In this document: in pieces, positions 1 to 64,000 of the stretch
Layout of the letters: each line of letters starts with the position of its first letter
Position numbering within the stretch: position 1 is the stretch's first letter
Source of the DNA: an uncultured Planctomycetales bacterium
Lineage (GTDB): Bacteria; Omnitrophota; Gorgyraeia; Zapsychrales; Fredricksoniimonadaceae
Assembly: GCA_964572155.1 (NCBI GenBank)
Contig: CAZNDZ010000001.1
Coordinates: forward strand, 582,518-646,517
Direction: 5' to 3'
DNA: 64,000 nucleotides
Made by a program: the position numbers and the translations under genes
The notes under the pieces: model-generated
Told to the model about the DNA's origin: nothing
The model's input: only the letters and a program-made list of their open reading frames with translations
Database searches by the model: none

Positions 1-1
1 A

Positions 2-148
2 CGCACCATTGAATATCATGAACGCGTACGCCTTGGTTATTTAGAAATCGCCAAGCGAGAACCAAAGCGTGTTAAAGTCATCAAGGTGGATGCGCCAGCG
101 CCGGAAATATTCAAACGTGTGCAAGTGTTGATTGATGCGATCCTATGA
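2..148 (+). CDS. tmk: thymidylate kinase, C-terminal fragment (5' end lies outside the window)
   Basis: Frame 2 translates to ...RTIEYHERVRLGYLEIAKREPKRVKVIKVDAPAPEIFKRVQVLIDAIL*, a Tmk-like C-terminus. Its stop overlaps the holB ATG (ATGA), the classic tmk-holB arrangement. Confidence 0.6.
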   Translation, partial: RTIEYHERVRLGYLEIAKREPKRVKVIKVDAPAPEIFKRVQVLIDAIL

Positions 149-984
149 ACAATCAAATAGAGTTAACAATTTTAGATCGCTTTAAACGTTTGGCAAAAGC
201 CCGTCGCATGGCTCATGCGTATTTATTTGCAGGACCGCCAGAGAGTGGCAAGCAAGCAACAGCGCTTGCCATTGCGCAATTGGTCAATTGTTTGAAGCCA
301 CAAGAGGCGCCCTGTGGCACGTGTGCGAGCTGTATGAAAATAGCATCTGGGAACCATCCTGATGTATACTTGCTGGGGGATGAAGATACGGGGGCGATCA
401 AGATTGATCAAATCCGCCAAATGTTGGGCCGTGTGAGTTTAAAAGCATTTGAAGCTAGTGTGAAAGTTTTTATTCTGCCGCATGCGGATCAAATGACAAC
501 AGAAGCGGCCAATGCCTTGCTTAAAACATTGGAAGAGCCAGCGGCCAATACATTGATCATTTTAACCAGCCATGTGCCGCAGAATTGTTTAGATACCATT
601 AAGTCGCGTTGCCATGTGGTGAATTTTTTTGAGTCAAAAGATCCGATGCCGTCGGATCACGATCGTATTTTAAATTTATTTTTAACACGCGGTACAGGTG
701 AAGAATTTGTAAAGCAGTTAAGTGCAGATAAGGCGGTCACCGCTGCAGCCATGCAGGTTTTACTGATGTTTGTGCGCGATGCGGCATTATTCCGACAAGG
801 TGTACCAGAAAAGCACTTAATTTTTCGTAATCGCATCAGGGACATTCAAGAAATGTCTCATCGGGGGATGGATGATTTGGGTAAAATAACAACTCAGATT
901 GTACGTACCAAACAATTAGCAAATGAAAATCTTAATGTGAAGATGGCATTAAGTTTAGTAAGGCAGAGGTTATGGGGCAATTGA
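145..984 (+). CDS. holB: DNA polymerase III delta-prime subunit
   Basis: AAA+ clamp-loader N-terminus AHAYLFAGPPESGKQATALAIAQ, a Cys zinc module CGTCASC, and the tmk-holB-PSP1-metG context. Confidence 0.85.
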   Translation: MNNQIELTILDRFKRLAKARRMAHAYLFAGPPESGKQATALAIAQLVNCLKPQEAPCGTCASCMKIASGNHPDVYLLGDEDTGAIKIDQIRQMLGRVSLKAFEASVKVFILPHADQMTTEAANALLKTLEEPAANTLIILTSHVPQNCLDTIKSRCHVVNFFESKDPMPSDHDRILNLFLTRGTGEEFVKQLSADKAVTAAAMQVLLMFVRDAALFRQGVPEKHLIFRNRIRDIQEMSHRGMDDLGKITTQIVRTKQLANENLNVKMALSLVRQRLWGN

Positions 985-1772
985 TCGAAATAAAACTGGG
1001 CGAGTATCGACCCGTTGGATTATTTGAAAGCAATAATGTGGCCTGCAAACGCGGGGACATTGTTGTTGTAGATGTAGAGAAAACAACAGAGTTTGGTAAA
1101 GTCGTTTCTGATCCAAGCAAGGCGTGTGCCACGAAGAAAGCACAGATTGTTGGCAAATTATTACGTGTTGCAACCGACGGGGATATTCGACAAGTTGTAA
1201 ATAATCAAATCAAATCCAAAGATGCCCATCAGGCGTGTCAACGTAAGGTGATGGAATCAAAATTGGATATGCAGTTGGTTAACGCAGAATATTCTTTTGA
1301 TGGCAGCAAGATCCTATTCTTTTTTACATCAGAGGGGCGCGTTGATTTCCGTAACTTGGTTAAAGATTTGGCCAAGACTTTTCGGGCGCGCATCGAGCTT
1401 AAACAAATTGGCGTGCGTGATAAGGCTAAGATTGTCGGTGGTATCGGGGTTTGTGGACGGGAATTGTGTTGCTCGTCTTACATGAAAGATTTTCATCCGC
1501 TGTCGATTAAGATGGCCAAAGATCAAGGTTTGCCATTAAACCCATCGAAGATTTCAGGCGTGTGTGGCCGCGTTAAGTGTTGCATGGCATATGAATTTAA
1601 TGTGTACCGTGAAATGTCTAAAGACTTGCCTAAGATGGGCGCTAAGGTGTCAACAGAGTCGGGTGATAAGGGACGTGTTATCAATGTGGATATTTTAAAA
1701 AGATTTGTCACGGTTGATTTAGGCGAAGGCAAGCATGCCAAGATCACCTATCCGCCGATCAATTTTAATTAA
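972..1772 (+). CDS. PSP1 C-terminal domain protein (RicT/YaaT-like)
   Basis: Conserved PSP1 region (GRVDFRNLVKDLAKTFRARIELKQIGVRD...GVCGRELCCSSY...CGRVKCCMAYE). Overlaps the holB end, as is common. Confidence 0.8.
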   Translation: MGQLIEIKLGEYRPVGLFESNNVACKRGDIVVVDVEKTTEFGKVVSDPSKACATKKAQIVGKLLRVATDGDIRQVVNNQIKSKDAHQACQRKVMESKLDMQLVNAEYSFDGSKILFFFTSEGRVDFRNLVKDLAKTFRARIELKQIGVRDKAKIVGGIGVCGRELCCSSYMKDFHPLSIKMAKDQGLPLNPSKISGVCGRVKCCMAYEFNVYREMSKDLPKMGAKVSTESGDKGRVINVDILKRFVTVDLGEGKHAKITYPPINFN

Positions 1773-1774
1773 CG

Positions 1775-3250
1775 ATGTCAAAATTCTACGTCACAACCCC
1801 AATTTATTATGTCAATGATGCTCCGCATATTGGTCATGCCTACACGACCATATTAGCGGATGTCTTGGCGCGTTTTCACCGTCATGCACATGATGAAGTT
1901 TTCTTCTTAACCGGTTTGGATGAGCATGGCCAAAAAGTCATGCAAGCCGCCCAGAAGCGTGGGATGACCCCTCAAGCGCATTGCGATGATTTAGCTCCGC
2001 GTTTCTTAAACCTTTGGGAAAAATTAGATATTCGTTATGACGATTTTGTCCGCACCACCCAAGAACGCCATAAGCGTGTTGTCCGTGATGTGTTACAAAA
2101 GGTATATGATGCCGGTGATATTTATCTAAACGAATACGAAGGTTTGTATTCAGTTGCAGAAGAGCGATTCATCACGCAAACAGAATTTGATAGCGGGCAA
2201 TTCCGCGATGTAAAGACGCTTAAAGAAAAGAATTACTTCTTTCGCATGAGCAAATATCAGAAGCAATTGATTGAGTATATTGAATCGCATGACGATTTTA
2301 TTTTGCCAGTTTCCCGTCGTAATGAAATCTTAGGTTTTTTGAAGCAGCCCTTAGGCGATTTGTGTATATCAAGACCTAAATCCCGTATGGATTGGGGCAT
2401 TGAGATCCCGTTTGATCGAGACTATGTCACCTATGTGTGGTTTGATGCCTTGATCAATTATATTTCCATTCCTGGATATTTATATGATGAGGCCAAGTTC
2501 AAACAATGGTGGCCGGCGGATGTGCATTTAATTGGTAAGGACATTTTAACGACGCACAGTGTGTATTGGACCACGATGTTGTTTTCATTGGGATTACCAC
2601 AACCCAAAACCATATTCGCCCATGGCTGGTGGTTGACGGGGGATTCAAAGATGAGTAAGTCGTTGGGCAATGTGGTTAACCCCTTAGATTTGATTGAACA
2701 ATATGGCATCGACGCGGTGCGTTATTATTTGATGAAAGAAATGGTGTTGGGGCAAGATGCGAATTTCACCATGGATTCATTTATCAAGTGTTATAACAGC
2801 GACTTGGCCAATGATTTTGGTAATTTGCTCAATCGTGTGAGCGGTTTGATTGGCAAGAATCATGGCGGTATTATTCCAAAGACCAGCGACCATGAGCCAA
2901 CCGATGCAGAGAAAGAAATTTTTCAATTAGCATCCGCGTTAGAGAAGCGTGTCGACGAGAATATCGCGCATTTTAAGGTACAAGATGCGGTTAGTGCTGT
3001 TATTGAATTTGTGCGTGTCATGAATAAATACATGGAATCTCAAGCACCTTGGAAATTAGCCAAAACAGATATGAAGGCCGCAGAGCGTGTGTTAGCCACA
3101 GCCGCCTTTAGTTTAAAAACAGCCGCGACGTATTTAACGCCTGTAATGCCAGATAAGTGTGCACAAGTCTTAGATATTTTAAGTTCCCCAGACGGAAAAA
3201 TTAAAACTCACCCTGCGCTGTTTCCGCGCATTGAAGTGGAGAAAAAATAA
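1775..3250 (+). CDS. metG: methionyl-tRNA synthetase (short form, no C-terminal tRNA-binding domain)
   Basis: HIGH motif region PIYYVNDAPHIGHAYT and KMSKS motif KMSKSLGNVV. Confidence 0.9.
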   Translation: MSKFYVTTPIYYVNDAPHIGHAYTTILADVLARFHRHAHDEVFFLTGLDEHGQKVMQAAQKRGMTPQAHCDDLAPRFLNLWEKLDIRYDDFVRTTQERHKRVVRDVLQKVYDAGDIYLNEYEGLYSVAEERFITQTEFDSGQFRDVKTLKEKNYFFRMSKYQKQLIEYIESHDDFILPVSRRNEILGFLKQPLGDLCISRPKSRMDWGIEIPFDRDYVTYVWFDALINYISIPGYLYDEAKFKQWWPADVHLIGKDILTTHSVYWTTMLFSLGLPQPKTIFAHGWWLTGDSKMSKSLGNVVNPLDLIEQYGIDAVRYYLMKEMVLGQDANFTMDSFIKCYNSDLANDFGNLLNRVSGLIGKNHGGIIPKTSDHEPTDAEKEIFQLASALEKRVDENIAHFKVQDAVSAVIEFVRVMNKYMESQAPWKLAKTDMKAAERVLATAAFSLKTAATYLTPVMPDKCAQVLDILSSPDGKIKTHPALFPRIEVEKK

Positions 3251-4290
3251 TGGCGATCGATACCATCAAATGGGTTAACCATGCTGCACGCATCATTGAT
3301 CAAACCAAATTACCTGGCAGTTTGGTTTATATTGATTGCCGTGATGTTGATACCATGTGGCATGCGATCAAGCGTTTGTCGGTGCGTGGTGCGCCAGCTA
3401 TTGGGGTGGCAGCCGCTTTTGGTGTCTTGCTTGGCATTCAACATTATAAGGATGAAAATCGGGGCATATTCTTAAAACTATTTCACAAGACCTGTGATTA
3501 TTTAGCGACGTCGAGGCCTACAGCGGTGAATTTGTTTAATATGTTAAACCGCATGCGTGATGTGGTTAAAAATAATCCAGATTTTAATGTAGCAGATTTG
3601 AAGAAGGCCTTGTTTAAAGAAGCTTTTGAAATTTATGAAGAAGATCGACGGGTATGCCGCACCATGGGTGATCATGGGGCAAAGCTTATTAAGAATGGCA
3701 TGACGGCATTGACGGTGTGTAATGCCGGTGCATTGGCCACTGTCGATTATGGAACAGCGTTGGGTGTATTTTATAGCGCTAAAAAGATGGGTAAGAAATT
3801 TAAAGTTGTCTCCTGCGAAACAAGGCCACTATTACAAGGTGCTCGGCTTACCTGTTGGGAATTGACCAAAGAAAAAATTGATACAACCCTCATTTGTGAC
3901 AACATGACCGCAACTTTGATGCAACAAGGTAAAATTGACATCATCTTCGCCGGTGCAGATCGTATTGCTTCCAACGGTGATGCTGCCAATAAGATTGGGA
4001 CATACATGTTGGCCGTCTTAGCGAAATATCACAAGGTGCCATTTTATATTGTCGCGCCAAAATCCACATTTGATTTGAAGATTAAAACAGGCAAACAAAT
4101 CCCTATCGAAGAGCGTCATTCCGACGAAGTAACCCATGTGGCCGGTGTTCGCACCGCAGCCCAAGGGGTGAAAGTATTTAACCCAGCGTTTGATGTTACC
4201 CCATCAACCTTGATTGCTGGGATCGTGACAGAATATGGCATTATTCGTTCGCCTTACGTTGCGAATATACGTAAGCAATTAAAAGCATAA
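3250..4290 (+). CDS. mtnA: S-methyl-5-thioribose-1-phosphate isomerase / eIF-2B-related family
   Basis: IF-2B family motifs (RGAPAIGVAAAFGV; CNAGALATVDYGTALGV; AGADRIASNGDAANKIGTY). Confidence 0.75.
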   Translation: MAIDTIKWVNHAARIIDQTKLPGSLVYIDCRDVDTMWHAIKRLSVRGAPAIGVAAAFGVLLGIQHYKDENRGIFLKLFHKTCDYLATSRPTAVNLFNMLNRMRDVVKNNPDFNVADLKKALFKEAFEIYEEDRRVCRTMGDHGAKLIKNGMTALTVCNAGALATVDYGTALGVFYSAKKMGKKFKVVSCETRPLLQGARLTCWELTKEKIDTTLICDNMTATLMQQGKIDIIFAGADRIASNGDAANKIGTYMLAVLAKYHKVPFYIVAPKSTFDLKIKTGKQIPIEERHSDEVTHVAGVRTAAQGVKVFNPAFDVTPSTLIAGIVTEYGIIRSPYVANIRKQLKA

Positions 4291-4291
4291 T

Positions 4292-5167
4292 ATGAATGTC
4301 AGCAGTTTAGGTGAATTTGGTCTCATTGCGCGTTTGGCAAAAATTTTGCCCAACAATCCCAAAGGAGTTTTAGGGATAGGCGATGATGCAGCGGTTTTGC
4401 CTTATACAAAGTCGAAACATTTGCTTTTTACGACGGACATGATGGCTGAAGGCGTGCATTTTACAAAGCACATGCGGGCGGAAAATGTTGGGCATAAGGC
4501 TTTGGCGTGTAATATCAGTGATATTGCGGCCATGGGTGGTTTGCCTACATATGCGGTTGTGTCACTGGGGTTGCCTAAGAATACGGATGTTAGATTTGTT
4601 GAGGGCATTTATAAGGGCATTGCCAAAGTTGCGAAGCAATATCGCGTGTCGATTGTCGGAGGGGATAGTATTAAGTCTGACAAGGTGATTATCAACATTG
4701 CGCTGTTGGGTGAAGTTGATAAGAAGCATGTGGTGTTACGATCTGGAGCCCGACCTCAAGATTGGATTTTTGTAACAGGAGCTCTGGGTGGATCGTTAAA
4801 GAGTGGGCGTCATTTAACATTTGAGCCTCAGGTTGAGAAGGCTCAGTTTTTGGTAAAGCAATATAAACCATCATCCATGATGGATATTTCCGACGGGTTA
4901 GCAGGAGATTTGAATCATATTTTAGCAGAAAGTAAGGTAGGCGCAACGCTTTGGCCGGATGCTATCCCAAAACATCAGGGGGTTAGTTATGCACAAGCTT
5001 TAAGTGATGGGGAAGATTATGAGTTATTGTTTACACTTAATCCAAAGCATGCAGTTAAGCTCATGCAATGGCAGTTTCATAAAAAACTTTTTCACTTTTA
5101 TCCCATTGGGGAAATAACCAATAATCAAAAACAAACGATCAATGTCAAAAGTTACACACATTACTAA
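4292..5167 (+). CDS. thiL: thiamine-monophosphate kinase
   Basis: AIR-synthase-like fold with LGIGDDAAVL...LFTTDMMAEGVHF and GGDSIKSDKVIINIALLGE. Confidence 0.8.
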   Translation: MNVSSLGEFGLIARLAKILPNNPKGVLGIGDDAAVLPYTKSKHLLFTTDMMAEGVHFTKHMRAENVGHKALACNISDIAAMGGLPTYAVVSLGLPKNTDVRFVEGIYKGIAKVAKQYRVSIVGGDSIKSDKVIINIALLGEVDKKHVVLRSGARPQDWIFVTGALGGSLKSGRHLTFEPQVEKAQFLVKQYKPSSMMDISDGLAGDLNHILAESKVGATLWPDAIPKHQGVSYAQALSDGEDYELLFTLNPKHAVKLMQWQFHKKLFHFYPIGEITNNQKQTINVKSYTHY

Positions 5168-5594
5168 CGCGCCACAAGCAACACTTGAATTTGGCAAAGC
5201 CTTTGCGAAGAATTTAAAGCCAGGCGATGTTATTTTTTTAAAAGGTGATTTAGGTGCAGGCAAGACGGTATTTACCAAAGGGATTGCTAAAGCTTTGGGC
5301 TTAAACCCCCAGTCAGTCAATAGCCCTACCTTTGTGCTCATGAACTTTTATGAAGGTAAGTTGCCGCTATATCATTTTGATTTATACCGGCTTGAAAATC
5401 CTAATGAATTAAAATCCGTATCCTTTGACGAGTATTTCTATGGCGAAGGGATTAGTATCATTGAATGGCCAGAACGTTTAGGGGCATTTGCGCCAAAAGA
5501 TTTCTGGCTGGTTGAATTAACACATCAAGGAGAGAACAAGCGGCAGATATGTATTTCTTATCCATCGAATCCTCAACGCAAAATTTTGCAATAG
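5142..5594 (+). CDS. tsaE: tRNA t6A37 biosynthesis ATPase TsaE (YjeE)
   Basis: P-loop GDLGAGKT followed by SPTFVLMNFYEG...LYHFDLYRL. Confidence 0.85.
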   Translation: MSKVTHITNAPQATLEFGKAFAKNLKPGDVIFLKGDLGAGKTVFTKGIAKALGLNPQSVNSPTFVLMNFYEGKLPLYHFDLYRLENPNELKSVSFDEYFYGEGISIIEWPERLGAFAPKDFWLVELTHQGENKRQICISYPSNPQRKILQ

Positions 5595-6232
5595 CCTTGA
5601 ATCTTGACGGCAAGGTCTTGCGTCATAAGACGGTAAAGCACGCCAAGCTATTAGAAGATGTGATTCTAAAGAACATTGATGCGCTTTTAAGTCAAGCCAA
5701 GGTTCCATTTTCCAAGATCGATGCCTTTGTCGTTGGACTTGGCCCTGGATCATTTACGAGTTTGCGGGTTGGTTTATCCACGGTTAAGGCATTTTGTTTA
5801 GCCACACAAAAACCTTTGGTTGGGATTTGTTCACTAGATATCATTGCCTATGCTGCGTGTGATGCGTCCAGTGATGACATCTGTGTGATTGTTGATGCAA
5901 GGCGCAATCTAGTATATAGTGCCATTTATCAAAAGACAGCGACGGGTTTAAAGCTAAGAAAAGGTTATACGTTAAGTTCATTTGTAGATGTTGCAGCGAT
6001 GGTTAAGCCTAAAACGTTGTTCGTAGGTGATGCGGTTGGTATTTATGCTAAGGACATCCAAAAGATCAAAGGCATATGTGCACCAGAAAAGATGTGGCTA
6101 CCAACAGCGAAAGTTTTGGCAATGTTAGGTCAAAAGCGCATTGAAGAAAAGGCGTTTGATGATGCAGCGACGGTTGTGCCAATATATTTATATGAAGATG
6201 ATTGTCAGGTTAGTCCAAGTAAGAAAGTGTAA
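5549..6232 (+). CDS. tsaB: tRNA t6A37 biosynthesis protein TsaB (YeaZ)
   Basis: LSIESSTQNFAIAL...GLGPGSFTSLRVGLSTVKAF. The start is uncertain; it overlaps the tsaE end. Confidence 0.8.
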   Translation: MYFLSIESSTQNFAIALNLDGKVLRHKTVKHAKLLEDVILKNIDALLSQAKVPFSKIDAFVVGLGPGSFTSLRVGLSTVKAFCLATQKPLVGICSLDIIAYAACDASSDDICVIVDARRNLVYSAIYQKTATGLKLRKGYTLSSFVDVAAMVKPKTLFVGDAVGIYAKDIQKIKGICAPEKMWLPTAKVLAMLGQKRIEEKAFDDAATVVPIYLYEDDCQVSPSKKV

Positions 6233-6240
6233 GGAGCAGC

Positions 6241-7452
6241 ATGCATTTAACGTGGTGTGAGATTGATTTAAAAGCGTTGACGCACAATTATGCGCAGCTC
6301 GTAAAATTGGCTGCAAAGCATATGACAGGTCGCGCCAAGCCTTTAATCATCACGGTCATCAAAGCCGATGCCTATGGTCATGGTGTGGTTGATGTGGCAC
6401 GTGCGTTGGATGCAGCAGGTGGCACATTCTTTGGTGTGTCGAATGTTGATGAAGGCATGACCTTGCGCCAACATGGCTTTAAGCAAAAGATTTTACTCTT
6501 TGAAAGTACATTACCAACGGATGCTAAAAATATTGTTGCGCACGACCTTACCCCGACGGTGTGTAATAAAGAATTGGCCATTGCTTTAGACAAGGAAGCG
6601 TCTTTGGCAAAGCAAAAGATTGGTGTTCATTTAAAAGTTGATACAGGCATGGGTAGGCTTGGCTTAGATGAAGAAAAGGCGATTGATTTTGTTAAGTTTG
6701 TTCAATCAACTTGCCCTTCTTTGGAATTAGAAGGTATCTATACGCATTTCCCACTCGCTGATTCGGATAAAGATTTTACTTTTGATCAAATGCGACGCTT
6801 TCGAGATATTGTTTTCGCCCTTGAAAATCAATTTATCACATTTCAATACGTGCATGCGGGTAATAGCATGGGCTTAGGGGATTATAAGTCGGAACTATTT
6901 AATTGTGCGCGCCCAGGCATCATGCTGTATGGCTTATATCCGGTTGAATATTTGCAAAAGAAGATTAATTTAAAACCTGTCATGACGGTTAAGTCTAAAA
7001 TCATTTTTATTAAGACGATTGCCAAGGGACAGGGCATTAGTTATGGCCATACGTTTAAAGCCAAACAGGATATGACCATCGCTGTTTTGCCCATTGGGTA
7101 CAGCAACGGGTATTTGCGTTCTTTGTCGAACAAGGCTTTTGTTCTCATTGGTGGCATGCGCTGTCCGTTGATTGGCCGCGTCACCATGGATCAAATCATG
7201 GTGGATATTTCTGTCTTAGGCGATGCCAAAAAATTACCTAAAATCGGGGATGAAGCGGTGCTTATAGGCTTTCAAAAAAATGAATGCATCACCGCAGAAG
7301 ACGTTGCCAAATGGGCGGGTACAATTAGTTATGAAGTTCTGTGTTCTTTAGGAAGCCGCTTACCAAGACACGTGATCAATGTGGTTAAAGCTAAAATTTC
7401 TGCAGTAAACAAAACGGATCTTTACGAAGACTTCTCTAATAAAATGGGGTAA
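6241..7452 (+). CDS. alr: alanine racemase (with a ~30 aa C-terminal extension)
   Basis: PLP-lysine region VIKADAYGHGVVDVARAL and GVSNVDEGMTLRQ. The 3' end overlaps the convergent pilB gene by 31 nt. Confidence 0.85.
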   Translation: MHLTWCEIDLKALTHNYAQLVKLAAKHMTGRAKPLIITVIKADAYGHGVVDVARALDAAGGTFFGVSNVDEGMTLRQHGFKQKILLFESTLPTDAKNIVAHDLTPTVCNKELAIALDKEASLAKQKIGVHLKVDTGMGRLGLDEEKAIDFVKFVQSTCPSLELEGIYTHFPLADSDKDFTFDQMRRFRDIVFALENQFITFQYVHAGNSMGLGDYKSELFNCARPGIMLYGLYPVEYLQKKINLKPVMTVKSKIIFIKTIAKGQGISYGHTFKAKQDMTIAVLPIGYSNGYLRSLSNKAFVLIGGMRCPLIGRVTMDQIMVDISVLGDAKKLPKIGDEAVLIGFQKNECITAEDVAKWAGTISYEVLCSLGSRLPRHVINVVKAKISAVNKTDLYEDFSNKMG

Positions 7453-8786
7453 ATATCGTCGAGGGTGACTAAGCCTGTTTTGACTTTGTTGATGGCATCG
7501 ATCACCATGCTTTGATAGCCTTCTTTAATGGCCAATTGTTCTAAGGTGGTCACAGGGGCTTTGTTGATGATGGCCTCACGCATTTCTTCCGTGATTACGA
7601 CCAATTCAAAAATACCAATACGTCCACGATAACCAGTGCCAGAGCAATGTTCACAGCCAGTGCCTTTATAAAAAGTCATGCTCTCAGTATTTCTTGATTC
7701 GCTAGCACTATAAACTAAGCTCGATGTCTCAGTGGTTGTAGGCTTTGCAGATGCGCTCATAAATAACTTTGGATTAATCCCACATTGGGCGCAAAGTCGT
7801 GTGATGGTGGCAGGGTCAACTTTTTGAGGAACTTTACAACCCTCACAAATTTTACGGACGAGGCGTTGAGCGAGAGATCCAATCAGCGCGTAAGATACGA
7901 CGTGGCTTTCTAATCCCATGTTCATTAATCGCACAACGGTACCAATGGCGCTGTTGGCATGTAAACTGGTGAACACCAAATGCCCTGTGATCGACGCACG
8001 CACAGCAATCTCAGCGCTTTCTGCATCACGGATTTCACCGATCATGATGATGTCAGGGTCTTGACGCAAGATCGATTTAAGTCCTGTTAAGAAATCTTCA
8101 TCGCCTTTACCACGATTTTTTAAGTCACATTGGTTGATGCCGTCAATCTGATATTCGACGGGATCTTCAAGGGTTACGATATTGACAGAGGGATTGTGCA
8201 AGCGTTTTAAAATAGAATAGAGGGTTGTGGTTTTACCGCCACCTGTCGGACCGCTAACGACAATCAAGCCGCTTTTACGCTGGATGATGCGTTCAAGGCG
8301 CAAGCCGTCATTTGGGGTAAGGCCAATCTTTTTTAAATCAACGGTGTCACTGCCTTTGACAATGATACGAATGGCAATCTTATCACCTAAGATGGTTGGG
8401 AATGTCGCCACACGAAAATCGAATTTATTGCCATTAATGTCGGAACTAAAACGACCGTCCCAAGATTTTTTACTGCTGGCGAGATCAGTTGGGATGCCAG
8501 AGAGTAATTTGATGCGTGGCAAAATATTGATATTGGCATTGGTCTCAACTTCTAAGACTTCGTGCAGTTTTCCGTCGATGCGATAGCGGACAATGACCTT
8601 GTCAGGCCGTGGTTCTAAATGCACGTCACTGGCGCGGTTGATGATGGCTTGCTTAAGCAAGAAGGTGACAATCTCGCTCGTTAAGGTTGTGGAATTTGAT
8701 GCCGCAGGTGTTGAACCCCAGACAGATTTCTTACTCTCTGTAAAGGAAGACAATAGCTGAGTGTATTGAGTTTTGATGGAAAGCAT
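7422..8786 (-). CDS. pilB: GspE/PilB-family secretion ATPase (type IV pilus assembly or T2SS)
   Basis: Walker A GPTGGGKTTTLYS, Asp/His boxes, and a C-terminal tetracysteine CEGC...CEHCSGTGYRGRIGIFEL. It lacks a long N-terminal domain (454 aa). Confidence 0.8.
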   Translation of the reverse strand: MLSIKTQYTQLLSSFTESKKSVWGSTPAASNSTTLTSEIVTFLLKQAIINRASDVHLEPRPDKVIVRYRIDGKLHEVLEVETNANINILPRIKLLSGIPTDLASSKKSWDGRFSSDINGNKFDFRVATFPTILGDKIAIRIIVKGSDTVDLKKIGLTPNDGLRLERIIQRKSGLIVVSGPTGGGKTTTLYSILKRLHNPSVNIVTLEDPVEYQIDGINQCDLKNRGKGDEDFLTGLKSILRQDPDIIMIGEIRDAESAEIAVRASITGHLVFTSLHANSAIGTVVRLMNMGLESHVVSYALIGSLAQRLVRKICEGCKVPQKVDPATITRLCAQCGINPKLFMSASAKPTTTETSSLVYSASESRNTESMTFYKGTGCEHCSGTGYRGRIGIFELVVITEEMREAIINKAPVTTLEQLAIKEGYQSMVIDAINKVKTGLVTLDDIYPILLEKSS

Positions 8787-8833
8787 ATCTAATTAAAGAT
8801 AATACTTCAAAACATGAAAGAAGCAAAAAACAA

Positions 8834-9940
8834 TTAGAAATACTTTTTGATCATTGCAAGGCCAAGACTAAGGAAGATCGTCGGAGCAAGCCACGCTGCC
8901 GCAATCGGAGGAAGGCCGCCTCCTTTGCCTAAGGCAAGGCCAACGGCATCCATGACGTAGTAGAGAAAACCAATGACAACAGCTATGCCAATTGAGGTAA
9001 AGGTTACGGCTTTACGACGGCCAGTCATTAAAGCAAATGGCAAGCCTGCTAGGACAATGATGATGGTGCGAAATGGAAATGCAAATTTTTGTTGCAGGTC
9101 AACGCGCAAATTATTAATTGTTTTAACAGCGCCACTGTGTTCAAAGCGTTTGATGTAGCTGTTTAACTGCAGGATATTCATGGTGTTGACATCAAGGCGT
9201 TGTTTCATAAAGTCTGTTGGTTTCTCTTTGATATCCATCAATTTTTCAGGGTAAATCTTGATGTCATTTGAAACATTGGGCAGGTTTGTATTGTAGTTGG
9301 TGATTTGGCAATTATGAAATTTCCAAGCGATACCCGTCCATGTTCCTTTGAGAGCAACAATCTTTTCACGTAGGTTTTGGTTTTGATCATGGCCAATGAT
9401 TGTAACACCAGTGATTTCATTGGTATTGGGGTCAAAGGTATCGATAAAAAATAATCGGTTTTTTAATCCATAAAACGTTAAGTTCTTAACGATCTGGTGT
9501 CCTTTGGCTTTGTCTGATATGGTGATTTTAATGTGACTTTGTCGGATTTGTTCATTGACCAGCGACGATTGCGGTACAAATCGTTCATTAGCTAAGAATA
9601 CTAACGCAGAGATAAGCAAAGCAAAAATCAAGGCAGGACGCGTTATTTTCCAAAAGTTTAAGCCGGATGCGCGAACAGCAATGATTTCATTTGAACTATT
9701 GAGACTTGCATATGTAAATAAGGTAGCTATTAAACAGGCCATGGTTGCCGTATTAACTAGGACCATGGGTAACAGAGATACGTAATATTGCATGATGATC
9801 GACATGGTGACTTTTTTTTCAATAAAGTCCTGCAGGTTACCGAATGTGTCGATCAAGATAAATAAGAATGCGAACATGATCACAGAACCAATGAAAATGC
9901 TGGCAATCGATTTTAAGATGTAGCGGTCTAGGATACGCAT
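8834..9940 (-). CDS. lptG: LPS export permease LptG (YjgP/YjgQ family)
   Basis: YjgP/YjgQ architecture (3 TM, periplasmic beta-jellyroll, 3 TM). Second gene of a tandem pair overlapping lptF by 13 nt. Confidence 0.7.
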   Translation of the reverse strand: MRILDRYILKSIASIFIGSVIMFAFLFILIDTFGNLQDFIEKKVTMSIIMQYYVSLLPMVLVNTATMACLIATLFTYASLNSSNEIIAVRASGLNFWKITRPALIFALLISALVFLANERFVPQSSLVNEQIRQSHIKITISDKAKGHQIVKNLTFYGLKNRLFFIDTFDPNTNEITGVTIIGHDQNQNLREKIVALKGTWTGIAWKFHNCQITNYNTNLPNVSNDIKIYPEKLMDIKEKPTDFMKQRLDVNTMNILQLNSYIKRFEHSGAVKTINNLRVDLQQKFAFPFRTIIIVLAGLPFALMTGRRKAVTFTSIGIAVVIGFLYYVMDAVGLALGKGGGLPPIAAAWLAPTIFLSLGLAMIKKYF

Positions 9941-11016
9941 AGTTTCCAGTTAAGCCCAAGGACAATCAGGCCTAAGATGATGTCAGGGATCCACATGGTT
10001 AACGCAGGGTCAAAGCTACCGTGACTGGCAATGCCTTGGCAAGCCAATGAGAGAATATAATACGGCGCGGCAAAAAGCACAGCGAATAAGATGTTTGCTG
10101 ATTTAGCCCGTCGATGGGTGATAACGGCAAAAGGAAATCCTAAGAGGATAAATAATAACGGCGTCCAAGACCAAGCCATGCGGCGGTGATATTCTGCTGT
10201 TAATGGGGCGGTGTCAATTGACATGGCATTTAATTCTTTAATCTTTGAGCCGAGTTCATCTAAGGTCATGGCTTTGGGTTTCTTTTCAAATTTGCCTTTT
10301 TTCTTAGATAAGTTCATGGTCACAAATGAGTTTTGGAAATTGAGCTTATAGAAATTATTGGGATTCTTGAGGTCAGGCTCGTCGGATGTTCCATTGATGA
10401 GCTTGAGCATGATCTGGTCTTGATTGGGGACTTTTACAAATTCGCCCTCTTGGGCAATGATGGTGCGCGTTGGACGATTTGCTTGGGGCTGATAAATACG
10501 CACGCCATATAAGCGATCATTGTCGATGCGATAGATAAAGATGATGTACTTATCAAAGGCATTGATAAAGCTGCCTGCTTCTAAAAGGGCAATGGGGTTT
10601 TGTGAACCTGTTTCTTGTAAGACTTGGGACTGAGCGGTGAAGGCTTGTGGGATCACGCGGTCGTTTAAGAGATAGACGACCAAATTAAAAATGATCCCAA
10701 CAATAATCAAGGGCATGATTAAACGGCGGATATAAATGCCGCTGGCACGCATGGCCAAGATTTCATTTTCAGCTGACATGCGGCCAAAGGTTAAGATCAC
10801 TGTCACCAAACAGGCGATGGGTAAGGTATATCCTAAAAGGATAGGGATATAATACACAAAGATTTTTCCGACAGCAGCAACGGACATGCCTTTGTTGATG
10901 ATCTTGTCAGCTAATTGAGGTAGATAACCTAAAAGAAAGACGCTTGTTAAAACACTTAAGGCAATGCTAAAGGGGGTAAGACACTCAAGCAGGATGTAAT
11001 TGCGTAAAATGCGCAT
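9928..11016 (-). CDS. lptF: LPS export permease LptF (YjgP/YjgQ family)
   Basis: Paralogous YjgP/YjgQ permease; first gene of the pair. Confidence 0.7.
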   Translation of the reverse strand: MRILRNYILLECLTPFSIALSVLTSVFLLGYLPQLADKIINKGMSVAAVGKIFVYYIPILLGYTLPIACLVTVILTFGRMSAENEILAMRASGIYIRRLIMPLIIVGIIFNLVVYLLNDRVIPQAFTAQSQVLQETGSQNPIALLEAGSFINAFDKYIIFIYRIDNDRLYGVRIYQPQANRPTRTIIAQEGEFVKVPNQDQIMLKLINGTSDEPDLKNPNNFYKLNFQNSFVTMNLSKKKGKFEKKPKAMTLDELGSKIKELNAMSIDTAPLTAEYHRRMAWSWTPLLFILLGFPFAVITHRRAKSANILFAVLFAAPYYILSLACQGIASHGSFDPALTMWIPDIILGLIVLGLNWKLCVS

Positions 11017-11019
11017 GAT

Positions 11020-11760
11020 TTATGACGTTATACTCAAGGTTATGATGCCCACATGGGCGGCACCGGCTTCTTTTAAAGCTGTTGCTGCCGCATTGGCTGT
11101 TGCTTTGGTTGTCAGCAAATCATCGACGAGTAAAATGCTTTTATCGGCGACTTTCTTTGAAGGATTCATTTTAAAAGCCCCTTGGGTGTTTGTCCAGCGT
11201 TGTTTTTGGCTTAAACCTGTTTGCGAAGGGGTTGGGACGGTGCGTATTAGCACGTCGGGATCATGAGGCATATTTAAACGTTCGCTTAAACCATGGCTTA
11301 AGAGGGCTGATTGATTGTATCCACGTTCTCGCAGCCGTACGGGATGCAATGGGATGGGGGACATGAGGTCAAAATCTGTGTAGGGCAGATGATATTGAAT
11401 GACAAAGTCATGCATGATCGGAATAAAGGTTTTACGCAAGGCCGTCTTTCCTTGATATTTGAAAGCATGGATCAAATGGCTTAAAGGTTCTGTATAAAGG
11501 CAGCATCCCCACAAGCGATCGATCTCAAGGGCTTGGTCGCGGCATTGAACACATAAACTATCGTCGCTAAAGTGTTCTTGATGCCTTGAGCAGCGCACAC
11601 AAAAGGGAGGAACATTGGCTATGATTTTAGATGTACAGGCTTTACACAATTGTTGCTGATGGTTGCTGTTAAGGAATGTTTTACAGAGGAAGCAATTATC
11701 AGGATAAACAAGTTGGCGTAAGCCATCCATGATGTTGAGAAGCATAATATATGGTAACAC
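11020..11760 (-). CDS. comF: ComF-family protein (zinc finger plus phosphoribosyltransferase domain)
   Basis: N-terminal Cys pairs (CFLC...CKAC; CVRC...CVQC) and a PRTase motif LLVDDLLTTKATANAAATALKEAGA. Confidence 0.75.
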   Translation of the reverse strand: MLPYIMLLNIMDGLRQLVYPDNCFLCKTFLNSNHQQQLCKACTSKIIANVPPFCVRCSRHQEHFSDDSLCVQCRDQALEIDRLWGCCLYTEPLSHLIHAFKYQGKTALRKTFIPIMHDFVIQYHLPYTDFDLMSPIPLHPVRLRERGYNQSALLSHGLSERLNMPHDPDVLIRTVPTPSQTGLSQKQRWTNTQGAFKMNPSKKVADKSILLVDDLLTTKATANAAATALKEAGAAHVGIITLSITS

Positions 11761-11772
11761 ACGAAAATAAGT

Positions 11773-11801
11773 TTGTCATAGGTGAGCTTTGTTCGTATAA
11801 T
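11773..11801 (+). promoter_or_regulatory. near-consensus sigma70 promoter (TTGTCA, 17-nt spacer, TATAAT)
   Basis: -35 TTGTCA at 11773-11778 and -10 TATAAT at 11796-11801. A strong SD AAGGAGGA at 11811-11818 sits 6 nt before the ATG at 11825. Confidence 0.7.
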
Positions 11802-11824
11802 ATCGAATCCAAGGAGGATACCTT

Positions 11825-12130
11825 ATGAAAAAATTATTACTCGCTGTTGCGTTGTTAACCGTTTTAACACCATCCGCTTTTGCAGCATTTGCGTCGAATG
11901 TGGTTGTTTTAGATAAAGCAGATGTCGTTAAATTATCCGATGAAAAGTTGGTTGATGTGTATACCGATGTTGTTGTTGAACTCGAAGCCATCCGCACCTT
12001 TCATGCCACCTCAGGCTTTTCACCTAAGCAATATGATGAATTCCGTGAATTATTAAAATACCGTCTAAAATTGCTCATGGAAATCCATGCGCGCAATATC
12101 GAAATCCCTCAACAAATGGAGCGTTTGTAA
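11825..12130 (+). CDS. small secreted protein (signal peptide), unknown function
   Basis: Signal peptide MKKLLLAVALLTVLTPSAFA, then a charged helical region. Has a strong promoter and RBS. Confidence 0.55.
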   Translation: MKKLLLAVALLTVLTPSAFAAFASNVVVLDKADVVKLSDEKLVDVYTDVVVELEAIRTFHATSGFSPKQYDEFRELLKYRLKLLMEIHARNIEIPQQMERL

Positions 12131-12131
12131 A

Positions 12132-12677
12132 ATGAACAATGATCGTGCAGAACTATTTAATGTCTTAAAGACCAAGGCTTTTTTTACAGGAAAATTTATT
12201 TTATCGTCGGGCAAAGAAAGTAGTTTTTACTTAGATGCCCGCCTTGTTTCCTTGAGTCCCATTGGGGCGTACTTAACAGGTAAGATCATGTTGGATATGA
12301 TCAAAGACGATGGTGTTGATGCCATTGGTGGTCCAACGCTAGGTGCCGATCCTATGGTTGGGGCAATTGCATCGTTGAGCTATCAAGCTAAAAAACCCAT
12401 CAATACCTTTATCATCCGCAAGCAACCAAAGCCACATGGCAAACAACAGCAAGTTGAAGGGCCTGAATTAAAAGAGGGTTCTAGTGTCGTTATCATCGAC
12501 GATGTGGCAACTACCGGTAAGGCCTTTGTTGAATCTATTGAAGTATTACAAAAAATGAATATTAAGATTAAGAAGGCCATCTGCATCATTGACCGTAACG
12601 AAGGGGCAAGGGAAGCATTGGCAAAATACAATGTGCCTTTAACACCAATCTTTACGATCAATGAGTTCTTAGCATGA
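12132..12677 (+). CDS. pyrE: orotate phosphoribosyltransferase
   Basis: FKTKAFFTGKFILSSGKESSFYLDARL and the PRPP motif VVIIDDVATTGKA. I preferred the ATG at 12132 (MNNDRAELF) over the upstream in-frame ORF start at 12087. Confidence 0.85.
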   Translation: MNNDRAELFNVLKTKAFFTGKFILSSGKESSFYLDARLVSLSPIGAYLTGKIMLDMIKDDGVDAIGGPTLGADPMVGAIASLSYQAKKPINTFIIRKQPKPHGKQQQVEGPELKEGSSVVIIDDVATTGKAFVESIEVLQKMNIKIKKAICIIDRNEGAREALAKYNVPLTPIFTINEFLA

Positions 12678-13252
12678 GACGCATTGTCTTAGCTTCCGCA
12701 TCCCCGCAGCGACGCAATCTCATGAAGATCTTAGGTCTTCCTTTCGCAATAGTTCCAAGCAAGGCGCAAGAATCATCGTCGATGGCGCGTGGTGTGGCGC
12801 ATTTGGTCAAGCATAATGCGCTGCTTAAAGCCAACGATGTGGCATCTCGTGAAAAAGATGCGCTGGTCATTGGCTGTGATACGGTTGTCCTCTCAAGCAA
12901 AAAACGTTTGATCCTAAAACCCAAAGATTTAAAAGAAGCGAAGCGGAATTTAAAAGAATTGATGGCCAAACCTCATTGGGTGTATTCTGGCCTGGTTGTG
13001 ATAGATACCAAAACAGGTAAGAGCATCGTCGCTGTTGAAAAGACCAAGTTGTGGATGAATCCCTTAAGCGATGCAGCCATTGATCAATACCATGCCCTTG
13101 TTAGCCCCTTAGATAAAGCGGGTGGTTTTGACATTGAGGGTAAAGGTGCTTTGTTTATCCCGCGCATCGAAGGCTGTTACTTTAATGTGGTGGGCTTGCC
13201 GTTAGCCTCCTTGGGAAAGATTTTAGGAAAATTCGGGATAAAAGTTTTATGA
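12674..13252 (+). CDS. maf: Maf-like nucleoside triphosphate pyrophosphatase
   Basis: N-terminal LASASPQRRNLM and the Maf fold. Overlaps its neighbours by 4 nt. Confidence 0.85.
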   Translation: MRRIVLASASPQRRNLMKILGLPFAIVPSKAQESSSMARGVAHLVKHNALLKANDVASREKDALVIGCDTVVLSSKKRLILKPKDLKEAKRNLKELMAKPHWVYSGLVVIDTKTGKSIVAVEKTKLWMNPLSDAAIDQYHALVSPLDKAGGFDIEGKGALFIPRIEGCYFNVVGLPLASLGKILGKFGIKVL

Positions 13253-14025
13253 CACCGATGTTATTCATTTGTTTAAGTCTTGTGGTGTTGTTATCCGGCT
13301 GTGCTTCTGAGTTTAATACAGCGACGGGCCGTCAAGAGACATTGTTGTACGGTGAAGATAAGGAAGCCAGCATCGGTGCCTCGATTGCCTTGCAAGCTGA
13401 AAAAGAATTGAAGATGGATAATCGTGTTGATATCAATGAACGCGTTGAAAAGATTTTAGATAAGATCACCGCTGTCAGCGACCGTCATGATTTGGTGTAT
13501 ACCATCCGCGTTGTCGATGATGATGAATTAAATGCTTTTAGTTTACCGGGTGGGTATGTGTTTATCAATCGCGGGCTTATTGAAAAAGTTGATAATGATG
13601 ATCAACTAGCCGCTGTCATCAGCCATGAGGTGGCGCACATCACCGCGAAGCATGCATTAAAACGCATTCAAGGCGCTTATGGCGCAACGGCCTTAGAATT
13701 AGCATCGGCCTTATCTGGTCATGGGGCATTAGCGGCGGGGATTAGTTTGGCGGCAAACTCAATCCTTTTTAAAAATTCACGTGAAGACGAATTTGAATCA
13801 GATCGATTAGGCGTTAAGTACATGCGTTTGGCGGGTTATAATCCAATGGAGATGAAAAAAATGTTGGGCAAGTTGTTGGCTGATCAAATGAAAGGCCCGA
13901 CACGACCGCTGAATTATTGGCGTACACATCCCTTTATTCCAGCCCGCATGTCCCAAGCAAATGCAGCAGCCAAAGGTCATGCAGATTATCGTGATTATCT
14001 AAATATTACCGGTGGCAAGGAATGA
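13249..14025 (+). CDS. M48-family zinc metallopeptidase lipoprotein (BepA/YcaL-like)
   Basis: Lipobox LLSGCAS and HEXXH ISHEVAHITAKHA with a downstream E (NSREDEFESD). Confidence 0.75.
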   Translation: MTPMLFICLSLVVLLSGCASEFNTATGRQETLLYGEDKEASIGASIALQAEKELKMDNRVDINERVEKILDKITAVSDRHDLVYTIRVVDDDELNAFSLPGGYVFINRGLIEKVDNDDQLAAVISHEVAHITAKHALKRIQGAYGATALELASALSGHGALAAGISLAANSILFKNSREDEFESDRLGVKYMRLAGYNPMEMKKMLGKLLADQMKGPTRPLNYWRTHPFIPARMSQANAAAKGHADYRDYLNITGGKE

Positions 14026-14441
14026 GGTATTTCTGGTTCTTGTTGATATCGATGTTCATTATAGGCACGGTGCATGCACAATCACCTAAAGTTTGTTTTG
14101 AGAAAAGCTGTGTAGATGTTTTCATGGCTATTACCGATTCTGAAAAAATGCGTGGATTAAGTGGGCATGCACCGCTTGAAAGAAATCAAGGGATGTTATT
14201 TGTCTTTGAGAAAGAAGGAAAGCACACCTTCTGGATGCATGACATGACCTTTAATCTAGATATCTTGTGGTTAGATAAAACAGGTAAGATCGTTGATTTT
14301 AAACAAGATTTAAGTCCATGTACCCCAACTGGTTGTCCCAAGTATGGCTCCATCAATCCTGCTTTATATGTCCTTGAAGTTCCTGCCGGTTATATCAAAG
14401 CCAAGGGGCTAAAACAGGGCGACGTTGCACGCCTGCCGTAA
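14022..14441 (+). CDS. DUF192 domain protein (secreted)
   Basis: Signal peptide plus DUF192-like core (FNLDILWLDKTGKIVDFKQ...ALYVLEVPAGY). Confidence 0.65.
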   Translation: MRYFWFLLISMFIIGTVHAQSPKVCFEKSCVDVFMAITDSEKMRGLSGHAPLERNQGMLFVFEKEGKHTFWMHDMTFNLDILWLDKTGKIVDFKQDLSPCTPTGCPKYGSINPALYVLEVPAGYIKAKGLKQGDVARLP

Positions 14442-14478
14442 GTGGCATATATCTATATAATATGTTATATTTTGCCTG

Positions 14479-17400
14479 ATGTTGAAGCGATTCTTAATTC
14501 CCATTTTATGCGTTTGTTTACTACCATTGCCGCAACTCCATGCCGCAGAAGGATTTTTGTCGCTGCCTGCGCCTGGAACCATGGTGCATTTAAGCCCTTC
14601 TTTTAATCCACCGCTTTTAAAAGGGATTAAGGTGCATTTAGATGACCCATTTAAATTTGATTTCATTATCAATAATACCGTAGAGACGCGATTTATCGCG
14701 TCTGATACAACAAAATTAATCAAATATTTCCTAGCCGCCTTAACCACCCCAGAACAAGACATGTGGGTTAATTTAAGCCCCTATGAAAAAGACCGCATTG
14801 TGCCAGATGGTTTTGGCCAAACTGAAATGGGCCGTGATCTATTAGCCCAAGATTACATCTTAAAGCAAATCACTGCGAGTCTGATTTATCCTGAAGATGC
14901 CATTGGCAAAGAATTCTGGAAACGTATTTATGAAGCAACAGCTAATAAAAATATTCCTGTTAATACGTTTAATAAAGTTTGGATTGTCCCAAATAAAGCC
15001 GTGGTCTATGAGAATGTTAAAGCAGGTACAGCTTATGTTGTTGAGTCATCATTAAAAGTTTTAACAGAGCAAGACTATAGCGCAAATCAGAAGAATAATT
15101 CCCAAGATAACAATAATCTAATTGTTAAAGACGTTGTTATCCCTCAATTAACCAAAGAAGTCAATGAAGGCGCAAATTTTGCACAGTTGCGACAAGTCTA
15201 CAATGCCTTAATTTTAGCAACGTGGTATAAGAAAAAAATTAAAGATAGCATCTTATCAAAGGTTTATACCGACCAAAATAAAATTAACGGGGTCAATATT
15301 AATGATCCTCTAGAAAAAGAAAGAATTTATGCCCGCTATTTAGAAGCTTTTAAGAAGGGCGCCTTTAATTACATCAAAGACTCTGGACTGCCAAATGGTA
15401 CAACAGCCCCAAGAAAATATTTTGCCGGCGGTTTTAATTTTGCCATGACAAGTCATATGGATTATGTCACATCCATCCCAGACAAATCCCTGACGGGTGA
15501 TACAGCCATTGTTCGTATTGAATTAAATGCATTTAATGATCAAGCCATGACCGTTGAGAGTGATCATTGGTACTTTGAGATGATAGCGCATAAAGAGTAT
15601 CGGATTGTAAAGAAGCGATGGTTAAATGCGGAGATTATCCGTGGTTTAAATGATCAACGTTTAAAGAAGTATTTAGATGAGATTTCACAAGCGGGTTTTG
15701 ATTCGGTTGAAAATCTGGCGCGGTTTTCATTTGGCACATCCACAACGCATGATATTTATAAGGATTTAATGTATGTTCAAAATAGCATCCGCACGTGGGT
15801 ATTTGATTATTTAGAGGACATAGAATTTGCTAGAAACCATCAACGTAAAGATCGTTTAACTGAGCTTATCAATGTTTTAAAGCTTTTTAGTAAAGATCCA
15901 AAGCTGATCTCACATCGCATCAAGAATGTCGGTTTAAAAGAAGCTGAGTATTTAAAACGCTTGATGTTGGTGTTGATGCATTCTGATCAAACAGGAGCTT
16001 TAAGTTTTAGATTTGATGGGAATGATGTGTTGATTGACGTGATCAATCGATCAGGTTTGCTGGAAACCATTGATTATTTGCGCAACGTTCAGCAAGGATT
16101 CTACCAAGTCGATCAATATTTAGAGAATGAAGATTTGATAGAACGATTGATCCATTATTATGAGGATTTATTACAAACAAATCCATATGGAGTTTATGAA
16201 GATCTGATTGATGAAGATGTTTTTGTGAATACGCCTTTTCTAGCATTAGGAGTTCTCTATAAGTTATGGCAAGAGGGTGATTTGAAAGTTAAAGGCAACA
16301 TAGCAAGTATTCTTAATAGAGCTGTTCTAGAGAATGAGTCCTTGCAAGCGTCGTATGATCGGTTTGCAGACCTATTACCAGAAGATGCTGTGATGAAAGT
16401 CATTTTGCATGGCCCAAATGATTCGGGGAATGTGTTACCATTGAAAGATGCAGATAAAGATGAAGCCATGACTTCCCGTCGTAGTTTATTGCTGGGGGCG
16501 GGGTTTCTGACGCTAGCAGGTGCGGGGAGTGTGCTTACGCTTAATCAAACATTGAATCGCCCATACATGGAGTGGGTGGATCCAACAACATCGCAGCGTT
16601 TTGGATTTGCGGGATTTACGTATCCTCAAGCTAGGCTTATTAATGTGATTAAAGGCATTTTTGATAATCAAGGCAATTTGTCGGCGTGGGGTAAGGCGGA
16701 TGAAGTTTATGTAAGGGAGATTTTAAAAGATCTGGTTGTTAATGATAACTTTCAGCAATTTGCTAAGGATTATTATGACGCGCTTATGCGCGCTGAAACA
16801 GCTTTTAATCAAAAGCCATTTGATGTTATTGCGGTCGAGGGGCAATTGCCAGATCCAAGGTGGGATGGCAAGTCTGTTATCGTTGATTATGGCGCCTACA
16901 ATCGCATCATCGATGTGATGCATAAGACGATTGCTTCTTTATTTGAAAATCAAACAGAGCAGCTAGACCTAAAGCAATTGTCTGATGTTGTCGATGCGCT
17001 TGTTATTCCACCACATGTCTTGATTGCTCGACGCAATGCAGCCTTTGCAAAAGTTAAGATGACATATATTGAGAAGCATGTGCTTTATCATGACAATGTG
17101 CGTGACAATTTTGTTGCACAAACTTACCTCGATAGGGGTTTAGATGATGCTTACAAGGGTCAAATGGAGTTGGCTAAAAAGAGCGCATCAGCAAGATCAG
17201 CCTATATGGCAGAAATTGGAAAATCACAACAAAACATTTTATTCTTAACAAGCACTGTGCATCAAAACGATATATATGCAATTCTGTCACAGAATCAGGC
17301 CATGATCACCCGCAGGCAAGTCTTGAATTTTGGCGTTATTGCGGCTGGAAGTGTTGGTTTAGCACATTTGGAAATCATTAAAGTAGAAGAAAAAGAAGCC

Positions 17401-18558
17401 GTGAAGCCCAAGATGCCTAAAGTAACCATCATGGGCATTGCGCACCCTCCTGAAGATCTGACAGCTTACATGTTTAAGAAGTTGATCGATAAAGATATAT
17501 TGTCATTGTCTGATTTTGAGATAGTGAGGATAGCTCGTTTGTTAAAGCAATTTATCGATTCAAATCAACGCATGCTTGCGCAATACGAAACTACCATTGA
17601 TAAGTTTTCTGCATTTATGGCGCGTCATGAAGTAAGAGTTGTTGGTGTCGAGGGTGCTGTCATGTCTCAACATACAAAGCAAGGGGAAGTAATTTCGATC
17701 AATCCAAATACGATTGAACTATACAAGAAAAAGGTAGAGAGAGCTGCAAAGACCTTGTGGAGTCGAGACGAAGCAAAGAAATATCTACCAGAATTGATGA
17801 AGGTGTGTTTGCCCATGGCTCATTATCTTTCAGTCAAATACCCTAAACCCCAAGAGATAAGAATATTGCCTTTAGAAAATGGTGTAATCCTTCAAGATGC
17901 GTACATTAGAAATAAACAGATGCTAGAAGCTAGGGCATTTTTACGTGATCGATTATTCGATGCGGATCAGTTAAATGATTTGAATAAACGAAGATTAGCT
18001 AATGCCGTCGAGCAGTTAGATCTAAGCGCCGTTAAGGAATTAGAGGATTATTTTAATACGATCAAGAAGATTTCTGTGGAGCATCGCACTGCAATAAATC
18101 AAGGTGTTCAAAGACTTAAAGATGCTGTGAAAGCCATGGTTGATATTAACAAAAAACGTCAACAACATTGGGCAGATCAGATTACAGGCATTAATCAGAA
18201 GGAAATTACAGGTATAAATAAAAACGAAATTGCAGTCATTGCTAGTTCAGCATGGACTAAAGACTTGGAGAATGTATTACATGCAAAAGCCGATGCAGAA
18301 AAACAAAAGATAGAAACACAGGTAGAGTTGATCGATCAAGCAATGACGGCAACAGGGGGTATTGATTTTAATGCCGATAAGATTGACTTCGATATTAAGA
18401 ACTCCGGCGAGGATATTAAATTTAATGTCGATCCTACAACGCTTGAACGATGGAACAATGTGACGGGGTTTGTGCCGGTGATTATTAATGTAAAACCCCT
18501 GCCACAAGGCGCAGCAGGGGTTTTGGATTTAAAAGCGTTTTTAGGAATTACTTCTTAG
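14479..18558 (+). CDS. large secreted/membrane protein of unknown family (P1), paralog of 45471-47357
   Basis: Sec signal peptide (MLKRFLIPILCVCLLPLPQLHA|AEG). A ~400-aa N-terminal domain and a ~70-aa C-terminal domain are shared with P2. Two internal Met-initiated Tat-like hydrophobic segments (MTSRRSLLLGAGFLTLAGAGS; MITRRQVLNFGVIAAGSVGLA). I recognised no known catalytic motif. Confidence 0.6.
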   Translation: MLKRFLIPILCVCLLPLPQLHAAEGFLSLPAPGTMVHLSPSFNPPLLKGIKVHLDDPFKFDFIINNTVETRFIASDTTKLIKYFLAALTTPEQDMWVNLSPYEKDRIVPDGFGQTEMGRDLLAQDYILKQITASLIYPEDAIGKEFWKRIYEATANKNIPVNTFNKVWIVPNKAVVYENVKAGTAYVVESSLKVLTEQDYSANQKNNSQDNNNLIVKDVVIPQLTKEVNEGANFAQLRQVYNALILATWYKKKIKDSILSKVYTDQNKINGVNINDPLEKERIYARYLEAFKKGAFNYIKDSGLPNGTTAPRKYFAGGFNFAMTSHMDYVTSIPDKSLTGDTAIVRIELNAFNDQAMTVESDHWYFEMIAHKEYRIVKKRWLNAEIIRGLNDQRLKKYLDEISQAGFDSVENLARFSFGTSTTHDIYKDLMYVQNSIRTWVFDYLEDIEFARNHQRKDRLTELINVLKLFSKDPKLISHRIKNVGLKEAEYLKRLMLVLMHSDQTGALSFRFDGNDVLIDVINRSGLLETIDYLRNVQQGFYQVDQYLENEDLIERLIHYYEDLLQTNPYGVYEDLIDEDVFVNTPFLALGVLYKLWQEGDLKVKGNIASILNRAVLENESLQASYDRFADLLPEDAVMKVILHGPNDSGNVLPLKDADKDEAMTSRRSLLLGAGFLTLAGAGSVLTLNQTLNRPYMEWVDPTTSQRFGFAGFTYPQARLINVIKGIFDNQGNLSAWGKADEVYVREILKDLVVNDNFQQFAKDYYDALMRAETAFNQKPFDVIAVEGQLPDPRWDGKSVIVDYGAYNRIIDVMHKTIASLFENQTEQLDLKQLSDVVDALVIPPHVLIARRNAAFAKVKMTYIEKHVLYHDNVRDNFVAQTYLDRGLDDAYKGQMELAKKSASARSAYMAEIGKSQQNILFLTSTVHQNDIYAILSQNQAMITRRQVLNFGVIAAGSVGLAHLEIIKVEEKEAVKPKMPKVTIMGIAHPPEDLTAYMFKKLIDKDILSLSDFEIVRIARLLKQFIDSNQRMLAQYETTIDKFSAFMARHEVRVVGVEGAVMSQHTKQGEVISINPNTIELYKKKVERAAKTLWSRDEAKKYLPELMKVCLPMAHYLSVKYPKPQEIRILPLENGVILQDAYIRNKQMLEARAFLRDRLFDADQLNDLNKRRLANAVEQLDLSAVKELEDYFNTIKKISVEHRTAINQGVQRLKDAVKAMVDINKKRQQHWADQITGINQKEITGINKNEIAVIASSAWTKDLENVLHAKADAEKQKIETQVELIDQAMTATGGIDFNADKIDFDIKNSGEDIKFNVDPTTLERWNNVTGFVPVIINVKPLPQGAAGVLDLKAFLGITS

Positions 18559-19960
18559 GTTTGTAAATATGTGTGGAATGACCGAAGTAGCTTTCAGCGG
18601 TTTCCATCATCGTTTCGCTGAGTGTCGGATGTGGATGGATAGAAAGTTTTAAATCATTAGCCACACAACCCATTTCAATGGCCAAAACACCCTCAGAAAT
18701 CATTTCACCCGCACCTACACCAACAATACCCACACCTAAAATGCGTTGTGTTTCTGGATCAATGATCATCTTGGTCAATCCATCTTGACGATCGAGTGTC
18801 AAAGCACGACCAGAAGCGCCCCATGGGAATTTAACCACTTGAACGGTTTTACCAGCTTTGATAGCTTCAGCTTCGGTGATACCACACCATGCAATTTCTG
18901 GGTCGGTAAAGACAACGGCAGGGATGGCTTGTGGTTCGAAGGCAACCTTAAGACCAGCGATCGATTCAACAGCAACACGGCCTTCATGTGAGGCTTTGTG
19001 TGCGAGCATTGGGTCACCGGCAATGTCGCCGATGGCATAGATATGTTCATCCGCAGTGCGGCGTTGCAAATCAACTTCCACGAAACCACGTGGCGTGACT
19101 TTGACCTTTGTATTTTCTAAACCTAAATTCTCACTATTGGGTTTACGGCCAATCGAGACTAAGATCTTATTATATTCTTCGCTAAACTCTTTACCGTCTT
19201 TATCGGCAAAGGTAACGGTTAAGCCATTGCTTGATTCAACAACCTTAACAACCTTAGTTTCTAACATGATCTTGGCAAACATGGTGCGTGCGCGTTTGTT
19301 TAGGACGTCGGAGAGATCACGGTCAGCGCCTGGGAGCAAACCATTTAACATTTCGACGATTGAAACCTTGGTGCCTAGTTCATGATATGCGGTACCTAGC
19401 TCCATACCAATATATCCGCCACCAATAACAAGCATGGATTCAGGAATAACTTCCATATCGAGGGCGGCTGTTGAATTCCAAATATTCTTGGATTGCGGTA
19501 AGGTTGGGATAGAAGAAGGGCGAGAACCCGTCGCTAAAATAGCTTTTTCAAAGGATAGTTGTTCGACGGTGCCATCAGTCTTTTTAATATTTAATGTTGT
19601 CGAATTGATGAAACTTGCTTCACCTTGGATATATTTGATCTTGCGTGCCTTGGCCAATTGTCCAAGCCCACCGGTGAGTTTAGTTACAATGCTTTGTTTC
19701 CAATCACGTAATTTATTAATATCAATCTTAGGAGCACCATAGGTAATCCCAAAATGATCCGCATGTTTGGCCTCTGACATGATTTTCGCCACATGCAATA
19801 AAGCCTTCGATGGGATACAGCCACGGTATAAACACACACCACCGGGATTTGATTCTTTTTCAACGATGGCAACATTCATCCCAAGGTCAGCAGCTAAGAA
19901 GGCAGCGGCATAACCACCAGGACCTGCACCAATCACAACTAATTGAACTGATTCTGACAT
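18548..19960 (-). CDS. lpdA: dihydrolipoyl dehydrogenase (E3)
   Basis: FAD motif GAGPGGYAAAF and redox disulfide GGVCLYRGCIPSK. Its 3' end overlaps the convergent P1 gene by 11 nt. Confidence 0.9.
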   Translation of the reverse strand: MSESVQLVVIGAGPGGYAAAFLAADLGMNVAIVEKESNPGGVCLYRGCIPSKALLHVAKIMSEAKHADHFGITYGAPKIDINKLRDWKQSIVTKLTGGLGQLAKARKIKYIQGEASFINSTTLNIKKTDGTVEQLSFEKAILATGSRPSSIPTLPQSKNIWNSTAALDMEVIPESMLVIGGGYIGMELGTAYHELGTKVSIVEMLNGLLPGADRDLSDVLNKRARTMFAKIMLETKVVKVVESSNGLTVTFADKDGKEFSEEYNKILVSIGRKPNSENLGLENTKVKVTPRGFVEVDLQRRTADEHIYAIGDIAGDPMLAHKASHEGRVAVESIAGLKVAFEPQAIPAVVFTDPEIAWCGITEAEAIKAGKTVQVVKFPWGASGRALTLDRQDGLTKMIIDPETQRILGVGIVGVGAGEMISEGVLAIEMGCVANDLKLSIHPHPTLSETMMETAESYFGHSTHIYKPKK

Positions 19961-19969
19961 AATTATTCC

Positions 19970-21250
19970 TTACTTATCTAGATCCATTAAGAATGGTTGA
20001 GCAATGGCATCGGCCACCCAGCGGATAAAGCGTGCGCCATTTGCGCCGTCGATGATACGGTGGTCATAGGATAATGACAAGGGTAACATCAAACGAGGTA
20101 CAAATTGATTCTCCATATAAATGGGTTCCATGACGCCTCGTGAAACACCTAAGATGGCAACTTCGGGTGAATTAACAATAGGTGTAAAGAATGTACCACC
20201 AATGCCGCCAAGATTAGACACAGTAAAACATCCGCCGGTCATTTCATCCATTGTGGTTTTGCGTTCACGCGCGCGTGAGGCAATTTGTGTTAACTCATCA
20301 GAGATTTGCATGATGGATTTTTGATCGACGTTCTTGAGGACGGGAACAATCAACCCACGATCTGTGTCAACAGCGACGCCGATATTGATATAGCTCTTAT
20401 ACACAATTTCATTGGTCGTCATATCAACCGCAGAATTAAATTCAGGGAATTGTTTAAGCGCTGCAGCTAAGACCTTGATAATAAAAGGCGTGATCGACAA
20501 CTTGCGCTTATCATTAGAAAAACGTTTGCGTAGCTTTTCAAGTTCGGTGATATCTGTTTTATCAAATTGGGTGACGTGTGGGATAGAATTCCACGCGTTA
20601 GACAAATGTTCGGCTGTTTTGCGGCGCACATTGTTCATGGGTTCACGACGCACTTGACCCCATTTGCTAAAGTCTGGCAACGGTTGATGGGTAATGCCAC
20701 CACCGCCAGCAGGGCGTGATGTGTTTAAAGATTTTGCATATTTTTTGACGTCATCGATGCTGATGCGCCCACCGGTTCCAGAACCAGGGACAACATTGAT
20801 ATCTATGCCGATTTCACGGGCGAATAAACGAACTGACGGCGCTGCAGGTACATTGGCGCGTGCTGGTACAGCGACGGGTGTGGCAACAGGCGTGCTAGCC
20901 GGTGCAACAGGTGTAGGTTGAGCAGCAGCTTTTGTAGGGGCTGCTATGGGTGCTGGTGCTGCTTTAGGAGCTTCAACTTTTGGAGCACTTGCTGCAGCTG
21001 CAGGAGCAGCAGTAGTGCCGCCAAATTGAAATATCGCCGCACCAACTTTGATCACATCACCTGATTTGACTAAGATTGTTTGGACGGTGCCAGCCTCAGG
21101 TGATGGGACTTCCAATACAGCCTTGTCCGTTTCTAATTCGAGAACGTTTTGGCCTTTCTTTACGCTATCGCCAACCTTAACCAAGACTTTTGAGACAGTG
21201 GCTTGGGCAATGTTTTCACCTAAAGCCGGTAATTTGATTTCCATATGCAT
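19970..21250 (-). CDS. aceF: pyruvate dehydrogenase E2, dihydrolipoamide acetyltransferase (single lipoyl domain)
   Basis: Lipoyl-lysine region LELETDKAVLEVPS, an Ala/Pro linker, a peripheral subunit-binding domain, and the catalytic DHRIIDGA. Confidence 0.9.
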   Translation of the reverse strand: MHMEIKLPALGENIAQATVSKVLVKVGDSVKKGQNVLELETDKAVLEVPSPEAGTVQTILVKSGDVIKVGAAIFQFGGTTAAPAAAASAPKVEAPKAAPAPIAAPTKAAAQPTPVAPASTPVATPVAVPARANVPAAPSVRLFAREIGIDINVVPGSGTGGRISIDDVKKYAKSLNTSRPAGGGGITHQPLPDFSKWGQVRREPMNNVRRKTAEHLSNAWNSIPHVTQFDKTDITELEKLRKRFSNDKRKLSITPFIIKVLAAALKQFPEFNSAVDMTTNEIVYKSYINIGVAVDTDRGLIVPVLKNVDQKSIMQISDELTQIASRARERKTTMDEMTGGCFTVSNLGGIGGTFFTPIVNSPEVAILGVSRGVMEPIYMENQFVPRLMLPLSLSYDHRIIDGANGARFIRWVADAIAQPFLMDLDK

Positions 21251-21252
21251 CC

Positions 21253-23940
21253 TTACGATATCATCGGGTTTAATTTATTCGGATTAATCTTCAAATCTGT
21301 TTGAGCCAAAGATAAGACGTTCGATGAAATTTTCTTTTCTTGGTATAAGGCAACCAAGGTGGCCCAAACGATGTGTTTGGCATCAACTTCAAAAAAGTCA
21401 CGCAAAGCCACGCGTGTTTCAGAACGTCCAAAACCGTCGGTACCAAGTACGGTGTAATGACCAGGGATCCATTGACGGATGGAATCTGGCAATACCTTCA
21501 TGTAATCAGATGCAGCCACAAACACGCCGCTTTCATCTTTGAGCAATTGAGACAAGTAAGATGTTTGCATGGGTTTAGCGTTTAATAAATTGGTGCGTTC
21601 TGCATGTAAGGCATCACGGCGCAATTCATTGTAGCTGGTGACCGACCATACGTCGGAGGATACGTTATATTTTTCTTCCAAAATCTTTTGGGCTTCAATC
21701 ACTTGGTTCATGATGGCGCCAGAACCAAATAAATGTGCCTTGAGTGTAGAAGATTTAGAGGACTTACTAAAACGGTACATGCCCTTTAAGATGCCTTCTT
21801 TGCAATTTGCTGGCATTGGAGGCATGGCGTAGTTTTCATTACCGACGCTTAAGTAGTAGAAGATGCTTTCTTGATTCTCATACATGCGGCGAATACCGTC
21901 ACGGATGATGGTCGCGATTTCATAAGCAAAAGCAGGATCATAGGAAACTAAGTTAGGCACCGTCGATGTTAACAGATGTGTATGACCATCTTGATGTTGC
22001 AAGCCTTCACCGTTTAAGGTGGTGCGTCCTGAGGTAGCGCCCACTAAGAAACCTTTGCAACGCAAATCAGCAGCAGCCCAAACTAAATCACCGACGCGTT
22101 GAGGTCCAAACATCGAGTAATAGGTATAGAAGGGCACCATGTTGATATTGTGTGATGCATAGGCGGTACCTGCTGCGATAAACGATGAGATCGCACCAGC
22201 TTCGTTAATACCTTCTTCTAAGATCTGACCATCTTTTGCTTCTTTGTAATACATTAAGCTGTCTGAATCAACAGGTTCATATAATTGCCCAACGTGAGAA
22301 TAAATACCAACTTGACGGAATAAACCTTCCATACCAAAGGTGCGCGCTTCATCTGGGATGATTGGCACAATGAACTTGCCTAATTTTTCATCACGCAATA
22401 ATTTTGCTAAAACACGCACATAAGCCATGGTTGTTGATGCTTCAACACCGTCGGTACCCTTGTAGAATTCTTCAAATAAGCTTTCTGCTGGTGTTTCTAA
22501 TTTGGTGACTTCGGTGCGACGGGTTGGCGTATAACCGCCTAAGGACTTACGGCGTTCATGCAAGTATTTCATTTCCGGTGAATCTGCTGCGGGTTTATAG
22601 AATGGGGCTTTATCAACCTCTGCATCGGAAATTGGAATATTGAAACGGGAACGGAATTCTTTGAGTTCTTGTTCGTTTAATTTTTTACGTTGATGGGTGA
22701 CGTTTTTACCTTCACCCGCTTCGCCTAAACCATAACCTTTGATTGTATGGGCTAAAACAACGGATGGAGCGCCTTTATATTCAGTCGCTGCTTTATAGGC
22801 TGCGTAGACTTTTTCAGGATCATGGCCACCGCGATTAAGCGCACGGATTTCATCATCAGATAAATGTTCAACCATCTTAAGCAATCGCTCATCCACGCCA
22901 AAGAACTTTTCACGGATGTACGCGCCGGAAGATACAGAATACTTTTGGAATTCACCATCAACCACTTCACCCATGCGGCGGGCGAGTAAACCTTCGGTGT
23001 CGTTGGCGAGTAATTGATCCCAACCATTACCCCAAACAACTTTAATAACATTCCAACCAGCGCCACGGAAAAGCGCTTCTAATTCTTGAATGATCTTGCC
23101 ATTACCGCGCACTGGACCATCAAGGCGCTGTAAGTTGCAATTGATGACAAAAATTAAGTTGTCTAACTTTTCGCGGGAAGCCATGGTCAAAGCGCCCAAT
23201 GATTCAGGTTCATCGCATTCGCCATCACCCATATAAACCCAAACTTTATTATCATCTTTCGCTTTTATACCACGATCTTCTAAATAACGGCTAAAGCGAG
23301 CTTGGTAAATACCCATGATTGGCGCTAAACCCATGGAAACAGTTGGGAATTGCCAGAAATTTGGCATAAGCCAAGGGTGAGGATAAGAGGATAAACCGCC
23401 GCCTTTGGCTAATTCTTGGCGAAAATTGGTTAAATTCGTTTCACTTAAGCGTCCTTCTAGGAAGGCGCGTGAGTAAATCCCAGGAGAAGCATGGCCTTGG
23501 AAGTACACCAAGTCACCGCCATCGGTTTCAGTGCGTGCTTTGAAAAAGTGGTTGAAGCCAACCTCATAAAGGGTAGCAGATGAGGCAAAAGTGGAGATGT
23601 GGCCACCTACGTCCGCAGCGATCTTGTTTGCGCGGACCACCATAGCCATAGCGTTCCAGCGTACAATTGACTTAATACGGCGCTCTAATTCGCGATTTCC
23701 TGGGTAATTTGGCTGTTTTTCTGGTGAAATGGTGTTGATGTAAGGGGTATTATAGGTGAAGGGAAGTGTGACGCCTGATTCTTGTGCTCGGATTTGTAAT
23801 TGTTGTAAGAGGTACTGAACTTTTTCTGGTGTTCCATGGGATAGCACATAATCTAGTGAGGCTAACCATTCTTTTAATTCAATCTCTTCAATGACAGGAT
23901 TCTTTTTTACATTGCTTTCATCCGACATAAGAAACTCCAT
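21253..23940 (-). CDS. aceE: pyruvate dehydrogenase E1 component, homodimeric type
   Basis: ~895 aa AceE-type E1 with a ThDP-binding fold. Operon order is aceE-aceF-lpdA. Confidence 0.9.
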   Translation of the reverse strand: MEFLMSDESNVKKNPVIEEIELKEWLASLDYVLSHGTPEKVQYLLQQLQIRAQESGVTLPFTYNTPYINTISPEKQPNYPGNRELERRIKSIVRWNAMAMVVRANKIAADVGGHISTFASSATLYEVGFNHFFKARTETDGGDLVYFQGHASPGIYSRAFLEGRLSETNLTNFRQELAKGGGLSSYPHPWLMPNFWQFPTVSMGLAPIMGIYQARFSRYLEDRGIKAKDDNKVWVYMGDGECDEPESLGALTMASREKLDNLIFVINCNLQRLDGPVRGNGKIIQELEALFRGAGWNVIKVVWGNGWDQLLANDTEGLLARRMGEVVDGEFQKYSVSSGAYIREKFFGVDERLLKMVEHLSDDEIRALNRGGHDPEKVYAAYKAATEYKGAPSVVLAHTIKGYGLGEAGEGKNVTHQRKKLNEQELKEFRSRFNIPISDAEVDKAPFYKPAADSPEMKYLHERRKSLGGYTPTRRTEVTKLETPAESLFEEFYKGTDGVEASTTMAYVRVLAKLLRDEKLGKFIVPIIPDEARTFGMEGLFRQVGIYSHVGQLYEPVDSDSLMYYKEAKDGQILEEGINEAGAISSFIAAGTAYASHNINMVPFYTYYSMFGPQRVGDLVWAAADLRCKGFLVGATSGRTTLNGEGLQHQDGHTHLLTSTVPNLVSYDPAFAYEIATIIRDGIRRMYENQESIFYYLSVGNENYAMPPMPANCKEGILKGMYRFSKSSKSSTLKAHLFGSGAIMNQVIEAQKILEEKYNVSSDVWSVTSYNELRRDALHAERTNLLNAKPMQTSYLSQLLKDESGVFVAASDYMKVLPDSIRQWIPGHYTVLGTDGFGRSETRVALRDFFEVDAKHIVWATLVALYQEKKISSNVLSLAQTDLKINPNKLNPMIS

Positions 23941-23977
23941 TCCCTATTATACGTTTATTAAAATATTATATACTATC

Positions 23978-24062
23978 TGGTGCCGGAGGAGAGATTTGAA
24001 CTCTCAAGGCTTTCGCCATACGCTTCTGAGACGTACGCGTATACCAATTCCGCCACCCCGGC
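23978..24062 (-). tRNA. tRNA-Leu (anticodon CAG), class II with long variable arm, CCA encoded
   Basis: The reverse complement reads GCCGGGGTGGCGGAATTGGTATACGCGTACGTCTCAGAAGCGTATGGCGAAAGCCTTGAGAGTTCAAATCTCTCCTCCGGCACCA: a 7-bp acceptor stem, anticodon loop CU-CAG-AA, and a T-arm GTTCAAATC. Confidence 0.85.
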
Positions 24063-24180
24063 ACATCAAGTGCCACAGGCATGAATCAATGCAATATTGC
24101 GTAACTGCTTCAAGTCAATCAGTATAACTGCACTAAAATTATCTGTCAACAAGAAGCGGTAGCTGTTATAATGCCGCCTT

Positions 24181-25134
24181 ATGTTAAACATTTCGTTTCA
24201 AACCTCAGTCGTAGCCATAGCTCAGATTTTCTCCATGGGGGCGGTAGGTTTTTGGCTGGTTAAAAGTAAAGTCATTAACGATGCTGGTTTGCGCATGTTG
24301 TCGTTTATTAGCATTAACATCGCATTTCCCATGTTTATCTTCAATCAAATCATTCATAATTTTGATCCTATCCAAACACCCTTATGGTGGACATATCCGC
24401 TTATTAATATCGGCCTTACAGCGGTGGGGTTGATGTTATCGATAGCAGCTTTTTATCTTTTTGGAAAGAAAGTCAAAGATGAGGTTTTAGCAGCAAGTTC
24501 TTTACATAACGCAGGTTACATCCCACTTTTGTTGGCAATGACGTTGCCATTGGGTGCTATGGCGGGTAAGGTTTACACGGCCATTATTTTATCCATCATT
24601 GGTTTTGATATGTGTTTATGGTCGGTTGGGCTGTGGTTAATGACCCGCGCTCAAAAGCCGCACATGGATTTAAAAAATATGATTAATCCGCCTCTTTTAA
24701 GTATGGCAGCGGCGGTGTTGATAATCTTAATATTTGGAACAGTAAACGTGGGTGAAATATGGTTGAAACCCATTAAGATCATAGGAGATTCTGCCATGGC
24801 TTTGTCGATGTTGATTATTGGTGGGAACTTGGCTTTAACACAATTGTCAAAATTAAGCGGCAGGGGTTTAATTGCAAGCGTGGTGCTTAAGACAATGATC
24901 ATCCCGGCCATTGCGTTATCTTTGCTGATCGTGTTAAAATTAGATCCAGTGTTTAGTTTTGTGGTGATGGTGCAGGCGTGCATGCCAACATCGATCACAC
25001 TTTCCATCATTGGGCGGCATAACAATACGCAGAATCAAGACTTTATTAACACGGCTATTTTTATAACACATTTGCTTTGTGTATTTACGTTACCGATATT
25101 TTTAGGGCTGTATGGGAAAATGGTGCATGGATGA
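24181..25134 (+). CDS. AEC-family (auxin efflux carrier-like) membrane transporter
   Basis: ~10-TM protein with the composition and length typical of AEC/malate-permease-like transporters. Confidence 0.6.
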   Translation: MLNISFQTSVVAIAQIFSMGAVGFWLVKSKVINDAGLRMLSFISINIAFPMFIFNQIIHNFDPIQTPLWWTYPLINIGLTAVGLMLSIAAFYLFGKKVKDEVLAASSLHNAGYIPLLLAMTLPLGAMAGKVYTAIILSIIGFDMCLWSVGLWLMTRAQKPHMDLKNMINPPLLSMAAAVLIILIFGTVNVGEIWLKPIKIIGDSAMALSMLIIGGNLALTQLSKLSGRGLIASVVLKTMIIPAIALSLLIVLKLDPVFSFVVMVQACMPTSITLSIIGRHNNTQNQDFINTAIFITHLLCVFTLPIFLGLYGKMVHG

Positions 25135-25574
25135 AAGTTATCGCAACAAATAAGAAGGCGTATCACAATTACAATCTGATTGAAAAATTTGAATGTGGAC
25201 TTATGTTAATTGGTCCAGAAGTAAAATCTGTGCGTGCAGCACAAGTTAGTTTCACGGACAGTTTCGCATTTGTCGAGAAAGATGCACTGATGTTATATAA
25301 CGTGCACATCAATCCATATGAACAAGCAAGCTACAATAATGTTGAACCTGCGCGCCCACGCAAATTGTTGCTTCACAAAAAAGAAATGGAACGTCTCAAA
25401 GGGCTCATGTCCCGTCAAGGATTAACCATCATTCCTACCAGAATCTATTTTAATGCGCGAGGGTTTGCAAAAGTAGAAATTGCTTTAGCTCAAGGCAAAA
25501 AGCAGTATGATAAACGTGAAGATATAAAGACACGTGACATCAAACGAGAAATCGATCGACGCATTAAAAATTAA
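25131..25574 (+). CDS. smpB: SsrA-binding protein
   Basis: KVIATNKKAYHNYNLIEKFECGLMLIGPEVKSVR...LLLHKKEMERLKG. I chose the ATG at 25131, which overlaps the upstream stop as ATGA. Confidence 0.9.
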   Translation: MKVIATNKKAYHNYNLIEKFECGLMLIGPEVKSVRAAQVSFTDSFAFVEKDALMLYNVHINPYEQASYNNVEPARPRKLLLHKKEMERLKGLMSRQGLTIIPTRIYFNARGFAKVEIALAQGKKQYDKREDIKTRDIKREIDRRIKN

Positions 25575-25580
25575 AGATCA

Positions 25581-27077
25581 ATGAAACATTTGTTCAAAAA
25601 TAACGATGGGCAAGCATGGCAATGGGTTTCGTTTGCCTTAATTGCCGCGGTAGTTTGGGTTGTTTACGCTCCTTCTCTCATGCATGTGGCGCGGGCAGAT
25701 CAGTTGATGTATCTTGCGGAAATTGGTCACAAGCAGAGTTTGTGGGATCTTACTTTTGGGAGCATTGACTTAAATCGGCATCGGCTATATAGTCCCGGCG
25801 ATGAAGTGCTTTTTAGGCCGCTTGATTATATATTGCTTGGAATAGAGAAATATTTTTTTGGTAATGTGTTTATTTATTGGCAAGCTGTTGGCATATTTCT
25901 TCATTTGTTAGTTATTTGGTTATTGTTGAAATTGTTGCTAACGATTCATCGGGGGTGGCCAGCTGTGATGGCCACATGTTTTTTTGCTGTCTTGATGGTA
26001 AACATGGAGATGGTTATTTGGCATCATATTAACGCATATATGATTTTTGTGGCCGTCACATTATCTTTGCTACGTCGACTGATGGATTATTTATCAGGGA
26101 AGGCAATCAATGAGCGTGATTCATTAATTATTTTCCTTTTAACTTTAACGGGTTGTTTTACTCACGAAGTCGGGAATATTGTTGCGTTGTCTTTAGGTGT
26201 TATTTCATTTATTTTTTTAAAGCAGCACAAACATCTTTATCGCGCGTTTTTCTTATCGGTGTTGATTTATGTCTTAGCAAGTTTGACAAATGCAATTCTC
26301 CATCCCTTTGATACAACAATGTATCAGCATAATAAATTTTGGCAGGTCATAAAAGATGTGGCATATGCTTTGTATTGTTGGTTTTACGCTGGATTCTTTC
26401 CGTATGAGATCCCTTGGGCATTATTCTCACGCAATATGATGTCGCAAACAGTGGAAAGTTTATTTCATGGGTTTGGAAAATTTCATGTGGCTTCTTGGGT
26501 GGCAATAGTGTCGATGCTTGCGCTGGCAGGATGTTTGGTAAGATATTATCGACGCGATGAAGTGAAAGCCCCATGGATTGTTGGTATTATTTGTATAATC
26601 GTTATCATGGGGTATACGGCCATTATTGCGTTGGGTCGGGGTAGTCAGTGGGGCATATGGGATGTGGTCCGTGTAAATACGTATTACATGTATATCTTTT
26701 GGGTATTTTTGATTATAGCTTTTTATGCGTGCATTGACTGGACAAAGGTTTCTAAGCTATTGCAATGGGTGATTTGTGTATCATTGATGATCTTGTGTAT
26801 GTTTAATGCCAATAAATTATATGCGTTAAATGAACAACAAGTCAGCGAGAATAATAAGATTGCGGTTTTAGTTCAAACGTTAGAGCTGCTCATCAAAGAA
26901 CATGGGCATGAGAAAGATTTCTCATTTTATGTTGATCCAAAATATCCCGGTAATTTTATTTATGAAGGTTTGCGTCGCATTAATGAGCCTGACACAGTTA
27001 AGTATAGTTTTGCGAAGATCCTGTATCCAAAGTATTTCGAAGAGAAAACGCCAAAATATAAATTGCTTGTGAAATAA
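25581..27077 (+). CDS. polytopic membrane protein, probable GT-C/TMTC-like glycosyltransferase paralog (no TPR)
   Basis: Multi-TM protein whose N-terminal loop and TM region (LFRPLDYILLGIEKYFFGNVFIYWQAVGIFLHLL) resemble the two TMTC-like proteins at 32850-34361 and 37433-38998. Confidence 0.4.
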   Translation: MKHLFKNNDGQAWQWVSFALIAAVVWVVYAPSLMHVARADQLMYLAEIGHKQSLWDLTFGSIDLNRHRLYSPGDEVLFRPLDYILLGIEKYFFGNVFIYWQAVGIFLHLLVIWLLLKLLLTIHRGWPAVMATCFFAVLMVNMEMVIWHHINAYMIFVAVTLSLLRRLMDYLSGKAINERDSLIIFLLTLTGCFTHEVGNIVALSLGVISFIFLKQHKHLYRAFFLSVLIYVLASLTNAILHPFDTTMYQHNKFWQVIKDVAYALYCWFYAGFFPYEIPWALFSRNMMSQTVESLFHGFGKFHVASWVAIVSMLALAGCLVRYYRRDEVKAPWIVGIICIIVIMGYTAIIALGRGSQWGIWDVVRVNTYYMYIFWVFLIIAFYACIDWTKVSKLLQWVICVSLMILCMFNANKLYALNEQQVSENNKIAVLVQTLELLIKEHGHEKDFSFYVDPKYPGNFIYEGLRRINEPDTVKYSFAKILYPKYFEEKTPKYKLLVK

Positions 27078-27090
27078 GAGGGACAAGAAA

Positions 27091-27132
27091 AGGACGCAAT
27101 ATGTTCTCAAGGAACGTATTGCGTCCTTTTTT
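27091..27132. terminator. bidirectional rho-independent terminator between convergent genes
   Basis: 11-bp perfect stem AGGACGCAATA/TATTGCGTCCT with an inner GTTC/GAAC extension, followed by TTTTTT. Confidence 0.75.
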
Positions 27133-27133
27133 A

Positions 27134-27535
27134 TTACTTTTTCTTCAAGAGGTCGCGTATTTCTGCTAACAGGATTTCTTCTTTGCTTGGAGTTGGAGGA
27201 ACGCTGGGTGCAGCTTCTTCTTTTTTCTTTAATGAATTGATGCCGCGGATCAACATGAATACCGCAAAAGCAACGATGGTGAAACTGAGCATGGCGTTTA
27301 AGAATAAGCCATATTTGATTGTTACGGCAGCCATGTCACCTTCAGCAGCTTTTAAGGTAAAAGCAAGATTACTAAAATCAATACCGCCGACCATGAAACC
27401 TAAAGGGGGCATTAAAACATCTTTGACCGCTGAATCAACAATTTTACCAAAACCTGCACCGATGATAATACCCACGGCCATGTCGATGATGTTGCCACGT
27501 AATGCAAATGCTTTGAATTCTTGTACGATTTTCAT
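27134..27535 (-). CDS. mscL: large-conductance mechanosensitive channel
   Basis: [33 protein letters not shown]...[15 protein letters not shown]. Confidence 0.9.
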
Positions 27536-27564
27536 GCTTGAATCTCCTTGATTTGACGCGTTTC

Positions 27565-27966
27565 TTATTGTTTTTTCGATAGGGCAATAACGGCATCAAC
27601 CCTGTTGTTTTCATCGTAGCTTACTTCGTAAGCCAATTCATCACCGCTAAATACACCTTCGGTAGGTGTACCAACCACTTCCCAAAGACCTAAGGTGAAT
27701 ACATCCGCCGCTCCGTGGAAAACAGCGCGACCAGCTTTAGCGCCGGCGCTATAACCTTGGGTAAATTTAAAAATCTCAAATTTTTTACCATCGCGCATTT
27801 CTGAGGCAATGGGTAAACCAAATTCTGCTAAGAGCACGCTACGCGGTGTGCCAACTCTAAACAATTTCACATTCAATTCACCGGGTTGTTTCGCGGCCAT
27901 AAAAACAGAACAGCCCTGTGATGCCAAGACGAGAAATGCAGTTAAAATAACAAAAGCTTTTTTCAA
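27565..27966 (-). CDS. lipoprotein, unknown function
   Basis: Signal peptide with lipobox (LASQGCS). Confidence 0.5.
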
Positions 27967-28029
27967 TGAAACCTCCTTAAAATTATTTACGTTTATGTTA
28001 GGGAAGCCAGCCGTAGCCTTGGCGAAGCT

Positions 28030-28432
28030 TGGTGGAGGTGCCGGGGATCGAACCCGGGTCCTTGAGTTTCTAAGGAGAGACGTCTACATGCGTAGTCTGT
28101 TTACTGAAATCTCGCTTTAAATCCCCCAACAGACAGGAAGGATGTTAAAGCCAGCTCTATAGGATCTCATCCTAACGTTAAGAGCAGCCATTAGGACCAG
28201 CCTGCTAGTGACAGTTTATCTTAGTAGCAGACATTCTAAGTAAACTGGCTAAGCTACTTGAGCTTAGACGAGGGCAGGAGCTTCGGCACCCTTTAAGATG
28301 CTTTCAGCTTCAGCCACGACGTTGTAGTTGTCGTTTGCGTTTAATTTGTGCCTGGATTGTTAACGGGGCCGACCAAGCATCCCCGGCATGCATTCTAACC
28401 TCGAGCTAAACAAGTCGAGACCAATCACCCCC
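28030..28432 (-). ncRNA. ssrA: tmRNA (SsrA); ends approximate
   Basis: 5' end GGGGGUGAUUGGUCUCGAC; 3' tRNA-like end GACCCGGGUUCGAUCCCCGGCACCUCCACCA. Predicted tag ORF from resume codon GCA: ANDNYNVVAEAESILKGAEAPALV*. Confidence 0.85.
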
Positions 28433-28589
28433 ATAAGAAAGAACTAAAATACTTGGAAAGGAGTATACCGGAATAGGGGGCGTTTAGCAAATTTTTGTTT
28501 AAAACAGAATTTATAATATATGCCTATGTAACGCGATTGTACGTGATAAAATCAAAGTCTACGTAATACATATTGCACAGGAGATACAT

Positions 28590-31064
28590 ATGGCACCCGC
28601 AAATGGTAAGCATTCGGATTGGTCGATTTCCGGTAAAGAAATGACAAAAGAGGCATTAAAGGCGTCGTTTCAACACAATCGACAATACACATTGTCGAAA
28701 GATGAATACACTGCCACGATGCATGATAATTTTTTAGCCCTGTCATTATCGGTGCGTGAACGTTTGGTTGAGCGCTGGATTAAAACACAGCAGCATTACC
28801 ATAAAGATAATTCCCGACGAGTTTATTATTTATCCATGGAGTTCTTGATTGGCCGTTTGATGGGCAATAACATTTATAATTTAGGCATCGAGAAACAGTC
28901 TGCGGAAGCTCTAAAAGAACTTGGGATGGATATGGATGTTGTGCGGGAGCAAGAAGTTGATGCTGGTTTGGGTAATGGCGGTTTAGGTAGACTTGCAGCA
29001 TGCTTCTTGGATTCTATGGCAAGCCTTGGCATCCCATCGCATGGTTATGGCATTCGCTATGATTACGGGATCTTTAATCAGAAAATTGTGAATGGTTTTC
29101 AAGTTGAGTTGCCTGACGAGTGGCTTCGTGCGGTGAACCCTTGGGAATTTGCTCGTCCAGAAAACACGGTGAAAGTTGCTTTTTATGGTCGGACGCAAAC
29201 CTATCAAGATCAAAATGGTAAGTTAAAAGTCAAATGGATCGACACGCAAGATGTGTTGGCGGTGCCGTATGATACGCCCGTTGCGGGTTATAAGAATGAT
29301 GTGGTTAATACCTTGCGCTTGTGGTCAGCGCGCAGTTCTGAAGAATTTGATTTCGATTATTTTAAAAGCGGGGATTATGATCAGGCTGTTTATAAAAAGA
29401 TCCTTTCGGAGAATATTTCCAAGGTTTTGTATCCGTCGGACAATATAGATCAAGGTAAAGAACTCCGTTTAAAGCAAGAATATTTTTTCACCGCGGCAGC
29501 CATCGCAGATATTTTAAGAAGATATAAAGCGGAAAATTCCGATCTAAAAGAGTTGGCCAGTAAGGTGGTCATCCAATTAAATGACACGCATCCAACCTTA
29601 GCGATCGTCGAACTTATGCGCTTATTGATGGATGTCCATGACATGGAGTGGGTCGATGCTTGGGAAATCACGCAAAAAGTTTTTGCGTACACCAATCATA
29701 CCTTGCTGCCGGAAGCCTTAGAGTGCTGGTCGCTGGATCTTTTTGAAAATCTTTTACCGCGTCACGCACAAATTATTTTTGAGATCAATGCGCAATTCTT
29801 AAGAACCATTGTGTTGCGGTATCCAAATGATCATGACCGTTTGCGCCGCATGTCTTTAATTGAAGAGGGTAATCCTAAGCGGGTTCGAATGGCCTATTTA
29901 GCCATCATCGGAAGTGCTTCGGTCAATGGCGTCTCTGCATTGCATTCGGAGCTTCTTAAAGAGCATTTGTTTAAGGATTTCTATGAACTGACACCGGAGA
30001 AATTTAATAATAAAACCAATGGCATAACTCAGCGGCGATGGCTGCTTAAAGCAAATCCTAAGTTGTCTTCGCTGATCACAACATCCATTGGGGATCAATG
30101 GGTTACCAACTTAACGCAATTAGAACAATTACAGCAATTTGCGTCGCAACAATCATTTCGCGATCAATGGTTTGATATCAAACGGCAGAATAAAGAGAGC
30201 TTGGCAAAGTATATTGCCGCCAACATGAATATTCAGGTAGATCCAACGTCGATGTTTGACGTCCAGATCAAGCGTATTCATGAGTATAAGCGTCAGATGT
30301 TGTTTGCGTTATATATTGTGTCGCAATATTTGCGCATTAAGCATAATCCTAATGATTTTATTTGTCCGCGCACCTTTATCATTGGGGGCAAAGCTGCGCC
30401 ATCTTACCATATGGCAAAATTGACGATCAAGCTGATCAACAGCATTGCCGATGTGATCAATAAAGATAAAGATATGAAAGGTAAACTCCGTTTGGTGTTT
30501 TTGGAGAATTACCGCGTGTCTTTGGCAGAAAGAATTTTTCCAGCCAGTGATTTATCAGAACAAATCTCGACGGCAGGGATGGAAGCGTCAGGAACAGGTA
30601 ACATGAAGTTCATGGTTAATGGGGCGCTGACGGTTGGTACATTAGACGGCGCCAACGTTGAAATGGCAGAACAAGTTGGGATGGATAATATTTTTATTTT
30701 TGGTTTAAAGGTAAATGAAGTAGAATCTTTAAAAGAGCGCGGGTACCGTCCTAAAGAATATATTGATCGTTCTCCCATGTTGGGCCAGATCTTTCAATTG
30801 ATCCATGGGGATTTCTTTAGTCCAGAAATGCCAGGATTATTTGCGCCCATTGTGCAGTCTTTAATGCATCACGACACATATATGGTGTGCGCTGATTTTG
30901 ATAGTTATTGCCAGATGCAAGATAAAATATCGACGATGTATTTGAATCGCGATGAATGGGTCAAGCGATCGATCATCAATGTCGCAAAAAGCGGGTTCTT
31001 CTCAAGCGATCGCACCATCCGTGAATATGCTAAGGGCATTTGGAATGTTCCCGTTAGTCACTAG
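28590..31064 (+). CDS. glgP: glycogen/maltodextrin phosphorylase
   Basis: PLP-site EASGTGNMKFMVNGALTVGTLDGANVEM and overall GT35 length. Confidence 0.9.
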   Translation: MAPANGKHSDWSISGKEMTKEALKASFQHNRQYTLSKDEYTATMHDNFLALSLSVRERLVERWIKTQQHYHKDNSRRVYYLSMEFLIGRLMGNNIYNLGIEKQSAEALKELGMDMDVVREQEVDAGLGNGGLGRLAACFLDSMASLGIPSHGYGIRYDYGIFNQKIVNGFQVELPDEWLRAVNPWEFARPENTVKVAFYGRTQTYQDQNGKLKVKWIDTQDVLAVPYDTPVAGYKNDVVNTLRLWSARSSEEFDFDYFKSGDYDQAVYKKILSENISKVLYPSDNIDQGKELRLKQEYFFTAAAIADILRRYKAENSDLKELASKVVIQLNDTHPTLAIVELMRLLMDVHDMEWVDAWEITQKVFAYTNHTLLPEALECWSLDLFENLLPRHAQIIFEINAQFLRTIVLRYPNDHDRLRRMSLIEEGNPKRVRMAYLAIIGSASVNGVSALHSELLKEHLFKDFYELTPEKFNNKTNGITQRRWLLKANPKLSSLITTSIGDQWVTNLTQLEQLQQFASQQSFRDQWFDIKRQNKESLAKYIAANMNIQVDPTSMFDVQIKRIHEYKRQMLFALYIVSQYLRIKHNPNDFICPRTFIIGGKAAPSYHMAKLTIKLINSIADVINKDKDMKGKLRLVFLENYRVSLAERIFPASDLSEQISTAGMEASGTGNMKFMVNGALTVGTLDGANVEMAEQVGMDNIFIFGLKVNEVESLKERGYRPKEYIDRSPMLGQIFQLIHGDFFSPEMPGLFAPIVQSLMHHDTYMVCADFDSYCQMQDKISTMYLNRDEWVKRSIINVAKSGFFSSDRTIREYAKGIWNVPVSH

Positions 31065-31072
31065 AAAAAAAT

Positions 31073-31657
31073 ATGGAAACAATAAAAACAGGTATTTACG
31101 AGCACTATAAGCATAAACGTTATGAAGTCATCGACGTGGCGCTCCATAGTGAGACGGAAGAGCCTGTTGTGGTTTATAAAGCGTTATATAAAAGTGAGTA
31201 CCCTGAGGGCACATTATGGGTGCGCCCACTTGCGATGTTTCAAGAAAATGTCACCGTCGATGGTCAAAGTGTCCCAAGATTCAAATTTGTTGGGCCTGCG
31301 ACACATCAATTTCATCATCATTACCGCTCACCGTATAAACGCGCTTTGTTTTGTTTTATCTTAATTGCATTTACGATTTTGATAGGTACGATCGGCATCC
31401 ACATCCTTGAAAACATGCCATATTTAGATGCCTTCTATTTTATCAGCATGATCGCCACCGCCCAAGGCCCCATCACCATTCCCCAAACAGCCGCAGGCAA
31501 GATCTTTGCAGTGGCAATGTCATTCATTTCCGTCGGCACAGTCGTTGCCGCCTTAGGTTTCTTATTTGGTCCTTTCTTTGGAAAGTTGTGGCATGTGGGT
31601 GTTGTTCGCCTTGAAAAAGACATGCACATCATTCCTCGTAAAGACAAACATATATAG
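31073..31657 (+). CDS. DUF1653 domain fused to a 2-TM ion-channel pore domain
   Basis: N-terminal ~80 aa is DUF1653-like (YEHYKHKRYEVIDVA...GTLWVRPLAMF). The C-terminal part is TM1, a pore helix with filter AFYFISMIATAQGPITIP, then TM2. Confidence 0.55.
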   Translation: METIKTGIYEHYKHKRYEVIDVALHSETEEPVVVYKALYKSEYPEGTLWVRPLAMFQENVTVDGQSVPRFKFVGPATHQFHHHYRSPYKRALFCFILIAFTILIGTIGIHILENMPYLDAFYFISMIATAQGPITIPQTAAGKIFAVAMSFISVGTVVAALGFLFGPFFGKLWHVGVVRLEKDMHIIPRKDKHI

Positions 31658-32392
31658 GTGCAATTAATGAACGAAAATCCATTACGCTGGGACGCGCAAG
31701 GTGTTCCGCATTCGGTCATGTTCGATGATAAATACTTTTGTACGCAAGATGGGTATGCTGAGTGTTACCATGTGGCGGCGATAGGTAATGATTTGCCGGC
31801 GAGGTTTGCGGCGCTTGATTCTCGGGTACAAGGGACGTTTACGATCATTGAGACGGGGTTTGGGACGGGATTGAGTTTTTGTTGTGCGTGGAAGTTGTGG
31901 CAGGAAAAGGCGCCTGCGTCATGGACGCTTAAATTTATTTCGATTGAAATGTATCCGTTGTCGGGTGATGACATTGGCACGGCTTTAAGTTCTTGGCCTC
32001 AATTGGATGAATTGAAAAAAGCCCTGGTTGCAAAGTACAAGCCCGCAGCACGGGGACAAGGTCATTTTCATTTTGATAATCCGCGGGTGCATTTGATTTT
32101 AGTTTTTGAGGAAGTTGTTACAGCTCTTGAGGTTATAGCCCAAGAAAAATTGGCAGAGGGGGGCGCAGATGTGTGGTTCTTAAATGGGTTTTCACCTTTT
32201 AAGAATCCGCAGATGTGGCGCATGGACGTGTTTAAGGGGATGGTGCCTTTAAGCAAGGTTGGCACAACATTATCAACCTTTACAGTGGCGGCCGCAGTGC
32301 GTAGGGGCTTGGAGGAATGCGGGTTTTCGGTGTTGCGTGTTCCAGGATTTGGCACAAAAAAGACGGTGTTGTCGGGAGTTAAGAAGGCCTAA
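31658..32392 (+). CDS. MnmC-like tRNA (mnm5s2U34) methyltransferase domain protein (DUF752), standalone
   Basis: Matches the N-terminal methyltransferase half of MnmC (TFTIIETGFGTGLSFCCAW...DVWFLNGFSPFKNPQMW). No FAD oxidase domain follows. Confidence 0.65.
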   Translation: MQLMNENPLRWDAQGVPHSVMFDDKYFCTQDGYAECYHVAAIGNDLPARFAALDSRVQGTFTIIETGFGTGLSFCCAWKLWQEKAPASWTLKFISIEMYPLSGDDIGTALSSWPQLDELKKALVAKYKPAARGQGHFHFDNPRVHLILVFEEVVTALEVIAQEKLAEGGADVWFLNGFSPFKNPQMWRMDVFKGMVPLSKVGTTLSTFTVAAAVRRGLEECGFSVLRVPGFGTKKTVLSGVKKA

Positions 32393-32434
32393 TTCTTTAG
32401 CCTGATTTAGGTCGCTGGATTTCTTAAGAAAATG

Positions 32435-32443
32435 TGGTATAAT
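32435..32443 (+). promoter_or_regulatory. extended -10 promoter element (TGgTATAAT)
   Basis: TGGTATAAT at 32435-32443 in a 260-bp intergenic region. The -35 is weak. Confidence 0.45.
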
Positions 32444-32449
32444 TAATCT

Positions 32450-32620
32450 ATTATGACGCAACAAACGTATCTAAAACACAACGCGGCTGTATGTATTATG
32501 GCTTCTCCAGTATGGAGAAATCACGCGGGAGGGGTGTGTTTTTAGTACGTAGTCATTTATAGATTTAGTTACAGGAGTACTTAAAACCACCGATCCTTGA
32601 AAAAGCATCGGTGGTTTTTT
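32450..32620 (+). ncRNA. candidate ~170-nt small RNA or terminator-containing leader (unclassified)
   Basis: Bounded by the extended -10 promoter and an intrinsic terminator. It contains no ORF with an RBS, and I could not match it to a known family by eye. Confidence 0.3.
32587..32620 (+). terminator. rho-independent terminator
   Basis: 8-bp stem CCACCGAT/ATCGGTGG, a 12-nt loop, then TTTTTT. A strong SD and ATG (32654) follow 30 nt downstream. Confidence 0.7.
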
Positions 32621-32653
32621 ATTTTATAGTGTTTAAGAAAGGAGGGTAAAGCA

Positions 32654-32863
32654 ATGGAATATAAGGTTTTATTAAGCTTCCAAGAAGCTTTGGTAAAGCA
32701 AGAGTTTGAGTCTTGCCAGAAGATCATCGCTGATGCAAAGCAATCTGGGATCAATCAAATTGAGATTGATGCTGTGATCGCTGCGTATTTACGGGGTGAT
32801 GTGCGCGGAAAAGACAATATATCATATCCCAAAAACCGTTTAAGGTTTCTTAAGGAGAATTAA
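32654..32863 (+). CDS. small hypothetical protein (69 aa)
   Basis: Strong SD AGGAGGG 7 nt upstream. No recognisable domain. Confidence 0.4.
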   Translation: MEYKVLLSFQEALVKQEFESCQKIIADAKQSGINQIEIDAVIAAYLRGDVRGKDNISYPKNRLRFLKEN

Positions 32864-34361
32864 TTAATGATTGTAATTGTTCTAGATAATCCGCTGGTAT
32901 AGGGATGCCCATATTTTTTGCTTTTTGGGCATCCCCATACGCTTGAATGTAAAGTCCTAAGGTCTTCTGTGCAATTGATCGGTTAAAGTAAGCTTCCCCA
33001 AGCGATGGTTCAATGCTCAAAGCCGTACTAAAATCATCGATGGCTTTCTGATGTTGTCCTAACATGCCCCACATGGTGCCACGACCAATGTAGTTGCGTG
33101 CAAAGCCAGGTGATAATTCAATGGCTTTATTGTAATCAGCCAACGCTAACGTCAATTGACCTGTGCCATAATAATAATGCGCACGGTTGTTATAGCCCGA
33201 GAATGCGTCGGGATATGCGCGGATCACTTCATTATAAAAACTCAATGTGCTTTGCCAAACACGAGACTGTAGATGGGTTTTATAAATCATCAGGCCAATG
33301 AGAATAATGACAACGGTTTTTCCGACGCGTGATTTCCAAAGATTGCTTGAGAATATGCCAAGCAAGATACAAAATCCTAGGCATGGCAAATACATGAAGC
33401 GGTCATTAACGACGGACGCATCAACACCGACGTCGAAACGCAGTAAGAAGAAAATAGATAGAAAGAAGTATGCGCCAGCAAAAATGTATAACCTGCGACG
33501 ACGCCAGATGATCAAAGACATTAAGGCTAATACAAAGAATACAAGGCTTAAGCCATATGCCCACGTATAAATATGCACGGGCATGGGTAGTTTATAGAAG
33601 GCATAAACATTGGCAGGAAATAAAAATTTCCAAATGTAGAAGCCACATGACCATATCCAAACAAGCAATGCGCTACTAAAATCTGCAATAGGATTGCGCA
33701 TATTTTGCGCGTAGGTGATCCAACCAATACCGCCGGCAATTGCCATAAATGGGATCTTTTCCATCACGGTCTTTAGATTAAATCCTCGACGAAAATACCA
33801 ATCTAATAAGAATAAAATCAATGGCAAGCTTAGCGCCATGGGTTTGCTTAAGATGCTCAACATTGCCCACACAATGGCAAAGGCATAGGCGCCTGAAGAT
33901 TTATCCGTTATATATTTGGTATATGACACAAGGGCTAACATATAAAATAAGCTGTATAAAACATCCTTGCGTTCTGTAGCCCATGCGACAGATTCTACCT
34001 TCATAGGGTGAACAGCGAATACAAGCACGGCAAAAAATGCTGCCATAGATGTAATGTTTAAACGTTTTGTGAAGATGAAAACAATCCAACAAACCGCAAT
34101 ATGCAAAATGAGGTTATTTAAATGAAATATGAAGGGATTGAGCCCAAAAAAGAATTTTTCAACGGCAAATGAAAGGGTGGTTAAGGGCAAATAAATCTTG
34201 TTAATGCTTTGGGTAAAAATGAGTTGGATTGAATCAGGAAAATAGATGACCGCTGGGTTTAAGAAAATGTGTTGTGGGTCATCAAATTGCAGAAAACCTG
34301 CACTTAAGGCAGGCCAGAAAGCAAACGCGCACGCAATAATTACTATAAAAAATTTAATCAT
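32850..34361 (-). CDS. TMTC/PMT-like GT-C membrane glycosyltransferase with C-terminal TPR repeats
   Basis: N-terminal loop motif FLQFDDP, ~10 TM, and C-terminal TPRs (AHYYYGTGQLTLALADYNKAIELSP...YIGRGTMW...AIDDFSTALSIEP). Confidence 0.6.
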   Translation of the reverse strand: MIKFFIVIIACAFAFWPALSAGFLQFDDPQHIFLNPAVIYFPDSIQLIFTQSINKIYLPLTTLSFAVEKFFFGLNPFIFHLNNLILHIAVCWIVFIFTKRLNITSMAAFFAVLVFAVHPMKVESVAWATERKDVLYSLFYMLALVSYTKYITDKSSGAYAFAIVWAMLSILSKPMALSLPLILFLLDWYFRRGFNLKTVMEKIPFMAIAGGIGWITYAQNMRNPIADFSSALLVWIWSCGFYIWKFLFPANVYAFYKLPMPVHIYTWAYGLSLVFFVLALMSLIIWRRRRLYIFAGAYFFLSIFFLLRFDVGVDASVVNDRFMYLPCLGFCILLGIFSSNLWKSRVGKTVVIILIGLMIYKTHLQSRVWQSTLSFYNEVIRAYPDAFSGYNNRAHYYYGTGQLTLALADYNKAIELSPGFARNYIGRGTMWGMLGQHQKAIDDFSTALSIEPSLGEAYFNRSIAQKTLGLYIQAYGDAQKAKNMGIPIPADYLEQLQSLINSP

Positions 34362-34381
34362 CGTTTATACTATAGAACATT

Positions 34382-36034
34382 ATGCTTAAAAACAAAGCGC
34401 AAATTTGTGCATTTCTTCTCTGTTTAGGCGCGATGGGCATCATTGCATATTATGCCTTCGTGACCGTCAATTGTTTGGCTTACCCGTGGTGGGTTGGACT
34501 TGGCAGCGATGGTGATGGCACGTATGTGACCCAAACCTTGCTGTTACTTAACAATGGTCCTTTGGAATTGATTTTTCATCCAGGAGCCAGTGCGTATGGT
34601 TTGCTTGGGATCATCTTGCGTATCATAGGAAATTTAGATCCCACGCATGCATTTCTGTCATTATCTGCAATGCAAAATCCTGTGCAAGTTTTTGCGATGT
34701 TAGATCATGCCATGCATGTTTCTCGTCTGGTTGTCGTTATCCTTAATATGATATGCCTCTTGCTTTTCTGGCGAGTTTTGTATCAATTGAGTAAAAATCT
34801 TTTGATTGCGTTGGGGTTATCTGCATTCTTCATGACCACCTATTTTATGATGGAACAGCGGGCTTTTATCATTCGACCGGAGATCTTTAGTTTCTTTTAT
34901 ATGTTGTTGTGTGTCACGTTATTGATAAGCACACAACAACGCCTCGCATCAGGGCTGTCGGTAGGTATTTTTAGAATGATGGGCATAGGCATTCTTGCTG
35001 GATTAGCTTTCTTAGCAAAGTTCCAGACGTTGCCATTGATCGCGTGTCTCTTTATTTGGTGGGTTTTTGCAACATCCAGTAAATTTCAAAAGAATATCGA
35101 GACCCGCATCCTTTGGGTTGCTTGTGCTAGTGCGGTTGTGAATATTGTCATCATGCCATGGTCATGGCTCAAACGTCCTGATTTTTTATTAGATTTTTTA
35201 AAGAACTTATACTATTTGCGTGAAGAGCATCAGCTCTATGGGCCTGCACCTGCGAGTGTTGCACCTGTGTATGCAGTAGTCCTATTTTTATTATTAGCCA
35301 TTTCTCTGGCGGCTGCATGTATAAGGCATCCTTATCAGAATATAGTCGCTAGGTATTTGATTAAGATAAATTTCTTTATTACAGGATTCATTGCGTCGTG
35401 TTATCTGGTTTTTTTAGGTTTAGGGCAGAGCATGGCTGCATATGTGGCAGCATCTAATCATTTATTATATTCTGTAACAACCAATGTTTTATACGGCGGG
35501 GCTGCAAATCATCGCATGATTGATCATAGGACATTCGAGGCGATCGTAAATGTTCATAATGGCAGTCAGATTCTTGGTGTGAGTGTATTATGGTATGTAG
35601 TTGCGGCAGCCTGCTTTTGTTTTATTCGCTTGCTACGATCATCGACGGAAAGAAATAAGTATGGGCTAGTCTTGCTGGTGTTTGCCATTGGCTTAACCAT
35701 GGATATCTTGTCTACATTTAGGCAGTATTCCAAAGAGCAGGTCATCATTGTTGCGTCATATGCGATTTATTCTTTATCTGTTTACTGTTGTGGCCTAGCG
35801 TTATTATGTGCTTTGGAAATGCAAGTGCTGCGGCAGCGTTTAGGCAAGATGCAGATTCAAACCATTGTAAGTTTTGCATTAATGTTTAATATGTTGATTG
35901 TCGCCAATCACGTTTGGCGTCTGGAGCGCTGGGATGTGGTTAATCATCGGGGCCAGAACGCACAGCAAGAAATGTTAAACACAACCTCACAAGTGCCTGG
36001 TTTTTGGCACATGGTTTCACAAGGGAAGATTTAA
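34382..36034 (+). CDS. polytopic membrane protein (possible GT-C-type glycosyltransferase), unknown function
   Basis: ~13 predicted TM segments; first periplasmic loop has WWVGLGSDGDGTYV. Confidence 0.35.
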   Translation: MLKNKAQICAFLLCLGAMGIIAYYAFVTVNCLAYPWWVGLGSDGDGTYVTQTLLLLNNGPLELIFHPGASAYGLLGIILRIIGNLDPTHAFLSLSAMQNPVQVFAMLDHAMHVSRLVVVILNMICLLLFWRVLYQLSKNLLIALGLSAFFMTTYFMMEQRAFIIRPEIFSFFYMLLCVTLLISTQQRLASGLSVGIFRMMGIGILAGLAFLAKFQTLPLIACLFIWWVFATSSKFQKNIETRILWVACASAVVNIVIMPWSWLKRPDFLLDFLKNLYYLREEHQLYGPAPASVAPVYAVVLFLLLAISLAAACIRHPYQNIVARYLIKINFFITGFIASCYLVFLGLGQSMAAYVAASNHLLYSVTTNVLYGGAANHRMIDHRTFEAIVNVHNGSQILGVSVLWYVVAAACFCFIRLLRSSTERNKYGLVLLVFAIGLTMDILSTFRQYSKEQVIIVASYAIYSLSVYCCGLALLCALEMQVLRQRLGKMQIQTIVSFALMFNMLIVANHVWRLERWDVVNHRGQNAQQEMLNTTSQVPGFWHMVSQGKI

Positions 36035-36036
36035 GC

Positions 36037-36900
36037 ATGATCAAACGCATCTTGATCGCCATCGTAGCGATTGTCCTTGTTGGTTCTATTTACGTCGCGC
36101 TCAATGCAAAACGTTGGGCGATGGCTTATATAAAGAAAGAAATCAGTGAATCATTACAAACCAAATCTGTGACGATCAAAGATTTGCGATTGCCGCTTCA
36201 TGGCCCAATTGTCTTAAATGGGCTTGTGATCAAAAAAGATAATGTGATGGAATTAAATGTCAGCGACATTGTCCTTGATAAAGGCATTTGGTCAGTATTC
36301 AGTGGTAGTACCGGCGATATACACATTAAATCTGTTCTTGTGAATCAACTGATGATTCAAAATGTGCACTTAAACGTTTGGTGGCATAAGCAAGATTTGG
36401 TCTTTCATATTCTAGACGGCAAGATTTTAAATGGGACAATGAAGGGTAATGCCATTTTTGAATTACGAACGATACCAGCGTATCAAGCCCGTTTGGATTT
36501 AGTTGACATTAGCTTGCCAAAGTTCATCAATGATTTTAAATTGCAAAAGAAGTTATCATTATCGGGAAAAGTTTCAGGGGTGATTGAGGTTAAGGGCAGC
36601 GGCAAGAACTTTAGCATTATTCATGGTGATTTAAGTAACGTCGACAAAGGCGGTGAACTGATCATCGAAGACACGGTATTCTTAAAGCAAATGGTTAAGA
36701 GCATGAAGTTAGATAAGTATGCAGGATCAGAAGATTTAGTTGTGGCTAGTTTAAAACATTATCTTTATAATAAATTAAAAGCATCGTTGAATTTAGAGAA
36801 GGGCGATTTATTTTTAGAAGCGACGTTAGAAGGGGATGCGGGTAAGCGTAGTTTTCCCATTGTGTATCATGATTTTAATTTAGAAAGGTTAGGTTTATGA
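36037..36900 (+). CDS. short AsmA-family / YdbH-like protein (single N-terminal TM anchor)
   Basis: N-terminal TM (ILIAIVAIVLVGSIYV) followed by a beta-rich region. Sits immediately upstream of the YnbE-YdbL fusion gene, and the ydbH-ynbE-ydbL order is conserved in Proteobacteria. Confidence 0.45.
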   Translation: MIKRILIAIVAIVLVGSIYVALNAKRWAMAYIKKEISESLQTKSVTIKDLRLPLHGPIVLNGLVIKKDNVMELNVSDIVLDKGIWSVFSGSTGDIHIKSVLVNQLMIQNVHLNVWWHKQDLVFHILDGKILNGTMKGNAIFELRTIPAYQARLDLVDISLPKFINDFKLQKKLSLSGKVSGVIEVKGSGKNFSIIHGDLSNVDKGGELIIEDTVFLKQMVKSMKLDKYAGSEDLVVASLKHYLYNKLKASLNLEKGDLFLEATLEGDAGKRSFPIVYHDFNLERLGL

Positions 36901-37448
36901 AAGAATTCCTCGTTGTAGTAGCATCAGCAGTATTCCTTGCCGGTTGTGCGCACATTACAGTTGATGCGCCAAAAGAGCCCATTAAATTAGACGTTACCAT
37001 GCGGTTGGATATTTATCAACATATTCAAAGTGATATCGATGACATTGAAAATATGGTGAGCGGTTCTGGCAAAAAAGCACAAGCCAAAGATAAGCATAGC
37101 TTCTTAGAATTATTAATCACCAATGCGTATGCCCAAGAGGGTTTAGGAGCGCAAGTCCAAGAAGCGGTTGAACGTCGCAAAGCACGTCGAGATGAACTGA
37201 TCGCTTTAGAGGAATCTGGGGCTATTGGCGAAAACAGCAGTGGCATGGTTGTTGTTAAGAAACCAGCTGGTAATGCCGCAGCCTTGGTCAGCGCTGAGAA
37301 TGCCGATCGCAAGGCCATTTATCAAGCGGTTGCCGATAAAAATGGCAGTTCTGCGGATGAGGTAGCTGCTTTGTATGCCAAGCGTTTACAGAATGATGCG
37401 CCTTCAGGAACACCTATTGAAACAGACGGTGGATGGCAGATAAAGTAA
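36897..37448 (+). CDS. YnbE-like lipoprotein fused to a YdbL (DUF1318) domain
   Basis: Lipobox FLAGCAHITVDAPKEPIKLDVTMRLDIY (the YnbE hallmark APKEPI), and a C-terminal DUF1318 consensus AIYQAVADKNGSSADEVAALYAKRLQNDAPSGTPIETDGGWQIK. Confidence 0.65.
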   Translation: MKEFLVVVASAVFLAGCAHITVDAPKEPIKLDVTMRLDIYQHIQSDIDDIENMVSGSGKKAQAKDKHSFLELLITNAYAQEGLGAQVQEAVERRKARRDELIALEESGAIGENSSGMVVVKKPAGNAAALVSAENADRKAIYQAVADKNGSSADEVAALYAKRLQNDAPSGTPIETDGGWQIK

Positions 37449-38998
37449 AACTTATAGTCGCCTTTGGCGCGTGGCTTGTTTTAGGCATCTTGCTCTATGC
37501 TAAGACATTTCACGCGCCATTTCTTTTTGACGACGAGATCTTGATCCTTCGTAATCCGATGGTGCAAGATCTGACCCACGGGCTGGCATCGCTTAAAAAC
37601 ATATTTAGTTATCAACCCTCCCGCATCTTTACTAACTTAACGGTAGCGCTTAATTTTCACTTCTGTCATGTGGACACCTTTGGATATCATGTGACCAATT
37701 GGATGTTGCACATCTTGGTTACTTTAGGGGTATGGTATTTCACCCGGCAGATCATTGCCATCCATAAGATAACGACACAAATAGATGTGCCGTTTTGGGC
37801 GTCGTTACTATTTCTGGTTCATCCGTTGCACACCGAATCAGTCAGTTATATCAATCATCGCAGCAGCGTGCTTGTGACCTTGTTTTATTTGTGGTCTTTG
37901 ATCTTTTATATCAAAGCGAGGGTGGGCAATGATGGTCGATATTTCATGCCTGCGTGTGTTTTGGCGGTTTTGTCTTTGTTGAGCAAAGAATCAGGGTGGA
38001 CATTGCCTTTGGTGTGGATGTTGGCGGATGCAATGTTGATTAAAAAGCCAACGCCTAAAATTGTGTGGGGATCTTTGTTGGCATTATTGGTTGTGATGTT
38101 TGCCATTTTTGATTTCAAGGTCAAACAAATATTGATGACGCAGGTTTATTCTCAGTCGCACCGAGGAGATTTTTTAACCTTAGGGACTTATCTTTTAACC
38201 CAATTAAAAGTGTGCATCGTATTTTTAAGGCTAATGTTTTTCCCAGTTGGACTCAATGCCGATTATGATTTTGCCATATCGCATTCATTGTGGGAGCCAC
38301 AAACAATGGGAGCGGCGGTGATTTTGATGTTGTTGGCTATAGCAGCTTTTCTTTGGCGTCATCGCTGTTGGTATCTGACGTGGGGGGTTGCGGCATTCTT
38401 TATTTCGTTATTAAGTCATTTTTTCCCTGCGCGTTACAATGTCATTGCAGAACACAAGTTGTATCTAACCTTAGCACTCATCATCCCCGTGGCTGTTTTG
38501 TGGCTTCATGATTATTCTAAAAAATATTTTATGGTGATCATAAGTGTTGTGATTGCAATTTTTGCTGTATTGACGATACAACGCAATGAAGTGTGGGCAA
38601 GTCCGATCAAACTTTGGCAAGACACGGCAAAGAAGTCACCTTTAAAACCTCGAGCACATTTAAATTTAGCCACAGCGTTGTTAAACCACGGCCAAGACAA
38701 GGAAGCAGAAGCGCTATTCTTTCATGTGATTCAAATAGCACCAGAATATTGCGAGTCTTATATCAATTTAGCGCAGATTGAAACTAATCGAGGCAATCTT
38801 GAGAAAGCATTGGCATATTCTAATCAAGCCATTGTGGTTAATCCAACGTTTGATATTGGGTATCTGCAGAATGGTTTCCTCAATGATCGCATGGGTCGAC
38901 GGGAGGCTGCGATCAAAAGTTTTTCCGTATGGCTTAAAACGCATCCAAATGATGTGACCATCAGCAACCGTGTTAAATTTCTACAAAATCAATTGTAG
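37433..38998 (+). CDS. TMTC/PMT-like GT-C membrane glycosyltransferase with C-terminal TPR repeats (second copy)
   Basis: FHAPFLFDDEILILRNP loop motif, multi-TM, and C-terminal TPRs (AHLNLATALLNHGQDKEAEALF...YINLAQIETNRGNLEKALAYSNQAIVVNP). Confidence 0.6.
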   Translation: MADKVKLIVAFGAWLVLGILLYAKTFHAPFLFDDEILILRNPMVQDLTHGLASLKNIFSYQPSRIFTNLTVALNFHFCHVDTFGYHVTNWMLHILVTLGVWYFTRQIIAIHKITTQIDVPFWASLLFLVHPLHTESVSYINHRSSVLVTLFYLWSLIFYIKARVGNDGRYFMPACVLAVLSLLSKESGWTLPLVWMLADAMLIKKPTPKIVWGSLLALLVVMFAIFDFKVKQILMTQVYSQSHRGDFLTLGTYLLTQLKVCIVFLRLMFFPVGLNADYDFAISHSLWEPQTMGAAVILMLLAIAAFLWRHRCWYLTWGVAAFFISLLSHFFPARYNVIAEHKLYLTLALIIPVAVLWLHDYSKKYFMVIISVVIAIFAVLTIQRNEVWASPIKLWQDTAKKSPLKPRAHLNLATALLNHGQDKEAEALFFHVIQIAPEYCESYINLAQIETNRGNLEKALAYSNQAIVVNPTFDIGYLQNGFLNDRMGRREAAIKSFSVWLKTHPNDVTISNRVKFLQNQL

Positions 38999-39016
38999 AG
39001 ACGCATGCCGTCTAAA

Positions 39017-40057
39017 TTATGCAAATTTACTTTTATCGATGGCTTTGAGAAAGGCGTTTTCTTTGGTGATTTTGCCTGTTGTGACCAAGGCCATGAGGGA
39101 ATCATCCATGAGTTGCATGCCTGCAGCGCGATTCATTTGAATCTCACTATTTAATTTGTTGGTCTCGCCGGATTGGATGATGTTCGATAACGCAGAAGAG
39201 CGCAATAAGATTTCATATGCCGCATGTCGGCGATTGCCATCCACGCTTGGAATAAGTTGTTGTGCGATGATCGCTTTTAAATTATTAGCTAAAATGGTTC
39301 GGATTTGATTCTTACGGCTCATGGGAAATGCATCCACGATACGGTCAACAGTTTTGGCCGCAGAGTTGGTGTGTAAGGTGCCAAAGACAAGGATGCCCAT
39401 TTCCGATGCGGTGAGGGCTAATTCCATCGTTTCTGCATCACGCATTTCACCGACTAAGATAATATTCGCATCACTCTTAATGGCAGTGCGCAGTCCACTT
39501 GAGAAAGAAACTGTATCTCGCCCAACCTCACGGTGGGTGATCAGACATTTCTTCTTGGGGTGAATGAATTCAACCGGCTCTTCAATGGTGATGATCTTAA
39601 AAGCAAAGTTGGTATTAATATAATCAATCAAGGCGGCCAAGGTGGTTGATTTACCACTTCCCGTCGGACCTGTAACCAAGACAAGGCCAGACTTCCATTT
39701 TGCAAAGTTCTTGATGTGTTGCGGCAAATCCAATTCTTCAATGGTGCGAATTTTTGATGGGATCAAACGAAAAACAGCGCCGATGCCGTAAAAGTGTTTG
39801 AAGTAATTGGCACGCATGCGCGTATCGTTAAATGCATGGGCAAAATCTAAATCTCCAGTTGATAAGAAATTGCGCCATTCATTGGGTTCAGCAATGGGAG
39901 ATAATAATTTAGTTAGGGATTCATTGGTTAAGACAGCGTCGCCAATTTCGATCAATGTGCCTTGCAAACGCATTTTAGGTTTTTGTCCTTCTTCTAAGTG
40001 AAGGTCAGAACCTTTGCGTTCGATTAAGATATTAAATAATGCATCAATTTCGGCCAT
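39017..40057 (-). CDS. pilT: type IV pilus retraction ATPase, PilT family
   Basis: Walker A GLVLVTGPTGSGKSTTLAA plus Asp and His boxes; PilT-length. Confidence 0.85.
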   Translation of the reverse strand: MAEIDALFNILIERKGSDLHLEEGQKPKMRLQGTLIEIGDAVLTNESLTKLLSPIAEPNEWRNFLSTGDLDFAHAFNDTRMRANYFKHFYGIGAVFRLIPSKIRTIEELDLPQHIKNFAKWKSGLVLVTGPTGSGKSTTLAALIDYINTNFAFKIITIEEPVEFIHPKKKCLITHREVGRDTVSFSSGLRTAIKSDANIILVGEMRDAETMELALTASEMGILVFGTLHTNSAAKTVDRIVDAFPMSRKNQIRTILANNLKAIIAQQLIPSVDGNRRHAAYEILLRSSALSNIIQSGETNKLNSEIQMNRAAGMQLMDDSLMALVTTGKITKENAFLKAIDKSKFA

Positions 40058-40058
40058 T

Positions 40059-41168
40059 TTAAGTTTTTCCTAACATGGTCATCATCATGGCTGGGTTTGT
40101 CGCACGATCGAGGGCATCAGTGTTTGAAATGAGCCCGCCGTTGGCCATGGTTTGTAATGAGCTGTCCATCAATTGCATGCCAAAAGATCGCCCTGTGGTC
40201 ATGACATTATTTAATTGAGATATTTTGCCTTCACGGATGGAGCTGGCAACAGGTTGATTGACAATCAAGACTTCGAATGCCGGAACCATGCCGCTGCCAT
40301 CTTTTTTAGGGATGAGCTGTTGGCAAATAACGCCGCGTAATGATTCAGAGAGCATGTTGCGCATAATGCCTTGTTCGTCGGCCGGAAAAGAGTCGATTAA
40401 TTTTGAAATGGTTTGCATGGCATTGACCGTGTTCATTGTACCAAACACAAGATGTCCTGTTTCCGCCGCTGAGATAGCTAATTGAATTGTTTTAAGGTCG
40501 CGCAATTCGGAAATGATCAAGATGTCGGGATCTTCGCGCAATGCCGCACGCAAGGCATTGTTTTGAGACATGGTGTGGCTGCCAACTTCACGTTGGGTGA
40601 TCTGACATTTATTTGGTTTAAACACAATTTCAATCGGGGATTCGATGGTGATGATATGTTCTGCACGATGACCATTAACAATTTCAACAAGCGAGGACAA
40701 TGTCGTGGTTTTACCGCAACCTGCAGGACCCGTCACTAGAACTAACCCTTGAGCCCATTTGGTTAAATTGATGCAAGCGTCCGATAAGCCAATTTCTTTA
40801 GGTGTTGGGATTTTAACTGGGATCAAGCGCACGGTTAATTCCCAACCATCACGCTGTTTCATTAAAGACATACGAAAACGGCCATTGCCAGGGATGGTGT
40901 GCACATATTCCGCATCTCCAGTGGCATCAAATACTTTAACAATATCGAGTGGCAATGCAGTGCGGATTAAATCTTCTGCTTTTTTTGCCGTCAATATTTC
41001 TTGAGACAGGGTGAGCAGTTGATTTAATTTTCTAAAGATCAACGGATTATTCGCAGAAAGATGCACGTCGGAGGCGCCTTGTTGCCGCGCCAGAATAAGG
41101 ATCATATTAAGGTCAGATGGGATCGCACTCATGGAAGTGATTATAAAAATGAAATGATCAATAAACAA
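40059..41168 (-). CDS. PilT/PilU-family ATPase (second paralog; start uncertain, possibly internal Met at 41132)
   Basis: Walker A GLVLVTGPAGCGKTTTLSS. In tandem with pilT. Confidence 0.75.
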   Translation of the reverse strand: MFIDHFIFIITSMSAIPSDLNMILILARQQGASDVHLSANNPLIFRKLNQLLTLSQEILTAKKAEDLIRTALPLDIVKVFDATGDAEYVHTIPGNGRFRMSLMKQRDGWELTVRLIPVKIPTPKEIGLSDACINLTKWAQGLVLVTGPAGCGKTTTLSSLVEIVNGHRAEHIITIESPIEIVFKPNKCQITQREVGSHTMSQNNALRAALREDPDILIISELRDLKTIQLAISAAETGHLVFGTMNTVNAMQTISKLIDSFPADEQGIMRNMLSESLRGVICQQLIPKKDGSGMVPAFEVLIVNQPVASSIREGKISQLNNVMTTGRSFGMQLMDSSLQTMANGGLISNTDALDRATNPAMMMTMLGKT

Positions 41169-41233
41169 GACAATAATACATTTTGATTGCAGGGTATATT
41201 TTTGTTAAAGTGAACACCAATTAAACTTAAGGA

Positions 41234-42034
41234 GTGTATATGAAACAAATTTTATTATCTATTGTGTTGGTGTTCGGTTTTTCAAATATTGCTGCTGCGG
41301 CGCTTGTGACGGAAGAAATCAGTTATTCTGAAGGGTCGACGGCGTTAAAGGGATATTTAGCCTATGATGATGCCTCAACAGAAAAACGCCCAGGCATTCT
41401 GGTGGTACATGAATGGTGGGGGCATAATGATTATGCTCGCAAACGCGCGCGCATGTTAGCCCAATTAGGTTATGTGGCTTTTGCCGTTGATATGTACGGT
41501 GATGGTAAGCATGCAGATCATCCCGATCAAGCGGCCGCGTTTATGAAAGCGGTGGCAGAAAATACACAAATATCACAATCCCGTTTTCATGCGGCCTATG
41601 AGGTTTTAAAGAATTTTAGTTTAACAGATATTACTCGCATTGGCGCGATTGGATATTGTTTTGGCGGCGCCACAGTTTTAAAAGAAGCCATGGCAGGAAC
41701 ACCGCTTAAAGGTGTTGTGAGTTTTCACGGCTCATACGGATTGCCAGAGACTTTGCTTAAGCCAAATAGCATTAGATCAAAGATTTTAGTTTGCCACGGT
41801 GCAGATGATCAATTTGCCACCGCAGAGCAAATTGAGACATTTAAAAAAGCACTGGATGGGGCCAATGCCCAATACACGTTTAATGTGTATGCTGGTGCAA
41901 AGCATGGGTTTACAAACCCAGAAGCTGATACTTATGCCAAAAATTTTGGCATGCCGTTAGCCTATAATAAAGCTGCTGATCAGCAAAGTTGGGCTGATAT
42001 GAAAGCTTTCTTTGCTAAATTGTTTCAAAATTGA
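41234..42034 (+). CDS. dienelactone hydrolase-family alpha/beta hydrolase (secreted)
   Basis: Signal peptide, ILVVHEWWG, and the nucleophile elbow IGYCFGG. Confidence 0.75.
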   Translation: MYMKQILLSIVLVFGFSNIAAAALVTEEISYSEGSTALKGYLAYDDASTEKRPGILVVHEWWGHNDYARKRARMLAQLGYVAFAVDMYGDGKHADHPDQAAAFMKAVAENTQISQSRFHAAYEVLKNFSLTDITRIGAIGYCFGGATVLKEAMAGTPLKGVVSFHGSYGLPETLLKPNSIRSKILVCHGADDQFATAEQIETFKKALDGANAQYTFNVYAGAKHGFTNPEADTYAKNFGMPLAYNKAADQQSWADMKAFFAKLFQN

Positions 42035-42111
42035 AGTTTTTTAATTGAAAAAAATAAAGATATGCTACAATAACACAAAATTTAACGCTTTTATTTAGAT
42101 GGAGGTCGATC

Positions 42112-42573
42112 GTGTTTATTCGTTTATTCTTCGCTGTTGTATTCTTATCTGTCATTTCTGGTTGCGCCACAACCCAACAAAAAGGCGCCAATGATCAATT
42201 GCAAACTCGTGTGATTGAATTAGAGAAAAAATTAGACGAGAAAGATTCTGAAATCGTTGATTTGCAATATGAAGTCAAAGATCTTCATAGCAAGGTTGCG
42301 AATAACAAAACAATGGTCATGCCAACAGAAGATGTTACAACTGCAATAACCTCCGCTGATAAAGCTGACGGTAAAGTGATCAAGGTGGATGTCAGTGCCA
42401 CCAAAGTACAAACTGCACTGAAAAATGCTGGTTACTACACTGGCAAAGTTGATGGCAAAGCAGGCGCAGGCACCAAGGCCGCGATTGCTGCATTCCAAAA
42501 AGCTAAAGGTCTTAACTCCGACGGTGTTGTTGGGCGTAAGACATGGGACGCTTTAAAAGAATACCTTAAATAA
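42112..42573 (+). CDS. lipoprotein with C-terminal peptidoglycan-binding domain (PG_binding_1)
   Basis: GTG start, lipobox VISGCAT, a coiled-coil, and TALKNAGYYTGKVDGKAGAGTKAAIAAFQKAKGLNSDGVVGRKTWDAL. Confidence 0.7.
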   Translation: MFIRLFFAVVFLSVISGCATTQQKGANDQLQTRVIELEKKLDEKDSEIVDLQYEVKDLHSKVANNKTMVMPTEDVTTAITSADKADGKVIKVDVSATKVQTALKNAGYYTGKVDGKAGAGTKAAIAAFQKAKGLNSDGVVGRKTWDALKEYLK

Positions 42574-42575
42574 TT

Positions 42576-43628
42576 GTGATTGATCTAAATACCATTGGTG
42601 AAGAACAGCTGTTGCAAACGAGGCTGTGTGATTTGCCTATTGCCATCGAAGGCACATGGCTTGAAGCGTGTGTGTTGCAATTGCATGCGGAATTAAAGAC
42701 ACAAGGGATCTCATTTTTACCGTCGTGTTATTTAGCCGATGAATGGTTAACCCCCGAGGGTGAAGTTGTCATTGGTATTCCCTTTTACCTCGCCCATCCC
42801 ACATTGATCAAACTAGAACATAAGATGATGTTAGAAGCCGAAGGTGAAGGCAAGACATGGTGCATGCAATTATTGCGCCATGAAACAGGCCATGCACTGA
42901 CGTATGCCTATAAGTTAAATGAGCGCAAAGATTGGCAACGTGTGTTTGGTTCACCGGCGCAAGAATACGGGGATACCTATAAGTTTAAACCCTATAGCAA
43001 GAATTTTGTCAGGCACTTGGATGGTTTTTATGCACAGTATCATCCCGACGAGGATTTCGTGGAAACATTTGCTGTCTGGTTAACCCCAGATTCTAATTGG
43101 AGAGAAACATATCAGGCCCAAGGCGCGCTTGAGAAGTTAGAGTTTGTGGATCAATTGATGGCCTCCATTAAAGACAAGCCACCGTTAAAGAAAACAGGTC
43201 GGAAATTGTGGAGCCAAGCCAAGAGTAAAATGCTCTTAAGTAAATATTATAGTAAGAAACAATCAAGCCGAGAAGATTTGATTGATTTTCATGATGCACA
43301 ACTCAATAAGATTTTTAAATCCTTGTCGCCGGAAGAATGGATTGCTTTTAAGAAGGAGCAACGCAAGAATAAGAATTTATTGCCAGCGTTTACTTTGGTT
43401 CAAGCGCATACGAAAAATTTGATGAATAGTGTTGACCGTTGCACCGGAGAGCGTAAATATATCATCAGTGGATTATTAAAAAATATCGCGCTGCGCACAC
43501 GTCAATTGAATATGATTGTGCAGGGCGATGAGAAGGTAGCACTTGTGCAATTATCCGTCTATGTGACAAGCCTTGTTGCCAACTATGTGCATACGGGTTT
43601 ATATCGAGGAAAAGGGCATCGATCATGA
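42576..43628 (+). CDS. HExxH-motif putative zinc metalloprotein (uncharacterised family)
   Basis: LLRHETGHALTYAY (HExxH) with a downstream acidic region. The stop overlaps the next gene's start (ATGA). Confidence 0.5.
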   Translation: MIDLNTIGEEQLLQTRLCDLPIAIEGTWLEACVLQLHAELKTQGISFLPSCYLADEWLTPEGEVVIGIPFYLAHPTLIKLEHKMMLEAEGEGKTWCMQLLRHETGHALTYAYKLNERKDWQRVFGSPAQEYGDTYKFKPYSKNFVRHLDGFYAQYHPDEDFVETFAVWLTPDSNWRETYQAQGALEKLEFVDQLMASIKDKPPLKKTGRKLWSQAKSKMLLSKYYSKKQSSREDLIDFHDAQLNKIFKSLSPEEWIAFKKEQRKNKNLLPAFTLVQAHTKNLMNSVDRCTGERKYIISGLLKNIALRTRQLNMIVQGDEKVALVQLSVYVTSLVANYVHTGLYRGKGHRS

Positions 43629-44653
43629 AAAAGAAATTAAATGTGCTGATGTTGTTTTACAGCCCATATCAAAAGCCGCGCGGCTACGATTACAAAGAAG
43701 AGTTTGCTGATCCAGATAATATGTACACGGAAAAAGATGTCATGCTCGCCTTAAAAAGCTTGGGGCATGAGGTGCGGCTGCTTGGGATCTTTAATGACAT
43801 TGCACCCCTTTTTGAAGAAATCAAAGAGAATAAGCCTGACGTCATTTTTAATATGATGGAGATTTTTAATAATCAAACGCATCTAGAGAAGAATACGGCG
43901 GCCATCCTTGAGATGCTAGATATTCCTTTTACCGGTTCGGGATCTGGGGTGTTGTTCTTATGTAATAATAAGGCGCTAAGTAAGAAGATATTCTCATATC
44001 ATAAAGTTAAGGTCTCAAAATTCACGACGTACTATAAGGGCAAGCGCATTGTTGTCCCTAAGAAATTACGTTTACCGGCGGTGATTAAGCCATTGTGTGA
44101 AGAAGCATCGCGCGGTATTTCGCAAGCATCGATTGTCGACAGTGTTCAAGGTTTCATTGATCGCATCAAATTTATCCATGACAATTTGCAGCTGGATGCG
44201 ATTGCCGAAGAATACATTGAAGGCCGTGAGTTTTATGTGAGCGTTTTAGGTCATAAGCAAATCACGGTGTTGCCTGCCCGTGAAATGCTCTTTACCAATA
44301 TGCCTGAAGGTGAACCACGCATTGCGACGTATAAAGCTAAATGGGATGATGCCTATCGTAAGAAATGGGGCATCAAGAGTGTGGCTGCGGCCAAGATTTC
44401 CGACGAGTTACAAGCTAAGATGGCGGATGTTTGCAAGAAGGCATATCGTGCCATGGACATGGACAGCTATGTGCGTTTTGATATTCGGGTGGACGCCAAT
44501 GATGAGGTCTATATCATTGAGCCTAATGCTAATCCCTGCATTGCCAAGATGGATGAGATTGCCCAATCAGCGATTAAGGCAGGCATGTCTTATGAAGATT
44601 TAATACAAAAGGTGTTGGAATTGGCCATCTTGCGCCATGAAAATAGAAAGTAG
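43625..44653 (+). CDS. ATP-grasp ligase, D-alanine--D-alanine ligase-like
   Basis: Ddl-family N-terminus (ILEMLDIPFTGSGSGVLFLCNNKALSKK) and an ATP-grasp C-terminus (EEYIEGREFYVSVLG...RFDIRVDANDEVYIIEPNANP). Confidence 0.7.
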   Translation: MKKKLNVLMLFYSPYQKPRGYDYKEEFADPDNMYTEKDVMLALKSLGHEVRLLGIFNDIAPLFEEIKENKPDVIFNMMEIFNNQTHLEKNTAAILEMLDIPFTGSGSGVLFLCNNKALSKKIFSYHKVKVSKFTTYYKGKRIVVPKKLRLPAVIKPLCEEASRGISQASIVDSVQGFIDRIKFIHDNLQLDAIAEEYIEGREFYVSVLGHKQITVLPAREMLFTNMPEGEPRIATYKAKWDDAYRKKWGIKSVAAAKISDELQAKMADVCKKAYRAMDMDSYVRFDIRVDANDEVYIIEPNANPCIAKMDEIAQSAIKAGMSYEDLIQKVLELAILRHENRK

Positions 44654-44659
44654 CGTGTC

Positions 44660-45433
44660 ATGCAGTTATCAAAATCGTTGGTCGTTTTAGATTTAGAAAC
44701 AACAGGGACGTGGATTGAGAAAGATCGCATCATTGAAATTGCCTTGATCAAATTAAATCCTGATGGAACAGAGCAAACATTTGAAAGCAAGGTTAATCCC
44801 TGCATGCCCATCCCACCAGTGGTTAGTGAATTAACCGGCATCAAAGATGAAGATGTTAAAAATGCACCGGTGTTTACCATGATTGCTTCTAAAATCGTTG
44901 AGTTTATCGGTGATGCAGATCTAGCAGGGTTTAACGCTGAGCGGTTTGATATTCCTTTATTGAATCGTGAATTTAGCGACGTAGGGGTTAAGTTTGACAT
45001 GAGCGGACGTATGATCTTTGATGCTCAAAAAGTGTATCACTTGCATCAAAAACGCGATTTGTCAGCAGCCTATTTGTTCTATTGTAAAAAAGATTTAAAA
45101 GATGCCCATTCTGCCCTTGCAGATACACGCGCGACATTAGATATTTTAGAAGAACAAATCAATTTATATGGCAATGGTAACAAGCACATTGACGCGTTAA
45201 AAGATTTTAACTACCGTCAGACCAGCGAGTATTTTGACAGTGACCGTAAGTTTCGTTGGTGGAATGGTGAGCTTTATATGACCTTTGGCAAGTATGCCAA
45301 GAAGGAATCCCTTCGCGTGATAGCCCAGAAAGATCCTAACTATCTGCAGTGGATCTTAGACAAAGACTTCAGTGAAGAAATAAAAGCCATGGTCCAAGAT
45401 GTGATTAATGGCCAACATCCCAAACAGGCTTAA
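44660..45433 (+). CDS. DEDDh 3'-5' exonuclease domain protein (DnaQ-like) with ~85-aa C-terminal extension
   Basis: Exo I LVVLDLETTG, Exo II, and Exo III HSALADTRATLDIL. Confidence 0.75.
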   Translation: MQLSKSLVVLDLETTGTWIEKDRIIEIALIKLNPDGTEQTFESKVNPCMPIPPVVSELTGIKDEDVKNAPVFTMIASKIVEFIGDADLAGFNAERFDIPLLNREFSDVGVKFDMSGRMIFDAQKVYHLHQKRDLSAAYLFYCKKDLKDAHSALADTRATLDILEEQINLYGNGNKHIDALKDFNYRQTSEYFDSDRKFRWWNGELYMTFGKYAKKESLRVIAQKDPNYLQWILDKDFSEEIKAMVQDVINGQHPKQA

Positions 45434-45470
45434 ATTTGCGCTTATATAGATTATATGGTACATTTGCCGC

Positions 45471-47357
45471 ATGTTCCAAAAGCACATCTGTTTAATCATT
45501 AGCCTATGTTTATTGCCCTTGCCACAAGTACATGCAAATGAAATGGTTTTGCCTGTGCCGGGCAAGATGGTTCAATTAAGCGCTGCCTACCAGCCCGCGA
45601 TCCTCAAAGGCTTGACCGTTCATAAAGATAATCCTTTCATGTTCGACTTTTTAGTCGATGTAGGCCAAGACAAGTTACAAGGTGAGGCGTTAAAGCAAGA
45701 AGGCGATAAGTTCATTCAATATTTTCTAGCAACATTGGCTGTTCCTGAAAAAGATCTTTGGGTTAACTTAAGTCCTTATGAAAAAAACCGCACGGTGCCA
45801 CAAGCCTTAGGCCAAACAGCCTTGGGGTCTGACCTTTTAGCTCAAGACTATATTTTAAAGCAATTAACCGCAAGTTTGATTTATCCCGAAAAAGAATTGG
45901 GTAAAAAATTCTGGGACAACGTCTATCAAAAGACACAAGCCAAGTATGGCAAAGTCAATATCCCAGTGAATACCTTTAACAAAGTTTGGATCATGGCGGA
46001 CAAAGCCGAAGTGTACGAACACAATCAAACCGCCTTTGTAACGGACACCCATTTAAAAGTCATGTTAGAAGAAGATTACCTAGCCGCAAACAAAAACACC
46101 GTAGAGACGCGATTCATCGCGTCTCAAACATCAAATAAAACAACCCAAAACATCATCAAAGCAAGCGAAGCTTCCCTGTTGTCCAACAAAGTGTTGCAGG
46201 AAATCATCCTTCCTGAAATCGAGCACGAGATCAACACTGGAAAAAACTTTGCCACCCTAAGACAGATTTTTAATGCCATCATTTTAGCGACGTGGTACAA
46301 AAACAATTTAAAGCAATCGCTATTAAATGACGTCTATTCCAATCAAAACAAAGTCAAAGGCATCGACCTACAAGATCAAACCATCAACCAAGAAATTTAC
46401 GAGCGCTATGTGCAAGCTTATAAAAAAGGCGTGTTTAATTACGTTAAAGACGGTGCACAGCCTAAGAAATATTTCTCCGGCGGTGTTGTCGGCCGCGTGC
46501 CATTGACAACAATCAATAAAGCGATGGCGTCACAAAAGGCAATTGATGATCCTGTTCATCAAATTGTATCATTTAAAGTAAGGTTAAATGATGCCGCCAT
46601 GACAACAAGTGAGGCCATAGTAGAACTCATGGACATGTTGGTTAGTAATGATGTTGTTGATGATCAGATTATGGATGATATTGCGGTATATCTCATACGG
46701 CTGTATCGATCACATAAAGATAAATTAGAGATATTATTCCCTCAATTAATAGTGCATCCAAATTATAAGCATTTAAAGAACAAGATACAGGCCCTTTATG
46801 TTGCAACGGGTTATCCCACAAATGAGATGGGAAAAATATCAAAGGCATTGGTGGATTTTAATTGCTGGCATTATTGTTGGAATAATCTCTTAAGCTTAGA
46901 AAGGCAGAGGAAATTTTTCTATAATAAGGCAATGGCAAGCACAGTAAAAGGTAAGGGATTGTTAAAGATTTTAAGCGCTGGTGTTGGTATGGCGGTGGCA
47001 AGTTATTTTATTCCCGAAGATGGTCACAAGTTTTTATTCTTATATGCCGGTCTAGGGGTTACGGCGTCAGGCTGGTTGCTTTGGCATGCTTTAAATGCGC
47101 CTAAAGCAGATGAAGCGGCCAATGATTCTCGCTTCAATCAAGATCAGGCCATGAATGGTGGTATTGATTTTAAGGATAGTGCTCTTAAAACAAAATTACG
47201 TAAAGATGGATTGGGTGTGAGTTTTGCGGTGGATTCTGAGTTTATAGAAAGGGTCAAACGTGATGGTCTCGAGGGGTTAACGCCGGTTATTGTGCACATT
47301 GAGCCGGTGATCAATATTGCACCTCTGTTGGGTCTTCCTGTTAAAAACAAATCTTGA
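45471..47357 (+). CDS. secreted/membrane protein (P2), shorter paralog of the 14479-18558 protein
   Basis: Sec signal MFQKHICLIISLCLLPLPQVHA|NE. N- and C-terminal domains are collinear with P1 (WVNLSPYEK...DLLAQDYILKQ.TASLIYPE; IPVNTFNKVWI; QAM..GGIDF). Has a C-proximal bilobed hydrophobic hairpin (LLKILSAGVGMAVASYFI-PEDGHK-FLFLYAGLGVTASGWLLW). Confidence 0.6.
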   Translation: MFQKHICLIISLCLLPLPQVHANEMVLPVPGKMVQLSAAYQPAILKGLTVHKDNPFMFDFLVDVGQDKLQGEALKQEGDKFIQYFLATLAVPEKDLWVNLSPYEKNRTVPQALGQTALGSDLLAQDYILKQLTASLIYPEKELGKKFWDNVYQKTQAKYGKVNIPVNTFNKVWIMADKAEVYEHNQTAFVTDTHLKVMLEEDYLAANKNTVETRFIASQTSNKTTQNIIKASEASLLSNKVLQEIILPEIEHEINTGKNFATLRQIFNAIILATWYKNNLKQSLLNDVYSNQNKVKGIDLQDQTINQEIYERYVQAYKKGVFNYVKDGAQPKKYFSGGVVGRVPLTTINKAMASQKAIDDPVHQIVSFKVRLNDAAMTTSEAIVELMDMLVSNDVVDDQIMDDIAVYLIRLYRSHKDKLEILFPQLIVHPNYKHLKNKIQALYVATGYPTNEMGKISKALVDFNCWHYCWNNLLSLERQRKFFYNKAMASTVKGKGLLKILSAGVGMAVASYFIPEDGHKFLFLYAGLGVTASGWLLWHALNAPKADEAANDSRFNQDQAMNGGIDFKDSALKTKLRKDGLGVSFAVDSEFIERVKRDGLEGLTPVIVHIEPVINIAPLLGLPVKNKS

Positions 47358-47415
47358 GATTTATTAGCAGAACGTATAGAATAACTCCCATTATATCAAT
47401 GGCTTAGGGAGGAAT

Positions 47416-47835
47416 TTGTTCATGAAAAATTTATGGATCGTTTTAGTGTGTATCGCAGCAGGCGTTGTTTTGTTTTCGTTAACCGTCAATAAATCAAAGC
47501 CCAATGAACCTGTTGCCATGATGGCTCAACCTGAGGTTGTTAAACAAGATCCAGTAACATCTCCGTCGATCGTCACAAGTCCAGAAGATGGCAAAGAAGC
47601 AGGTTTTACTATCCAAGTTTATTCATTTCGCGAAGCTGATCGTGCCGCAAGAGCTTTAGCAAATCTTAAAGCTGTAGGGTATAAAGCATTTCAAGAAGTC
47701 AGTGACTTAGGAGACAAAGGCACGTTTTATCGTGTGCGTATTGGTGGTTTAAAAGATGAAGCAGAAGCACAAAAAGTGTTGGAAGATATTCGTAAAAATT
47801 ATGAAGGTGGATTTATCGTAAAACCAAAAAAATAA
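47416..47835 (+). CDS. SPOR domain (septal peptidoglycan-binding) protein
   Basis: N-terminal TM anchor and a C-terminal SPOR domain (FTIQVYSFREADRAARALANLKAVGYKAF...GTFYRVRIGGL). Confidence 0.8.
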   Translation: MFMKNLWIVLVCIAAGVVLFSLTVNKSKPNEPVAMMAQPEVVKQDPVTSPSIVTSPEDGKEAGFTIQVYSFREADRAARALANLKAVGYKAFQEVSDLGDKGTFYRVRIGGLKDEAEAQKVLEDIRKNYEGGFIVKPKK

Positions 47836-47843
47836 GGATCCCT

Positions 47844-48440
47844 ATGAAGAATTTCTTCTTGTTGTGTTTGATCATGGTTGTATCGTTTGCAGGTTGTGCT
47901 ACAAAAGTAACCCGCACGGATGTAAATGCTGTGACGGACTTTAGCGGTTCTTGGAATGATACCGATGCCCGTTTAACGGCAGAAGCCATGATTGCAGATT
48001 GCCTCAATGGTGTTTGGATCAATGAGTTTAACAAAGAAAAAGGTCGTACACCAACGGTGATCATAGGCAAGATTAAAAACAGGACTTACGAACATATCCG
48101 CAGTGATATTTTTACCAATGTCATGGAACGCGCATTAACCAATTCCGGTAAAGTAACATTCGTGGCAGATAAAGAAAATCGTGAAGAAATTCGTGAAGAA
48201 CGTGCAGATCAGCTAGAAGGTAATACTGAACCATCGACCATATCCGAAAAAGGTCATGAGACAGGTGCTGATTTCATGATGCAAGGTTCCATCGAAGCCA
48301 TCAAGGATGCGGTCAAGGGCAAGTACGCCATGTATTATCAAATCACCCTCGAGATGGTTGATATGAAGACCAACCAAAAACGCTGGATTAGTCAGAAAGA
48401 AATCAAAAAGATCGTCGAACGTCCACAAGTGAAGATGTAA
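47844..48440 (+). CDS. lipoprotein, LpoB-like / TolB-N-like fold candidate
   Basis: Lipobox SFAGCAT, then a ~170-aa domain. Family assignment is tentative. Confidence 0.35.
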   Translation: MKNFFLLCLIMVVSFAGCATKVTRTDVNAVTDFSGSWNDTDARLTAEAMIADCLNGVWINEFNKEKGRTPTVIIGKIKNRTYEHIRSDIFTNVMERALTNSGKVTFVADKENREEIREERADQLEGNTEPSTISEKGHETGADFMMQGSIEAIKDAVKGKYAMYYQITLEMVDMKTNQKRWISQKEIKKIVERPQVKM

Positions 48441-48445
48441 AACAC

Positions 48446-49666
48446 GTGCGATATTTTTTTCTAGTTTTCTTTATGTTAAGCGCAGTTTCCTGCGCGTCTG
48501 CATCCAAGAACATCCAACCCCAGATCAATAGTCTGGTCGCCGCCAATCGTTTAGATAAAGCATTGACCTTGATGGGCAATGATCCGTCCATTTATGGCCC
48601 ACATAACCATCTATTGTTTTGGTTAGACAAAGGCATGATCGCGCATTTAAATAAGAAAACTCAAGAAAGCATTGATGCTTTCGAACAAGCCGAAAAATTA
48701 AATGAAGTCCTTTATACAAAATCCTTGAGTCAAATGGCCAATACGTGGATTGTGAATAATGCGAAAGAAGATTATCGTGGCGACGAGCAAGAATATGTGA
48801 TGGTCAATGTCTTTCAAGCGTTTAATTTTGCTGCTATCGATAATATTGATGAGGCCTTGGTCGAGGCAAGGCGTTTGGATTCAAAGTTAAAGACGATTGG
48901 CACAAGATATCAAAACCCTTTTGCATATTTTTTAAGTGGTTTGTTGTGGCATGTGTCCAAAGAGCCTAATGCCAATGAAGATGCGGCCATTGATTTTCAA
49001 AAAGCTTTGGGATTATATGAAAATCCACCTCAGATCTTAAAAGATTTATTACAAGAAACGAAATCTCTACGCAATAACAGTAAAGCCCGCATTTATGTTG
49101 TTGAATATACAGGTTATATTCCAATCAAAGTCGCTGATGCCTTTCCACTTCCATTAGACGGGGGTCATTTGACTAAGTTTAGTTTTCCGCGTTATCAAGA
49201 CCGTTATAGCGAGGTGAAGTCATCACGTTTTAAAATACGTCATGGTGGTATAGCCGATGTGCAGGAATCGCAAGTTGTTTGTGATTTAGGGGCTTTGGCT
49301 AAGAAGATTTTGGATGCCAAAAAAGCGTCGATCAATGCCAAGGCGGTTATTAGGCCATTATTAAAGTATGGCGCACAGAAGGCTGCAGAAATTCCCGTGC
49401 GAGATAAAGGCGGGGATTTAGCTGGGGATTTGATGGGTGTTGCTGGTAGTATTTATAATCTTGCAAGCGAAGAAGCGGATGTACGCACATGGCAAACTCT
49501 ACCCAATCAAATTAGACTAGCGGTCTTTGATGTCGACGCCGGTACGTATGACATTGAAGTCGATGATTTAGATGCAGATGGCTCAACGATCAGTCATAGA
49601 GTGGTTTCAACCGTGACAGTTAAACATGGTGACAATAAATTCATTATCAGTCGTAGTTGGCTATAA
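48446..49666 (+). CDS. lipoprotein with N-terminal TPR-like helical region, unknown function
   Basis: Lipobox AVSCAS, a helical N-terminal half, and a beta-rich C-terminal half. Confidence 0.4.
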   Translation: MRYFFLVFFMLSAVSCASASKNIQPQINSLVAANRLDKALTLMGNDPSIYGPHNHLLFWLDKGMIAHLNKKTQESIDAFEQAEKLNEVLYTKSLSQMANTWIVNNAKEDYRGDEQEYVMVNVFQAFNFAAIDNIDEALVEARRLDSKLKTIGTRYQNPFAYFLSGLLWHVSKEPNANEDAAIDFQKALGLYENPPQILKDLLQETKSLRNNSKARIYVVEYTGYIPIKVADAFPLPLDGGHLTKFSFPRYQDRYSEVKSSRFKIRHGGIADVQESQVVCDLGALAKKILDAKKASINAKAVIRPLLKYGAQKAAEIPVRDKGGDLAGDLMGVAGSIYNLASEEADVRTWQTLPNQIRLAVFDVDAGTYDIEVDDLDADGSTISHRVVSTVTVKHGDNKFIISRSWL

Positions 49667-49716
49667 CCCAAAAAACCATTGCGACGCATTGGGATTTCCT
49701 ATAGAATGAAGAACTT

Positions 49717-50094
49717 ATGAAGATACTCATTGTTGATGATTCCATGATGGACCGCAAATTAATGTCGCGCATCTTACAAAAAAGCGAGATTACCCAAGAG
49801 ATCGTCGAGGTTGAAGATGGGGAAAAAGCGTTGGAAGTTTTAGCTGAGCATTATTCCGAAATTTGCGTCGTCCTCTTAGATTGGCAAATGCCAAAGATGT
49901 CTGGCATCGAAGTATTAACTGCAGTTGCTAAAGTTCCTCTCATTGCTTCTGTGCCAATTATCATGGTGACAGCCTCTGGTTCTGAAGAGAACAAGAAGAT
50001 GGCACGGGATGCAAATCCAAATTTGGCAGGTTATTTGGTTAAGCCATACAAAGCAGATGATTTGATAGCCGCTATCAAACCTTTTTTAAAGTAA
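49717..50094 (+). CDS. single-domain response regulator (CheY-like receiver)
   Basis: ILIVDDSMMDRKL...VLLDWQMPKMSGIEVL...GYLVKP. The phospho-acceptor Asp context is present. Confidence 0.85.
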   Translation: MKILIVDDSMMDRKLMSRILQKSEITQEIVEVEDGEKALEVLAEHYSEICVVLLDWQMPKMSGIEVLTAVAKVPLIASVPIIMVTASGSEENKKMARDANPNLAGYLVKPYKADDLIAAIKPFLK

Positions 50095-50097
50095 TTT

Positions 50098-50754
50098 ATG
50101 GCTGAAGATAAAAACTCCTTACGGTGGTCGCTTCAAAAGATCAAAGAGGCTTTTTTTGAGAAACCTCAGACTCCCGAAGAGCATGCCAGTGAATTGATTG
50201 ATATGTCGATCGCTTTGTCGGTTGCGATCAAGAAAGTTTTTTTTGAGAAATCAAAAACACGTTTTTCTCAAGATCCGATCATTGCAAAGAAAGCCATTGT
50301 TGCCTTTAGCGGTCGTTTGCGCATAGATGCGATGGAGAAGTTTAATCAAACAACCATCCTATCTGTGGTGCATTATTATAAGAATCGTGCAGAGATCGAA
50401 GCGCATAAGGCGCCGTTGGGTTTATTGATCATTTATTTAGATCGAAAATATATCCCTGAAATGTTGCGCTTGTTGCAGTACCCTTATATTGATTACGAAG
50501 ATGATAGCGAAGTGTTAGATGGGGCTGGTGCCATGATTAACTTATTTGCTGGTTATTTCAAGCATGAGTTAAAAGCCTTGGGGTATGAGGACTTAGAGAT
50601 GTCTCATTTTCAAAGTTATGTTAATAAAGCGCCTATGGGCGTTGAGTACCCACGTAAAGAAACAGATCGTTATGAATTAGCCTTTAGCATTGAAGATCAG
50701 AAGCGCTTGGTAGTTGAAATGGTGATGGCACCATTACCTAAGAAATCAGAATAA
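50098..50754 (+). CDS. hypothetical protein (218 aa) between two receiver genes
   Basis: Soluble, helical. I recognised no HPt (HxxKG) or CheZ/CheX motif. Confidence 0.4.
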   Translation: MAEDKNSLRWSLQKIKEAFFEKPQTPEEHASELIDMSIALSVAIKKVFFEKSKTRFSQDPIIAKKAIVAFSGRLRIDAMEKFNQTTILSVVHYYKNRAEIEAHKAPLGLLIIYLDRKYIPEMLRLLQYPYIDYEDDSEVLDGAGAMINLFAGYFKHELKALGYEDLEMSHFQSYVNKAPMGVEYPRKETDRYELAFSIEDQKRLVVEMVMAPLPKKSE

Positions 50755-50766
50755 GTGGGAGTGTGT

Positions 50767-51126
50767 ATGTCAAAAAAAGTTTTGGTTATTGATGATGATC
50801 CAGCATTGGTAAAAATGGTCGATAGTTTTCTTACAGCTCATGGATACAAAGTAACTGTAGCGACCGACGGAGATGAGGGGATTTTGAAGGTTAAGAATGA
50901 TAAGCCTGATCTGATCGTTCTCGATGTGCAGATGCCAAAGATGAATGGATATACATTTGTGCATGAATGCAAAAAAATTAATGCGGCATTGAATATTCCG
51001 ATCATAGTCTTAACTGCGAAGCAAGGGATGGCAGAAATTTTTAAAGTCGAAGGTGTTAAGGAATATATGACAAAGCCTTTTGCTATGGAGAAGTTACTGG
51101 AATCAGTTAAGAAGCACCTCAATTAA
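50767..51126 (+). CDS. single-domain response regulator (CheY-like receiver)
   Basis: [13 protein letters not shown]...[15 protein letters not shown]...TKPF. Confidence 0.85.
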
Positions 51127-51148
51127 AGAGGGTGGAAGGGAAGTGCGT

Positions 51149-52786
51149 ATGAGTAACATTGATTTGAAAACCTCAGGAATTAATGCGTATGAACAATGTT
51201 TTCATAATTTGTCTTTTGACGAATTATATAAACATGAAACAAATCCTGCCTTACAAGGGTTTGAAAAAGGGGTTGTGACTTCATTAGGTGCTGTGTCTGT
51301 AGATACAGGAAAATTCACGGGTCGTTCACCTAAGGATAAATATATCGTGAAGGATGCAACCACCCAAGATTCTGTATGGTGGGCAAGTGGTGAATCTTCA
51401 GGGTCTGATAATAAACCAATCACCAAAGAAACATGGGCGCATTTAAAAGAGATCACCGTTAATCAATTAAATGGCAAGAAACTTTATGTCATGGACGGTT
51501 TTTGTGGCGCTAATGCATCAACCCGGTTATCCGTGCGTTTGGTGACGGAAGTAGCTTGGATGGCACATTTTTTTAAGAATATGTTTATTGCTCCATCCGC
51601 CGAGGAATTAAAGAATTTTAAACCAGACTGGACGGTTTTAAACGCATGCAAGGCCACTTGTGCAGATTTTGCCAAACATGGTTTGCGTAGTGAAGTTTTT
51701 GTGGCTTTTAATATCGCCGAGCGAATGACAGTTATTGGTGGGACGTGGTATGGCGGGGAAATCAAGAAAGGTATTTTCTCGATCATGAATTACTTCCTGC
51801 CACTTAAAGGTATTGGTGCATTTCATTGCTCTGCTAATCAGGGCAAGAATGGCGATACCGCGTTATTTTTTGGTTTGTCTGGGACTGGAAAAACCACTCT
51901 ATCGACGGATCCAAAACGTGCACTCATTGGTGACGATGAGCATGGTTGGGATAATGATGGTGTATTTAATTTTGAAGGTGGTTGTTATGCCAAATGTATT
52001 GGTTTGACGCCCGAACGTGAACCAGAAATTTTCGCCGCAATCCGACGAGATGCGTTATTAGAGAATTGTGTGGTGGATGACAAAGGTGTGGTTGACTTTG
52101 CATCAAAAGCAAAAACCGAGAATACCCGTGTTTCCTATCCGCTCAATCATATTGCCAATATCGTAAAGCCTGTTTCTAAAGGCGGTCATCCAACCAAGAT
52201 TATCTTCTTGGCATGTGATGCCTATGGTGTTTTGCCTCCTGTTGCTAAGTTAACCAAAGAACAAGCCATGTACCATTATTTAAGTGGCTATACCGCTAAG
52301 GTTGCAGGGACAGAGCTTGGGGTTAAAGAACCTTCGGCCACGTTCTCAGCATGTTTTGGGAAAGCATTTTTAAGTGTGCATCCTACGAAATATGCGGATA
52401 TCTTAGCCAAGAAAATGCAAGAGCATAATGCCAGTGCCTATTTGTTGAACACAGGTTGGATTGCGGGTCCGTATGGTGTGGGGTACCGCATCCCACTTAA
52501 AGAAAACCGATTGTCCATCGACGCTATTTTAGATGGCACCTTGGATAAAGGGCCTTTTGATGTATTGCCAGTCTTTAATTTGCAAATCCCACGCGCAGTT
52601 AAAGGGATTGAAGATAAGTTATTAAACCCACGCAACTTATGGGCGGATAAAGCAGCATATGACGCACAAGCCATTAAGTTAGCGGGCATGTTTATCAACA
52701 ATTTTAAAATCTTTACCGATACACCAAACGGCAAGGCCTTGGTTGCAGCAGGCCCACAAATAGAGCTTGCACAAACAGGCCGTTGA
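51149..52786 (+). CDS. pckA: phosphoenolpyruvate carboxykinase (ATP)
   Basis: Kinase-1a [11 protein letters not shown]; ~545 aa. I chose the ATG at 51149 ([12 protein letters not shown]). Confidence 0.9.
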
Positions 52787-52800
52787 TATGGTATAATTGA

Positions 52801-53178
52801 TTGATGAAAACATTAGGAAAAACATTAACAGCAGTATGTCTGGCCGCAAGTTTCCTTGTGGCGTCGATATATTGCTGTTGTTTTTCTTTTATTCAGTTAG
52901 AAAAACAAAAGCATGGTTGTTGTCCAACTAAAGCTTCTAAAAATGAAAAGTCTTCCAAGCACGATTGTCCACACTGCAATAGTTCATTTAAAGCCGATTT
53001 AGCAACCAAAGACGCACCTCAAAGTGTTGTTCTAAGCGTTACGCCAATGGCAGTTCCATTGGGGCATGTGGTTTCCCATGTACCTATCTTGGTTGAAAAA
53101 TCCCTTTTTATTAATGGGCCGCCTGGCCCAATTTTTACAGTCCCGCTCTATATTCAACATCACGCCTTACGCATTTAA
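52801..53178 (+). CDS. small Cys-rich membrane-anchored protein (possible metal-binding), unknown
   Basis: N-terminal TM segment and a Cys cluster (CCCFSF...HGCCPTK...DCPHCN). Sits upstream of cusB. Confidence 0.4.
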   Translation: MMKTLGKTLTAVCLAASFLVASIYCCCFSFIQLEKQKHGCCPTKASKNEKSSKHDCPHCNSSFKADLATKDAPQSVVLSVTPMAVPLGHVVSHVPILVEKSLFINGPPGPIFTVPLYIQHHALRI

Positions 53179-53223
53179 TATTTCCTTCTAGATAAAGTTG
53201 TTTTCTTTATTAAAGGGGGACGT

Positions 53224-54246
53224 ATGCGTACATTATTTCAAATCATATTAAGTTTAGTTTTGGTAGCTACTTCAAGTTTAGCTTTTGCAAAGGATGATTA
53301 CTATTGTCCAATGCACACGTCGTATCACTCAGATAAACCGGGTGCTTGTCCAATTTGTGGGATGAATTTAGTTAAGGCAGAAGGCAAAGCTAAATCTGTT
53401 GGCATTGTGCTTGATATCCCTCAACAAGAGCTCATTGGGATTAAGACGGTTGTTGCCAAGCACATGCCTTTAACAAAGATTATCCGCACATCGGGTTATG
53501 TGTCGACCATGCATGATGTTTATGTGTTTCAAGATGAATATATCAAGGCATATAAAGATTATGTGAATGCTTTTCGTGATCAGAAACGTTTTGAGCATGC
53601 GCGTCGGAATTCTGAGGCACATCGTGATGTGCAGTTAAAGCTTCATGAGGCTGAAGATAAATTGCTGCGTTTTGGTTTCAGCCATTCTGAGATAGAAAAG
53701 CTACAAAAATATTCTTGGGTGACACCTTGGGAGCAGTCGGGCTTATCATTCTTTAATGATGATCAGCATTTTTGGGTGGTTGCTCAATTCTATGAACAAG
53801 ATTTGGGTTACATTGAAGCTGGACAAGAAGTTCGTGTCGAGATTCCTGCATACCATGAAACTGTGTTAGCAAAAATAAAGACAGTTGGCCAAATCATCGA
53901 TCCACAAACACGAACCGTCAATGCATTGATTGAGATTTCTGATTATCGTGGGGAGTTGGCAGGTAACATGTTTGTTAATATCTTAGTTGATGTGAAGCTT
54001 AATGATTTTGTGATGGTGCCCCAAGATGCTGTTATGGACACGGGCTTACGTAAAATTGTTTTTGTTGAAACAAGGACAGGTGTATTTCAAGAAAGAGACG
54101 TTGAGGTTGTTGCCTTAGGAGACAATGGTTGGGCGATTAAGTCGGGGTTGATGGCAGGTGAGAAAGTTGTCGTCAATGGCAATTTCTTTTTAGATTCTGA
54201 AAGTAAGATGCGGGCTTCGATTGATGGAGGGAATGATCATGATTGA
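53224..54246 (+). CDS. cusB: heavy-metal efflux RND periplasmic adaptor (CusB-like) with N-terminal metal-binding CxxC pair
   Basis: YYCPMHTSYHSDKPGACPICGMNL, then a membrane-fusion-protein beta-barrel/lipoyl fold. Confidence 0.8.
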   Translation: MRTLFQIILSLVLVATSSLAFAKDDYYCPMHTSYHSDKPGACPICGMNLVKAEGKAKSVGIVLDIPQQELIGIKTVVAKHMPLTKIIRTSGYVSTMHDVYVFQDEYIKAYKDYVNAFRDQKRFEHARRNSEAHRDVQLKLHEAEDKLLRFGFSHSEIEKLQKYSWVTPWEQSGLSFFNDDQHFWVVAQFYEQDLGYIEAGQEVRVEIPAYHETVLAKIKTVGQIIDPQTRTVNALIEISDYRGELAGNMFVNILVDVKLNDFVMVPQDAVMDTGLRKIVFVETRTGVFQERDVEVVALGDNGWAIKSGLMAGEKVVVNGNFFLDSESKMRASIDGGNDHD

Positions 54247-57200
54247 GAAAATCATTGATTTTTCAGCTCGCAATAAATTCTTAGTGCTTTTACTGACGGG
54301 CTTTGCGTTGGTGATGGCCGTATGGTCAACTAAGAATATAGCCTTAGACGCTATCCCTGATTTGTCGGATACCCAAGTGATTGTTTATTCAAAATGGGAC
54401 CGCAGTCCTGATGTCATGGAAGATCAAGTGACGTATCCCATCATTACTTCTTTATTAGGCCTTCCGAAAGTTAAAGATATCCGAGGCTTTTCAGATTTCG
54501 GATATTCTTATGTCTATGTCATATTCAAAGACGGTACAGATTTATATTGGGCGCGCAGTCGCGTGCAGGAATATTTATCAAAGATCACGACGAGCCTGCC
54601 TCAAGGGGTTAAAACACAATTGGGTCCAGACGCGACGGGTGTTGGCTGGGTCATGCAATATGCGTTGATTGACAAAAGTGGAAAGCATTCGTTACAAGAA
54701 TTGCGTAGCATCCAAGATTGGAATTTGCGTTTTCATTTACAAAGTGTCCCAGGTGTTGCGGAAGTTCCATCGCTGGGAGGCTTTGTTAAGCAATATCAAA
54801 TTAGCGTTGATCCGCTGAAGCTGCAGGCTAATAAAATCCCTATTAACAAAGTTATTGCAGCGGTGCGAGATGCTAATCAAGAAGGTGGTGGTCGTCTTTT
54901 AGAGTTTTCTGGTGCTGAATATATGGTGCGTGGGCATGGTTACCTAAAAGGTGTTAAAGATTTAGAGAGCATTGTTATTAATACATCAACCAATGGAGTT
55001 CCTTTACTTTTAAAAAATGTGGCGAGTGTCAATGTTGGTCCAGACATGCGTCGTGGTGTCTTGGATCTTAATGGTCAGGGTGATGTGGTTGGCGGCACCA
55101 TCGTCATGCGGCATGGTGAGAATGCCTTGCGTGTTATTGATGCGGTTAAGGCGAAGCTTAAGGATTTAAAAAGTAGTCTTCCTGAAGGTGTTGATGTTGA
55201 AATCACCTATGATCGATCAATATTGATTAATAGTTCGATTGAACATTTACGTCGACAACTGATCGAAGAAATGATCATTGTGAGTTTGGTTATTTTATTG
55301 TTTTTATGGCATTTGGCATCTGCGGTTATCCCAATCATCACCATCCCTATTAGTGTTTTATTGTCGTTTATTTTCTTAAAGTCGATGAATTTGACATCTA
55401 ACATCATGTCCTTGGCAGGCATTGCCATCTCGATTGGTGTGCTTGTCGATGGAGCCATTGTGCAAATGGAGAATGTCTATAAACGCTTGGAAGAATGGCA
55501 AGCTGATGGGAAAAAGGGGCCTGCGGCACCGGTCATTTTAAATGCACTTAAGGAAGTAGCACCGTCGGTATTCTTTTCTTTGTTAGTCATAGCCGTATCC
55601 TTTTTGCCGATTTTTACACTCGTTGATCAGGAAGGTCGATTGTTTAAGCCTTTGGCATGGTCTAAGACATTTGCCATGGTCATAGCTGCGGTTTTAGTGA
55701 TCACGCTTAACCCAGCACTACGGATGATGTTTTCTGGAGATAAAGGTCGCTATTATCCAGAGCACAAGCACCCCATCAGCCGTGTTTTATTTATGGTTTA
55801 TGAACCAGTATGTCGCTTTGTTTTAAAACATGCTCGTGCTGTGATCATCGCTAGTGTTTTACTTGTTGCGACAACAATTCCTGTGTTTCTCAAGCTTGGT
55901 TCCGAATTTATGCCTTCATTATGGGAAGGGCAAATCTTGTATATGCCAACGACCATGCCTGGCATATCGATCCAAGAGGCGCAGAATTTACTACAAAAAC
56001 AAGATTTGATTTTAAAGTCATTTCCTGAAGTGGAGAAGGTCTTTGGGAAAGCTGGAAGGATGGAAACAGCAACGGATCCAGCACCCTTGTCGATGATGGA
56101 AACGGTGGTGCAATTAAAACCCGAACATCAGTGGCCTGCCGTTAATGGTAAGAAAAGGTCACATGAGCAATTGGTAGAAGCCATGGACCAAGCGTTAAAA
56201 ATACCAGGGACATCTAATGCATGGACCATGCCAATAAAGAACCGCATTGATATGTTATCAACAGGAATTCGTACGCCCATTGGTATAAAAGTGATGGGTA
56301 AGGATTTAGCTGAAATTGAAAAGATTGGTTTACGATTGGAACATATTTTAAAAGATGTGCCAGGGACGCGTAGTATTTTTGCTGAGCGTGTTACCGGCGG
56401 ATATTTTTTGGATATTGACATTCGTCGCGATCAGATTGCTCGATATGGTTTGAGTGTTAGTGATGTGCAAATGGTCATTAATGCTGCCATCGGTGGCGAA
56501 GAAGTGACAACCACGATCGAAGGTAGAGAGCGCTATAGTGTTAATGTGCGATATCCTCGGGAATTACGTAACAATGTGCCAAAACTAGAAAGGGTGATGG
56601 TTGCTAATGAAGAAGGTCAACAAGTGCCTTTAGGAGCAATTGCCAATATCACGATGAACAGTGGCCCTGCCATGATTCGCGATGAGAATGGTATGTTGAC
56701 GGGGTATGTTTATGTTGATGTTAGAACGAGTGACATTGGTGGTTATGTAAATTTAGCAAAACAGAAAGTCGCCGCAGCTTTACAAATGCCCACAGGTTAT
56801 ACCTTAGTTTGGAGTGGGCAATATGAAAATATGTTGCGTGTCCAAGAACGTTTAAAAGTTGTTTTGCCTCTGACGATTTTGATCATTGTTTTGTTGTTAT
56901 ATTTTAATACCAAGTCATGGGTTAAAACAGGCATCGTTATGCTGGCTGTGCCATTTTCGTTGATTGGTGCAGTTTGGTTGTTATATGTGTTGGGGTATAA
57001 CTTATCCATCGCTGTTTGGGTTGGTATGATTGCACTTATGGGTCTTGATGCTGAGACAGGTGTACTTATGTTGTTATTCTTGGACATGTCATATAAAGAT
57101 GCAGCTAAGAAGAACAAACTTAATAATGATGAGGAATTACGTGAAGCTGTCGTTCATGGGGCGGTACAGCGGGTTCGTCCAAAGATGATGACGGTTATGG

Positions 57201-57406
57201 CGGCCATGATGGGGTTGATGCCCATCATGTGGTCTCATGGCAGCGGTGCGGATGTCATGAGCCGGATTGCCGCGCCGATGATTGGTGGGCTTGTGACTTC
57301 ATTTATTCTTGAACTTTTAGTATATCCAAGCATTTTTTATCTATGGAAAGCAAAGGAGCTTTCCATTAAACTAAACAGCAGTAAGATAATCAAGGAGGCA
57401 GTATGA
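54239..57406 (+). CDS. cusA: heavy-metal efflux RND permease (CusA/CzcA family)
   Basis: ~1050 aa, 12-TM RND architecture. The start at 54239 (MIEKIIDF) overlaps cusB by 8 nt. Confidence 0.9.
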   Translation: MIEKIIDFSARNKFLVLLLTGFALVMAVWSTKNIALDAIPDLSDTQVIVYSKWDRSPDVMEDQVTYPIITSLLGLPKVKDIRGFSDFGYSYVYVIFKDGTDLYWARSRVQEYLSKITTSLPQGVKTQLGPDATGVGWVMQYALIDKSGKHSLQELRSIQDWNLRFHLQSVPGVAEVPSLGGFVKQYQISVDPLKLQANKIPINKVIAAVRDANQEGGGRLLEFSGAEYMVRGHGYLKGVKDLESIVINTSTNGVPLLLKNVASVNVGPDMRRGVLDLNGQGDVVGGTIVMRHGENALRVIDAVKAKLKDLKSSLPEGVDVEITYDRSILINSSIEHLRRQLIEEMIIVSLVILLFLWHLASAVIPIITIPISVLLSFIFLKSMNLTSNIMSLAGIAISIGVLVDGAIVQMENVYKRLEEWQADGKKGPAAPVILNALKEVAPSVFFSLLVIAVSFLPIFTLVDQEGRLFKPLAWSKTFAMVIAAVLVITLNPALRMMFSGDKGRYYPEHKHPISRVLFMVYEPVCRFVLKHARAVIIASVLLVATTIPVFLKLGSEFMPSLWEGQILYMPTTMPGISIQEAQNLLQKQDLILKSFPEVEKVFGKAGRMETATDPAPLSMMETVVQLKPEHQWPAVNGKKRSHEQLVEAMDQALKIPGTSNAWTMPIKNRIDMLSTGIRTPIGIKVMGKDLAEIEKIGLRLEHILKDVPGTRSIFAERVTGGYFLDIDIRRDQIARYGLSVSDVQMVINAAIGGEEVTTTIEGRERYSVNVRYPRELRNNVPKLERVMVANEEGQQVPLGAIANITMNSGPAMIRDENGMLTGYVYVDVRTSDIGGYVNLAKQKVAAALQMPTGYTLVWSGQYENMLRVQERLKVVLPLTILIIVLLLYFNTKSWVKTGIVMLAVPFSLIGAVWLLYVLGYNLSIAVWVGMIALMGLDAETGVLMLLFLDMSYKDAAKKNKLNNDEELREAVVHGAVQRVRPKMMTVMAAMMGLMPIMWSHGSGADVMSRIAAPMIGGLVTSFILELLVYPSIFYLWKAKELSIKLNSSKIIKEAV

Positions 57407-57705
57407 AAAAGTTGTTCGCTTTAACAGTCGCAGTAGGTTTGGTATTAACAGCATCTATGGTTCGTGCAGAAGGCATGGCAATGGCCAAAGAAGAGGCAGC
57501 AGATGTCGTCGAAGTTGTTAATAAAATTTGCCCTGTTTCGGGTGAGAAAATTGGTGACATGGGTAAAGGGGAAGTAGTTGAATATAAGGGAAAGAAATAC
57601 ACGTTGTGTTGCGGTATGTGCAAGAAGGATTTTGATAATGATCCAGATATGTACGTCAAGAAAGTTGAAGAAGAAATGGCTGCATCAGCAACAGAGAATA
57701 ATTAG
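57403..57705 (+). CDS. YHS/TRASH-domain periplasmic metal-binding protein
   Basis: Signal peptide and CPVSGEKI...YKGKKYTLCCGMCKKDFDNDPDMY. Confidence 0.7.
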   Translation: MKKLFALTVAVGLVLTASMVRAEGMAMAKEEAADVVEVVNKICPVSGEKIGDMGKGEVVEYKGKKYTLCCGMCKKDFDNDPDMYVKKVEEEMAASATENN

Positions 57706-57707
57706 TA

Positions 57708-58118
57708 TTGATGTTAGAAAACTTACATCCCAAATTGGTGCATTTTCCAATCGCCTTGATTTTAACGGCTGGGGTGTTTGATGTTTTGAGTCTGATTTTA
57801 AAGAAGGAATCATTGCATCAAGCCGCTAGGTATGTCTTTAACCTAGCGGCTTTCTTTTCTGTGTTAGCTGTGATCAGTGGTTTACAAGAAGCGAATCACC
57901 TGCAATTAAATCATCCCGTCTTAACATCACATCGTTTTTATGCTATTGTCTTAGCAGTCATTTCAATCTTGTCGGTTGGGGTACTATTTTTTTTACCAAA
58001 GCGATTCGTGCGTCCTGTCTTCTTCGGGATGGTTTTATTCTGTGCTATACTTGTTATAGTGGTTGGCCATTTAGGTGGACAAATGGTTTATGAGTATGGT
58101 GTTGGCGTTGCGCGTTAA
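57708..58118 (+). CDS. small integral membrane protein (DUF2231-like)
   Basis: 4 TM; LVHFPIALILTAGVFD. Confidence 0.45.
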   Translation: MMLENLHPKLVHFPIALILTAGVFDVLSLILKKESLHQAARYVFNLAAFFSVLAVISGLQEANHLQLNHPVLTSHRFYAIVLAVISILSVGVLFFLPKRFVRPVFFGMVLFCAILVIVVGHLGGQMVYEYGVGVAR

Positions 58119-58135
58119 CGGTTGTTGAGGGATAT

Positions 58136-58726
58136 ATGATCAATGATATCTTATTAGCTTTTGTGCCCATGTTCTTTGCCATCGACCCTGTTGGCATATT
58201 GCCTATTTTTATGGGTTTGACAGCGGGATACGATGCCAAAGCAAAAAAGAAGATTATCATCCAATCATTGATAACTGCGTCCTTATTAGCTGTGGGTTTT
58301 ATATTTTTAGGACGGTTTATATTTAAGTTTTTAGGCATTAGCATGGGTGATTTCATGGTCGCTGGTGGGGCTATCCTTTTTTGTTTATCCATCTTGGATC
58401 TGAGTGGTCGAGGGAGAAGCTTGGTTAATCAGCAAGATGAGGTTGGCGCTGTACCCATTGGAACGCCGCTGATTGTTGGGCCGGCTGTTTTGACCATGTG
58501 TTTGATTCAAATGACACAATATGGTTTTGCCATCACCTTGGCTGCGGTATTCTTAAATATGATCATTGTAGGCGTTTTATTTTTCTTTGCGGATTTCTTT
58601 ATATCGATTGTCGGAAAGAATGGGGCCAGAGCCCTTTCTAAAGTTTTGTATCTATTGTTAGCTGCCATTGGCGTCATGATGATCCGTCGGGGGATCTTAG
58701 AGATGATCGCGGCAAACCACATCTAA
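58136..58726 (+). CDS. MarC-family (UPF0056) integral membrane protein
   Basis: 6 TM; FFAIDPVGILPIFMGLT. Confidence 0.7.
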   Translation: MINDILLAFVPMFFAIDPVGILPIFMGLTAGYDAKAKKKIIIQSLITASLLAVGFIFLGRFIFKFLGISMGDFMVAGGAILFCLSILDLSGRGRSLVNQQDEVGAVPIGTPLIVGPAVLTMCLIQMTQYGFAITLAAVFLNMIIVGVLFFFADFFISIVGKNGARALSKVLYLLLAAIGVMMIRRGILEMIAANHI

Positions 58727-58727
58727 T

Positions 58728-59927
58728 ATGGCCATTAAGATTATTCAGCGGTATGTCTTCACATTCTTCCTAACGTTATTTTCGTTGGTAGTTTTCGTCG
58801 TAGCTATTGTGTATTTTCTAATCGCAACGCCTATTGGTGGGCGATTGTTGGTGCATTACCTCTTATTGCAATCAGCACAAACCGCCTCTGTCAGCCTTGA
58901 ATCATTTTCAGGAAACCTTAAAGAAGGGATGCAATTTAAGAATGTTCAGATTAAGAATTGCCCAATTCTTGGAACAAAGACAATTGTAACGGCGCAACGC
59001 ATGGATGTTCGCTTACCTGTTTTGGATCTAAGTAAGATTGAAGTCACGATTTTTAATGCGCGATTAGATTTGCCTAATAGTGACCCGATGTTATTTCATG
59101 CCTATATCAAAGATGGGAATATTTCTGGTGATGTTGAAGCAAAGATCCTGGATATATCCGTATTATTGCAAGCATTTTTGAAAACGGATTTGTATAAGAT
59201 GGTGCATGGTACAGCATCTTCGGCGAAGTTCGATGTCAGTGGGAGCGTCTTGAGTCCTTCTGTGAAAGGTGGTTTTGTCGCTGATAAAGTAACCTATGGT
59301 GATAAAGTAGTGCGGCAAATTTTTGCTAAAGTAGATGTAACCTTGGCCTATGCGAATGATCAATGGCAAATGCGTGGATTGGTACTTTTAGATGGTGGTG
59401 AAGTGGATGTTAATAAGAATACGTTTAACCTTGAGTTAAGTAGGATTACTTTTAAAGAGAACATGATTGATCCCGACGTTGATATCCGTTGCACCATTCA
59501 TAAAGATATCTATGACATTGACATGCGCGTATTAGGAACAATCAAATACAATAAGATCACCGCTCAATCAGATCCTTATTTAACACAAGAAGGCGCATTC
59601 ATGTTGCTTGGGATGGGCAATTGGTCTCCACTAAACAATGCGTCACTAAATCTTCAGAGCGATGCCCAATCCATGGGTATTAAGAGAAAATTAGGTGAGA
59701 ACTTAAATGTGGGTTATGGTTATGAGCAATCGTCAGAGAATTTTAGAGGAGAGTCTAATTCCATCCAATTTTTGCAAGGTCAAATGTCCTTGTCTGATGG
59801 ACTTTCAGTTAACGTCGAGAAAACAATTTCTTCCTCTCATGAGAGGGATCGTTTTAATAGCACTAACATTGATCCAAGAAAAGATAACGAGTCGCGCATG
59901 TATTTGAAGTATCAGAATAAGTTTTAA
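58728..59927 (+). CDS. membrane-anchored beta-rich protein, possible short AsmA/TamB-like (DUF490-like), hypothetical
   Basis: N-terminal TM, a long beta-rich periplasmic region, and a C-terminal aromatic residue. Confidence 0.3.
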   Translation: MAIKIIQRYVFTFFLTLFSLVVFVVAIVYFLIATPIGGRLLVHYLLLQSAQTASVSLESFSGNLKEGMQFKNVQIKNCPILGTKTIVTAQRMDVRLPVLDLSKIEVTIFNARLDLPNSDPMLFHAYIKDGNISGDVEAKILDISVLLQAFLKTDLYKMVHGTASSAKFDVSGSVLSPSVKGGFVADKVTYGDKVVRQIFAKVDVTLAYANDQWQMRGLVLLDGGEVDVNKNTFNLELSRITFKENMIDPDVDIRCTIHKDIYDIDMRVLGTIKYNKITAQSDPYLTQEGAFMLLGMGNWSPLNNASLNLQSDAQSMGIKRKLGENLNVGYGYEQSSENFRGESNSIQFLQGQMSLSDGLSVNVEKTISSSHERDRFNSTNIDPRKDNESRMYLKYQNKF

Positions 59928-60027
59928 TGTTAAGCTTACAATCCATGCAATTATCTGTACAATCAATGCGCCTTTGTTATAATGCAGTGAATCATTTATT
60001 GACTACTATATCGAAAAGGAAAATGTC

Positions 60028-60558
60028 ATGAATAAGTTAATGCTCTCATTAGTTGCTGCGGTAGGTTTGGCTTTATCATCCAATGCATTTGCAGCAGATG
60101 ATACCGTTGGTGCTGGCAAATTAATCAAGGTTGATTACACGTTAACTGTCGATAATAAGCAAGTTGAATCATCCATTGGCAAGCAACCGCTCGAATTTGT
60201 GATGGGCAATAGATCGATCATCCCAGGATTAGAAAAAGGGATTACAGGGATGCATGTCGGCGAAGAAAAGATGATCACCGTGGCGCCCGCTGATGCTTAT
60301 GGTCAACCTGATGCAAAAGCTATTAAAGAATTTCCTAAGACATCCATGCCTAAAGATATGGAATTAAAGCCAGGCTTAGTGCTGCAAGCGAGCGCTCCCG
60401 ATGGAAATAGTTTTCCTGCGACAATCAAAGAAGTTAAAGCAACCACGGTGTTGCTTGATTTCAATCACCCATTGGCTGGTAAACAATTGCAATTTAAAAT
60501 TAAAATATTAGGCGTTCAACCAGCACCTGCGGCTCCAGCTGTTGGTGTAAAGAACTAA
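60028..60558 (+). CDS. FKBP-type peptidyl-prolyl cis-trans isomerase (periplasmic)
   Basis: Signal peptide and the FKBP core VDYTLTVDNKQVESS...PLEFVMGNRSIIPGLEKGITGMHVGEEK. Confidence 0.8.
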   Translation: MNKLMLSLVAAVGLALSSNAFAADDTVGAGKLIKVDYTLTVDNKQVESSIGKQPLEFVMGNRSIIPGLEKGITGMHVGEEKMITVAPADAYGQPDAKAIKEFPKTSMPKDMELKPGLVLQASAPDGNSFPATIKEVKATTVLLDFNHPLAGKQLQFKIKILGVQPAPAAPAVGVKN

Positions 60559-60569
60559 GCGATACGACT

Positions 60570-61007
60570 ATGATAAAAGAAGTGATTCACGCAACAAAAT
60601 TATCCCAAGTAATGGCGCAACCGGTTATCACGGTTAAGACGCAAGATGAGTTTCATATTGTTTGGGAAAAGATGGACCTGTATGATATTCGCCATTTGCC
60701 CGTTGTTAACGACTTGGGATGTTTGGTTGGCTTAATCACAGAGCGAAGTTTATATAAGATACATTCTCCAAGAAAATTGGAGGATGGATCTTGGTATTAT
60801 GATTCAGATGTGTTAGATGGTTTTATCTTAACAAAAGTTATGCAACATAATCCATTTACCCTTAAAGAAGACAATACCTTAGCAGAAGCGATGAAAGCCA
60901 TGACACAATTTAAATATGGTTGTATCCCTATCGTTAATAAGGATTTGATCCCAGTTGGGATTGTCACGCGCAACAATATCATCAAACATTTTCTAAATCA
61001 TGCCTAA
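60570..61007 (+). CDS. CBS domain pair protein
   Basis: Two CBS motifs (VMAQPVITV...DIRHLPVVND; PFTLKEDNTLAEAMKAM...GCIPIVN). Confidence 0.7.
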   Translation: MIKEVIHATKLSQVMAQPVITVKTQDEFHIVWEKMDLYDIRHLPVVNDLGCLVGLITERSLYKIHSPRKLEDGSWYYDSDVLDGFILTKVMQHNPFTLKEDNTLAEAMKAMTQFKYGCIPIVNKDLIPVGIVTRNNIIKHFLNHA

Positions 61008-62184
61008 TACGGATGCATTATTTTACATGACCCTTATCACAGGCGCTGTGATAGGGGTTTTGTCTTTTCGACAAATGAAGTTAAAGAGCCAACGCCAAGA
61101 GCGTGTCATCAAAGAGTTGCAAGAAATGGTGGCCGTTCAACAGCGACAGTCTACGACGGAGCGAAGTGAGCTTAATGTCATCTTGTCGAGCATGGTCGAG
61201 GGGGTTTTGGTTATTGGTCGTGATGATAAGATTCAGTATATCTCGCCAAATGTTTCAGACATGTTTGATTTTCGTTCTAAGGCTTTAACGGCGAAGTCAT
61301 ATTGGGAGGTTATCCCTCACGGGCAAATCATTTCAGCCATTAAAGAAACATTGCAATCTTCTAAAGCGGTGTCTCGGGAAATTGTGTTGTTTCAGCAAAC
61401 GGATATTGTTTTTAATATTCAAGTGTCACCTGTAATCAACGACGGGCTGTTGATGGGGGCTGTCGCTGTTTTTCATGATATCACCGAGTTAAAGAAGTTA
61501 TTAAAAATGCGCTCTGAGTTTGTTGCCAATGTATCTCATGAATTAAAAACACCGTTGACGTCGATCAAAGGGTATGTAGAGACGTTACGTGAAGCAGGTG
61601 GTTTGGATGATAAGGCAAGTGTTCAGAAATTCTTAGGAGTGATAGAGAAACAGACATTACGCCTAGAAGACCTTGTGAAAGATTTATTAACGTTATCCGC
61701 CATTGAGACCAAAGAAGTGGTTATGGATCTTCAGTCATGTGACATGAAAGCCATTATCGATAATGTTGTTAATATTCTAAAACCATCTACAAAACAAAAT
61801 GTTATTGTTCTAGCGCCGAGCAATATCCTTAAAGTGAGGGTGGATCGCAATCGTATGGAACAGGTGTTTATCAATTTATTAGAGAACGCCATTAAATTCA
61901 CACCTTCTCAAGGTACCATAGAAATCAGCGTTATCGATCAGAATCCTTATATTAGGGTAGATGTCAAGGATTCTGGCATTGGCATTGCCCCAGAACATTT
62001 GCCGCGTTTGTTTGAGCGTTTTTACCGTGTTGATAAAGCACGTTCCACCGAGCTTGGCAGCACAGGTTTAGGGTTGGCCATCGTTAAGCATATCGTCCAA
62101 GCACATCAAGGCCGTGTTGAGGTTCAAAGTAAGCCTGAGCAAGGCTCCACATTCTCCGTTTTTCTTCCTGCATTTAAGAATTAA
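61000..62184 (+). CDS. sensor histidine kinase, PhoR-like (TM, PAS, HisKA, HATPase)
   Basis: H-box EFVANVSHELKTPLTSIKGY, N-box LLENAIKFT, and G-boxes DSGIGI/GSTGLGLAIVK. Confidence 0.8.
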   Translation: MPNTDALFYMTLITGAVIGVLSFRQMKLKSQRQERVIKELQEMVAVQQRQSTTERSELNVILSSMVEGVLVIGRDDKIQYISPNVSDMFDFRSKALTAKSYWEVIPHGQIISAIKETLQSSKAVSREIVLFQQTDIVFNIQVSPVINDGLLMGAVAVFHDITELKKLLKMRSEFVANVSHELKTPLTSIKGYVETLREAGGLDDKASVQKFLGVIEKQTLRLEDLVKDLLTLSAIETKEVVMDLQSCDMKAIIDNVVNILKPSTKQNVIVLAPSNILKVRVDRNRMEQVFINLLENAIKFTPSQGTIEISVIDQNPYIRVDVKDSGIGIAPEHLPRLFERFYRVDKARSTELGSTGLGLAIVKHIVQAHQGRVEVQSKPEQGSTFSVFLPAFKN

Positions 62185-62360
62185 CACAACCTTAATCTTT
62201 CCTTAACATTTACATCCTATACTTCTCGTAAAAGAAGAAAAGGAGAGTCAATATGTCACAAGAGGTTTTACAGTATATTTTAGAAGTTGTTTTTAAGGTA
62301 AATTTAGACATTTAATGTCAAAGATTTACCTAACTAATTGTAATACATATGGTTGTGATC

Positions 62361-62378
62361 TTAACACAATCTTAACAT
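62361..62378 (+). promoter_or_regulatory. Pho-box-like direct repeats (CTTAACA-n4-CTTAACA) upstream of the porin gene
   Basis: Two 7-bp direct repeats with 11-bp periodicity about 30 bp upstream of a TATAAT (62408-62413). A second tri-repeat with the same period is at 62181-62208. Confidence 0.4.
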
Positions 62379-62453
62379 ATCCTTTATATATTCCTAATCA
62401 TCGTAAAATATAATTACAACGAGTAAAGTTTAAAAATCCCAAGGAGAAACGTT

Positions 62454-63707
62454 ATGAAAAAGATTTTTGTAGTATTCATGTTAATGGTTTTTGGAGCGGC
62501 GAATATGAGTTATGCTGCCTCTACTCAAGTAGATTCATTAATTGAGAAATTAATGGAGAAAGGCATCTTAACAAAAGCAGAAGCTAGATCCATGAAAATG
62601 GAAATTGCGGCAGATGCAAAAGCTTTACAAGAAGAAAGTTTGAAAACGCAATTACCAACCTGGGTACAAAATACTAAACTCAAAGGCGATGTGCGCTTAC
62701 GTTATCAGTATGAACGTAGGGTTAATGATGCGGACGCTCGCACACGTGGACGCGTGCGTTTTCGTTTGGGGTTAGAAAATAAAATTAATGATCAATGGAA
62801 TGTTGGTGTGGGTTTAGCAAGTTCTGAAAGTGGGTCTTCAACGGACGATGCTAGATCAACAAACATGACATTCAATGATTCATTCCGTCGAGGAGATATT
62901 CGTCTTGACTATGCATACGCAGAGTTTCAACCAGCATCGTGGGCTAAGGTGGTAGGTGGTAAATTTATAAAAACAAATTATTTGTGGGCGCCATCCGATA
63001 TGTTGTGGGATACTGACATTAATCCTGCTGGTGCTTCAGTACATTTGGAACATCAGTTATCAGATCTTATGACAGCTTATGTGAATAATGGTCTTTGGGT
63101 TATTGATGATAACAGTAAGGCTGACCGCACCGACCCATATTTGGTATATGGACAAGGCGGGGTTAAATTGAGCCAAGGAGTCTTTGGATTAAACTTGGCA
63201 GGTACTTATTATGGTTTTAATGGTGTTAAAGGTGCCGCATTAGATGGTAGTGCGTCATCTAATACTTTGGTTGGTTCAGTCTTAAAATATGACTACGATG
63301 CCATGGGCGCAACAGCAGAGTTTAGCATCAAGGATCCATCGGTAGGGTTATTGCCCATTGAGAAGTTGGCATTCTTTGGGGATTATATTCAGAATATGGA
63401 TACTGATGTCAATGATAGCACAGGCTGGGCTGCAGGTTTAAAGCTTGGCGATGAAAAAGTTGCTGGTCCCAAACAATGGCAATTAAAGTATCAATATACC
63501 AATTTAGGCAAAGATGCTTGGCCAGATGCTTTCCCTGATTCTGATCGCTTGGGCGGTGTCACCGATGTTAAAGGTCAAGAAGTAGAGCTGACCTTTGGTA
63601 TTGCAAAGAATGTTACGGTTGGATTGGATTATTACAAAGACATGCGCATTAAAGCGGCAAAGAATCCACAACATCTTTTTCAGGCCGATTTGAATTTTAA
63701 ATTCTAG
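62454..63707 (+). CDS. outer-membrane porin, putative phosphate-selective (OprO/P-like)
   Basis: Signal peptide, alternating beta-strand pattern, C-terminal F. Context is PhoR-like kinase upstream and pstS downstream. Confidence 0.5.
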   Translation: MKKIFVVFMLMVFGAANMSYAASTQVDSLIEKLMEKGILTKAEARSMKMEIAADAKALQEESLKTQLPTWVQNTKLKGDVRLRYQYERRVNDADARTRGRVRFRLGLENKINDQWNVGVGLASSESGSSTDDARSTNMTFNDSFRRGDIRLDYAYAEFQPASWAKVVGGKFIKTNYLWAPSDMLWDTDINPAGASVHLEHQLSDLMTAYVNNGLWVIDDNSKADRTDPYLVYGQGGVKLSQGVFGLNLAGTYYGFNGVKGAALDGSASSNTLVGSVLKYDYDAMGATAEFSIKDPSVGLLPIEKLAFFGDYIQNMDTDVNDSTGWAAGLKLGDEKVAGPKQWQLKYQYTNLGKDAWPDAFPDSDRLGGVTDVKGQEVELTFGIAKNVTVGLDYYKDMRIKAAKNPQHLFQADLNFKF

Positions 63708-63732
63708 GATTGTTATTTAAGAAAGGAAAAGT

Positions 63733-64000
63733 ATGAAATTGAAATTATTAGCAGTGTTGGGTTGTATGGGTTTTGCGGTTAACGTATTTGCGGCAGATAT
63801 GATCAAAGTGGATGGCTCCTCGACAGTATTTCCAATCACGGAAGCTGTCGCGGAAGAATTTGGTAAAGTGAGTGGCGGCGCTAAGGCCATGGTTGGTATT
63901 TCCGGTACCGGTGGTGGTTTCAAGCGTTTTTGTCGAGGAGAAACAGATATAAGCAATGCCTCTCGTCCCATCAAAGAAAAAGAAATAGCGGCGTGTAAAG
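63733..64000 (+). CDS. pstS: phosphate ABC transporter substrate-binding protein, 5' fragment (continues beyond the window)
   Basis: Signal peptide then [23 protein letters not shown]...[30 protein letters not shown]. Confidence 0.8.

Follow-up and report, generated by a model that had tools for sequence, protein, structure and literature searches.

A probable GTAG-type REP palindrome in frame in two loops of diverged Omnitrophota paralogs

Two diverged paralogs and the palindromic unit they carry

The window, a 64-kb stretch of Omnitrophota DNA analysed here at its full length, carries two genes of one protein family on its forward strand. The first host gene, P1 (14479..18558), is an open reading frame of 1359 aa with a signal-peptide-like N-terminus, a conserved N-domain of ~330 aa, a variable middle and a C-terminal GGIDF domain, and its product is identical to the family protein P0121. 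The second, P2 (45471..47357), is an open reading frame of 628 aa recognised by BLASTP as a paralog of P1. Over the N-terminal ~400 residues, the two proteins have 44% amino-acid identity (BLASTP, E = 4e-118). Across 310 aligned codons, nucleotide identity is 60.5% and third-position identity at identical residues is 51%, which places synonymous sites near saturation. Judged by these values, P1 and P2 are diverged paralogs, and old ones, as a sequence-only reading of the window had held. The longest exact run in their homologous alignment is 11 nt, and the longest word common to both genes anywhere is the 17-mer ACCGTAGAGACGCGATT. Within the window, the domain is carried by P1 and P2 only. The host proteins belong to a very large uncharacterised Omnitrophota protein family; P1 matched no Pfam family, and a Foldseek search against PDB assigned no fold to the N-domain. 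The neighbours of both genes are ordinary (DUF192, M48 peptidase, RNase T, SPOR, and LpoB), and no transposase, methyltransferase or regulator is present among the adjoining genes.

Both genes carry ACC-GTAGAGACGCGATT(T/C)ATCGCGTCT in frame. The two segments, ACCGTAGAGACGCGATTTATCGCGTCT at 14677-14703 and ACCGTAGAGACGCGATTCATCGCGTCT at 46098-46124, are identical at 26 of 27 positions and encode TVETRFIAS in each frame (residues 67-75 of P1 and 210-218 of P2), exactly as had been noticed from the letters. The extent of the segment needs revision, however. The mobile unit would be the 24-mer at 14680-14703 and 46101-46124, while the ACC before it encodes Thr and belongs to the flank; this codon also adjoins the empty sites in paralogs. 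Within the 24 nt, the GTAG tag is followed by the two arms of a 9-bp stem, which enclose a 2-nt TY loop. Copy 1 (14680..14703, forward strand), at site A of P1, reads GTAG + AGACGCGAT / TT loop / ATCGCGTCT and supplies the eight codons VETRFIAS. Copy 2 (46101..46125, forward strand), at site B of P2, reads GTAG + (G)AGACGCGAT / TC loop / ATCGCGTCT(C); it is the 24 nt plus one additional pairing base, which gives a stem of 10 bp compared to 9 bp in copy 1.

The unit is far from a chance feature of the window. With up to 3 mismatches, AGACGCGATNNATCGCGTCT occurs exactly twice, against 0.00 expected from shuffles, and the pattern GTAGAGACG-N(0-14)-CGTCT occurs three times, against 0 expected. The RNA minimum free energies of the 30-mers are -12.5 kcal/mol for copy 1 and -15.7 kcal/mol for copy 2, with folding z-scores of -4.0 and -5.5; none of 200 shuffles folded equally well, in agreement with the inverted-repeat hairpin proposed earlier. 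AAY ACC stands before each window copy, and both copies are singletons with no second copy within 100 nt. GTAG stands directly 5' of the stem in these two and in four more lineage copies (one of them with GTAC), and the lineage copies have no CTAC on the 3' side that would be complementary to the tag. The third match of the family pattern is a short variant, GTAG-AGACG-catgc-CGTCT (38995..39013, forward strand), located between convergent genes with a TPR protein and a T2SSE ATPase as neighbours. The TAG stop codon (38996-38998) of the open reading frame 37433-38998 lies inside its GTAGAG. On its own, this variant is a weak hairpin (z = -0.5). At the Rfam gathering threshold, only tmRNA and tRNA were matched, and permissive Rfam scans of both sites gave chance-level matches only.

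Filled and empty loops in the host family

The copy in P1 occupies the site A loop (residues 65-78; 14671..14712, forward strand; NNTVETRFIASDTT) between F.FDFI and KLIKYF, at the point where a beta-hairpin of the model gives way to a helix. The copy in P2 occupies the site B linker (residues ~205-243; 46083..46199, forward strand) after LEEDYLA..K. The two positions are non-homologous, as the sequence-only reading had stated, and both are junctions between secondary-structure elements in the AlphaFold model. The DNA of empty site B in P0125, P0124 (both from the source genome or its close relative) and P1 is related to the filled site by a simple 24-nt insertion after AAT/AAC ACC. At site A, the source-genome paralogs P0001, P0128, and P0141 have no palindrome-derived peptide, and neither has P0124 as judged from its DNA; these empty paralogs differ in loop length, so that presence or absence is clear but exact insertion boundaries are not. 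The insertion is in frame at a permissive position, and copies may survive because 24 nt adds eight stop-free codons at such junctions. Absence of the 24-mer from the same loops of same-genome paralogs, together with the compensatory stem variants described below, favours the small mobile palindromic cassette that had been suggested for the two copies.

Most family members have no hairpin at sites A and B. In ~130 kb of the source lineage, five full copies are present, all in family loops, along with one short intergenic variant. Among the non-redundant Omnitrophota copies, 11 of 13 lie in family loops (~9% of the sampled DNA), and the two or three loops concerned hold at least eight GTAG-REP stem families as well as other palindromes. 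The GTAG-type loop inserts use one reading frame in 20 of 22 cases and are preceded by C in 16 of 22. A universal 5' target site was considered and dropped, as the base before GTAG is predominantly C in Omnitrophota (21/28) and T in the mostly cyanobacterial cross-phylum set (74/127). One copy in an Omnitrophota MAG (L105) is found in a long stop-to-stop frame of doubtful coding status outside the family genes.

Carriers of the site B copy have more than the palindrome in common. P2 and P0127 have 66% nucleotide identity overall and 87-94% across ~25 codons around site B, an island consisting of the REP and ~10 flanking codons on each side. The site-B copies have ~30 nt of common flank on each side, and the flanks NKNT...QTTNK.TQNI recur in P2, P0001, P0127, P0141, and P0130. 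From these comparisons, the site-B copy of the source genome looks gene-converted, together with its flanks, or inherited among paralogs. Duplication or gene conversion, and not transposition, accounts for most copies, and an insertion event is required only for the relation between A and B. Could conversion or ectopic recombination between paralogs explain everything, with neither a mobile element nor a transposase? The P2/P0127 island, the five paralogs with common flanks, and the AAY ACC before both window copies would all fit such an account. However, the flanks of P1 site A and P2 site B are unrelated beyond 6 nt; therefore, homologous conversion cannot link their copies. The same palindrome also lies in intergenic DNA, beside RAYT genes and in distant phyla, which recombination among these paralogs does not account for, and we regard conversion alone as improbable. 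Gene conversion, which had been offered as an origin of the shared segment, probably contributes among same-site carriers but fails to connect the copy of P1 with that of P2.

The palindrome across phyla and its association with RAYT genes

The palindrome family, with the consensus GTAGAGACGCGATnnATCGCGTCTCTAC, is found in Nostocales, Bacteroidota, Chloroflexota, Methylococcales, Cloacimonadota, CPR, and Omnitrophota. Written out in full as GTAGAGACG-NNNN-nn-NNNN-CGTCTCTAC, the family has an invariant outer stem around a covarying inner stem. Its canonical form in other genomes, a 28-mer, is symmetric over its whole length, with GTAG paired to CTAC, and the Nostocales copies are embedded in heptamer repeats. 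About 65% of the copies in the cross-phylum set lie outside any open reading frame of 100 aa or more. An intergenic copy at L160:1088 supplies a TAG stop, the open reading frame 114-1091 of that sequence ending in the GTAG tag. In other paralogs and homologs, the same element occupies either site with compensatory inner-stem variants (CGAT/ATCG, CCAT/ATGG, AGGC/GCCT, and GTGT/ACAC). Across 12 distinct copies, 108 of 108 cells pair and all four unconstrained inner pairs change on both sides, a covariation score reached by none of 500 shuffles; at least seven fully complementary inner-stem types occur among 115 unique copies. The hairpin-forming stem is preserved. Literature searches with the palindrome sequence and its peptides returned primer coincidences only, and searches for in-frame palindromic elements in Omnitrophica found nothing.

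These variants bear directly on two other readings of the segment. If TVETRFIAS were a protein motif under selection, with the nucleotide identity as its by-product, its in-frame presence in P1 and P2 and its recurrence in several paralogs would be accounted for. The peptides VETPFMAS, VETPLMAS, VETRHASS, and VETQNFAS, however, alter residues and keep the base pairing, and another frame of the same DNA gives RRDAINGVST (L149) and RDAIYGVS (P0242). The DNA is also found outside genes, and synonymous sites elsewhere in P1 and P2 have not been held in this way, so that a selected peptide is very improbable. The segment could also be read as a site recognised by a restriction-modification system or by a specific regulator that binds DNA, given its perfect dyad with outward-facing GAGACG / CGTCTC half-sites, the recognition sequence of type IIS enzymes (Esp3I/BsmBI). 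Restriction is rejected as a reading, since variants that keep the structure no longer contain this site, as in the GGGACG...CGTCCC of Chloroflexota. Moreover, the inner stem varies while its pairing is conserved, which suggests a hairpin that folds and not a sequence motif of duplex DNA, and neither a methyltransferase nor a regulator gene is adjacent; such a site is very improbable.

Only one small gene family recurrently adjoins copies across phyla, and it encodes an HUH/Y1 protein (L006, L026, L055, L074, and L104). The adjacent proteins match Pfam Y1_Tnp and NCBIfam REP_Tyr_transpos (E = 3e-13), and in PDB a profile built on them matched E. coli TnpA-REP (4ER8) and no other entry, over the HUH and Tyr-motif regions. 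They are termed RAYT-like here, after the REP-associated tyrosine transposases (RAYTs), at scores under the NCBIfam curated cutoff (50 vs 80 bits), partly because REPs interrupt these proteins. The palindrome family flanks or sits inside RAYT genes in Bacteroidota, Nostoc, and an Omnitrophota contig. On that contig (L171), site A of a family gene contains GTAGAGACGCCATTAATGGCGTCTCTAC, and at a distance of 10 kb lies a RAYT gene with GAGACGCCATAAATGGCGTCTCTAC directly after its stop codon. In L204-L206, REPs lie both inside and downstream of the RAYT gene, and among related sequences the association of REPs with RAYT genes is seen in L171, L204-206, L104, L074, L006, and L026. REPs inside a RAYT gene may possibly feed back on RAYT expression. 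A homolog search with a RAYT fragment returned two proteins, and tblastn detected no RAYT gene in the 64-kb window; we infer RAYT mobilisation of the present copies from the association in related genomes. No direct in vivo demonstration that RAYTs move REPs is known, and the demonstrated activity is that of E. coli TnpA-REP, which cleaves and joins in vitro only.

The association also weighs on whether the hairpin is kept as an RNA or DNA signal of the host, such as a translational pause ~45 codons past the signal peptide, an element governing mRNA stability or a site at which a protein binds to regulate the family. The stability of the hairpin, the compensatory changes that preserve its stem, the concentration of Omnitrophota copies in the same two loops, and their nearly uniform reading frame would suit a signal of this kind. 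On the other hand, most family members do without a hairpin at these sites, the sites accept many unrelated palindromes with different stems, and elsewhere the element lies between genes and is linked to transposases. Covariation is equally expected when a transposase recognises the hairpin, and no Rfam family was matched. A host signal is accordingly considered unlikely.

Interpretation and comparison with known systems

The GTAG architecture, the supply of TAG stops and, in other genomes, the mostly intergenic location and the flanking of RAYT genes together point to a GTAG-type REP. Each of the two segments is likely to be a GTAG-tagged REP, a short non-autonomous palindrome residing in a tolerant loop, with a RAYT as its likely source and mobiliser. 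One REP sub-family would have been inserted into two permissive loops, site A of P1 and site B of P2, probably by an HUH/Y1 enzyme of the RAYT type, which would act on the hairpin, folded as a single strand, together with its GTAG tag. The copy with its flanks may then have spread or persisted at the same site among paralogs by duplication or gene conversion, a step that is supported for site B. With the element inserted in two loops, the 26/27 identity reflects common descent of the element and not of the protein segments. Most likely, the element has no function for the host protein. The notion of a mobile cassette kept independently of the protein agrees with a palindrome family that spans many phyla and is associated with RAYT genes. 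No support was found for the regulator or restriction site, the recombination hot spot or the selected mRNA hairpin that had been listed beside it, and none of them is needed. The refuting outcome that had been named, an ordinary genome-wide REP-like repeat, applies by half: the repeat is of the REP type, but the copies found in the lineage are concentrated in this gene family.

It is the location that is unusual, as the family loops gather GTAG-REPs unusually often. This concentration could reflect targeting rather than tolerance. There is a small chance that the loops are targeted landing sites, where a RAYT-like enzyme, or recombination that depends on hairpins, inserts and exchanges REP hairpins of many stem families. 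If so, REP traffic would diversify the exposed loops in a large family of secreted or cargo-carrying proteins.

Under the REP interpretation, the odd nucleotide conservation is accounted for without a new mechanism, by an element of an already known type. GTAG-REP/RAYT biology would extend to Omnitrophota, a phylum unmentioned in the excerpts of the 2013 survey (PMC3733652) used for comparison. The family also offers a natural data set on selfish hairpin DNA absorbed into proteins, with hundreds of homologous loops either empty or REP-filled. Furthermore, the occurrence of one REP outer stem from cyanobacteria to Bacteroidota to Omnitrophota, with related RAYTs, bears on a possible horizontal movement of REP/RAYT pairs. 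For annotation, VETRFIAS, RDAINRVST, and VIPAKAGIQ are to be read as translated repeats and not as protein motifs.

The 2013 survey of Di Nocera, De Gregorio and Rocco numbers 24 families of GTAG REPs (PMC3733652). According to it, GTAG REPs are palindromic stem-loops of 20-40 bp with a stem of 5-13 bp, an unpaired GTAG or close variant at one end and a very short loop, often TY or CMA, and sub-families differ by complementary stem changes (PMC3733652). They are described there as dispersed and mainly intergenic, with a tag that can give an upstream open reading frame its TAG stop (PMC3733652). Some copies lie inside open reading frames, and a RAYT gene that has such a repeat on its flanks is called a REPtron (PMC3733652; Bertels and Rainey 2011, PMC3116915). 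The window unit resembles this description in its 24-nt length, 9-bp stem, GTAG tag, TT and TC loops, and complementary sub-families, and the copies at window position 38995 and in L160 supply TAG stops. It departs from the published description in that the source-lineage copies (~130 kb) are few and almost all intragenic in one protein family, and in that the tag pairs with CTAC in the 28-mer of other genomes, whereas the published tag is unpaired. Additionally, one outer stem is common to several phyla, and the RAYT genes themselves hold the REP in frame.

Rickettsia palindromic elements are a second point of reference. RPE-1 is ~100-150 bp long, several times a 24-nt element, and RPE inserts reportedly lie in surface-exposed segments. 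Like them, the window unit is a selfish palindrome in frame in coding genes and tolerated by the host protein; it is several times shorter than RPE-1 and is not a member of that group. In R. conorii, the intragenic REPs are RPE-4 and RPE-6, and longer RPE-1 palindromes also interrupt genes; hot-spot loops of a single paralog family are not described in the survey excerpts (PMC3733652). REPINs, in turn, are inverted REP doublets that form hairpins, are associated with RAYTs and are regarded as a replicating entity (PMC3116915). The palindrome is likewise of the REP type and is associated with RAYTs in related genomes, but the window copies are single and not inverted doublets. Finally, the SDRs of Nostoc are said to be units of 21-27 nt with a common hairpin, mobile in appearance, present in coding and non-coding DNA and often set within heptamers repeated in tandem. 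Reportedly, they are confined to heterocyst-forming cyanobacteria and have no known enzyme. The Nostocales copies of the palindrome resemble them in lying within heptamer repeats, whereas the palindrome family occurs in many phyla and is associated with RAYT genes.

Two in-frame copies of a 24-nt insertion

The palindromic segments carried by P1 (14479-18558, forward strand, 1359 aa) and P2 (45471-47357, forward strand, 628 aa) are best read as GTAG-type REPs, that is, short GTAG-tagged palindromic repeats, lodged in frame in permissive loops. The segments, ACCGTAGAGACGCGATTTATCGCGTCT at 14677-14703 and ACCGTAGAGACGCGATTCATCGCGTCT at 46098-46124, both encode TVETRFIAS in frame (P1 residues 67-75 and P2 residues 210-218), and checking of sequence and translation found them exactly as the sequence-only reading had described. 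Allowing up to three mismatches, the core AGACGCGATNNATCGCGTCT is present in the window at these positions and nowhere else, whereas shuffled sequence gives an expectation of 0.00. The hosts are true and old paralogs, as proposed. Their N-terminal ~400 residues agree at 44% of amino acids, and across 310 aligned codons 60.5% of nucleotides match; where the residue is the same, the third codon position matches in 51% of cases. Their homologous alignment has no exact run longer than 11 nt, and the longest word common to both genes anywhere is the 17-mer ACCGTAGAGACGCGATT. The protein alignment also bears out the claim that the copies occupy non-homologous loops, namely an N-domain loop in P1 (site A) and a linker after LEEDYLA..K in P2 (site B).

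The family of P1 and P2 has a signal-peptide-like start, a ~330-residue N-domain with conserved WVNLSPYEK and PVNTFNKVW, a variable middle in which enzyme Pfam domains are frequent, and a C-terminal GGID(F/L) domain. Among the candidates scored, 4,609 proteins belong to it at E <= 1e-20. Source-named homologs are nearly all from Candidatus Omnitrophica or Omnitrophota, and the family is apparently Omnitrophota-specific, with about 10 or more paralogs per genome. An NCBI contig of 1,344,502 bp encodes a protein identical to P1, and at least nine other paralogs have records on a contig of this length. Pfam gave zero matches for P2 and only sub-threshold matches for P1, and a Foldseek search of the PDB with the AlphaFold model of the P1 N-domain (pLDDT 73.8, pTM 0.70) gave zero matches at E <= 0.001.

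Paralog DNA was taken from four loci (L202, L203, L207, and L209) of three sequencing-run assemblies, which have proteins in common with the 1,344,502-bp contig and thus stand for the source genome itself or for genomes closely related to it. Filled site A reads aataatacc-GTAGAGACGCGATTTATCGCGTCT-gataca in P1, ggcacc-GTAGAGACGCCATTGATGGCGTCT-aataca in paralog P0127, and ggcaac-GTAGAGACGCGATTCATCGCGTCT-aatcaa in paralog P0125. Filled site B reads aaaaacacc-GTAGAGACGCGATTCATCGCGTCT-caaaca in P2, aatacc-GTACAGACGCGATTTATCGCGTCT-caatca in P0127, and cacacc-GTAGAGACGCCATTTATGGCGTCT-catcaa in P0005, a homolog with 59% identity that comes from a different sample. Empty site B reads ...AAA AAT AAC AAT ACC TCA AAT AAT... 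in P0125, P0124, and P1, and the site-B loop of P0127 minus the 24-mer has the same length as in the empty paralogs. From this comparison, the unit is GTAG followed by a 9-bp stem, a 2-nt loop, and the returning 9-bp stem, or eight codons. Of the 27 nt originally delimited, 24 therefore stand as the element, and the leading ACC, a Thr codon, belongs to the flank. In the source genome, site A is filled in at least P1 and P0127 and site B in at least P2, P0001, P0127, and P0141; site B is empty in P0122, P0123, P0124, P0128, P0129, and P0146.

The hairpins formed by the two segments are stable, at -12.5 kcal/mol (z = -4.0) and -15.7 kcal/mol (z = -5.5). A functional mRNA or DNA hairpin, one of the candidates raised from the sequence, is less well supported than a GTAG-type REP.

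Gene conversion had also been considered. Nucleotide identity between P2 and P0127 is 66% (51% at third positions), but around site B (46083-46199 vs L202) ~25 codons, REP included, are 87-94% identical, and the flanks NKNT...QTTNK.TQNI are common to filled site-B paralogs. Judged from these alignments, the island has the look of a tract left by gene conversion, or of a linker that the site-B-filled paralogs came to share recently; with the shared flanks, it indicates that at a given site duplication or gene conversion carries the REP along together with its surroundings. Site-A and site-B copies share only the element and AAYACC, and their relation requires an insertion event. Gene conversion probably contributes within a site, and pure gene conversion is the less well supported account of the whole.

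Loop sites and extragenic copies

An Omnitrophota sample of 1.10 Mb was assembled from 80 metagenome loci chosen for the family gene, the window, two assembly loci, and locus L121. Site A or site B holds 11 of its 13 non-redundant copies of the REP class, and the N-domains make up ~9% of the sample. Insert-bearing loops of the family N-domains (L122-L201) lie at residues ~65-80, 205-240, and 300-340. Other inserts in family loops include GTAC-GGACACAA..., no fewer than six additional stem families of the form GTAG-GGG..., CCCCCTCTTT..AAAGAGGGGG, ATTCCCGCGAAAGCGGGAAT (peptide VIPAKAGIQ), and VIASEAKQS-type repeats; L122-L201 add CCCCCTCTTTnnnnAAAGAGGGGG (PSLVKEG.RGS), GTACGGACACAA..TTGTGTCCGTAC (VRTQNFVSV), and repeats encoding RHPERSEGS, SSPNASVGD, and LPTRGHVPEG. 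These palindromes are short and GC-rich, and some are also present in other ORFs and intergenic DNA. The 20-mer ATTCCCGCGAAAGCGGGAAT is frequent in Omnitrophota loops and intergenic DNA, flanked there by TGTC...GACA. A repeat upstream of N. gonorrhoeae pilE is identical to it and is preceded by CGTC (PMC7593972); the 20-mer may belong to the CGTC-tagged REP super-family.

The majority of family members are empty, with GDSQLSNDALKDES at site A and KHEGIQSKQAQTKDTSQLGSQ at site B. When the genes are ordered by similarity, filled and empty ones are interspersed, a sequence-based pattern that argues for many independent gains. Sites A and B are junctions between secondary-structure elements in the AlphaFold model, and insert-accepting loops occur in dozens of dispensable paralogs. 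As unrelated palindromes occupy the same sites, the hot spots are most simply explained by tolerance. Among 22 distinct GTAG/GTAC-tagged inserts in N-domain loops (L121-L203 and the window), GTA is in the Val codon frame in 20 and C precedes 16, so that some targeting of the sites is possible; in the listed cross-phylum set, which is mostly cyanobacterial, T predominates before GTAG.

A third window match to GTAGAGACG-N(0-14)-CGTCT, GTAGAGACGcatgcCGTCT at 38995-39013 (0 expected), lies between a TPR gene (37433-38998), whose stop codon is its TAG, and a convergent T2SSE ATPase gene (39017-40057, reverse strand). It is probably what remains of a REP, located outside genes as is classical for such repeats. 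Likewise, a full copy between two genes in locus L160 provides a TAG stop. Elsewhere in the window, a tmRNA gene (28030-28432, reverse strand) has the long predicted tag peptide ANDNYNVVAEAESILKGAEAPALV, and tRNA-Leu(CAG) lies at 23978-24062 (reverse strand).

A covarying palindrome family and its transposases

A genome search placed GACGCGATNNATCGCGTC at no fewer than 120 loci, those listed including Nostocales, other cyanobacteria, Bacteroidota, Chloroflexota, Methylococcales, Cloacimonadota, CPR groups, and Omnitrophota. Flanks of the listed loci give a 28-nt perfect palindrome, GTAGAGACGCGATnnATCGCGTCTCTAC. In all DNA fetched, the inner 4 bp are perfectly complementary in 112 of 115 unique AGACG-N10-CGTCT sequences, with at least seven inner-stem types. 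In 12 distinct copies selected without use of the inner stem, 108/108 cells are paired and all four inner pairs vary on both sides; shuffles and slid registers came nowhere close. The five outer pairs are uninformative because the search pattern set them. Counting inside and outside coding sequence, a check named with the original observation, put ~65% of copies in the listed cross-phylum loci outside ORFs of at least 100 aa. A restriction or regulator site, also suggested earlier, is less well supported than a REP. In Nostocales loci (e.g. L014, L050, L094, and L075), the palindrome, often GTACAGACGCGATTAATCGCGTCTGTAC, lies within or alternates with tandem heptamer repeats, and in Nostoc and relatives it can make up arrays of 39-nt period.

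Unbiased ORF clustering over the 120 listed cross-phylum loci revealed one small protein family recurring beside the palindrome in different phyla: L006 (Balneolia), L026, L055 (Paludibacter), L074 (Nostoc), and L104 (Bacteroidales). Its members carry an HUH motif (MPNH.H.I) and a WQ.RF.DH.IRN...YI.NP region, match Pfam Y1_Tnp (one above threshold), and match the NCBIfam REP-associated tyrosine transposase (RAYT) model at E = 3e-13, under the curated cutoff. The only PDB entry that their profile hit is E. coli TnpA-REP 4ER8, with the matches falling exactly in the HUH and WQ.RF regions. The Omnitrophota contig L171 has a family gene with GTAGAGACGCCATTAATGGCGTCTCTAC in site A and, 10 kb away, a RAYT gene with GAGACGCCATAAATGGCGTCTCTAC directly after its stop codon. 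The 64-kb window was searched and contains no RAYT gene. The window REP is most likely RAYT-associated, and we infer its mobilisation mechanism.

Close relatives of the L171 RAYT, P0241 and P0242 (L204-206), have a REP downstream and another in frame right after the HUH motif, as do Bacteroidota and Nostoc RAYT genes. RAYT-like genes with an internal REP, on Bacteroidota, Nostoc, and Omnitrophota-like contigs, are L006:1553-2209, L074:1722-2348 (reverse strand), L104:5704-6339 (reverse strand), L204:10001-10399, and P0241/P0242. These REPs could reflect self-insertion or autoregulation. The same site is read in different frames in P0241 and P0242 (VETPFMASL vs RDAIYGVS); a peptide motif, for which the shared TVETRFIAS might be taken, is less well supported than a GTAG-type REP. 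In L104 (Bacteroidales UBA1715), nine GTAGAGACG-type REPs lie within 8 kb (1959-6754), around and inside two RAYT-like ORFs, as a dense REPtron-like cluster; eight inner stems are GTGT/ACAC and one CGAT/ATCG, and one RAYT-like gene holds two REPs.

The C-terminal 75 residues of the RAYT-like proteins of L074 (Nostoc) and L171:20677-20898 (Omnitrophota) are 53% identical, and the outer stem GTAGAGACG is common to the REPs of both loci. Together, these sequence similarities hint that REP/RAYT pairs may have spread horizontally across phyla.

Comparison with known repeats

With a 24-nt insertion, a covarying hairpin family, and a RAYT link in relatives, a small mobile palindromic cassette stands as the correct reading. 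Two side aspects are worth attention: the hot spots in the loops, and the presence of REPs within RAYT genes. Di Nocera et al. 2013 (PMC3733652) describe GTAG-REPs as stem-loops of 20-40 bp that carry GTAG as a tag at one end and have 5-13 bp stems, frequently a TY loop, and sub-families with complementary stem changes; in their account, tags can provide TAG stops, RAYT genes are associated, and intragenic copies occur in several species, most in Opitutus terrae. The window element agrees with this description in every structural feature, and the genome-wide features, many dispersed copies and a cognate RAYT in the same genome, were observed in relatives. Opitutus terrae is a PVC relative of Omnitrophota. 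The closest functional analogy is to the in-frame Rickettsia palindromic elements (RPE); RPE-1 is much longer than 24 nt, and the window element is thus not an RPE member. The Nostocales copies in tandem heptamer repeats resemble Elhai's small dispersed repeats, which are reportedly located in such repeats.

Follow-up and report, generated by a model that had tools for sequence, protein, structure and literature searches.

By sequence comparison, P1 and P2, two genes in the 64,000 nt stretch of DNA analysed here (the window), are members of an undescribed and very large protein family that is found so far only in metagenome-assembled genomes (MAGs) of Omnitrophota, tiny bacteria that are probably predatory or parasitic. 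A conserved N-terminal domain and a small conserved C-terminal domain enclose a middle region (cargo) that differs from member to member and is punctuated by a short motif, D-x-A-M. The reading we favour, giving it an even chance, is that these proteins are exported modular carriers, with constant ends for handling, swappable cargo, and Tat-like segments that are the internalised leaders of cargo modules. The features are listed in Table 1.

Gene models, conserved ends and family distribution

Both open reading frames exist exactly where the preliminary description had placed them, with the same lengths. The cargo frame of P1 is open throughout (0 stops in 931 codons vs. 48–95 in the other five frames), and its GC content varies over the codon positions as in coding sequence. 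The impression that both genes are AT-rich holds for P1 (38.7% GC, the lowest 4-kb stretch; window mean 41.6%, sd 1.3) but not for P2, which is unremarkable (40.2%). The promoter-like site of P1 ends 7 nt upstream of the ATG, which probably leaves the mRNA with little or no leader. In an alignment of upstream sequences the same TTGCA(T)...TGnTAYATT arrangement is conserved 5′ of five further genes, P2 and four family members in other genomes. Each family gene stands alone, with a conserved promoter of its own, among housekeeping genes that run in the same direction; the neighbourhoods inspected show no secretion genes next to it. All members, P1 and P2 among them, have a Sec-type signal peptide. 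That of P1 has no lipobox; in the family consensus A-x-A|Q comes after a hydrophobic core, and export of the family proteins is predicted from sequence.

Table 1. Features of P1 and P2 (positions are those of the window; aa numbering is that of each protein)
Feature	Gene	Position	Strand	Description
Promoter-like site	P1	14442..14471	+	GTGGCA, 18-nt spacer, TG-extended TATATT
Gene	P1	14479..18558	+	1359 aa; family member, cargo of three modules without relatives
Signal peptide	P1	14479..14544	+	Sec-type, MLKRFLIPILCVCLLPLPQLHA|AE
N-domain	P1	14563..15432	+	aa 29-318, LPAPG ... KYFAGG
REP-like palindrome	P1	14680..14708	+	GTAGAGACGCGATTTATCGCGTCTGATAC; encodes VETRFIAS, N-domain variable loop 1
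Junction DQAM	P1	15538..15549	+	aa 354-357; between N-domain linker and module A
Cargo module A	P1	15550..16458	+	aa 358-660, without relatives
Junction DEAM	P1	16459..16470	+	aa 661-664
Segment 1	P1	16468..16542	+	aa 664-688, MTSRRSLLLGAGFLTLAGAGSVLTL; begins at DEAM Met; twin-arginine-like
Cargo module B	P1	16543..17292	+	aa 689-938, without relatives
Junction NQAM	P1	17293..17304	+	aa 939-942; N-for-D variant
Segment 2	P1	17302..17370	+	aa 942-964, MITRRQVLNFGVIAAGSVGLAHL; begins at NQAM Met; twin-arginine-like
Cargo module C	P1	17371..18333	+	aa 965-1285, without relatives
Junction DQAM	P1	18334..18345	+	aa 1286-1289; directly N-terminal to C-domain
C-domain	P1	18355..18555	+	aa 1293-1359; GGIDF...IKFNVDP...GFVPVIINVKPL...FLGI
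Gene	P2	45471..47357	+	628 aa; divergent, short family member
N-domain	P2	45549..46484	+	aa 27-338
REP-like palindrome	P2	46101..46129	+	GTAGAGACGCGATTCATCGCGTCTCAAAC; encodes VETRFIAS, N-domain variable loop 2
Cargo	P2	46515..47153	+	four junction motifs
Junctions	P2			NKAM aa 349-352, DAAM aa 374-377, NKAM aa 485-488, DQAM aa 558-561
Bilobed hairpin	P2	46956..47093	+	aa 496-541, GLLKILSAGVGMAVASYFI-PEDGHK-FLFLYAGLGVTASGWLLWHAL; 8 aa past NKAM
C-domain	P2	47157..47354	+	aa 563-628

By BLASTP, residues 1-347 of P1 align to residues 1-386 of P2 with 44% identity (E=1e-105). The N-terminal domain is thus shared, as had been described, but it is smaller than the ~400 aa given to it: it ends at an invariant K-Y-F-(S/A)-G-G (aa 313-318 of P1, 333-338 of P2), which makes it about 300-320 aa long. 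Its alignment has ~60 invariant columns, the P1 version being 49-72% identical overall to its homologs (62-72% for most of the matches listed), and its AF2 model has a pLDDT of 76.9 and a pTM of 0.77. The last ~70 aa, also described as common to the two proteins, match with 31% identity (BLASTP, E=2e-6). This C-domain, about 65 aa in P1 and P2 and about 60 aa across the family, is strongly conserved (GGIDL...IKFHLDPAML.QLQNAPGFVPVIINIQP...FLGL) and closes nearly all members among the matches listed; models of it and of the linkers have low confidence (pLDDT <50), so a structural argument is impossible for these parts. As had been suspected, the conserved domains match no known family: neither protein gave a Pfam, NCBIfam, PADLOC or PHROG match above cut-off, sequence and profile searches of the PDB with both domains were without match, and the N-domain had no match at E<0.001 in Foldseek searches of PDB and BFVD.

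P1 and P2 had been taken for a paralogous family of two; the family has instead thousands of members. More than 4,600 proteins match P1 over its first 22-28% only, mostly with 55-72% identity, and all labelled members come from Omnitrophota MAGs. Species-representative genomes were scanned with six P1-specific peptide patterns, giving 327 loci; the best 80 all come from MAGs, with the label Omnitrophota in 50 cases and 'uncultured Planctomycetales' in 30. Genomes carry 10 or more copies, some in tandem, with at least 12 in one MAG and at least 10 paralogs on the 1.34-Mb contig of P1 itself.

A REP-like palindrome (GTAG...CTAC) occurs in frame within the N-domains of P1 and P2, at non-homologous positions. 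It is widespread in unrelated contigs, and both copies in the window are in these two genes. Like REP or Rickettsia-palindromic-element insertions, it is short, in-frame in coding sequence and located in variable loops, but the analysis identified neither a RAYT transposase nor an element family.

Cargo, junction motifs and hydrophobic segments

Cargo length ranges from ~200 to >2000 aa across the family. The cargo is unrelated between members, with cytoplasmic-type enzyme domains in some (methyltransferase, PRK, HAD, GNAT, NUDIX, PGK, guanylate kinase, PPDK_N, HEAT and similar) and sequences without relatives in others. That of P1 (931 aa) has no homolog in 5.8 billion (5.8e9) proteins, nor, by exhaustive phmmer, among 1.84 billion (1.84e9) representatives, and its modules A, B and C are mutually unrelated. 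The middle of P1 had been regarded as an insertion relative to P2; the two middles share no homology, so the 'equivalent place' of their hydrophobic segments has no basis in homology.

The motif D.AM is 22-fold enriched in family cargo (353-357 seen, about 16 expected). D, A and M are each individually required, the runners-up being N.AM (6.7-fold) and D.AQ (2.9-fold); variants replace D by N or S, and M by Q. Five copies occur in P1 and P2, against two in the remaining ~15,600 aa of window ORFs. Copies concentrate in the 60 aa that follow the N-domain and the 30 aa that precede GGIDL, and ~130 are interior; they lie in inter-module linkers, their flanks are not conserved, and doublets 7-10 aa apart are common. 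The motif is also present within the compact C-domain (HLDPAML). Among blocks of cargo homology shared between members, 25% start from -5 to +20 aa of a motif (4.5% for random positions), and in six of eight members examined Pfam domains start 13-51 aa past the last upstream D-x-A-M. From these sequence patterns we infer that D-x-A-M marks module borders.

The internal Tat-like and hydrophobic segments reported earlier are present in both proteins and recur in other members. In both P1 segments a Gly/Ala-rich hydrophobic stretch comes after RR; these segments and the P2 hairpin have Kyte-Doolittle means of 1.5-1.9, and single segments are 17-25 aa long. In other members, signal-like segments likewise follow the motif Met (DRAM-SSDMGRRQFLSKLG..., DAAM-LTRRDVVASGLAG..., NRRGFLKRAATGALVVTALPVVAGKALAQ). 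A crude hydropathy scan found hydrophobic segments in about 25-50% of members, often in odd numbers and most commonly one, so the mechanism does not invariably include them. The P1 segments are unlikely to be working Tat signals, since the resemblance noted earlier breaks down on closer comparison: they are internal rather than N-terminal, lack F-L-K and a clear A-x-A site, and have no HMM support (the TAT_signal model gave no match, including on P1 fragments beginning at the internal Met).

Proposed mode of action and alternative explanations

If the proteins are modular carriers, the constant ends would be shared handles by which the proteins are exported past the inner membrane, anchored in the envelope or recognised by a common partner, and would allow many different cargo modules to be deployed, many of them cytoplasmic-type enzymes. 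[quoted passage not shown] Modules would have been exchanged or concatenated at the D-x-A-M junctions, where the proteins may also be cleaved. The Tat-like segments would be signal or anchor sequences that lead modules now internal, serving in the producer at most as membrane anchors or hydrophobic hairpins and not as Tat export signals. The earlier suggestion of an origin by gene fusion gains some support, as the P1 segments begin at the motif Met and one homolog has a stop codon at a junction.

Cutting at the junctions is the essence of another, less probable explanation, in which the proteins are precursors that either a dedicated protease or their own activity would cleave at D-x-A-M, freeing the modules. 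New N-termini would arise at or near the Met, and a module such as MTSRRSLLLGAG... would regain an N-terminal signal or anchor, in the envelope of the producer or in the target cell. An enriched four-residue motif in linkers, with unconserved flanks, is a typical processing-site signature; the frequent doublets and the signal-like segments that start exactly at the motif Met also fit, and C39/S8 peptidase domains have been proposed to cleave Omnitrophota giant proteins (10.1101/2023.11.21.568195). However, the gene neighbourhoods inspected link no protease to the family, and cleavage at the motif inside the compact C-domain seems unlikely. Rather unlikely, too, is that these are inner-membrane proteins whose hydrophobic segments form genuine stop-transfer or transmembrane (TM) helices, with modules alternating between periplasm and cytoplasm; module B of P1 would then be cytoplasmic, and the P2 hairpin would return the chain to the same side. 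The lengths and hydropathies of the segments are suitable, two in each protein would leave the N- and C-domains on one side, cytoplasmic-type enzymes need cytoplasmic cofactors, and Omnitrophota giant proteins are predicted as 'SP+TM'. Against this, half to three quarters of members have no segment at all by the crude scan, and with a single segment as the commonest number, the conserved C-domain would lie on opposite sides in different members.

That the constant gene ends serve mainly for cassette exchange or antigenic variation, and are not functional domains, is improbable. Genomes do hold many paralogs with constant ends and unrelated middles, and homology blocks between members do begin at junction motifs. 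Yet identity across the N-domain is 38-51% at third codon positions and 51-73% at the amino-acid level; synonymous sites are saturated and the protein is conserved, indicating that the paralogs are old and under purifying selection, without homogenisation by gene conversion. Paralogs on the contig of P1 (57-72% identical; P2 44%) are no closer to it than homologs from other genomes (49-72%), and the saturation and equal divergence together point to selection on the protein with no recent homogenisation of the DNA. Slightly more improbable still is internal initiation, raised in the preliminary description, in which the internal Mets would be start codons of separate, genuinely Tat-exported products. 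Both P1 segments and several homologs have Met directly before (T/S)-x-RR and a hydrophobic region, and in the homolog mentioned above (L041) an in-frame TAA directly precedes the junction (...GEKD, stop, AAMKN...), which shows that split and fused forms are interconvertible there. But neither a Shine-Dalgarno-like sequence nor a convincing sense-strand promoter precedes the internal ATGs, and promoter-like sites within P1 are fewer than in shuffles (6 vs. 14.3). Conserved D and A precede the Met, which can be replaced by Q, indicating constraint on a continuous polypeptide, and the deficits that argue against working Tat signals apply here as well.

Comparison with known systems

Tat signal peptides resemble the segments in having a Met, a short polar stretch, RR and a Gly/Ala-rich, moderately hydrophobic region, and some homologs go further, with RRGFLK and an A-x-A site; the P1 segments differ in lying 664 and 942 residues deep in a continuous polypeptide with a Sec signal. 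The analogy to Inc proteins drawn earlier does not carry over to the family. Its sole basis is the P2 hairpin, which shares with Inc proteins a bilobed hydrophobic domain with lobes of ~18-20 aa and a short polar loop between them. Inc proteins are confined to Chlamydiae, are type III substrates and have no Sec signal peptide, whereas the family has Sec-type signal peptides in an organism that is no chlamydia, shows no detected homology to Inc, and has hairpins in a minority of members. Type IX cargo proteins are similar in their Sec signal peptide, variable domains and small conserved C-terminal domain, possibly a sorting signal. The family differs in its extra 300-aa N-domain, its phylum and the lack of an NCBIfam or Pfam match, models that would include the type IX CTD.

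Polymorphic toxins and effectors (Rhs/YD, CdiA, LXG, MIX and the like) share with the family a constant trafficking part, a variable payload, many paralogs and module exchange. The family differs in placing a central payload between two constant termini and in carrying a Sec signal, and no relationship in sequence or fold was found; payloads are housekeeping-enzyme-like or without relatives, in place of toxins, and family genes are followed by housekeeping genes and so by no immunity gene. The giant multi-enzyme proteins of Omnitrophota ('Archaeovorins') are 10-147 kaa long (West-Roberts et al. 2023 bioRxiv 10.1101/2023.11.21.568195; Nielsen & Lui 2026 bioRxiv 10.64898/2026.06.07.730766), compared with 0.6 to >2.3 kaa for the family. 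The fixed N-domain, C-domain and D-x-A-M are mentioned in neither report, and P1 and P2 are without the SecA_DEAD, C39 and dockerin domains of the giants. Both nevertheless come from the same phylum and have an N-terminal signal peptide, an unannotated N-terminal region and scattered hydrophobic or TM segments, and they carry the same cytoplasmic-type domains: methyltransferase, HAD, GNAT, NUDIX, PPDK_N, HEAT and glycosyltransferase (10.64898/2026.06.07.730766, 10.1101/2023.11.21.568195).

The constant ends, their family and its gene setting

P1 and P2 belong to a family of proteins in which two conserved ends, an N-terminal domain (N-domain) behind a signal peptide and a C-terminal domain (C-domain), enclose a variable middle (the cargo). 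Both open reading frames are as described previously, and that of P1 is continuous, with no stops in 931 cargo codons against 48–95 in the other frames; the cargo frame is real coding sequence of normal amino-acid composition. By BLASTP, residues 1–347 of P1 match P2 with 44% identity (E = 1e-105), and the last ~70 residues with 31% (E = 2e-6). The preliminary description put the shared N-domain at ~400 aa; the domain is real, but its size is ~300–320 aa, with an invariant KYF(S/A)GG as its end. The middles of P1 and P2 are unrelated, so the longer P1 does not carry an insertion relative to P2, as had been proposed. An elevated AT content, suspected for both genes, is modest in P1 (38.7% GC, the lowest 4-kb stretch; window mean 41.6%), and P2 is unremarkable (40.2%).

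Coordinates of features in and around P1 and P2 (nucleotide positions refer to the window unless a locus is named; aa, residues of the protein)
Feature	Position	Strand	Remarks
P1 gene	14479-18558	+	1359 aa
P2 gene	45471-47357	+	628 aa
P1 C-domain	aa 1293-1359		extreme C-terminus
P2 C-domain	aa 563-628		extreme C-terminus
P1 junction motifs	aa 354, 661, 939, 1286		DQAM, DEAM, NQAM, DQAM
P2 junction motifs	aa 349, 374, 485, 558		NKAM, DAAM, NKAM, DQAM
P1 segment 1	aa 664-688		MTSRRSLLLGAGFLTLAGAGSVLTL; begins at Met of DEAM (DEAM, then TSRR...)
P1 segment 2	aa 942-964		MITRRQVLNFGVIAAGSVGLAHL; begins at Met of NQAM (NQAM, then ITRR...)
P2 hairpin	aa 496-541		two lobes, PEDGHK between; begins 8 residues past NKAM
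Palindrome in P1	14680-14708		N-domain variable loop 1
Palindrome in P2	46101-46129		loop 2, not homologous to loop 1
Palindrome in locus L003	2645-2662		
Promoter-like site, P1	14442-14478		ends 7-9 nt before ATG
Promoter-like site, P2	45434-45470		ends 7-9 nt before ATG
M48-like ORF	13249-14025		two genes upstream of P1
tRNA gene	23981-24062	-	Rfam
tmRNA	28030-28432	-	Rfam, 169.6 bits

With P1 as query, at least 4,600 significant proteins were found, all matching only the first 22–28% of P1 at 49–72% identity; the 119 other family members among the matches listed also show 49–72% identity to P1. Lengths range from 770 to 2,325 aa among the matches listed, and nearly every match terminates in the same ~60-aa C-domain (consensus kGGIDLtpdkMnLqtQN.GeeIKFHlDPAML.QLQNAPGFVPVIINIQPmtDLr.FLGL). 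A Sec-type signal peptide is predicted at the start of all members, and in the family consensus. The N-domain has ~60 invariant columns, with markers in the order LPAPG...WVNLSPYE...FNKVWI...ATWYKK...KYFSGG, and both P1 and P2 carry these columns behind a Sec-type signal peptide. They also carry the C-domain pattern GGID(F/L)...PGF.PVI.NI.P...FLGL at the extreme C-terminus, in a divergent version in P2 (27% identity to the consensus, E = 7e-7). A search with the C-domain consensus returned only short contig-end fragments, which hold no information on architecture. Interior 'GGID' matches, considered as duplicated C-domains, are chance matches within enzyme domains. Between paralogs and between genomes, third codon positions of the N-domain are 38–51% identical, compared with 51–73% for the protein, and the copies are therefore old and under purifying selection rather than maintained by gene conversion.

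The few named matches are all 'Candidatus Omnitrophica' MAG proteins. Six P1-specific peptide patterns alone yielded 327 loci in species-representative genomes. MAGs account for all of the best 80: 50 carry the label Omnitrophota and 30 'uncultured Planctomycetales' (third-party TPA assemblies). At least 10 paralogs share the 1.34-Mb contig of P1, one MAG has at least 12 family loci, and several 13-kb stretches hold two family genes. No description of the family was found in the literature, including the papers on Omnitrophota giant proteins.

Family genes are single, amid co-directional housekeeping genes. P1 is flanked by Maf/M48/DUF192 genes on one side and pyruvate-dehydrogenase genes on the other (convergent lpdA on its 3′ side), and P2 by an exonuclease and, on its 3′ side, a SPOR-like protein. 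Another member, P0026, lies between a CCA-adding enzyme and metC, with an unannotated ORF of 272 aa next to it on the 3′ side and housekeeping genes beyond that. No recurrent partner gene was seen beside P1, P2 or P0026. The only protease near P1 is an ORF that resembles M48-family metallopeptidases, judged by eye from HEVAH, and that has a signal of lipoprotein type (LLSGC). Peptidase_M48 is also cargo in P0027 and P0106 (precomputed Pfam) and matches P0063 weakly, below threshold; its presence both near P1 and as cargo is probably coincidental.

An alignment of upstream sequences shows that P1, P2 and four family genes of other genomes share a conserved promoter-like sequence (TTGCAT, a ~17-nt spacer, TGnTAYATT). 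Its end, so close to the ATG, implies leaderless mRNAs, and no Shine-Dalgarno sequence is present upstream of these family genes; the arrangement suggests that family transcripts may be leaderless or near-leaderless, and the family possibly co-regulated. Many adjacent genes overlap by ATGA (window 12674–14441 and elsewhere, e.g., 13249/13252 and 14022/14025), and few window genes have a recognisable Shine-Dalgarno, a pattern that suggests reliance of this genome on translational coupling and on initiation that is leaderless or lacks an SD sequence. At gathering threshold, Rfam matches nothing in the window but the tmRNA and one tRNA gene.

Both P1 and P2 contain an in-frame 28-bp REP-like palindrome (consensus GTAGAGACGCGATTAATCGCGTCTCTAC) that encodes VETRFIAS; the 64-kb window contains no further copy, and both fold into stable RNA hairpins (z −4 and −7.6). 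It is also found in paralogs P0005, P0010 (two copies) and P0021. It was rejected as a family-specific signal: the palindrome is a generic element, present in >120 metagenome contigs with unrelated flanks, where 0 of 149 copies are in family genes.

That the conserved ends belong to no known family was borne out by sequence, profile and fold searches, all without a significant match. Neither constant end was matched by phmmer or the family profile against PDB, and profile matches to huntingtin, dynein and SMC all lie within junk cargo columns. Searches of Pfam, NCBIfam, PADLOC and PHROGs with full proteins and module fragments gave sub-threshold noise only. The N-domain and C-domain are thus two domain families lacking in current databases. 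An AlphaFold2 model of the N-domain (75 sequences) is reasonably confident (pLDDT 76.9, pTM 0.77) and predicts, in this order, a pair of short strands, three helices, a long beta-hairpin with two strands of ~13 residues each and, finally, very long helices; the C-domain and the linker after the N-domain were poorly modelled. Foldseek with two AlphaFold2 models against PDB and BFVD gave nothing at E < 0.001, and the recurring matches to ClyA/NheA/SmhA, colicin Ia and HU/IHF (TM ≤ 0.28) were not accepted as fold assignments. For the ClyA-family fold (NheA, SmhA, MakE), matches had E 0.4–5, probability ≤ 0.07 and TM ≤ 0.14. Proteins of that family are elongated helical bundles with a beta-tongue. 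The beta-hairpin of the N-domain is not hydrophobic, and the recurrence of these pore-forming toxins among the matches may serve as a lead, no more.

The D-x-A-M motif and the variable middle

The preliminary description included a 'QAM' ahead of GGIDF. It is present and belongs to D-x-A-M, a general punctuation mark that occurs 353–357 times in the cargo regions of 153–155 members against ~16 expected (22-fold). The enrichment requires each of D, A and M (it falls to 6.7-, 3- and 2.9-fold for N.AM, S.AM and D.AQ, the variants that come next), and flanking residues show no conservation. The first 60 aa past the N-domain hold ~150 copies, usually in the form of two 'strand + D-x-A-M' repeats; ~67 fall within 30 aa ahead of GGIDL, and another ~130 lie in the interior, often paired in doublets or with 'AQL' in front. 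The window holds five copies in P1 and P2, and two in all other long ORFs combined. A DNA-level cause (GCCATGAC) was rejected: across the family the x codon is free and the Ala codon only mildly biased, and D-x-A-M is therefore a constraint on the protein.

The motif lies at the borders of cargo modules. Blocks of cargo homology between members begin at D-x-A-M in 25% of cases, against 4.5% by chance, and in six of eight members examined a Pfam domain starts 13–51 aa past the last upstream copy. In P1 it delimits cargo modules A (aa 358–660), B and C. These were considered as an internal repeat, but show no similarity to one another or to the P2 middle.

Pfam domains in the cargo of other members are very diverse and of cytoplasmic enzyme types, among them SAM methyltransferases, PRK, HAD, GNAT, NUDIX, PGK, guanylate kinase, HPr, PP2C, PPDK_N, HEAT repeats, glycosyltransferases, sigma-70 region 4 and DEAD helicase. 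The giant multi-enzyme proteins of Omnitrophota are reported to carry the same range of domains (10.64898/2026.06.07.730766; 10.1101/2023.11.21.568195). The 931-aa middle of P1 has no relative among 5.8 billion proteins by word-indexed search, or among 1.84 billion representatives by exhaustive phmmer. All-against-all BLAST of 195 cargo regions gave just 266 HSPs, and most cargo is therefore unique.

At one locus (L041, ~2270–2295; family gene start 976), a single in-frame TAA stands at the linker (...GEKD*AAMKN...), and the downstream frame of 1628 aa carries four further D.AM motifs. The short family ORFs of three other MAG loci (L051, L078, L047) are also continued by a downstream ORF. All four could be pseudogenes, assembly errors or natural forms split at the junction motif. 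Given the in-frame stop at the L041 junction, split and fused states can interconvert there.

Hydrophobic and twin-arginine-like segments

The internal hydrophobic segments reported for P1 and P2 are present, with Kyte-Doolittle means of 1.5–1.9 for both P1 segments and the P2 hairpin. P1 has two separate single segments, ~260 aa apart, where P2 has a bilobed hairpin. Other members carry internal segments with a textbook twin-arginine look (NRRGFLKRAATGALVVTALPVVAGKALAQ, LDRRGFLKMAGILAASLALPGFAQG, DRAMSSDMGRRQFLSKLG... and DAAMLTRRDVVASGLAG...), as well as ordinary signal- or anchor-like stretches; a loose regular expression for internal Tat-like segments did no better than shuffles (13 cases against 10.8), and only individually convincing cases are cited here. 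A crude hydropathy count finds hydrophobic segments in ~25–50% of members, most commonly one apiece, which makes them an optional feature of cargo modules, outside the constant machinery. An even-number rule for transmembrane segments was unsupported by the same count. Two otherwise different members, P0081 (aa ~960–1010) and P0108 (aa ~462–505), have a common two-lobe hydrophobic hairpin (NFMPWERHASR(I/V)LLAGT.LLTP.ALF..VPERIV.TVDTVLLAVIL.LEL), so at least some hairpins are conserved, exchangeable modules.

The P1 segments had been likened to Tat signal peptides. An RR pair and a Gly/Ala-rich h-region are present, and some homologs fully fit the consensus (S/T)-R-R-x-F-L-K with A-x-A. A Tat signal peptide, however, is N-terminal on its precursor, whereas the P1 segments start at residues 664 and 942 of an uninterrupted ORF, deep in a chain with a Sec-type signal, and lack F-L-K (TSRRSLLL, ITRRQVLN) and a clear A-x-A. 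TAT_signal models (Pfam PF10518, NCBIfam TIGR01409) gave no match at E ≤ 10 to full proteins or Met-started fragments, in a test of low power, since the canonical-looking homolog P0069 was also uncalled. Working Tat signals are thus not upheld for P1, and on sequence grounds, recurrence and position at the motif do not make such segments functional ones. Internal initiation at their Met residues fares no better, with no Shine-Dalgarno or promoter signal ahead of the internal ATGs in P1 and with the conserved D and A of the junction motif upstream of the Met. Since the segments start at the motif Met and recur, and L041 is split at such a junction, they fit as leading signal or anchor sequences that modules may have brought along and that are now internal. 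Their hydropathy might also reflect true membrane spans, which we consider quite unlikely.

A proposed handle-and-cargo arrangement and its relation to known systems

The picture of exported proteins with constant handle ends and interchangeable cargo, joined in modules at D-x-A-M, seems to us about evenly poised between right and wrong. The signal peptide would bring the chain into the inner membrane or through it, and both constant ends would act as common handles for a further step, be it secretion, envelope attachment or recognition by a shared partner. The middle would be interchangeable cargo, much of it suited to places with ATP, SAM and nucleotides, which points to a host or prey cell, or else to a cytoplasm-facing loop. 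D-x-A-M would mark the joints between modules and possibly also sites of cleavage; we regard such proteolytic processing as unlikely. A broader joint reading, in which the family is the cargo set of an as yet unrecognised, Omnitrophota-specific system of protein deployment, with the novel-fold N-domain and the C-domain as universal handles for secretion, surface display or delivery into host or prey cells, D-x-A-M as a junction code for processing and/or joining, giants built by repeated joining and segments active after cleavage, is rather improbable. If it were true, repeated joining at D-x-A-M would provide a route to the 10–150-kaa multi-enzyme giants of the phylum, and the internal signal-like segments would become active once the chain is cleaved.

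Omnitrophota are widespread, ultra-small and thought to be predators or parasites, and the phylum is noted for unexplained giant multi-enzyme proteins. With at least 10 copies on the 1.34-Mb main contig, strictly conserved ends, free exchange of cargo and a simple junction motif, the family is a concrete candidate for the proteins that Omnitrophota use as effectors or at their surface, and its members might also be the units from which the giant proteins are built. The N-domain, C-domain and D-x-A-M are defined, testable markers for annotation, proteomics and localisation, and the two ends add new domain families to those in current databases.

The Inc-like character suggested for P2 holds for its bilobed hydrophobic domain, which falls in the ~40–60 aa class, and not beyond it: Chlamydial Inc proteins are type III substrates of Chlamydiae without a Sec signal peptide, while P1, P2 and the family consensus have a Sec-type signal, and all homologs with a source label are from Omnitrophota MAGs. 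A constant trafficking part with a variable payload is a logic also found in polymorphic toxins, type IX CTD cargo and autotransporters. In polymorphic toxins, however, a variable C-terminal toxin is followed by its cognate immunity gene, whereas the C-terminus is the conserved part of this family. The C-terminal region has no NCBIfam or Pfam match at E ≤ 1, with curated type IX CTD models expected among those searched. Membership of the polymorphic toxins, type IX CTD proteins or autotransporters fails on the defining features tested. The closest biological relatives are the giant proteins of the phylum (Archaeovorins), with which the family has in common a signal peptide, TM-like segments at scattered positions and a cargo repertoire of many enzymes. 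Archaeovorins are >10–30 kaa with SecA_DEAD, C39 or dockerin domains, whereas P1 (1359 aa) and P2 (628 aa) are without such Pfam domains, and the papers on giant proteins make no mention of the N-domain, C-domain or D-x-A-M (10.1101/2023.11.21.568195; 10.64898/2026.06.07.730766). The family is therefore best filed under proteins of a 'constant handle, variable cargo' kind, built of two domain families absent from databases.

Follow-up and report, generated by a model that had tools for sequence, protein, structure and literature searches.

A compact two-gene module resembling YdbH-YnbE-YdbL in Omnitrophota-type bacteria, with a YnbE-like lipoprotein segment fused to a YdbL domain

We analyzed a 64,000-nucleotide stretch of DNA (hereafter, the window) from an uncultured bacterium of the Omnitrophota lineage, and focused on a short two-gene module and its surroundings. 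The two open reading frames (ORFs) that a preliminary description had placed here were both present and overlap by ATGA (Table 1). A TTG upstream of the first ORF, at position 36004, would extend its product to 298 aa; we preferred the ATG at 36037 since homologues and independent gene calls begin at this codon. The module is collinear with the ydbH-ynbE-ydbL order of E. coli, in which ydbH (879 aa), ynbE (61 aa) and ydbL (108 aa) lie side by side as individual genes, as had been claimed for enterobacteria. The upstream gene for a 550-aa membrane protein ends 2 nt before the module and, being tightly packed against it, is probably co-transcribed with it. A scan for promoters and terminators returned the same counts as shuffled sequences, hence the operon inference rests on the gene overlaps. 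Two other ORFs in the window were considered and rejected: an 824-aa ORF upstream (28590–31064), a candidate for a full-length YdbH, is a glycogen phosphorylase, and a 1,359-aa ORF (14479–18558) had no family match and was not AsmA-like by Pfam.

Table 1. Features of the two-gene module and related genes in the window. Residue numbers refer to the respective protein.
Feature	Position	Strand	Description
Upstream neighbour	34382..36034	+	550-aa multi-pass membrane protein, without family match
Mini-YdbH gene	36037..36900	+	ORF, 287 aa; AsmA superfamily; predicted N-terminal membrane anchor, then beta-rich periplasmic body
Hydrophobic core of the transmembrane anchor, residues 5–22	36049..36102	+	ILIAIVAIVLVGSIYVAL; read from sequence; inside predicted helix 2–40
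Part homologous to the YnbE-docking C-terminal end of YdbH, residues 93–266	36313..36834	+	Pfam PF11739
Fused lipoprotein gene	36897..37448	+	ORF, 183 aa; YnbE-like N-terminus joined to YdbL (DUF1318) domain
Lipoprotein signal peptide	36897..36947	+	Lipobox L-A-G-C (FLAGC), Cys17; read from sequence
YnbE-like segment, residues 18–56	36948..37064	+	APKEPI, amphipathic strand IKLDVTMRLDI, acidic helix SDIDDIENMV
Linker, residues 57–84	37065..37148	+	Variable Lys-rich stretch, then conserved motif S68-x-L70..F73..A77-Y78-A79
YdbL/DUF1318 domain, residues 85–183	37149..37445	+	Pfam PF07027 and PDB 28oj matches
Downstream neighbour	37433..38998	+	521-aa membrane protein, C-terminal TPR repeats; 16-nt overlap with the fusion gene
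Mini TamB-like protein, outside the module	58728..59927	+	399 aa; Pfam TamB 6.9e-11, residues 203–370

The 287-aa product of the first gene, referred to here as mini-YdbH, matched the Pfam YdbH-like model (PF11739) at 2.7e-10 and 40.2 bits (cut-off 26.3), and the match was confined to positions 682–850 of the 893 in the profile, well short of full-length coverage. An alignment by hhalign and HMM likewise placed residues 108–274 on residues 672–834 of E. coli YdbH. In E. coli YdbH, it is W791 and W857 that cross-link to YnbE (PMC11126948). Among 50 members of the mini-YdbH family, the Pfam YdbH-like model matched 33 and the AsmA model 34, and the AsmA, DUF748 and YhdP models gave weak matches across the family. 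A search of the PDB with the family profile returned only a marginal match, to TamB (structure 9xdc, E 0.028). AlphaFold2 predicted a helix at residues 2–40 followed by 17 strand segments as assigned by DSSP (pLDDT 90.5, pTM 0.80). Hydrophobic alternation within these predicted strands scored 2.07 (shuffle mean 1.79), no different from shuffled sequences, 476 of 2,000 of which reached this value, and was thus uninformative.

A second short protein, which the preliminary description had pointed out elsewhere in the window, is present as a 399-aa TamB-like protein and is not part of the module. Besides the Pfam match, the NCBIfam model of the TamB N-terminus weakly matched its residues 14–77. 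The genes beside it encode an FKBP protein and a member of the MarC family, and no match to the Omp85 family was found among the scanned genes adjoining it.

The C-terminal half of the 183-aa fusion protein had been proposed to be a complete YdbL domain, and the curated profile, the PDB sequence match and the structural match agree on this. PF07027 matched residues 96–183 at 2.1e-18 and 67 bits (cut-off 27), and matched 28 of 28 family members. The family profile found PDB 28oj (E. coli YdbL) at 3.8e-9, and Foldseek superposed the predicted domain on the same structure with a target-normalised TM-score of 0.87 (rmsd 1.5 Å, 84 columns, 33% identity). In E. coli YdbL, residues E35, N58, E60, R61, L68, N72, L87, W104 and K107 serve in binding the YnbE helix or in function (PMC13464000). 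Their counterparts in the fusion protein are E112, N135, D137, R138, V145, N149, L164, W180 and K183. Across 167 sequences of the fusion family, the counterparts of YdbL E35, N58, R61, Y65, N72, L87, W104 and K107 are 98–100% conserved, the position of E60 is Asp in 99%, and that of L68 is Val in 66%, being hydrophobic in both the window protein and the consensus. Two YdbL positions differ in the fusion family: Y40 is replaced by Met or Leu, and R90 by Asp.

The YdbL half has no Sec signal peptide of its own, as a free periplasmic protein would, and instead forms the C-terminal part of a lipoprotein; the sole remnant is a degenerate signal-peptide-like motif in the linker. Residues 58–81 of the linker had a pLDDT below 50 in the predicted fusion structure, and a helix at residues 31–55 (pLDDT up to 91) adjoins the YdbL domain in the same model. 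Within the linker, S68, L70, A77, Y78 and A79 are 87–100% conserved and F73 is 70% conserved among the 167 sequences.

The N-terminal half required a closer inspection. Its lipobox Cys is conserved in all 167 distinct family sequences. Of the YnbE hallmarks proposed in the preliminary description, the lipobox and APKEPI (residues 24–29) were present, but the "M.LDIY" element characterises the Omnitrophota clade rather than enterobacterial YnbE. BLASTP aligned the 183-aa protein with E. coli YnbE at 35% identity over 55 aa, and hhalign of the mature regions, without signal peptides, aligned the two at 89% (E 2.2e-6) over 31 columns. Amphipathicity of the strand was 7.0 in the fusion protein and 6.8 in E. 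coli YnbE. The Pfam YnbE model (PF13617), however, did not match the whole protein, its N-terminal 80 residues (E ≤ 10) or any of 28 family members, whereas the control, E. coli YnbE, scored 3e-16. The profile searches proposed earlier therefore came out above threshold for the DUF1318 and YdbH-like models and empty for PF13617, which formally touches the refuting condition that this description had set for its YnbE part.

Since PF13617 gave no match, we built our own profiles. In a test set of 5,261 sequences, an HMM of the clade N-terminus ranked all 120 enterobacterial YnbE sequences directly after the fusion proteins (best E 2.9e-4; next unrelated match E 4.6), and the reverse HMM, built from YnbE, matched 80 of 80 fusion ORFs, which took the top non-YnbE ranks. 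The support from these custom HMMs was modest in absolute score (16–19 bits). Alternatively, the N-terminal part might not derive from YnbE at all, but might represent an acquired lipoprotein anchor and a clade-specific tether in front of YdbL, with APKEPI arising by convergence or chance. The failure of PF13617 in 28 of 28 members and the mere ~31 columns of similarity would fit such an origin, as would the clade-specific character of its most conserved residues (D32, M35, R36, D38, Y40 and H42), which are absent from E. coli YnbE. We nevertheless regard a non-YnbE origin as improbable: in either direction, the reciprocal HMMs set YnbE cleanly apart from ~5,000 background sequences, and the two proteins have a common order of features (Cys, R-[IV]-x-V-x-APKEPI, amphipathic strand, acidic helix). 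Moreover, the segment occupies the exact place of ynbE between ydbH and ydbL. It carries an invariant motif of its own (D-x-x-M-R-L-D-x-Y-Q-H) and exceeds the YdbL domain in conservation among the 167 sequences, which is unexpected for a mere tether. The putative assignment to YnbE thus draws on a short similarity of ~31 columns together with gene context. As the Pfam model misses the whole clade, the fusion proteins are now labelled only as DUF1318/YdbL.

The survey of related genomes that had been suggested for the fusion and the short YdbH bore out both. The fusion gene lies directly after a short YdbH-like gene on the same strand in 80 of the 80 Omnitrophota-type loci examined. Mini-YdbH is 277–411 aa long among the 73 complete copies at these loci (median 378), never ~880 aa, and the 287 aa of the window protein mark the short extreme of the family. 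The top 150 mini-YdbH representatives range from 212 to 400 aa, apart from one outlier of 2,560 aa, while the best 120 database matches to the fusion protein are 180–215 aa long and all cover 88–100% of the query. The two genes are tightly coupled: across the 80 loci, a median of 53 nt separates the stop codon of the upstream gene from the codon for the lipobox Cys. Beyond the pair itself, no conserved neighbours were found among the 80 loci; the flanking genes for the 550-aa membrane protein, the TPR protein and PilT-like proteins are common only to the two closest relatives (L001 and L002). The two-gene architecture is far beyond chance.

These data also bear on whether the fusion, or the short length of mini-YdbH, could be an artefact of assembly, frameshift or gene calling. 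Such artefacts do occur: an E. coli-like YnbE-YdbL chimera (P0310, 104 aa), found on a single contig of 903 nt, resembles an in-frame deletion. The full-length architecture, by contrast, recurs in every one of the best 120 protein clusters and at 80 independent genome loci, identical proteins were called on several independent assemblies, and mini-YdbH possesses a membrane anchor of its own as well as conserved ends. An artefact is thus refuted by the conservation data and is extremely improbable. Our search of the literature found no report of a YnbE-YdbL fusion or of a short YdbH; conservation of the two-gene arrangement extends to at least 80 related genomes, and the arrangement is, as far as could be found, undescribed. 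The central claim made for this locus, that of a YdbH/YnbE/YdbL-type module with a YnbE-YdbL fusion and a drastically shortened YdbH, is supported by profiles, structure match and gene order.

In E. coli, YnbE augments the C-terminal strand of YdbH and multimerises, YdbL limits this multimerisation, and the ratio of the two matters (PMC11126948); this YdbL:YnbE ratio is critical, and toxic if unbalanced. Joint action of YnbE and YdbL was already demonstrated by experiment for E. coli in 2026 (PMC13464000), and YdbH-YnbE-YdbL has been described as an intermembrane phospholipid-transport system in E. coli and P. aeruginosa (PMC11126948, PMC13464000, PMC12447247). Homology, architecture, strict pairing of the two genes and conservation of the YnbE-helix-binding residues, as described above, are observed here; by analogy with E. 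coli, we consider it probable that the two genes make up a compact YdbH-YnbE-YdbL homologue across Omnitrophota-type bacteria, one that operates by strand pairing and by docking of YdbL in cis. The first product would be an inner-membrane-anchored, beta-rich AsmA/YdbH-like protein of 277–411 aa, and the second an outer-membrane-type lipoprotein with ~40 mature YnbE-like residues, a flexible linker of ~25 residues and a complete YdbL domain. As in E. coli, beta-strand augmentation may pair the strand of the lipoprotein with the final strand of the putative mini-groove, which would join proteins of both membranes and lengthen a hydrophobic groove for lipids. Also by analogy, YdbL on its tether would bind the acidic helix of its own or a neighbouring chain. 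Tethering would fix YdbL:YnbE at 1:1 and might curb runaway strand-stacking of the YnbE part.

The short length of mini-YdbH complicates this picture. By proportion to E. coli YdbH and the ~180 Å model of the YdbH-YnbE complex (PMC11126948), 277–411 aa would imply a groove of only ~5–7 nm. The statement in the preliminary description that such short proteins could not span the periplasm is likewise an argument from proportion. To connect the two membranes completely, the module would therefore require a stack of several lipoprotein strands, a small distance between the membranes, or additional partners. In 5 of the 80 loci, the second gene upstream of the module encodes an AsmA/DUF748 protein of ~825 aa. 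As mini-YdbH is by far too short to form a classical bridge and some relatives also encode such long AsmA-like proteins, the module may not be the main lipid conduit. Both observations would suit a module that is homologous to YdbH-YnbE-YdbL yet does not bridge the membranes. Its short beta-groove protein would then act locally, as proposed for GspN, by shielding or handing over acyl chains of the partner lipoprotein or of inner-membrane lipids, while longer AsmA-like proteins carry the bulk lipid. GspN offers a precedent, being a short inner-membrane beta-taco that acts on lipoproteins and whose closest E. coli structure is YdbH (PMC12802150). Nevertheless, neither the window protein (NCBIfam) nor any of 50 family members (Pfam) matched GspN models. 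Furthermore, the part of YdbH that has been kept is precisely the YnbE-docking end, and its partner keeps the YnbE strand and an outer-membrane-type lipid anchor, which together point to inter-membrane contact. We therefore hold a purely local role to be unlikely.

A further, still more doubtful variant of the bridging model is that the lipid conduit consists mostly of a regulated stack of YnbE-like strands, reaching from the outer membrane onto a short inner-membrane stub. In such an arrangement, the YdbL cap that each subunit carries on its flexible linker might set the length of the stack. In a sub-variant of this doubtful model, the conserved K-rich...AYA motif of the linker might be a functional processing site that frees YdbL after assembly, in which case the gene would act as a 1:1 "polyprotein". 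Our preferred reading remains that of a compact YdbH-YnbE-YdbL homologue.

YdbH-YnbE-YdbL is one of three redundant routes by which phospholipids reach the outer membrane in E. coli. The questions asked of this system are how many copies of YnbE make up a functional bridge, how a seemingly too-short complex spans the periplasm, and what role YdbL plays. A natural YnbE-YdbL fusion next to a YdbH cut to about one-third offers independent evolutionary support for a direct and stoichiometric partnership between YnbE and YdbL. The short module is also a sharp test of the idea that a bridge must be long enough. Lastly, a complex this small (287 + 183 aa) should suit structure determination and reconstitution better than the 879-aa E. 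coli protein.

Compared with YdbH-YnbE-YdbL, the module has the same order of anchor protein, lipoprotein and YdbL. It likewise has a predicted N-terminal inner-membrane anchor and homology to the docking end of YdbH, and likewise contains APKEPI, the amphipathic strand, the acidic helix, the YdbL fold and the conserved binding residues. It differs in that the mini protein is 277–411 aa rather than 855–879 aa, with the middle ~600 residues of the groove absent. In addition, YnbE and YdbL are one polypeptide joined by the ~25-residue linker, so YdbL would not be free in the periplasm but lipid-anchored at a fixed 1:1 ratio. The YnbE-like part, with its own invariant motif, escapes PF13617.

GspN, which occurs in some type II secretion systems (PMC12802150), is a small inner-membrane protein of the AsmA/repeating-beta-groove kind that is functionally linked to lipoproteins, and mini-YdbH is probably another. 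Like GspN, mini-YdbH would be too short to cross the periplasm, and the best E. coli structural match of GspN is YdbH. In contrast to GspN, the module lacks a GspN-model match, lies outside a type II secretion operon without conserved secretion-system neighbours, and has a YnbE-YdbL lipoprotein, not secretion components, as the partner of its groove-type protein. TamB-TamA, YhdP and AsmA belong to the same superfamily as mini-YdbH, but are 600–1,300 aa long. Whereas an Omp85 barrel is the docking site for TamB, and YhdP inserts C-terminal helices of its own, the outer-membrane partner in the module would be a small lipoprotein.

The 183-aa product, previously proposed to join a YnbE-like lipoprotein segment to a complete YdbL domain, belongs to the YdbL family. 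Pfam DUF1318 matched residues 96–183 (2.1e-18, 67 bits, cut-off 27), and a profile of 28 family members matched the crystal structure of E. coli YdbL (PDB 28oj) at 3.8e-9. The AlphaFold2 model of the protein (mean pLDDT 79; >90 across residues 85–183) superposed on 28oj with a TM-score of 0.87 and an rmsd of 1.5 Å at 33% identity, hence the C-terminal half of the proposal is well supported. E35, N58, W104 and K107 of E. coli YdbL are required for function (PMC13464000). When 167 distinct sequences of the family were aligned, the counterparts of E35 (E112 in the window protein), N58 (N135), R61 (R138) and N72 (N149) were conserved at 100%, those of E60 (D137), W104 (W180) and K107 (K183) at 99%, and that of L87 (L164) at 98%; the position of L68 (V145) was Val in 66% of sequences and is hydrophobic in both the window protein and the consensus. 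Taking the residue roles from E. coli, this conservation indicates that the YdbL surface that binds the YnbE helix has been kept in the clade.

The N-terminus of the fusion protein has a lipoprotein signal peptide with an L-A-G-C lipobox, in which Cys17 is invariant. Cys17 is followed by H-I-T-V-D-APKEPI, a strand (I-K-L-D-V-T-M-R-L-D-I) and an acidic helix (S-D-I-D-D-I-E-N-M-V), that is, by the same elements in the same order as in E. coli YnbE (C-T-P-R-I-E-V-A-APKEPI-T-I-N-M-N-V-K-I-...-D-K-D-V-E-E-L-L-E; E. coli sequences from NC_000913), to which it is 35% identical across 55 residues by BLASTP. However, the curated Pfam YnbE model (PF13617) did not match the isolated N-terminus, nor any of 28 family members (0/28 at E ≤ 10). 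Since PF13617 was silent, we assessed homology on sequences without signal peptides. The mature N-terminus of the clade aligned with enterobacterial mature YnbE alignments in hhalign (89% probability, E 2.2e-6, 31 columns). Reciprocal HMM searches were run on 5,261 sequences, comprising the six-frame ORFs of the window, 120 YnbE proteins and every ORF in 81 fetched loci. The clade N-terminal HMM ranked 120/120 YnbE proteins right behind the fusions (best E 2.9e-4), with the next unrelated sequence only at E 4.6, and the YnbE HMM recovered 80/80 fusion ORFs at the top non-YnbE ranks. On an alternation measure, the amphipathicity of the fusion strand (7.0) equalled that of the E. coli YnbE strand that augments YdbH (6.8). 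Moreover, the segment sits exactly where ynbE lies between ydbH and ydbL. Because of the hhalign and reciprocal HMM results, the amphipathic strand and this position, we consider the segment very probably to be YnbE. Judged by its sequence, the N-terminus is a divergent branch of YnbE that fails PF13617 and has its own invariant motif, D32-x-x-M35-R36-L-D38-x-Y40-Q-H42.

Between the two halves lies a linker with pLDDT <50 at residues 58–81. It starts with a variable Lys-rich stretch and continues with S68 (87%), L70 (87%), F73 (70%), A77 (95%), Y78 (93%) and A79 (100%; 167 sequences), then Q-E. Positive charge, then a brief semi-hydrophobic run, then A-x-A: in this order the linker resembles a Sec signal peptide that has decayed together with its cleavage site, as would be expected had ynbE been joined to a separate ydbL gene, of which it may be a remnant. 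Since charged residues interrupt the hydrophobic run, it is doubtful that the linker still works as a signal peptide.

The upstream 287-aa protein had been suggested to be a short YdbH. Pfam YdbH-like matched it above the cut-off (2.7e-10, 40.2 bits against 26.3), whereas the AsmA match fell below its own. The match spans residues 93–266, or profile positions 682–850 of 893, and we therefore regard the protein, on its profile score, as a truncated YdbH relative that passes the curated threshold while its match is confined to the final fifth of the model. Profile and hhalign comparisons equated residues 108–274 with E. coli YdbH 672–834, corresponding to the region with the sites (W791 and W857) that cross-link to YnbE (PMC11126948). 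Among 50 family members, 33 matched YdbH-like, 34 AsmA, 8 DUF748 and 4 YhdP. Complete upstream proteins (n = 73) were 277–411 aa long (median 378) and fell into classes of roughly 285, 310, 342 and 380 aa; longer forms have ~94 additional residues inserted behind window residue 93. These discrete classes suggest that whole beta-repeat units were gained or lost. At E ≤ 1e-3, an exhaustive profile search recovered representatives of 1,200 clusters, 252 of them at E ≤ 1e-30, the top 150 being 212–400 aa long except for one database protein of 2,560 aa (P0129). P0129 has an AsmA-type N-terminus, a TamB C-terminal domain and 15 stretches matching the mini-YdbH repeat unit (profile positions ~101–192).

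Both the fusion and the short YdbH form proved to be conserved. The fusion protein retrieved 511 proteins in a word-indexed search; the best 120 were 180–215 aa long, each covered 88–100% of the query, all organism-named ones were labeled Omnitrophota/Omnitrophica, and none was annotated beyond DUF1318/YdbL. Scanning one genome per species gave 164 loci. The best 80 were mostly labeled Omnitrophota (12 had placeholder Planctomycetales/Planctomycetia labels, one Actinomycetota and one Patescibacteria) and encoded fusion ORFs of 178–216 aa, with a homolog of the 287-aa protein directly 5' on the same strand in 80/80. The codon for the lipobox Cys lay a median of 53 nt past the upstream stop, so the paired genes overlap or abut. 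No further neighbor was conserved with the pair among the 80 loci. A 104-aa E. coli-like protein (P0310), in which YnbE residues 1–57 run directly into YdbL residues 62–108, came from a single 903-nt metagenome contig; rather than a conserved fusion, it seems to be an assembly artefact or the result of an in-frame deletion.

Features of the window and of two related loci (L016, L035; coordinates of the respective locus)
Feature	Position	Strand	Remark
287-aa mini-YdbH gene	36037-36900	+	ORF
183-aa fusion gene	36897-37448	+	ORF
Linker, fusion residues 57-84	37065-37148	+	between YnbE-like and YdbL parts
399-aa miniature TamB-like gene	58728-59927	+	TamB C-terminal domain match
Multi-pass membrane protein	32850-34361	-	
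Multi-pass membrane protein	34382-36034	+	
Multi-pass membrane protein	37433-38998	+	
PilT/T2SSE-type ATPase	39017-40057	-	tandem
PilT/T2SSE-type ATPase	40059-41168	-	tandem
1,359-aa ORF	14479-18558	+	signal-peptide-like N-terminus; no significant Pfam family
Long AsmA-like gene	L016 1269-3758		two genes upstream of module
Long AsmA-like gene	L035 1367-3847		two genes upstream of module

In the window, the preceding gene ends 2 nt ahead of the mini-YdbH gene, the stop of which shares an ATGA with the fusion start, and the following gene starts 16 nt before the fusion gene ends, so that no gaps separate the four same-strand genes. Scanning for consensus promoters and terminators found no more sites than in shuffled sequence, hence co-transcription of the four is inferred from spacing. 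Independent gene calls in other assemblies of the same organism gave identical 287-aa and 183-aa products. The genes around the module encode three large multi-pass membrane proteins, two of them with C-terminal TPR repeats; no family match was found for the membrane part of any. Tandem ATPase genes lie directly 3' of the operon on the opposite strand. Only the two closest relatives have these flanking membrane/TPR and PilT genes in common with the window.

A second short AsmA-like protein had also been noted, and this was borne out: residues 203–370 of the 399-aa product matched the TamB/DUF490 C-terminal domain (6.9e-11), and residues 14–77 weakly matched the TamB N-terminus (anchor region). 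TamB is normally ~1,260 aa long, and by these matches the protein is a TamB miniaturized in a similar way to the YdbH of the module. It is encoded between a MarC-family and an FKBP gene, and none of the scanned adjoining genes matched an Omp85 family; a 380-aa relative is present in the protein collection.

In E. coli, YdbH is an inner-membrane-anchored protein with a hydrophobic beta-groove; a strand of the outer-membrane lipoprotein YnbE joins the last YdbH strand and can self-stack, and YdbL binds the C-terminal helix of YnbE and curbs runaway stacking, its excess being lethal once the pathway is essential (PMC11126948, PMC13464000, PMC12447247). The anchor, docking end, strand, helix and YdbL pocket are all kept in the clade. 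We envisage that the lipoprotein strand would dock on the mini-groove, and the tethered YdbL domain would bind the helix of its own chain in cis, consistent with a pLDDT of 91 at residues 41–50 beside the disordered linker; fusion would fix the YnbE:YdbL ratio at 1:1. The E. coli 1:1 YdbH-YnbE model measures ~180 Å against a periplasm of ~250 Å, and artificial YdbH variants are YnbE-independent only if long enough (PMC11126948, PMC13464000, PMC12447247). Scaled from 180 Å per ~850 periplasmic residues, the window protein would reach ~5 nm and the 380-aa class ~7 nm, hence the pair by itself is unlikely to cross a conventional periplasm. Several stacked lipoprotein strands or a narrow envelope might close the gap. 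Alternatively, the module might act locally, resembling the short AsmA-like GspN, which handles lipoproteins (PMC12802150), although no GspN model matched the window protein in NCBIfam or 50 members of its family in Pfam. Local action gains some weight from an AsmA/DUF748/YhdP-like protein of ~825 aa encoded two genes 5' of the module in 5/80 loci (L016, L035, L021, L023 and L066), separated from it by a DUF6268 protein gene in L016 and a pyruvate kinase gene in L035; part of the phylum thus has long forms alongside the mini module.

Papers on the system and full-text literature searches yielded neither a YnbE-YdbL fusion nor a short YdbH. The fusion lends evolutionary support to a stoichiometric YnbE-YdbL unit, with the short YdbH nature offers a test of how long a bridge-type lipid transporter needs to be, and the module provides a minimal, tractable model complex. 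Collectively, the two-gene module is a variant of the YdbH-YnbE-YdbL system.
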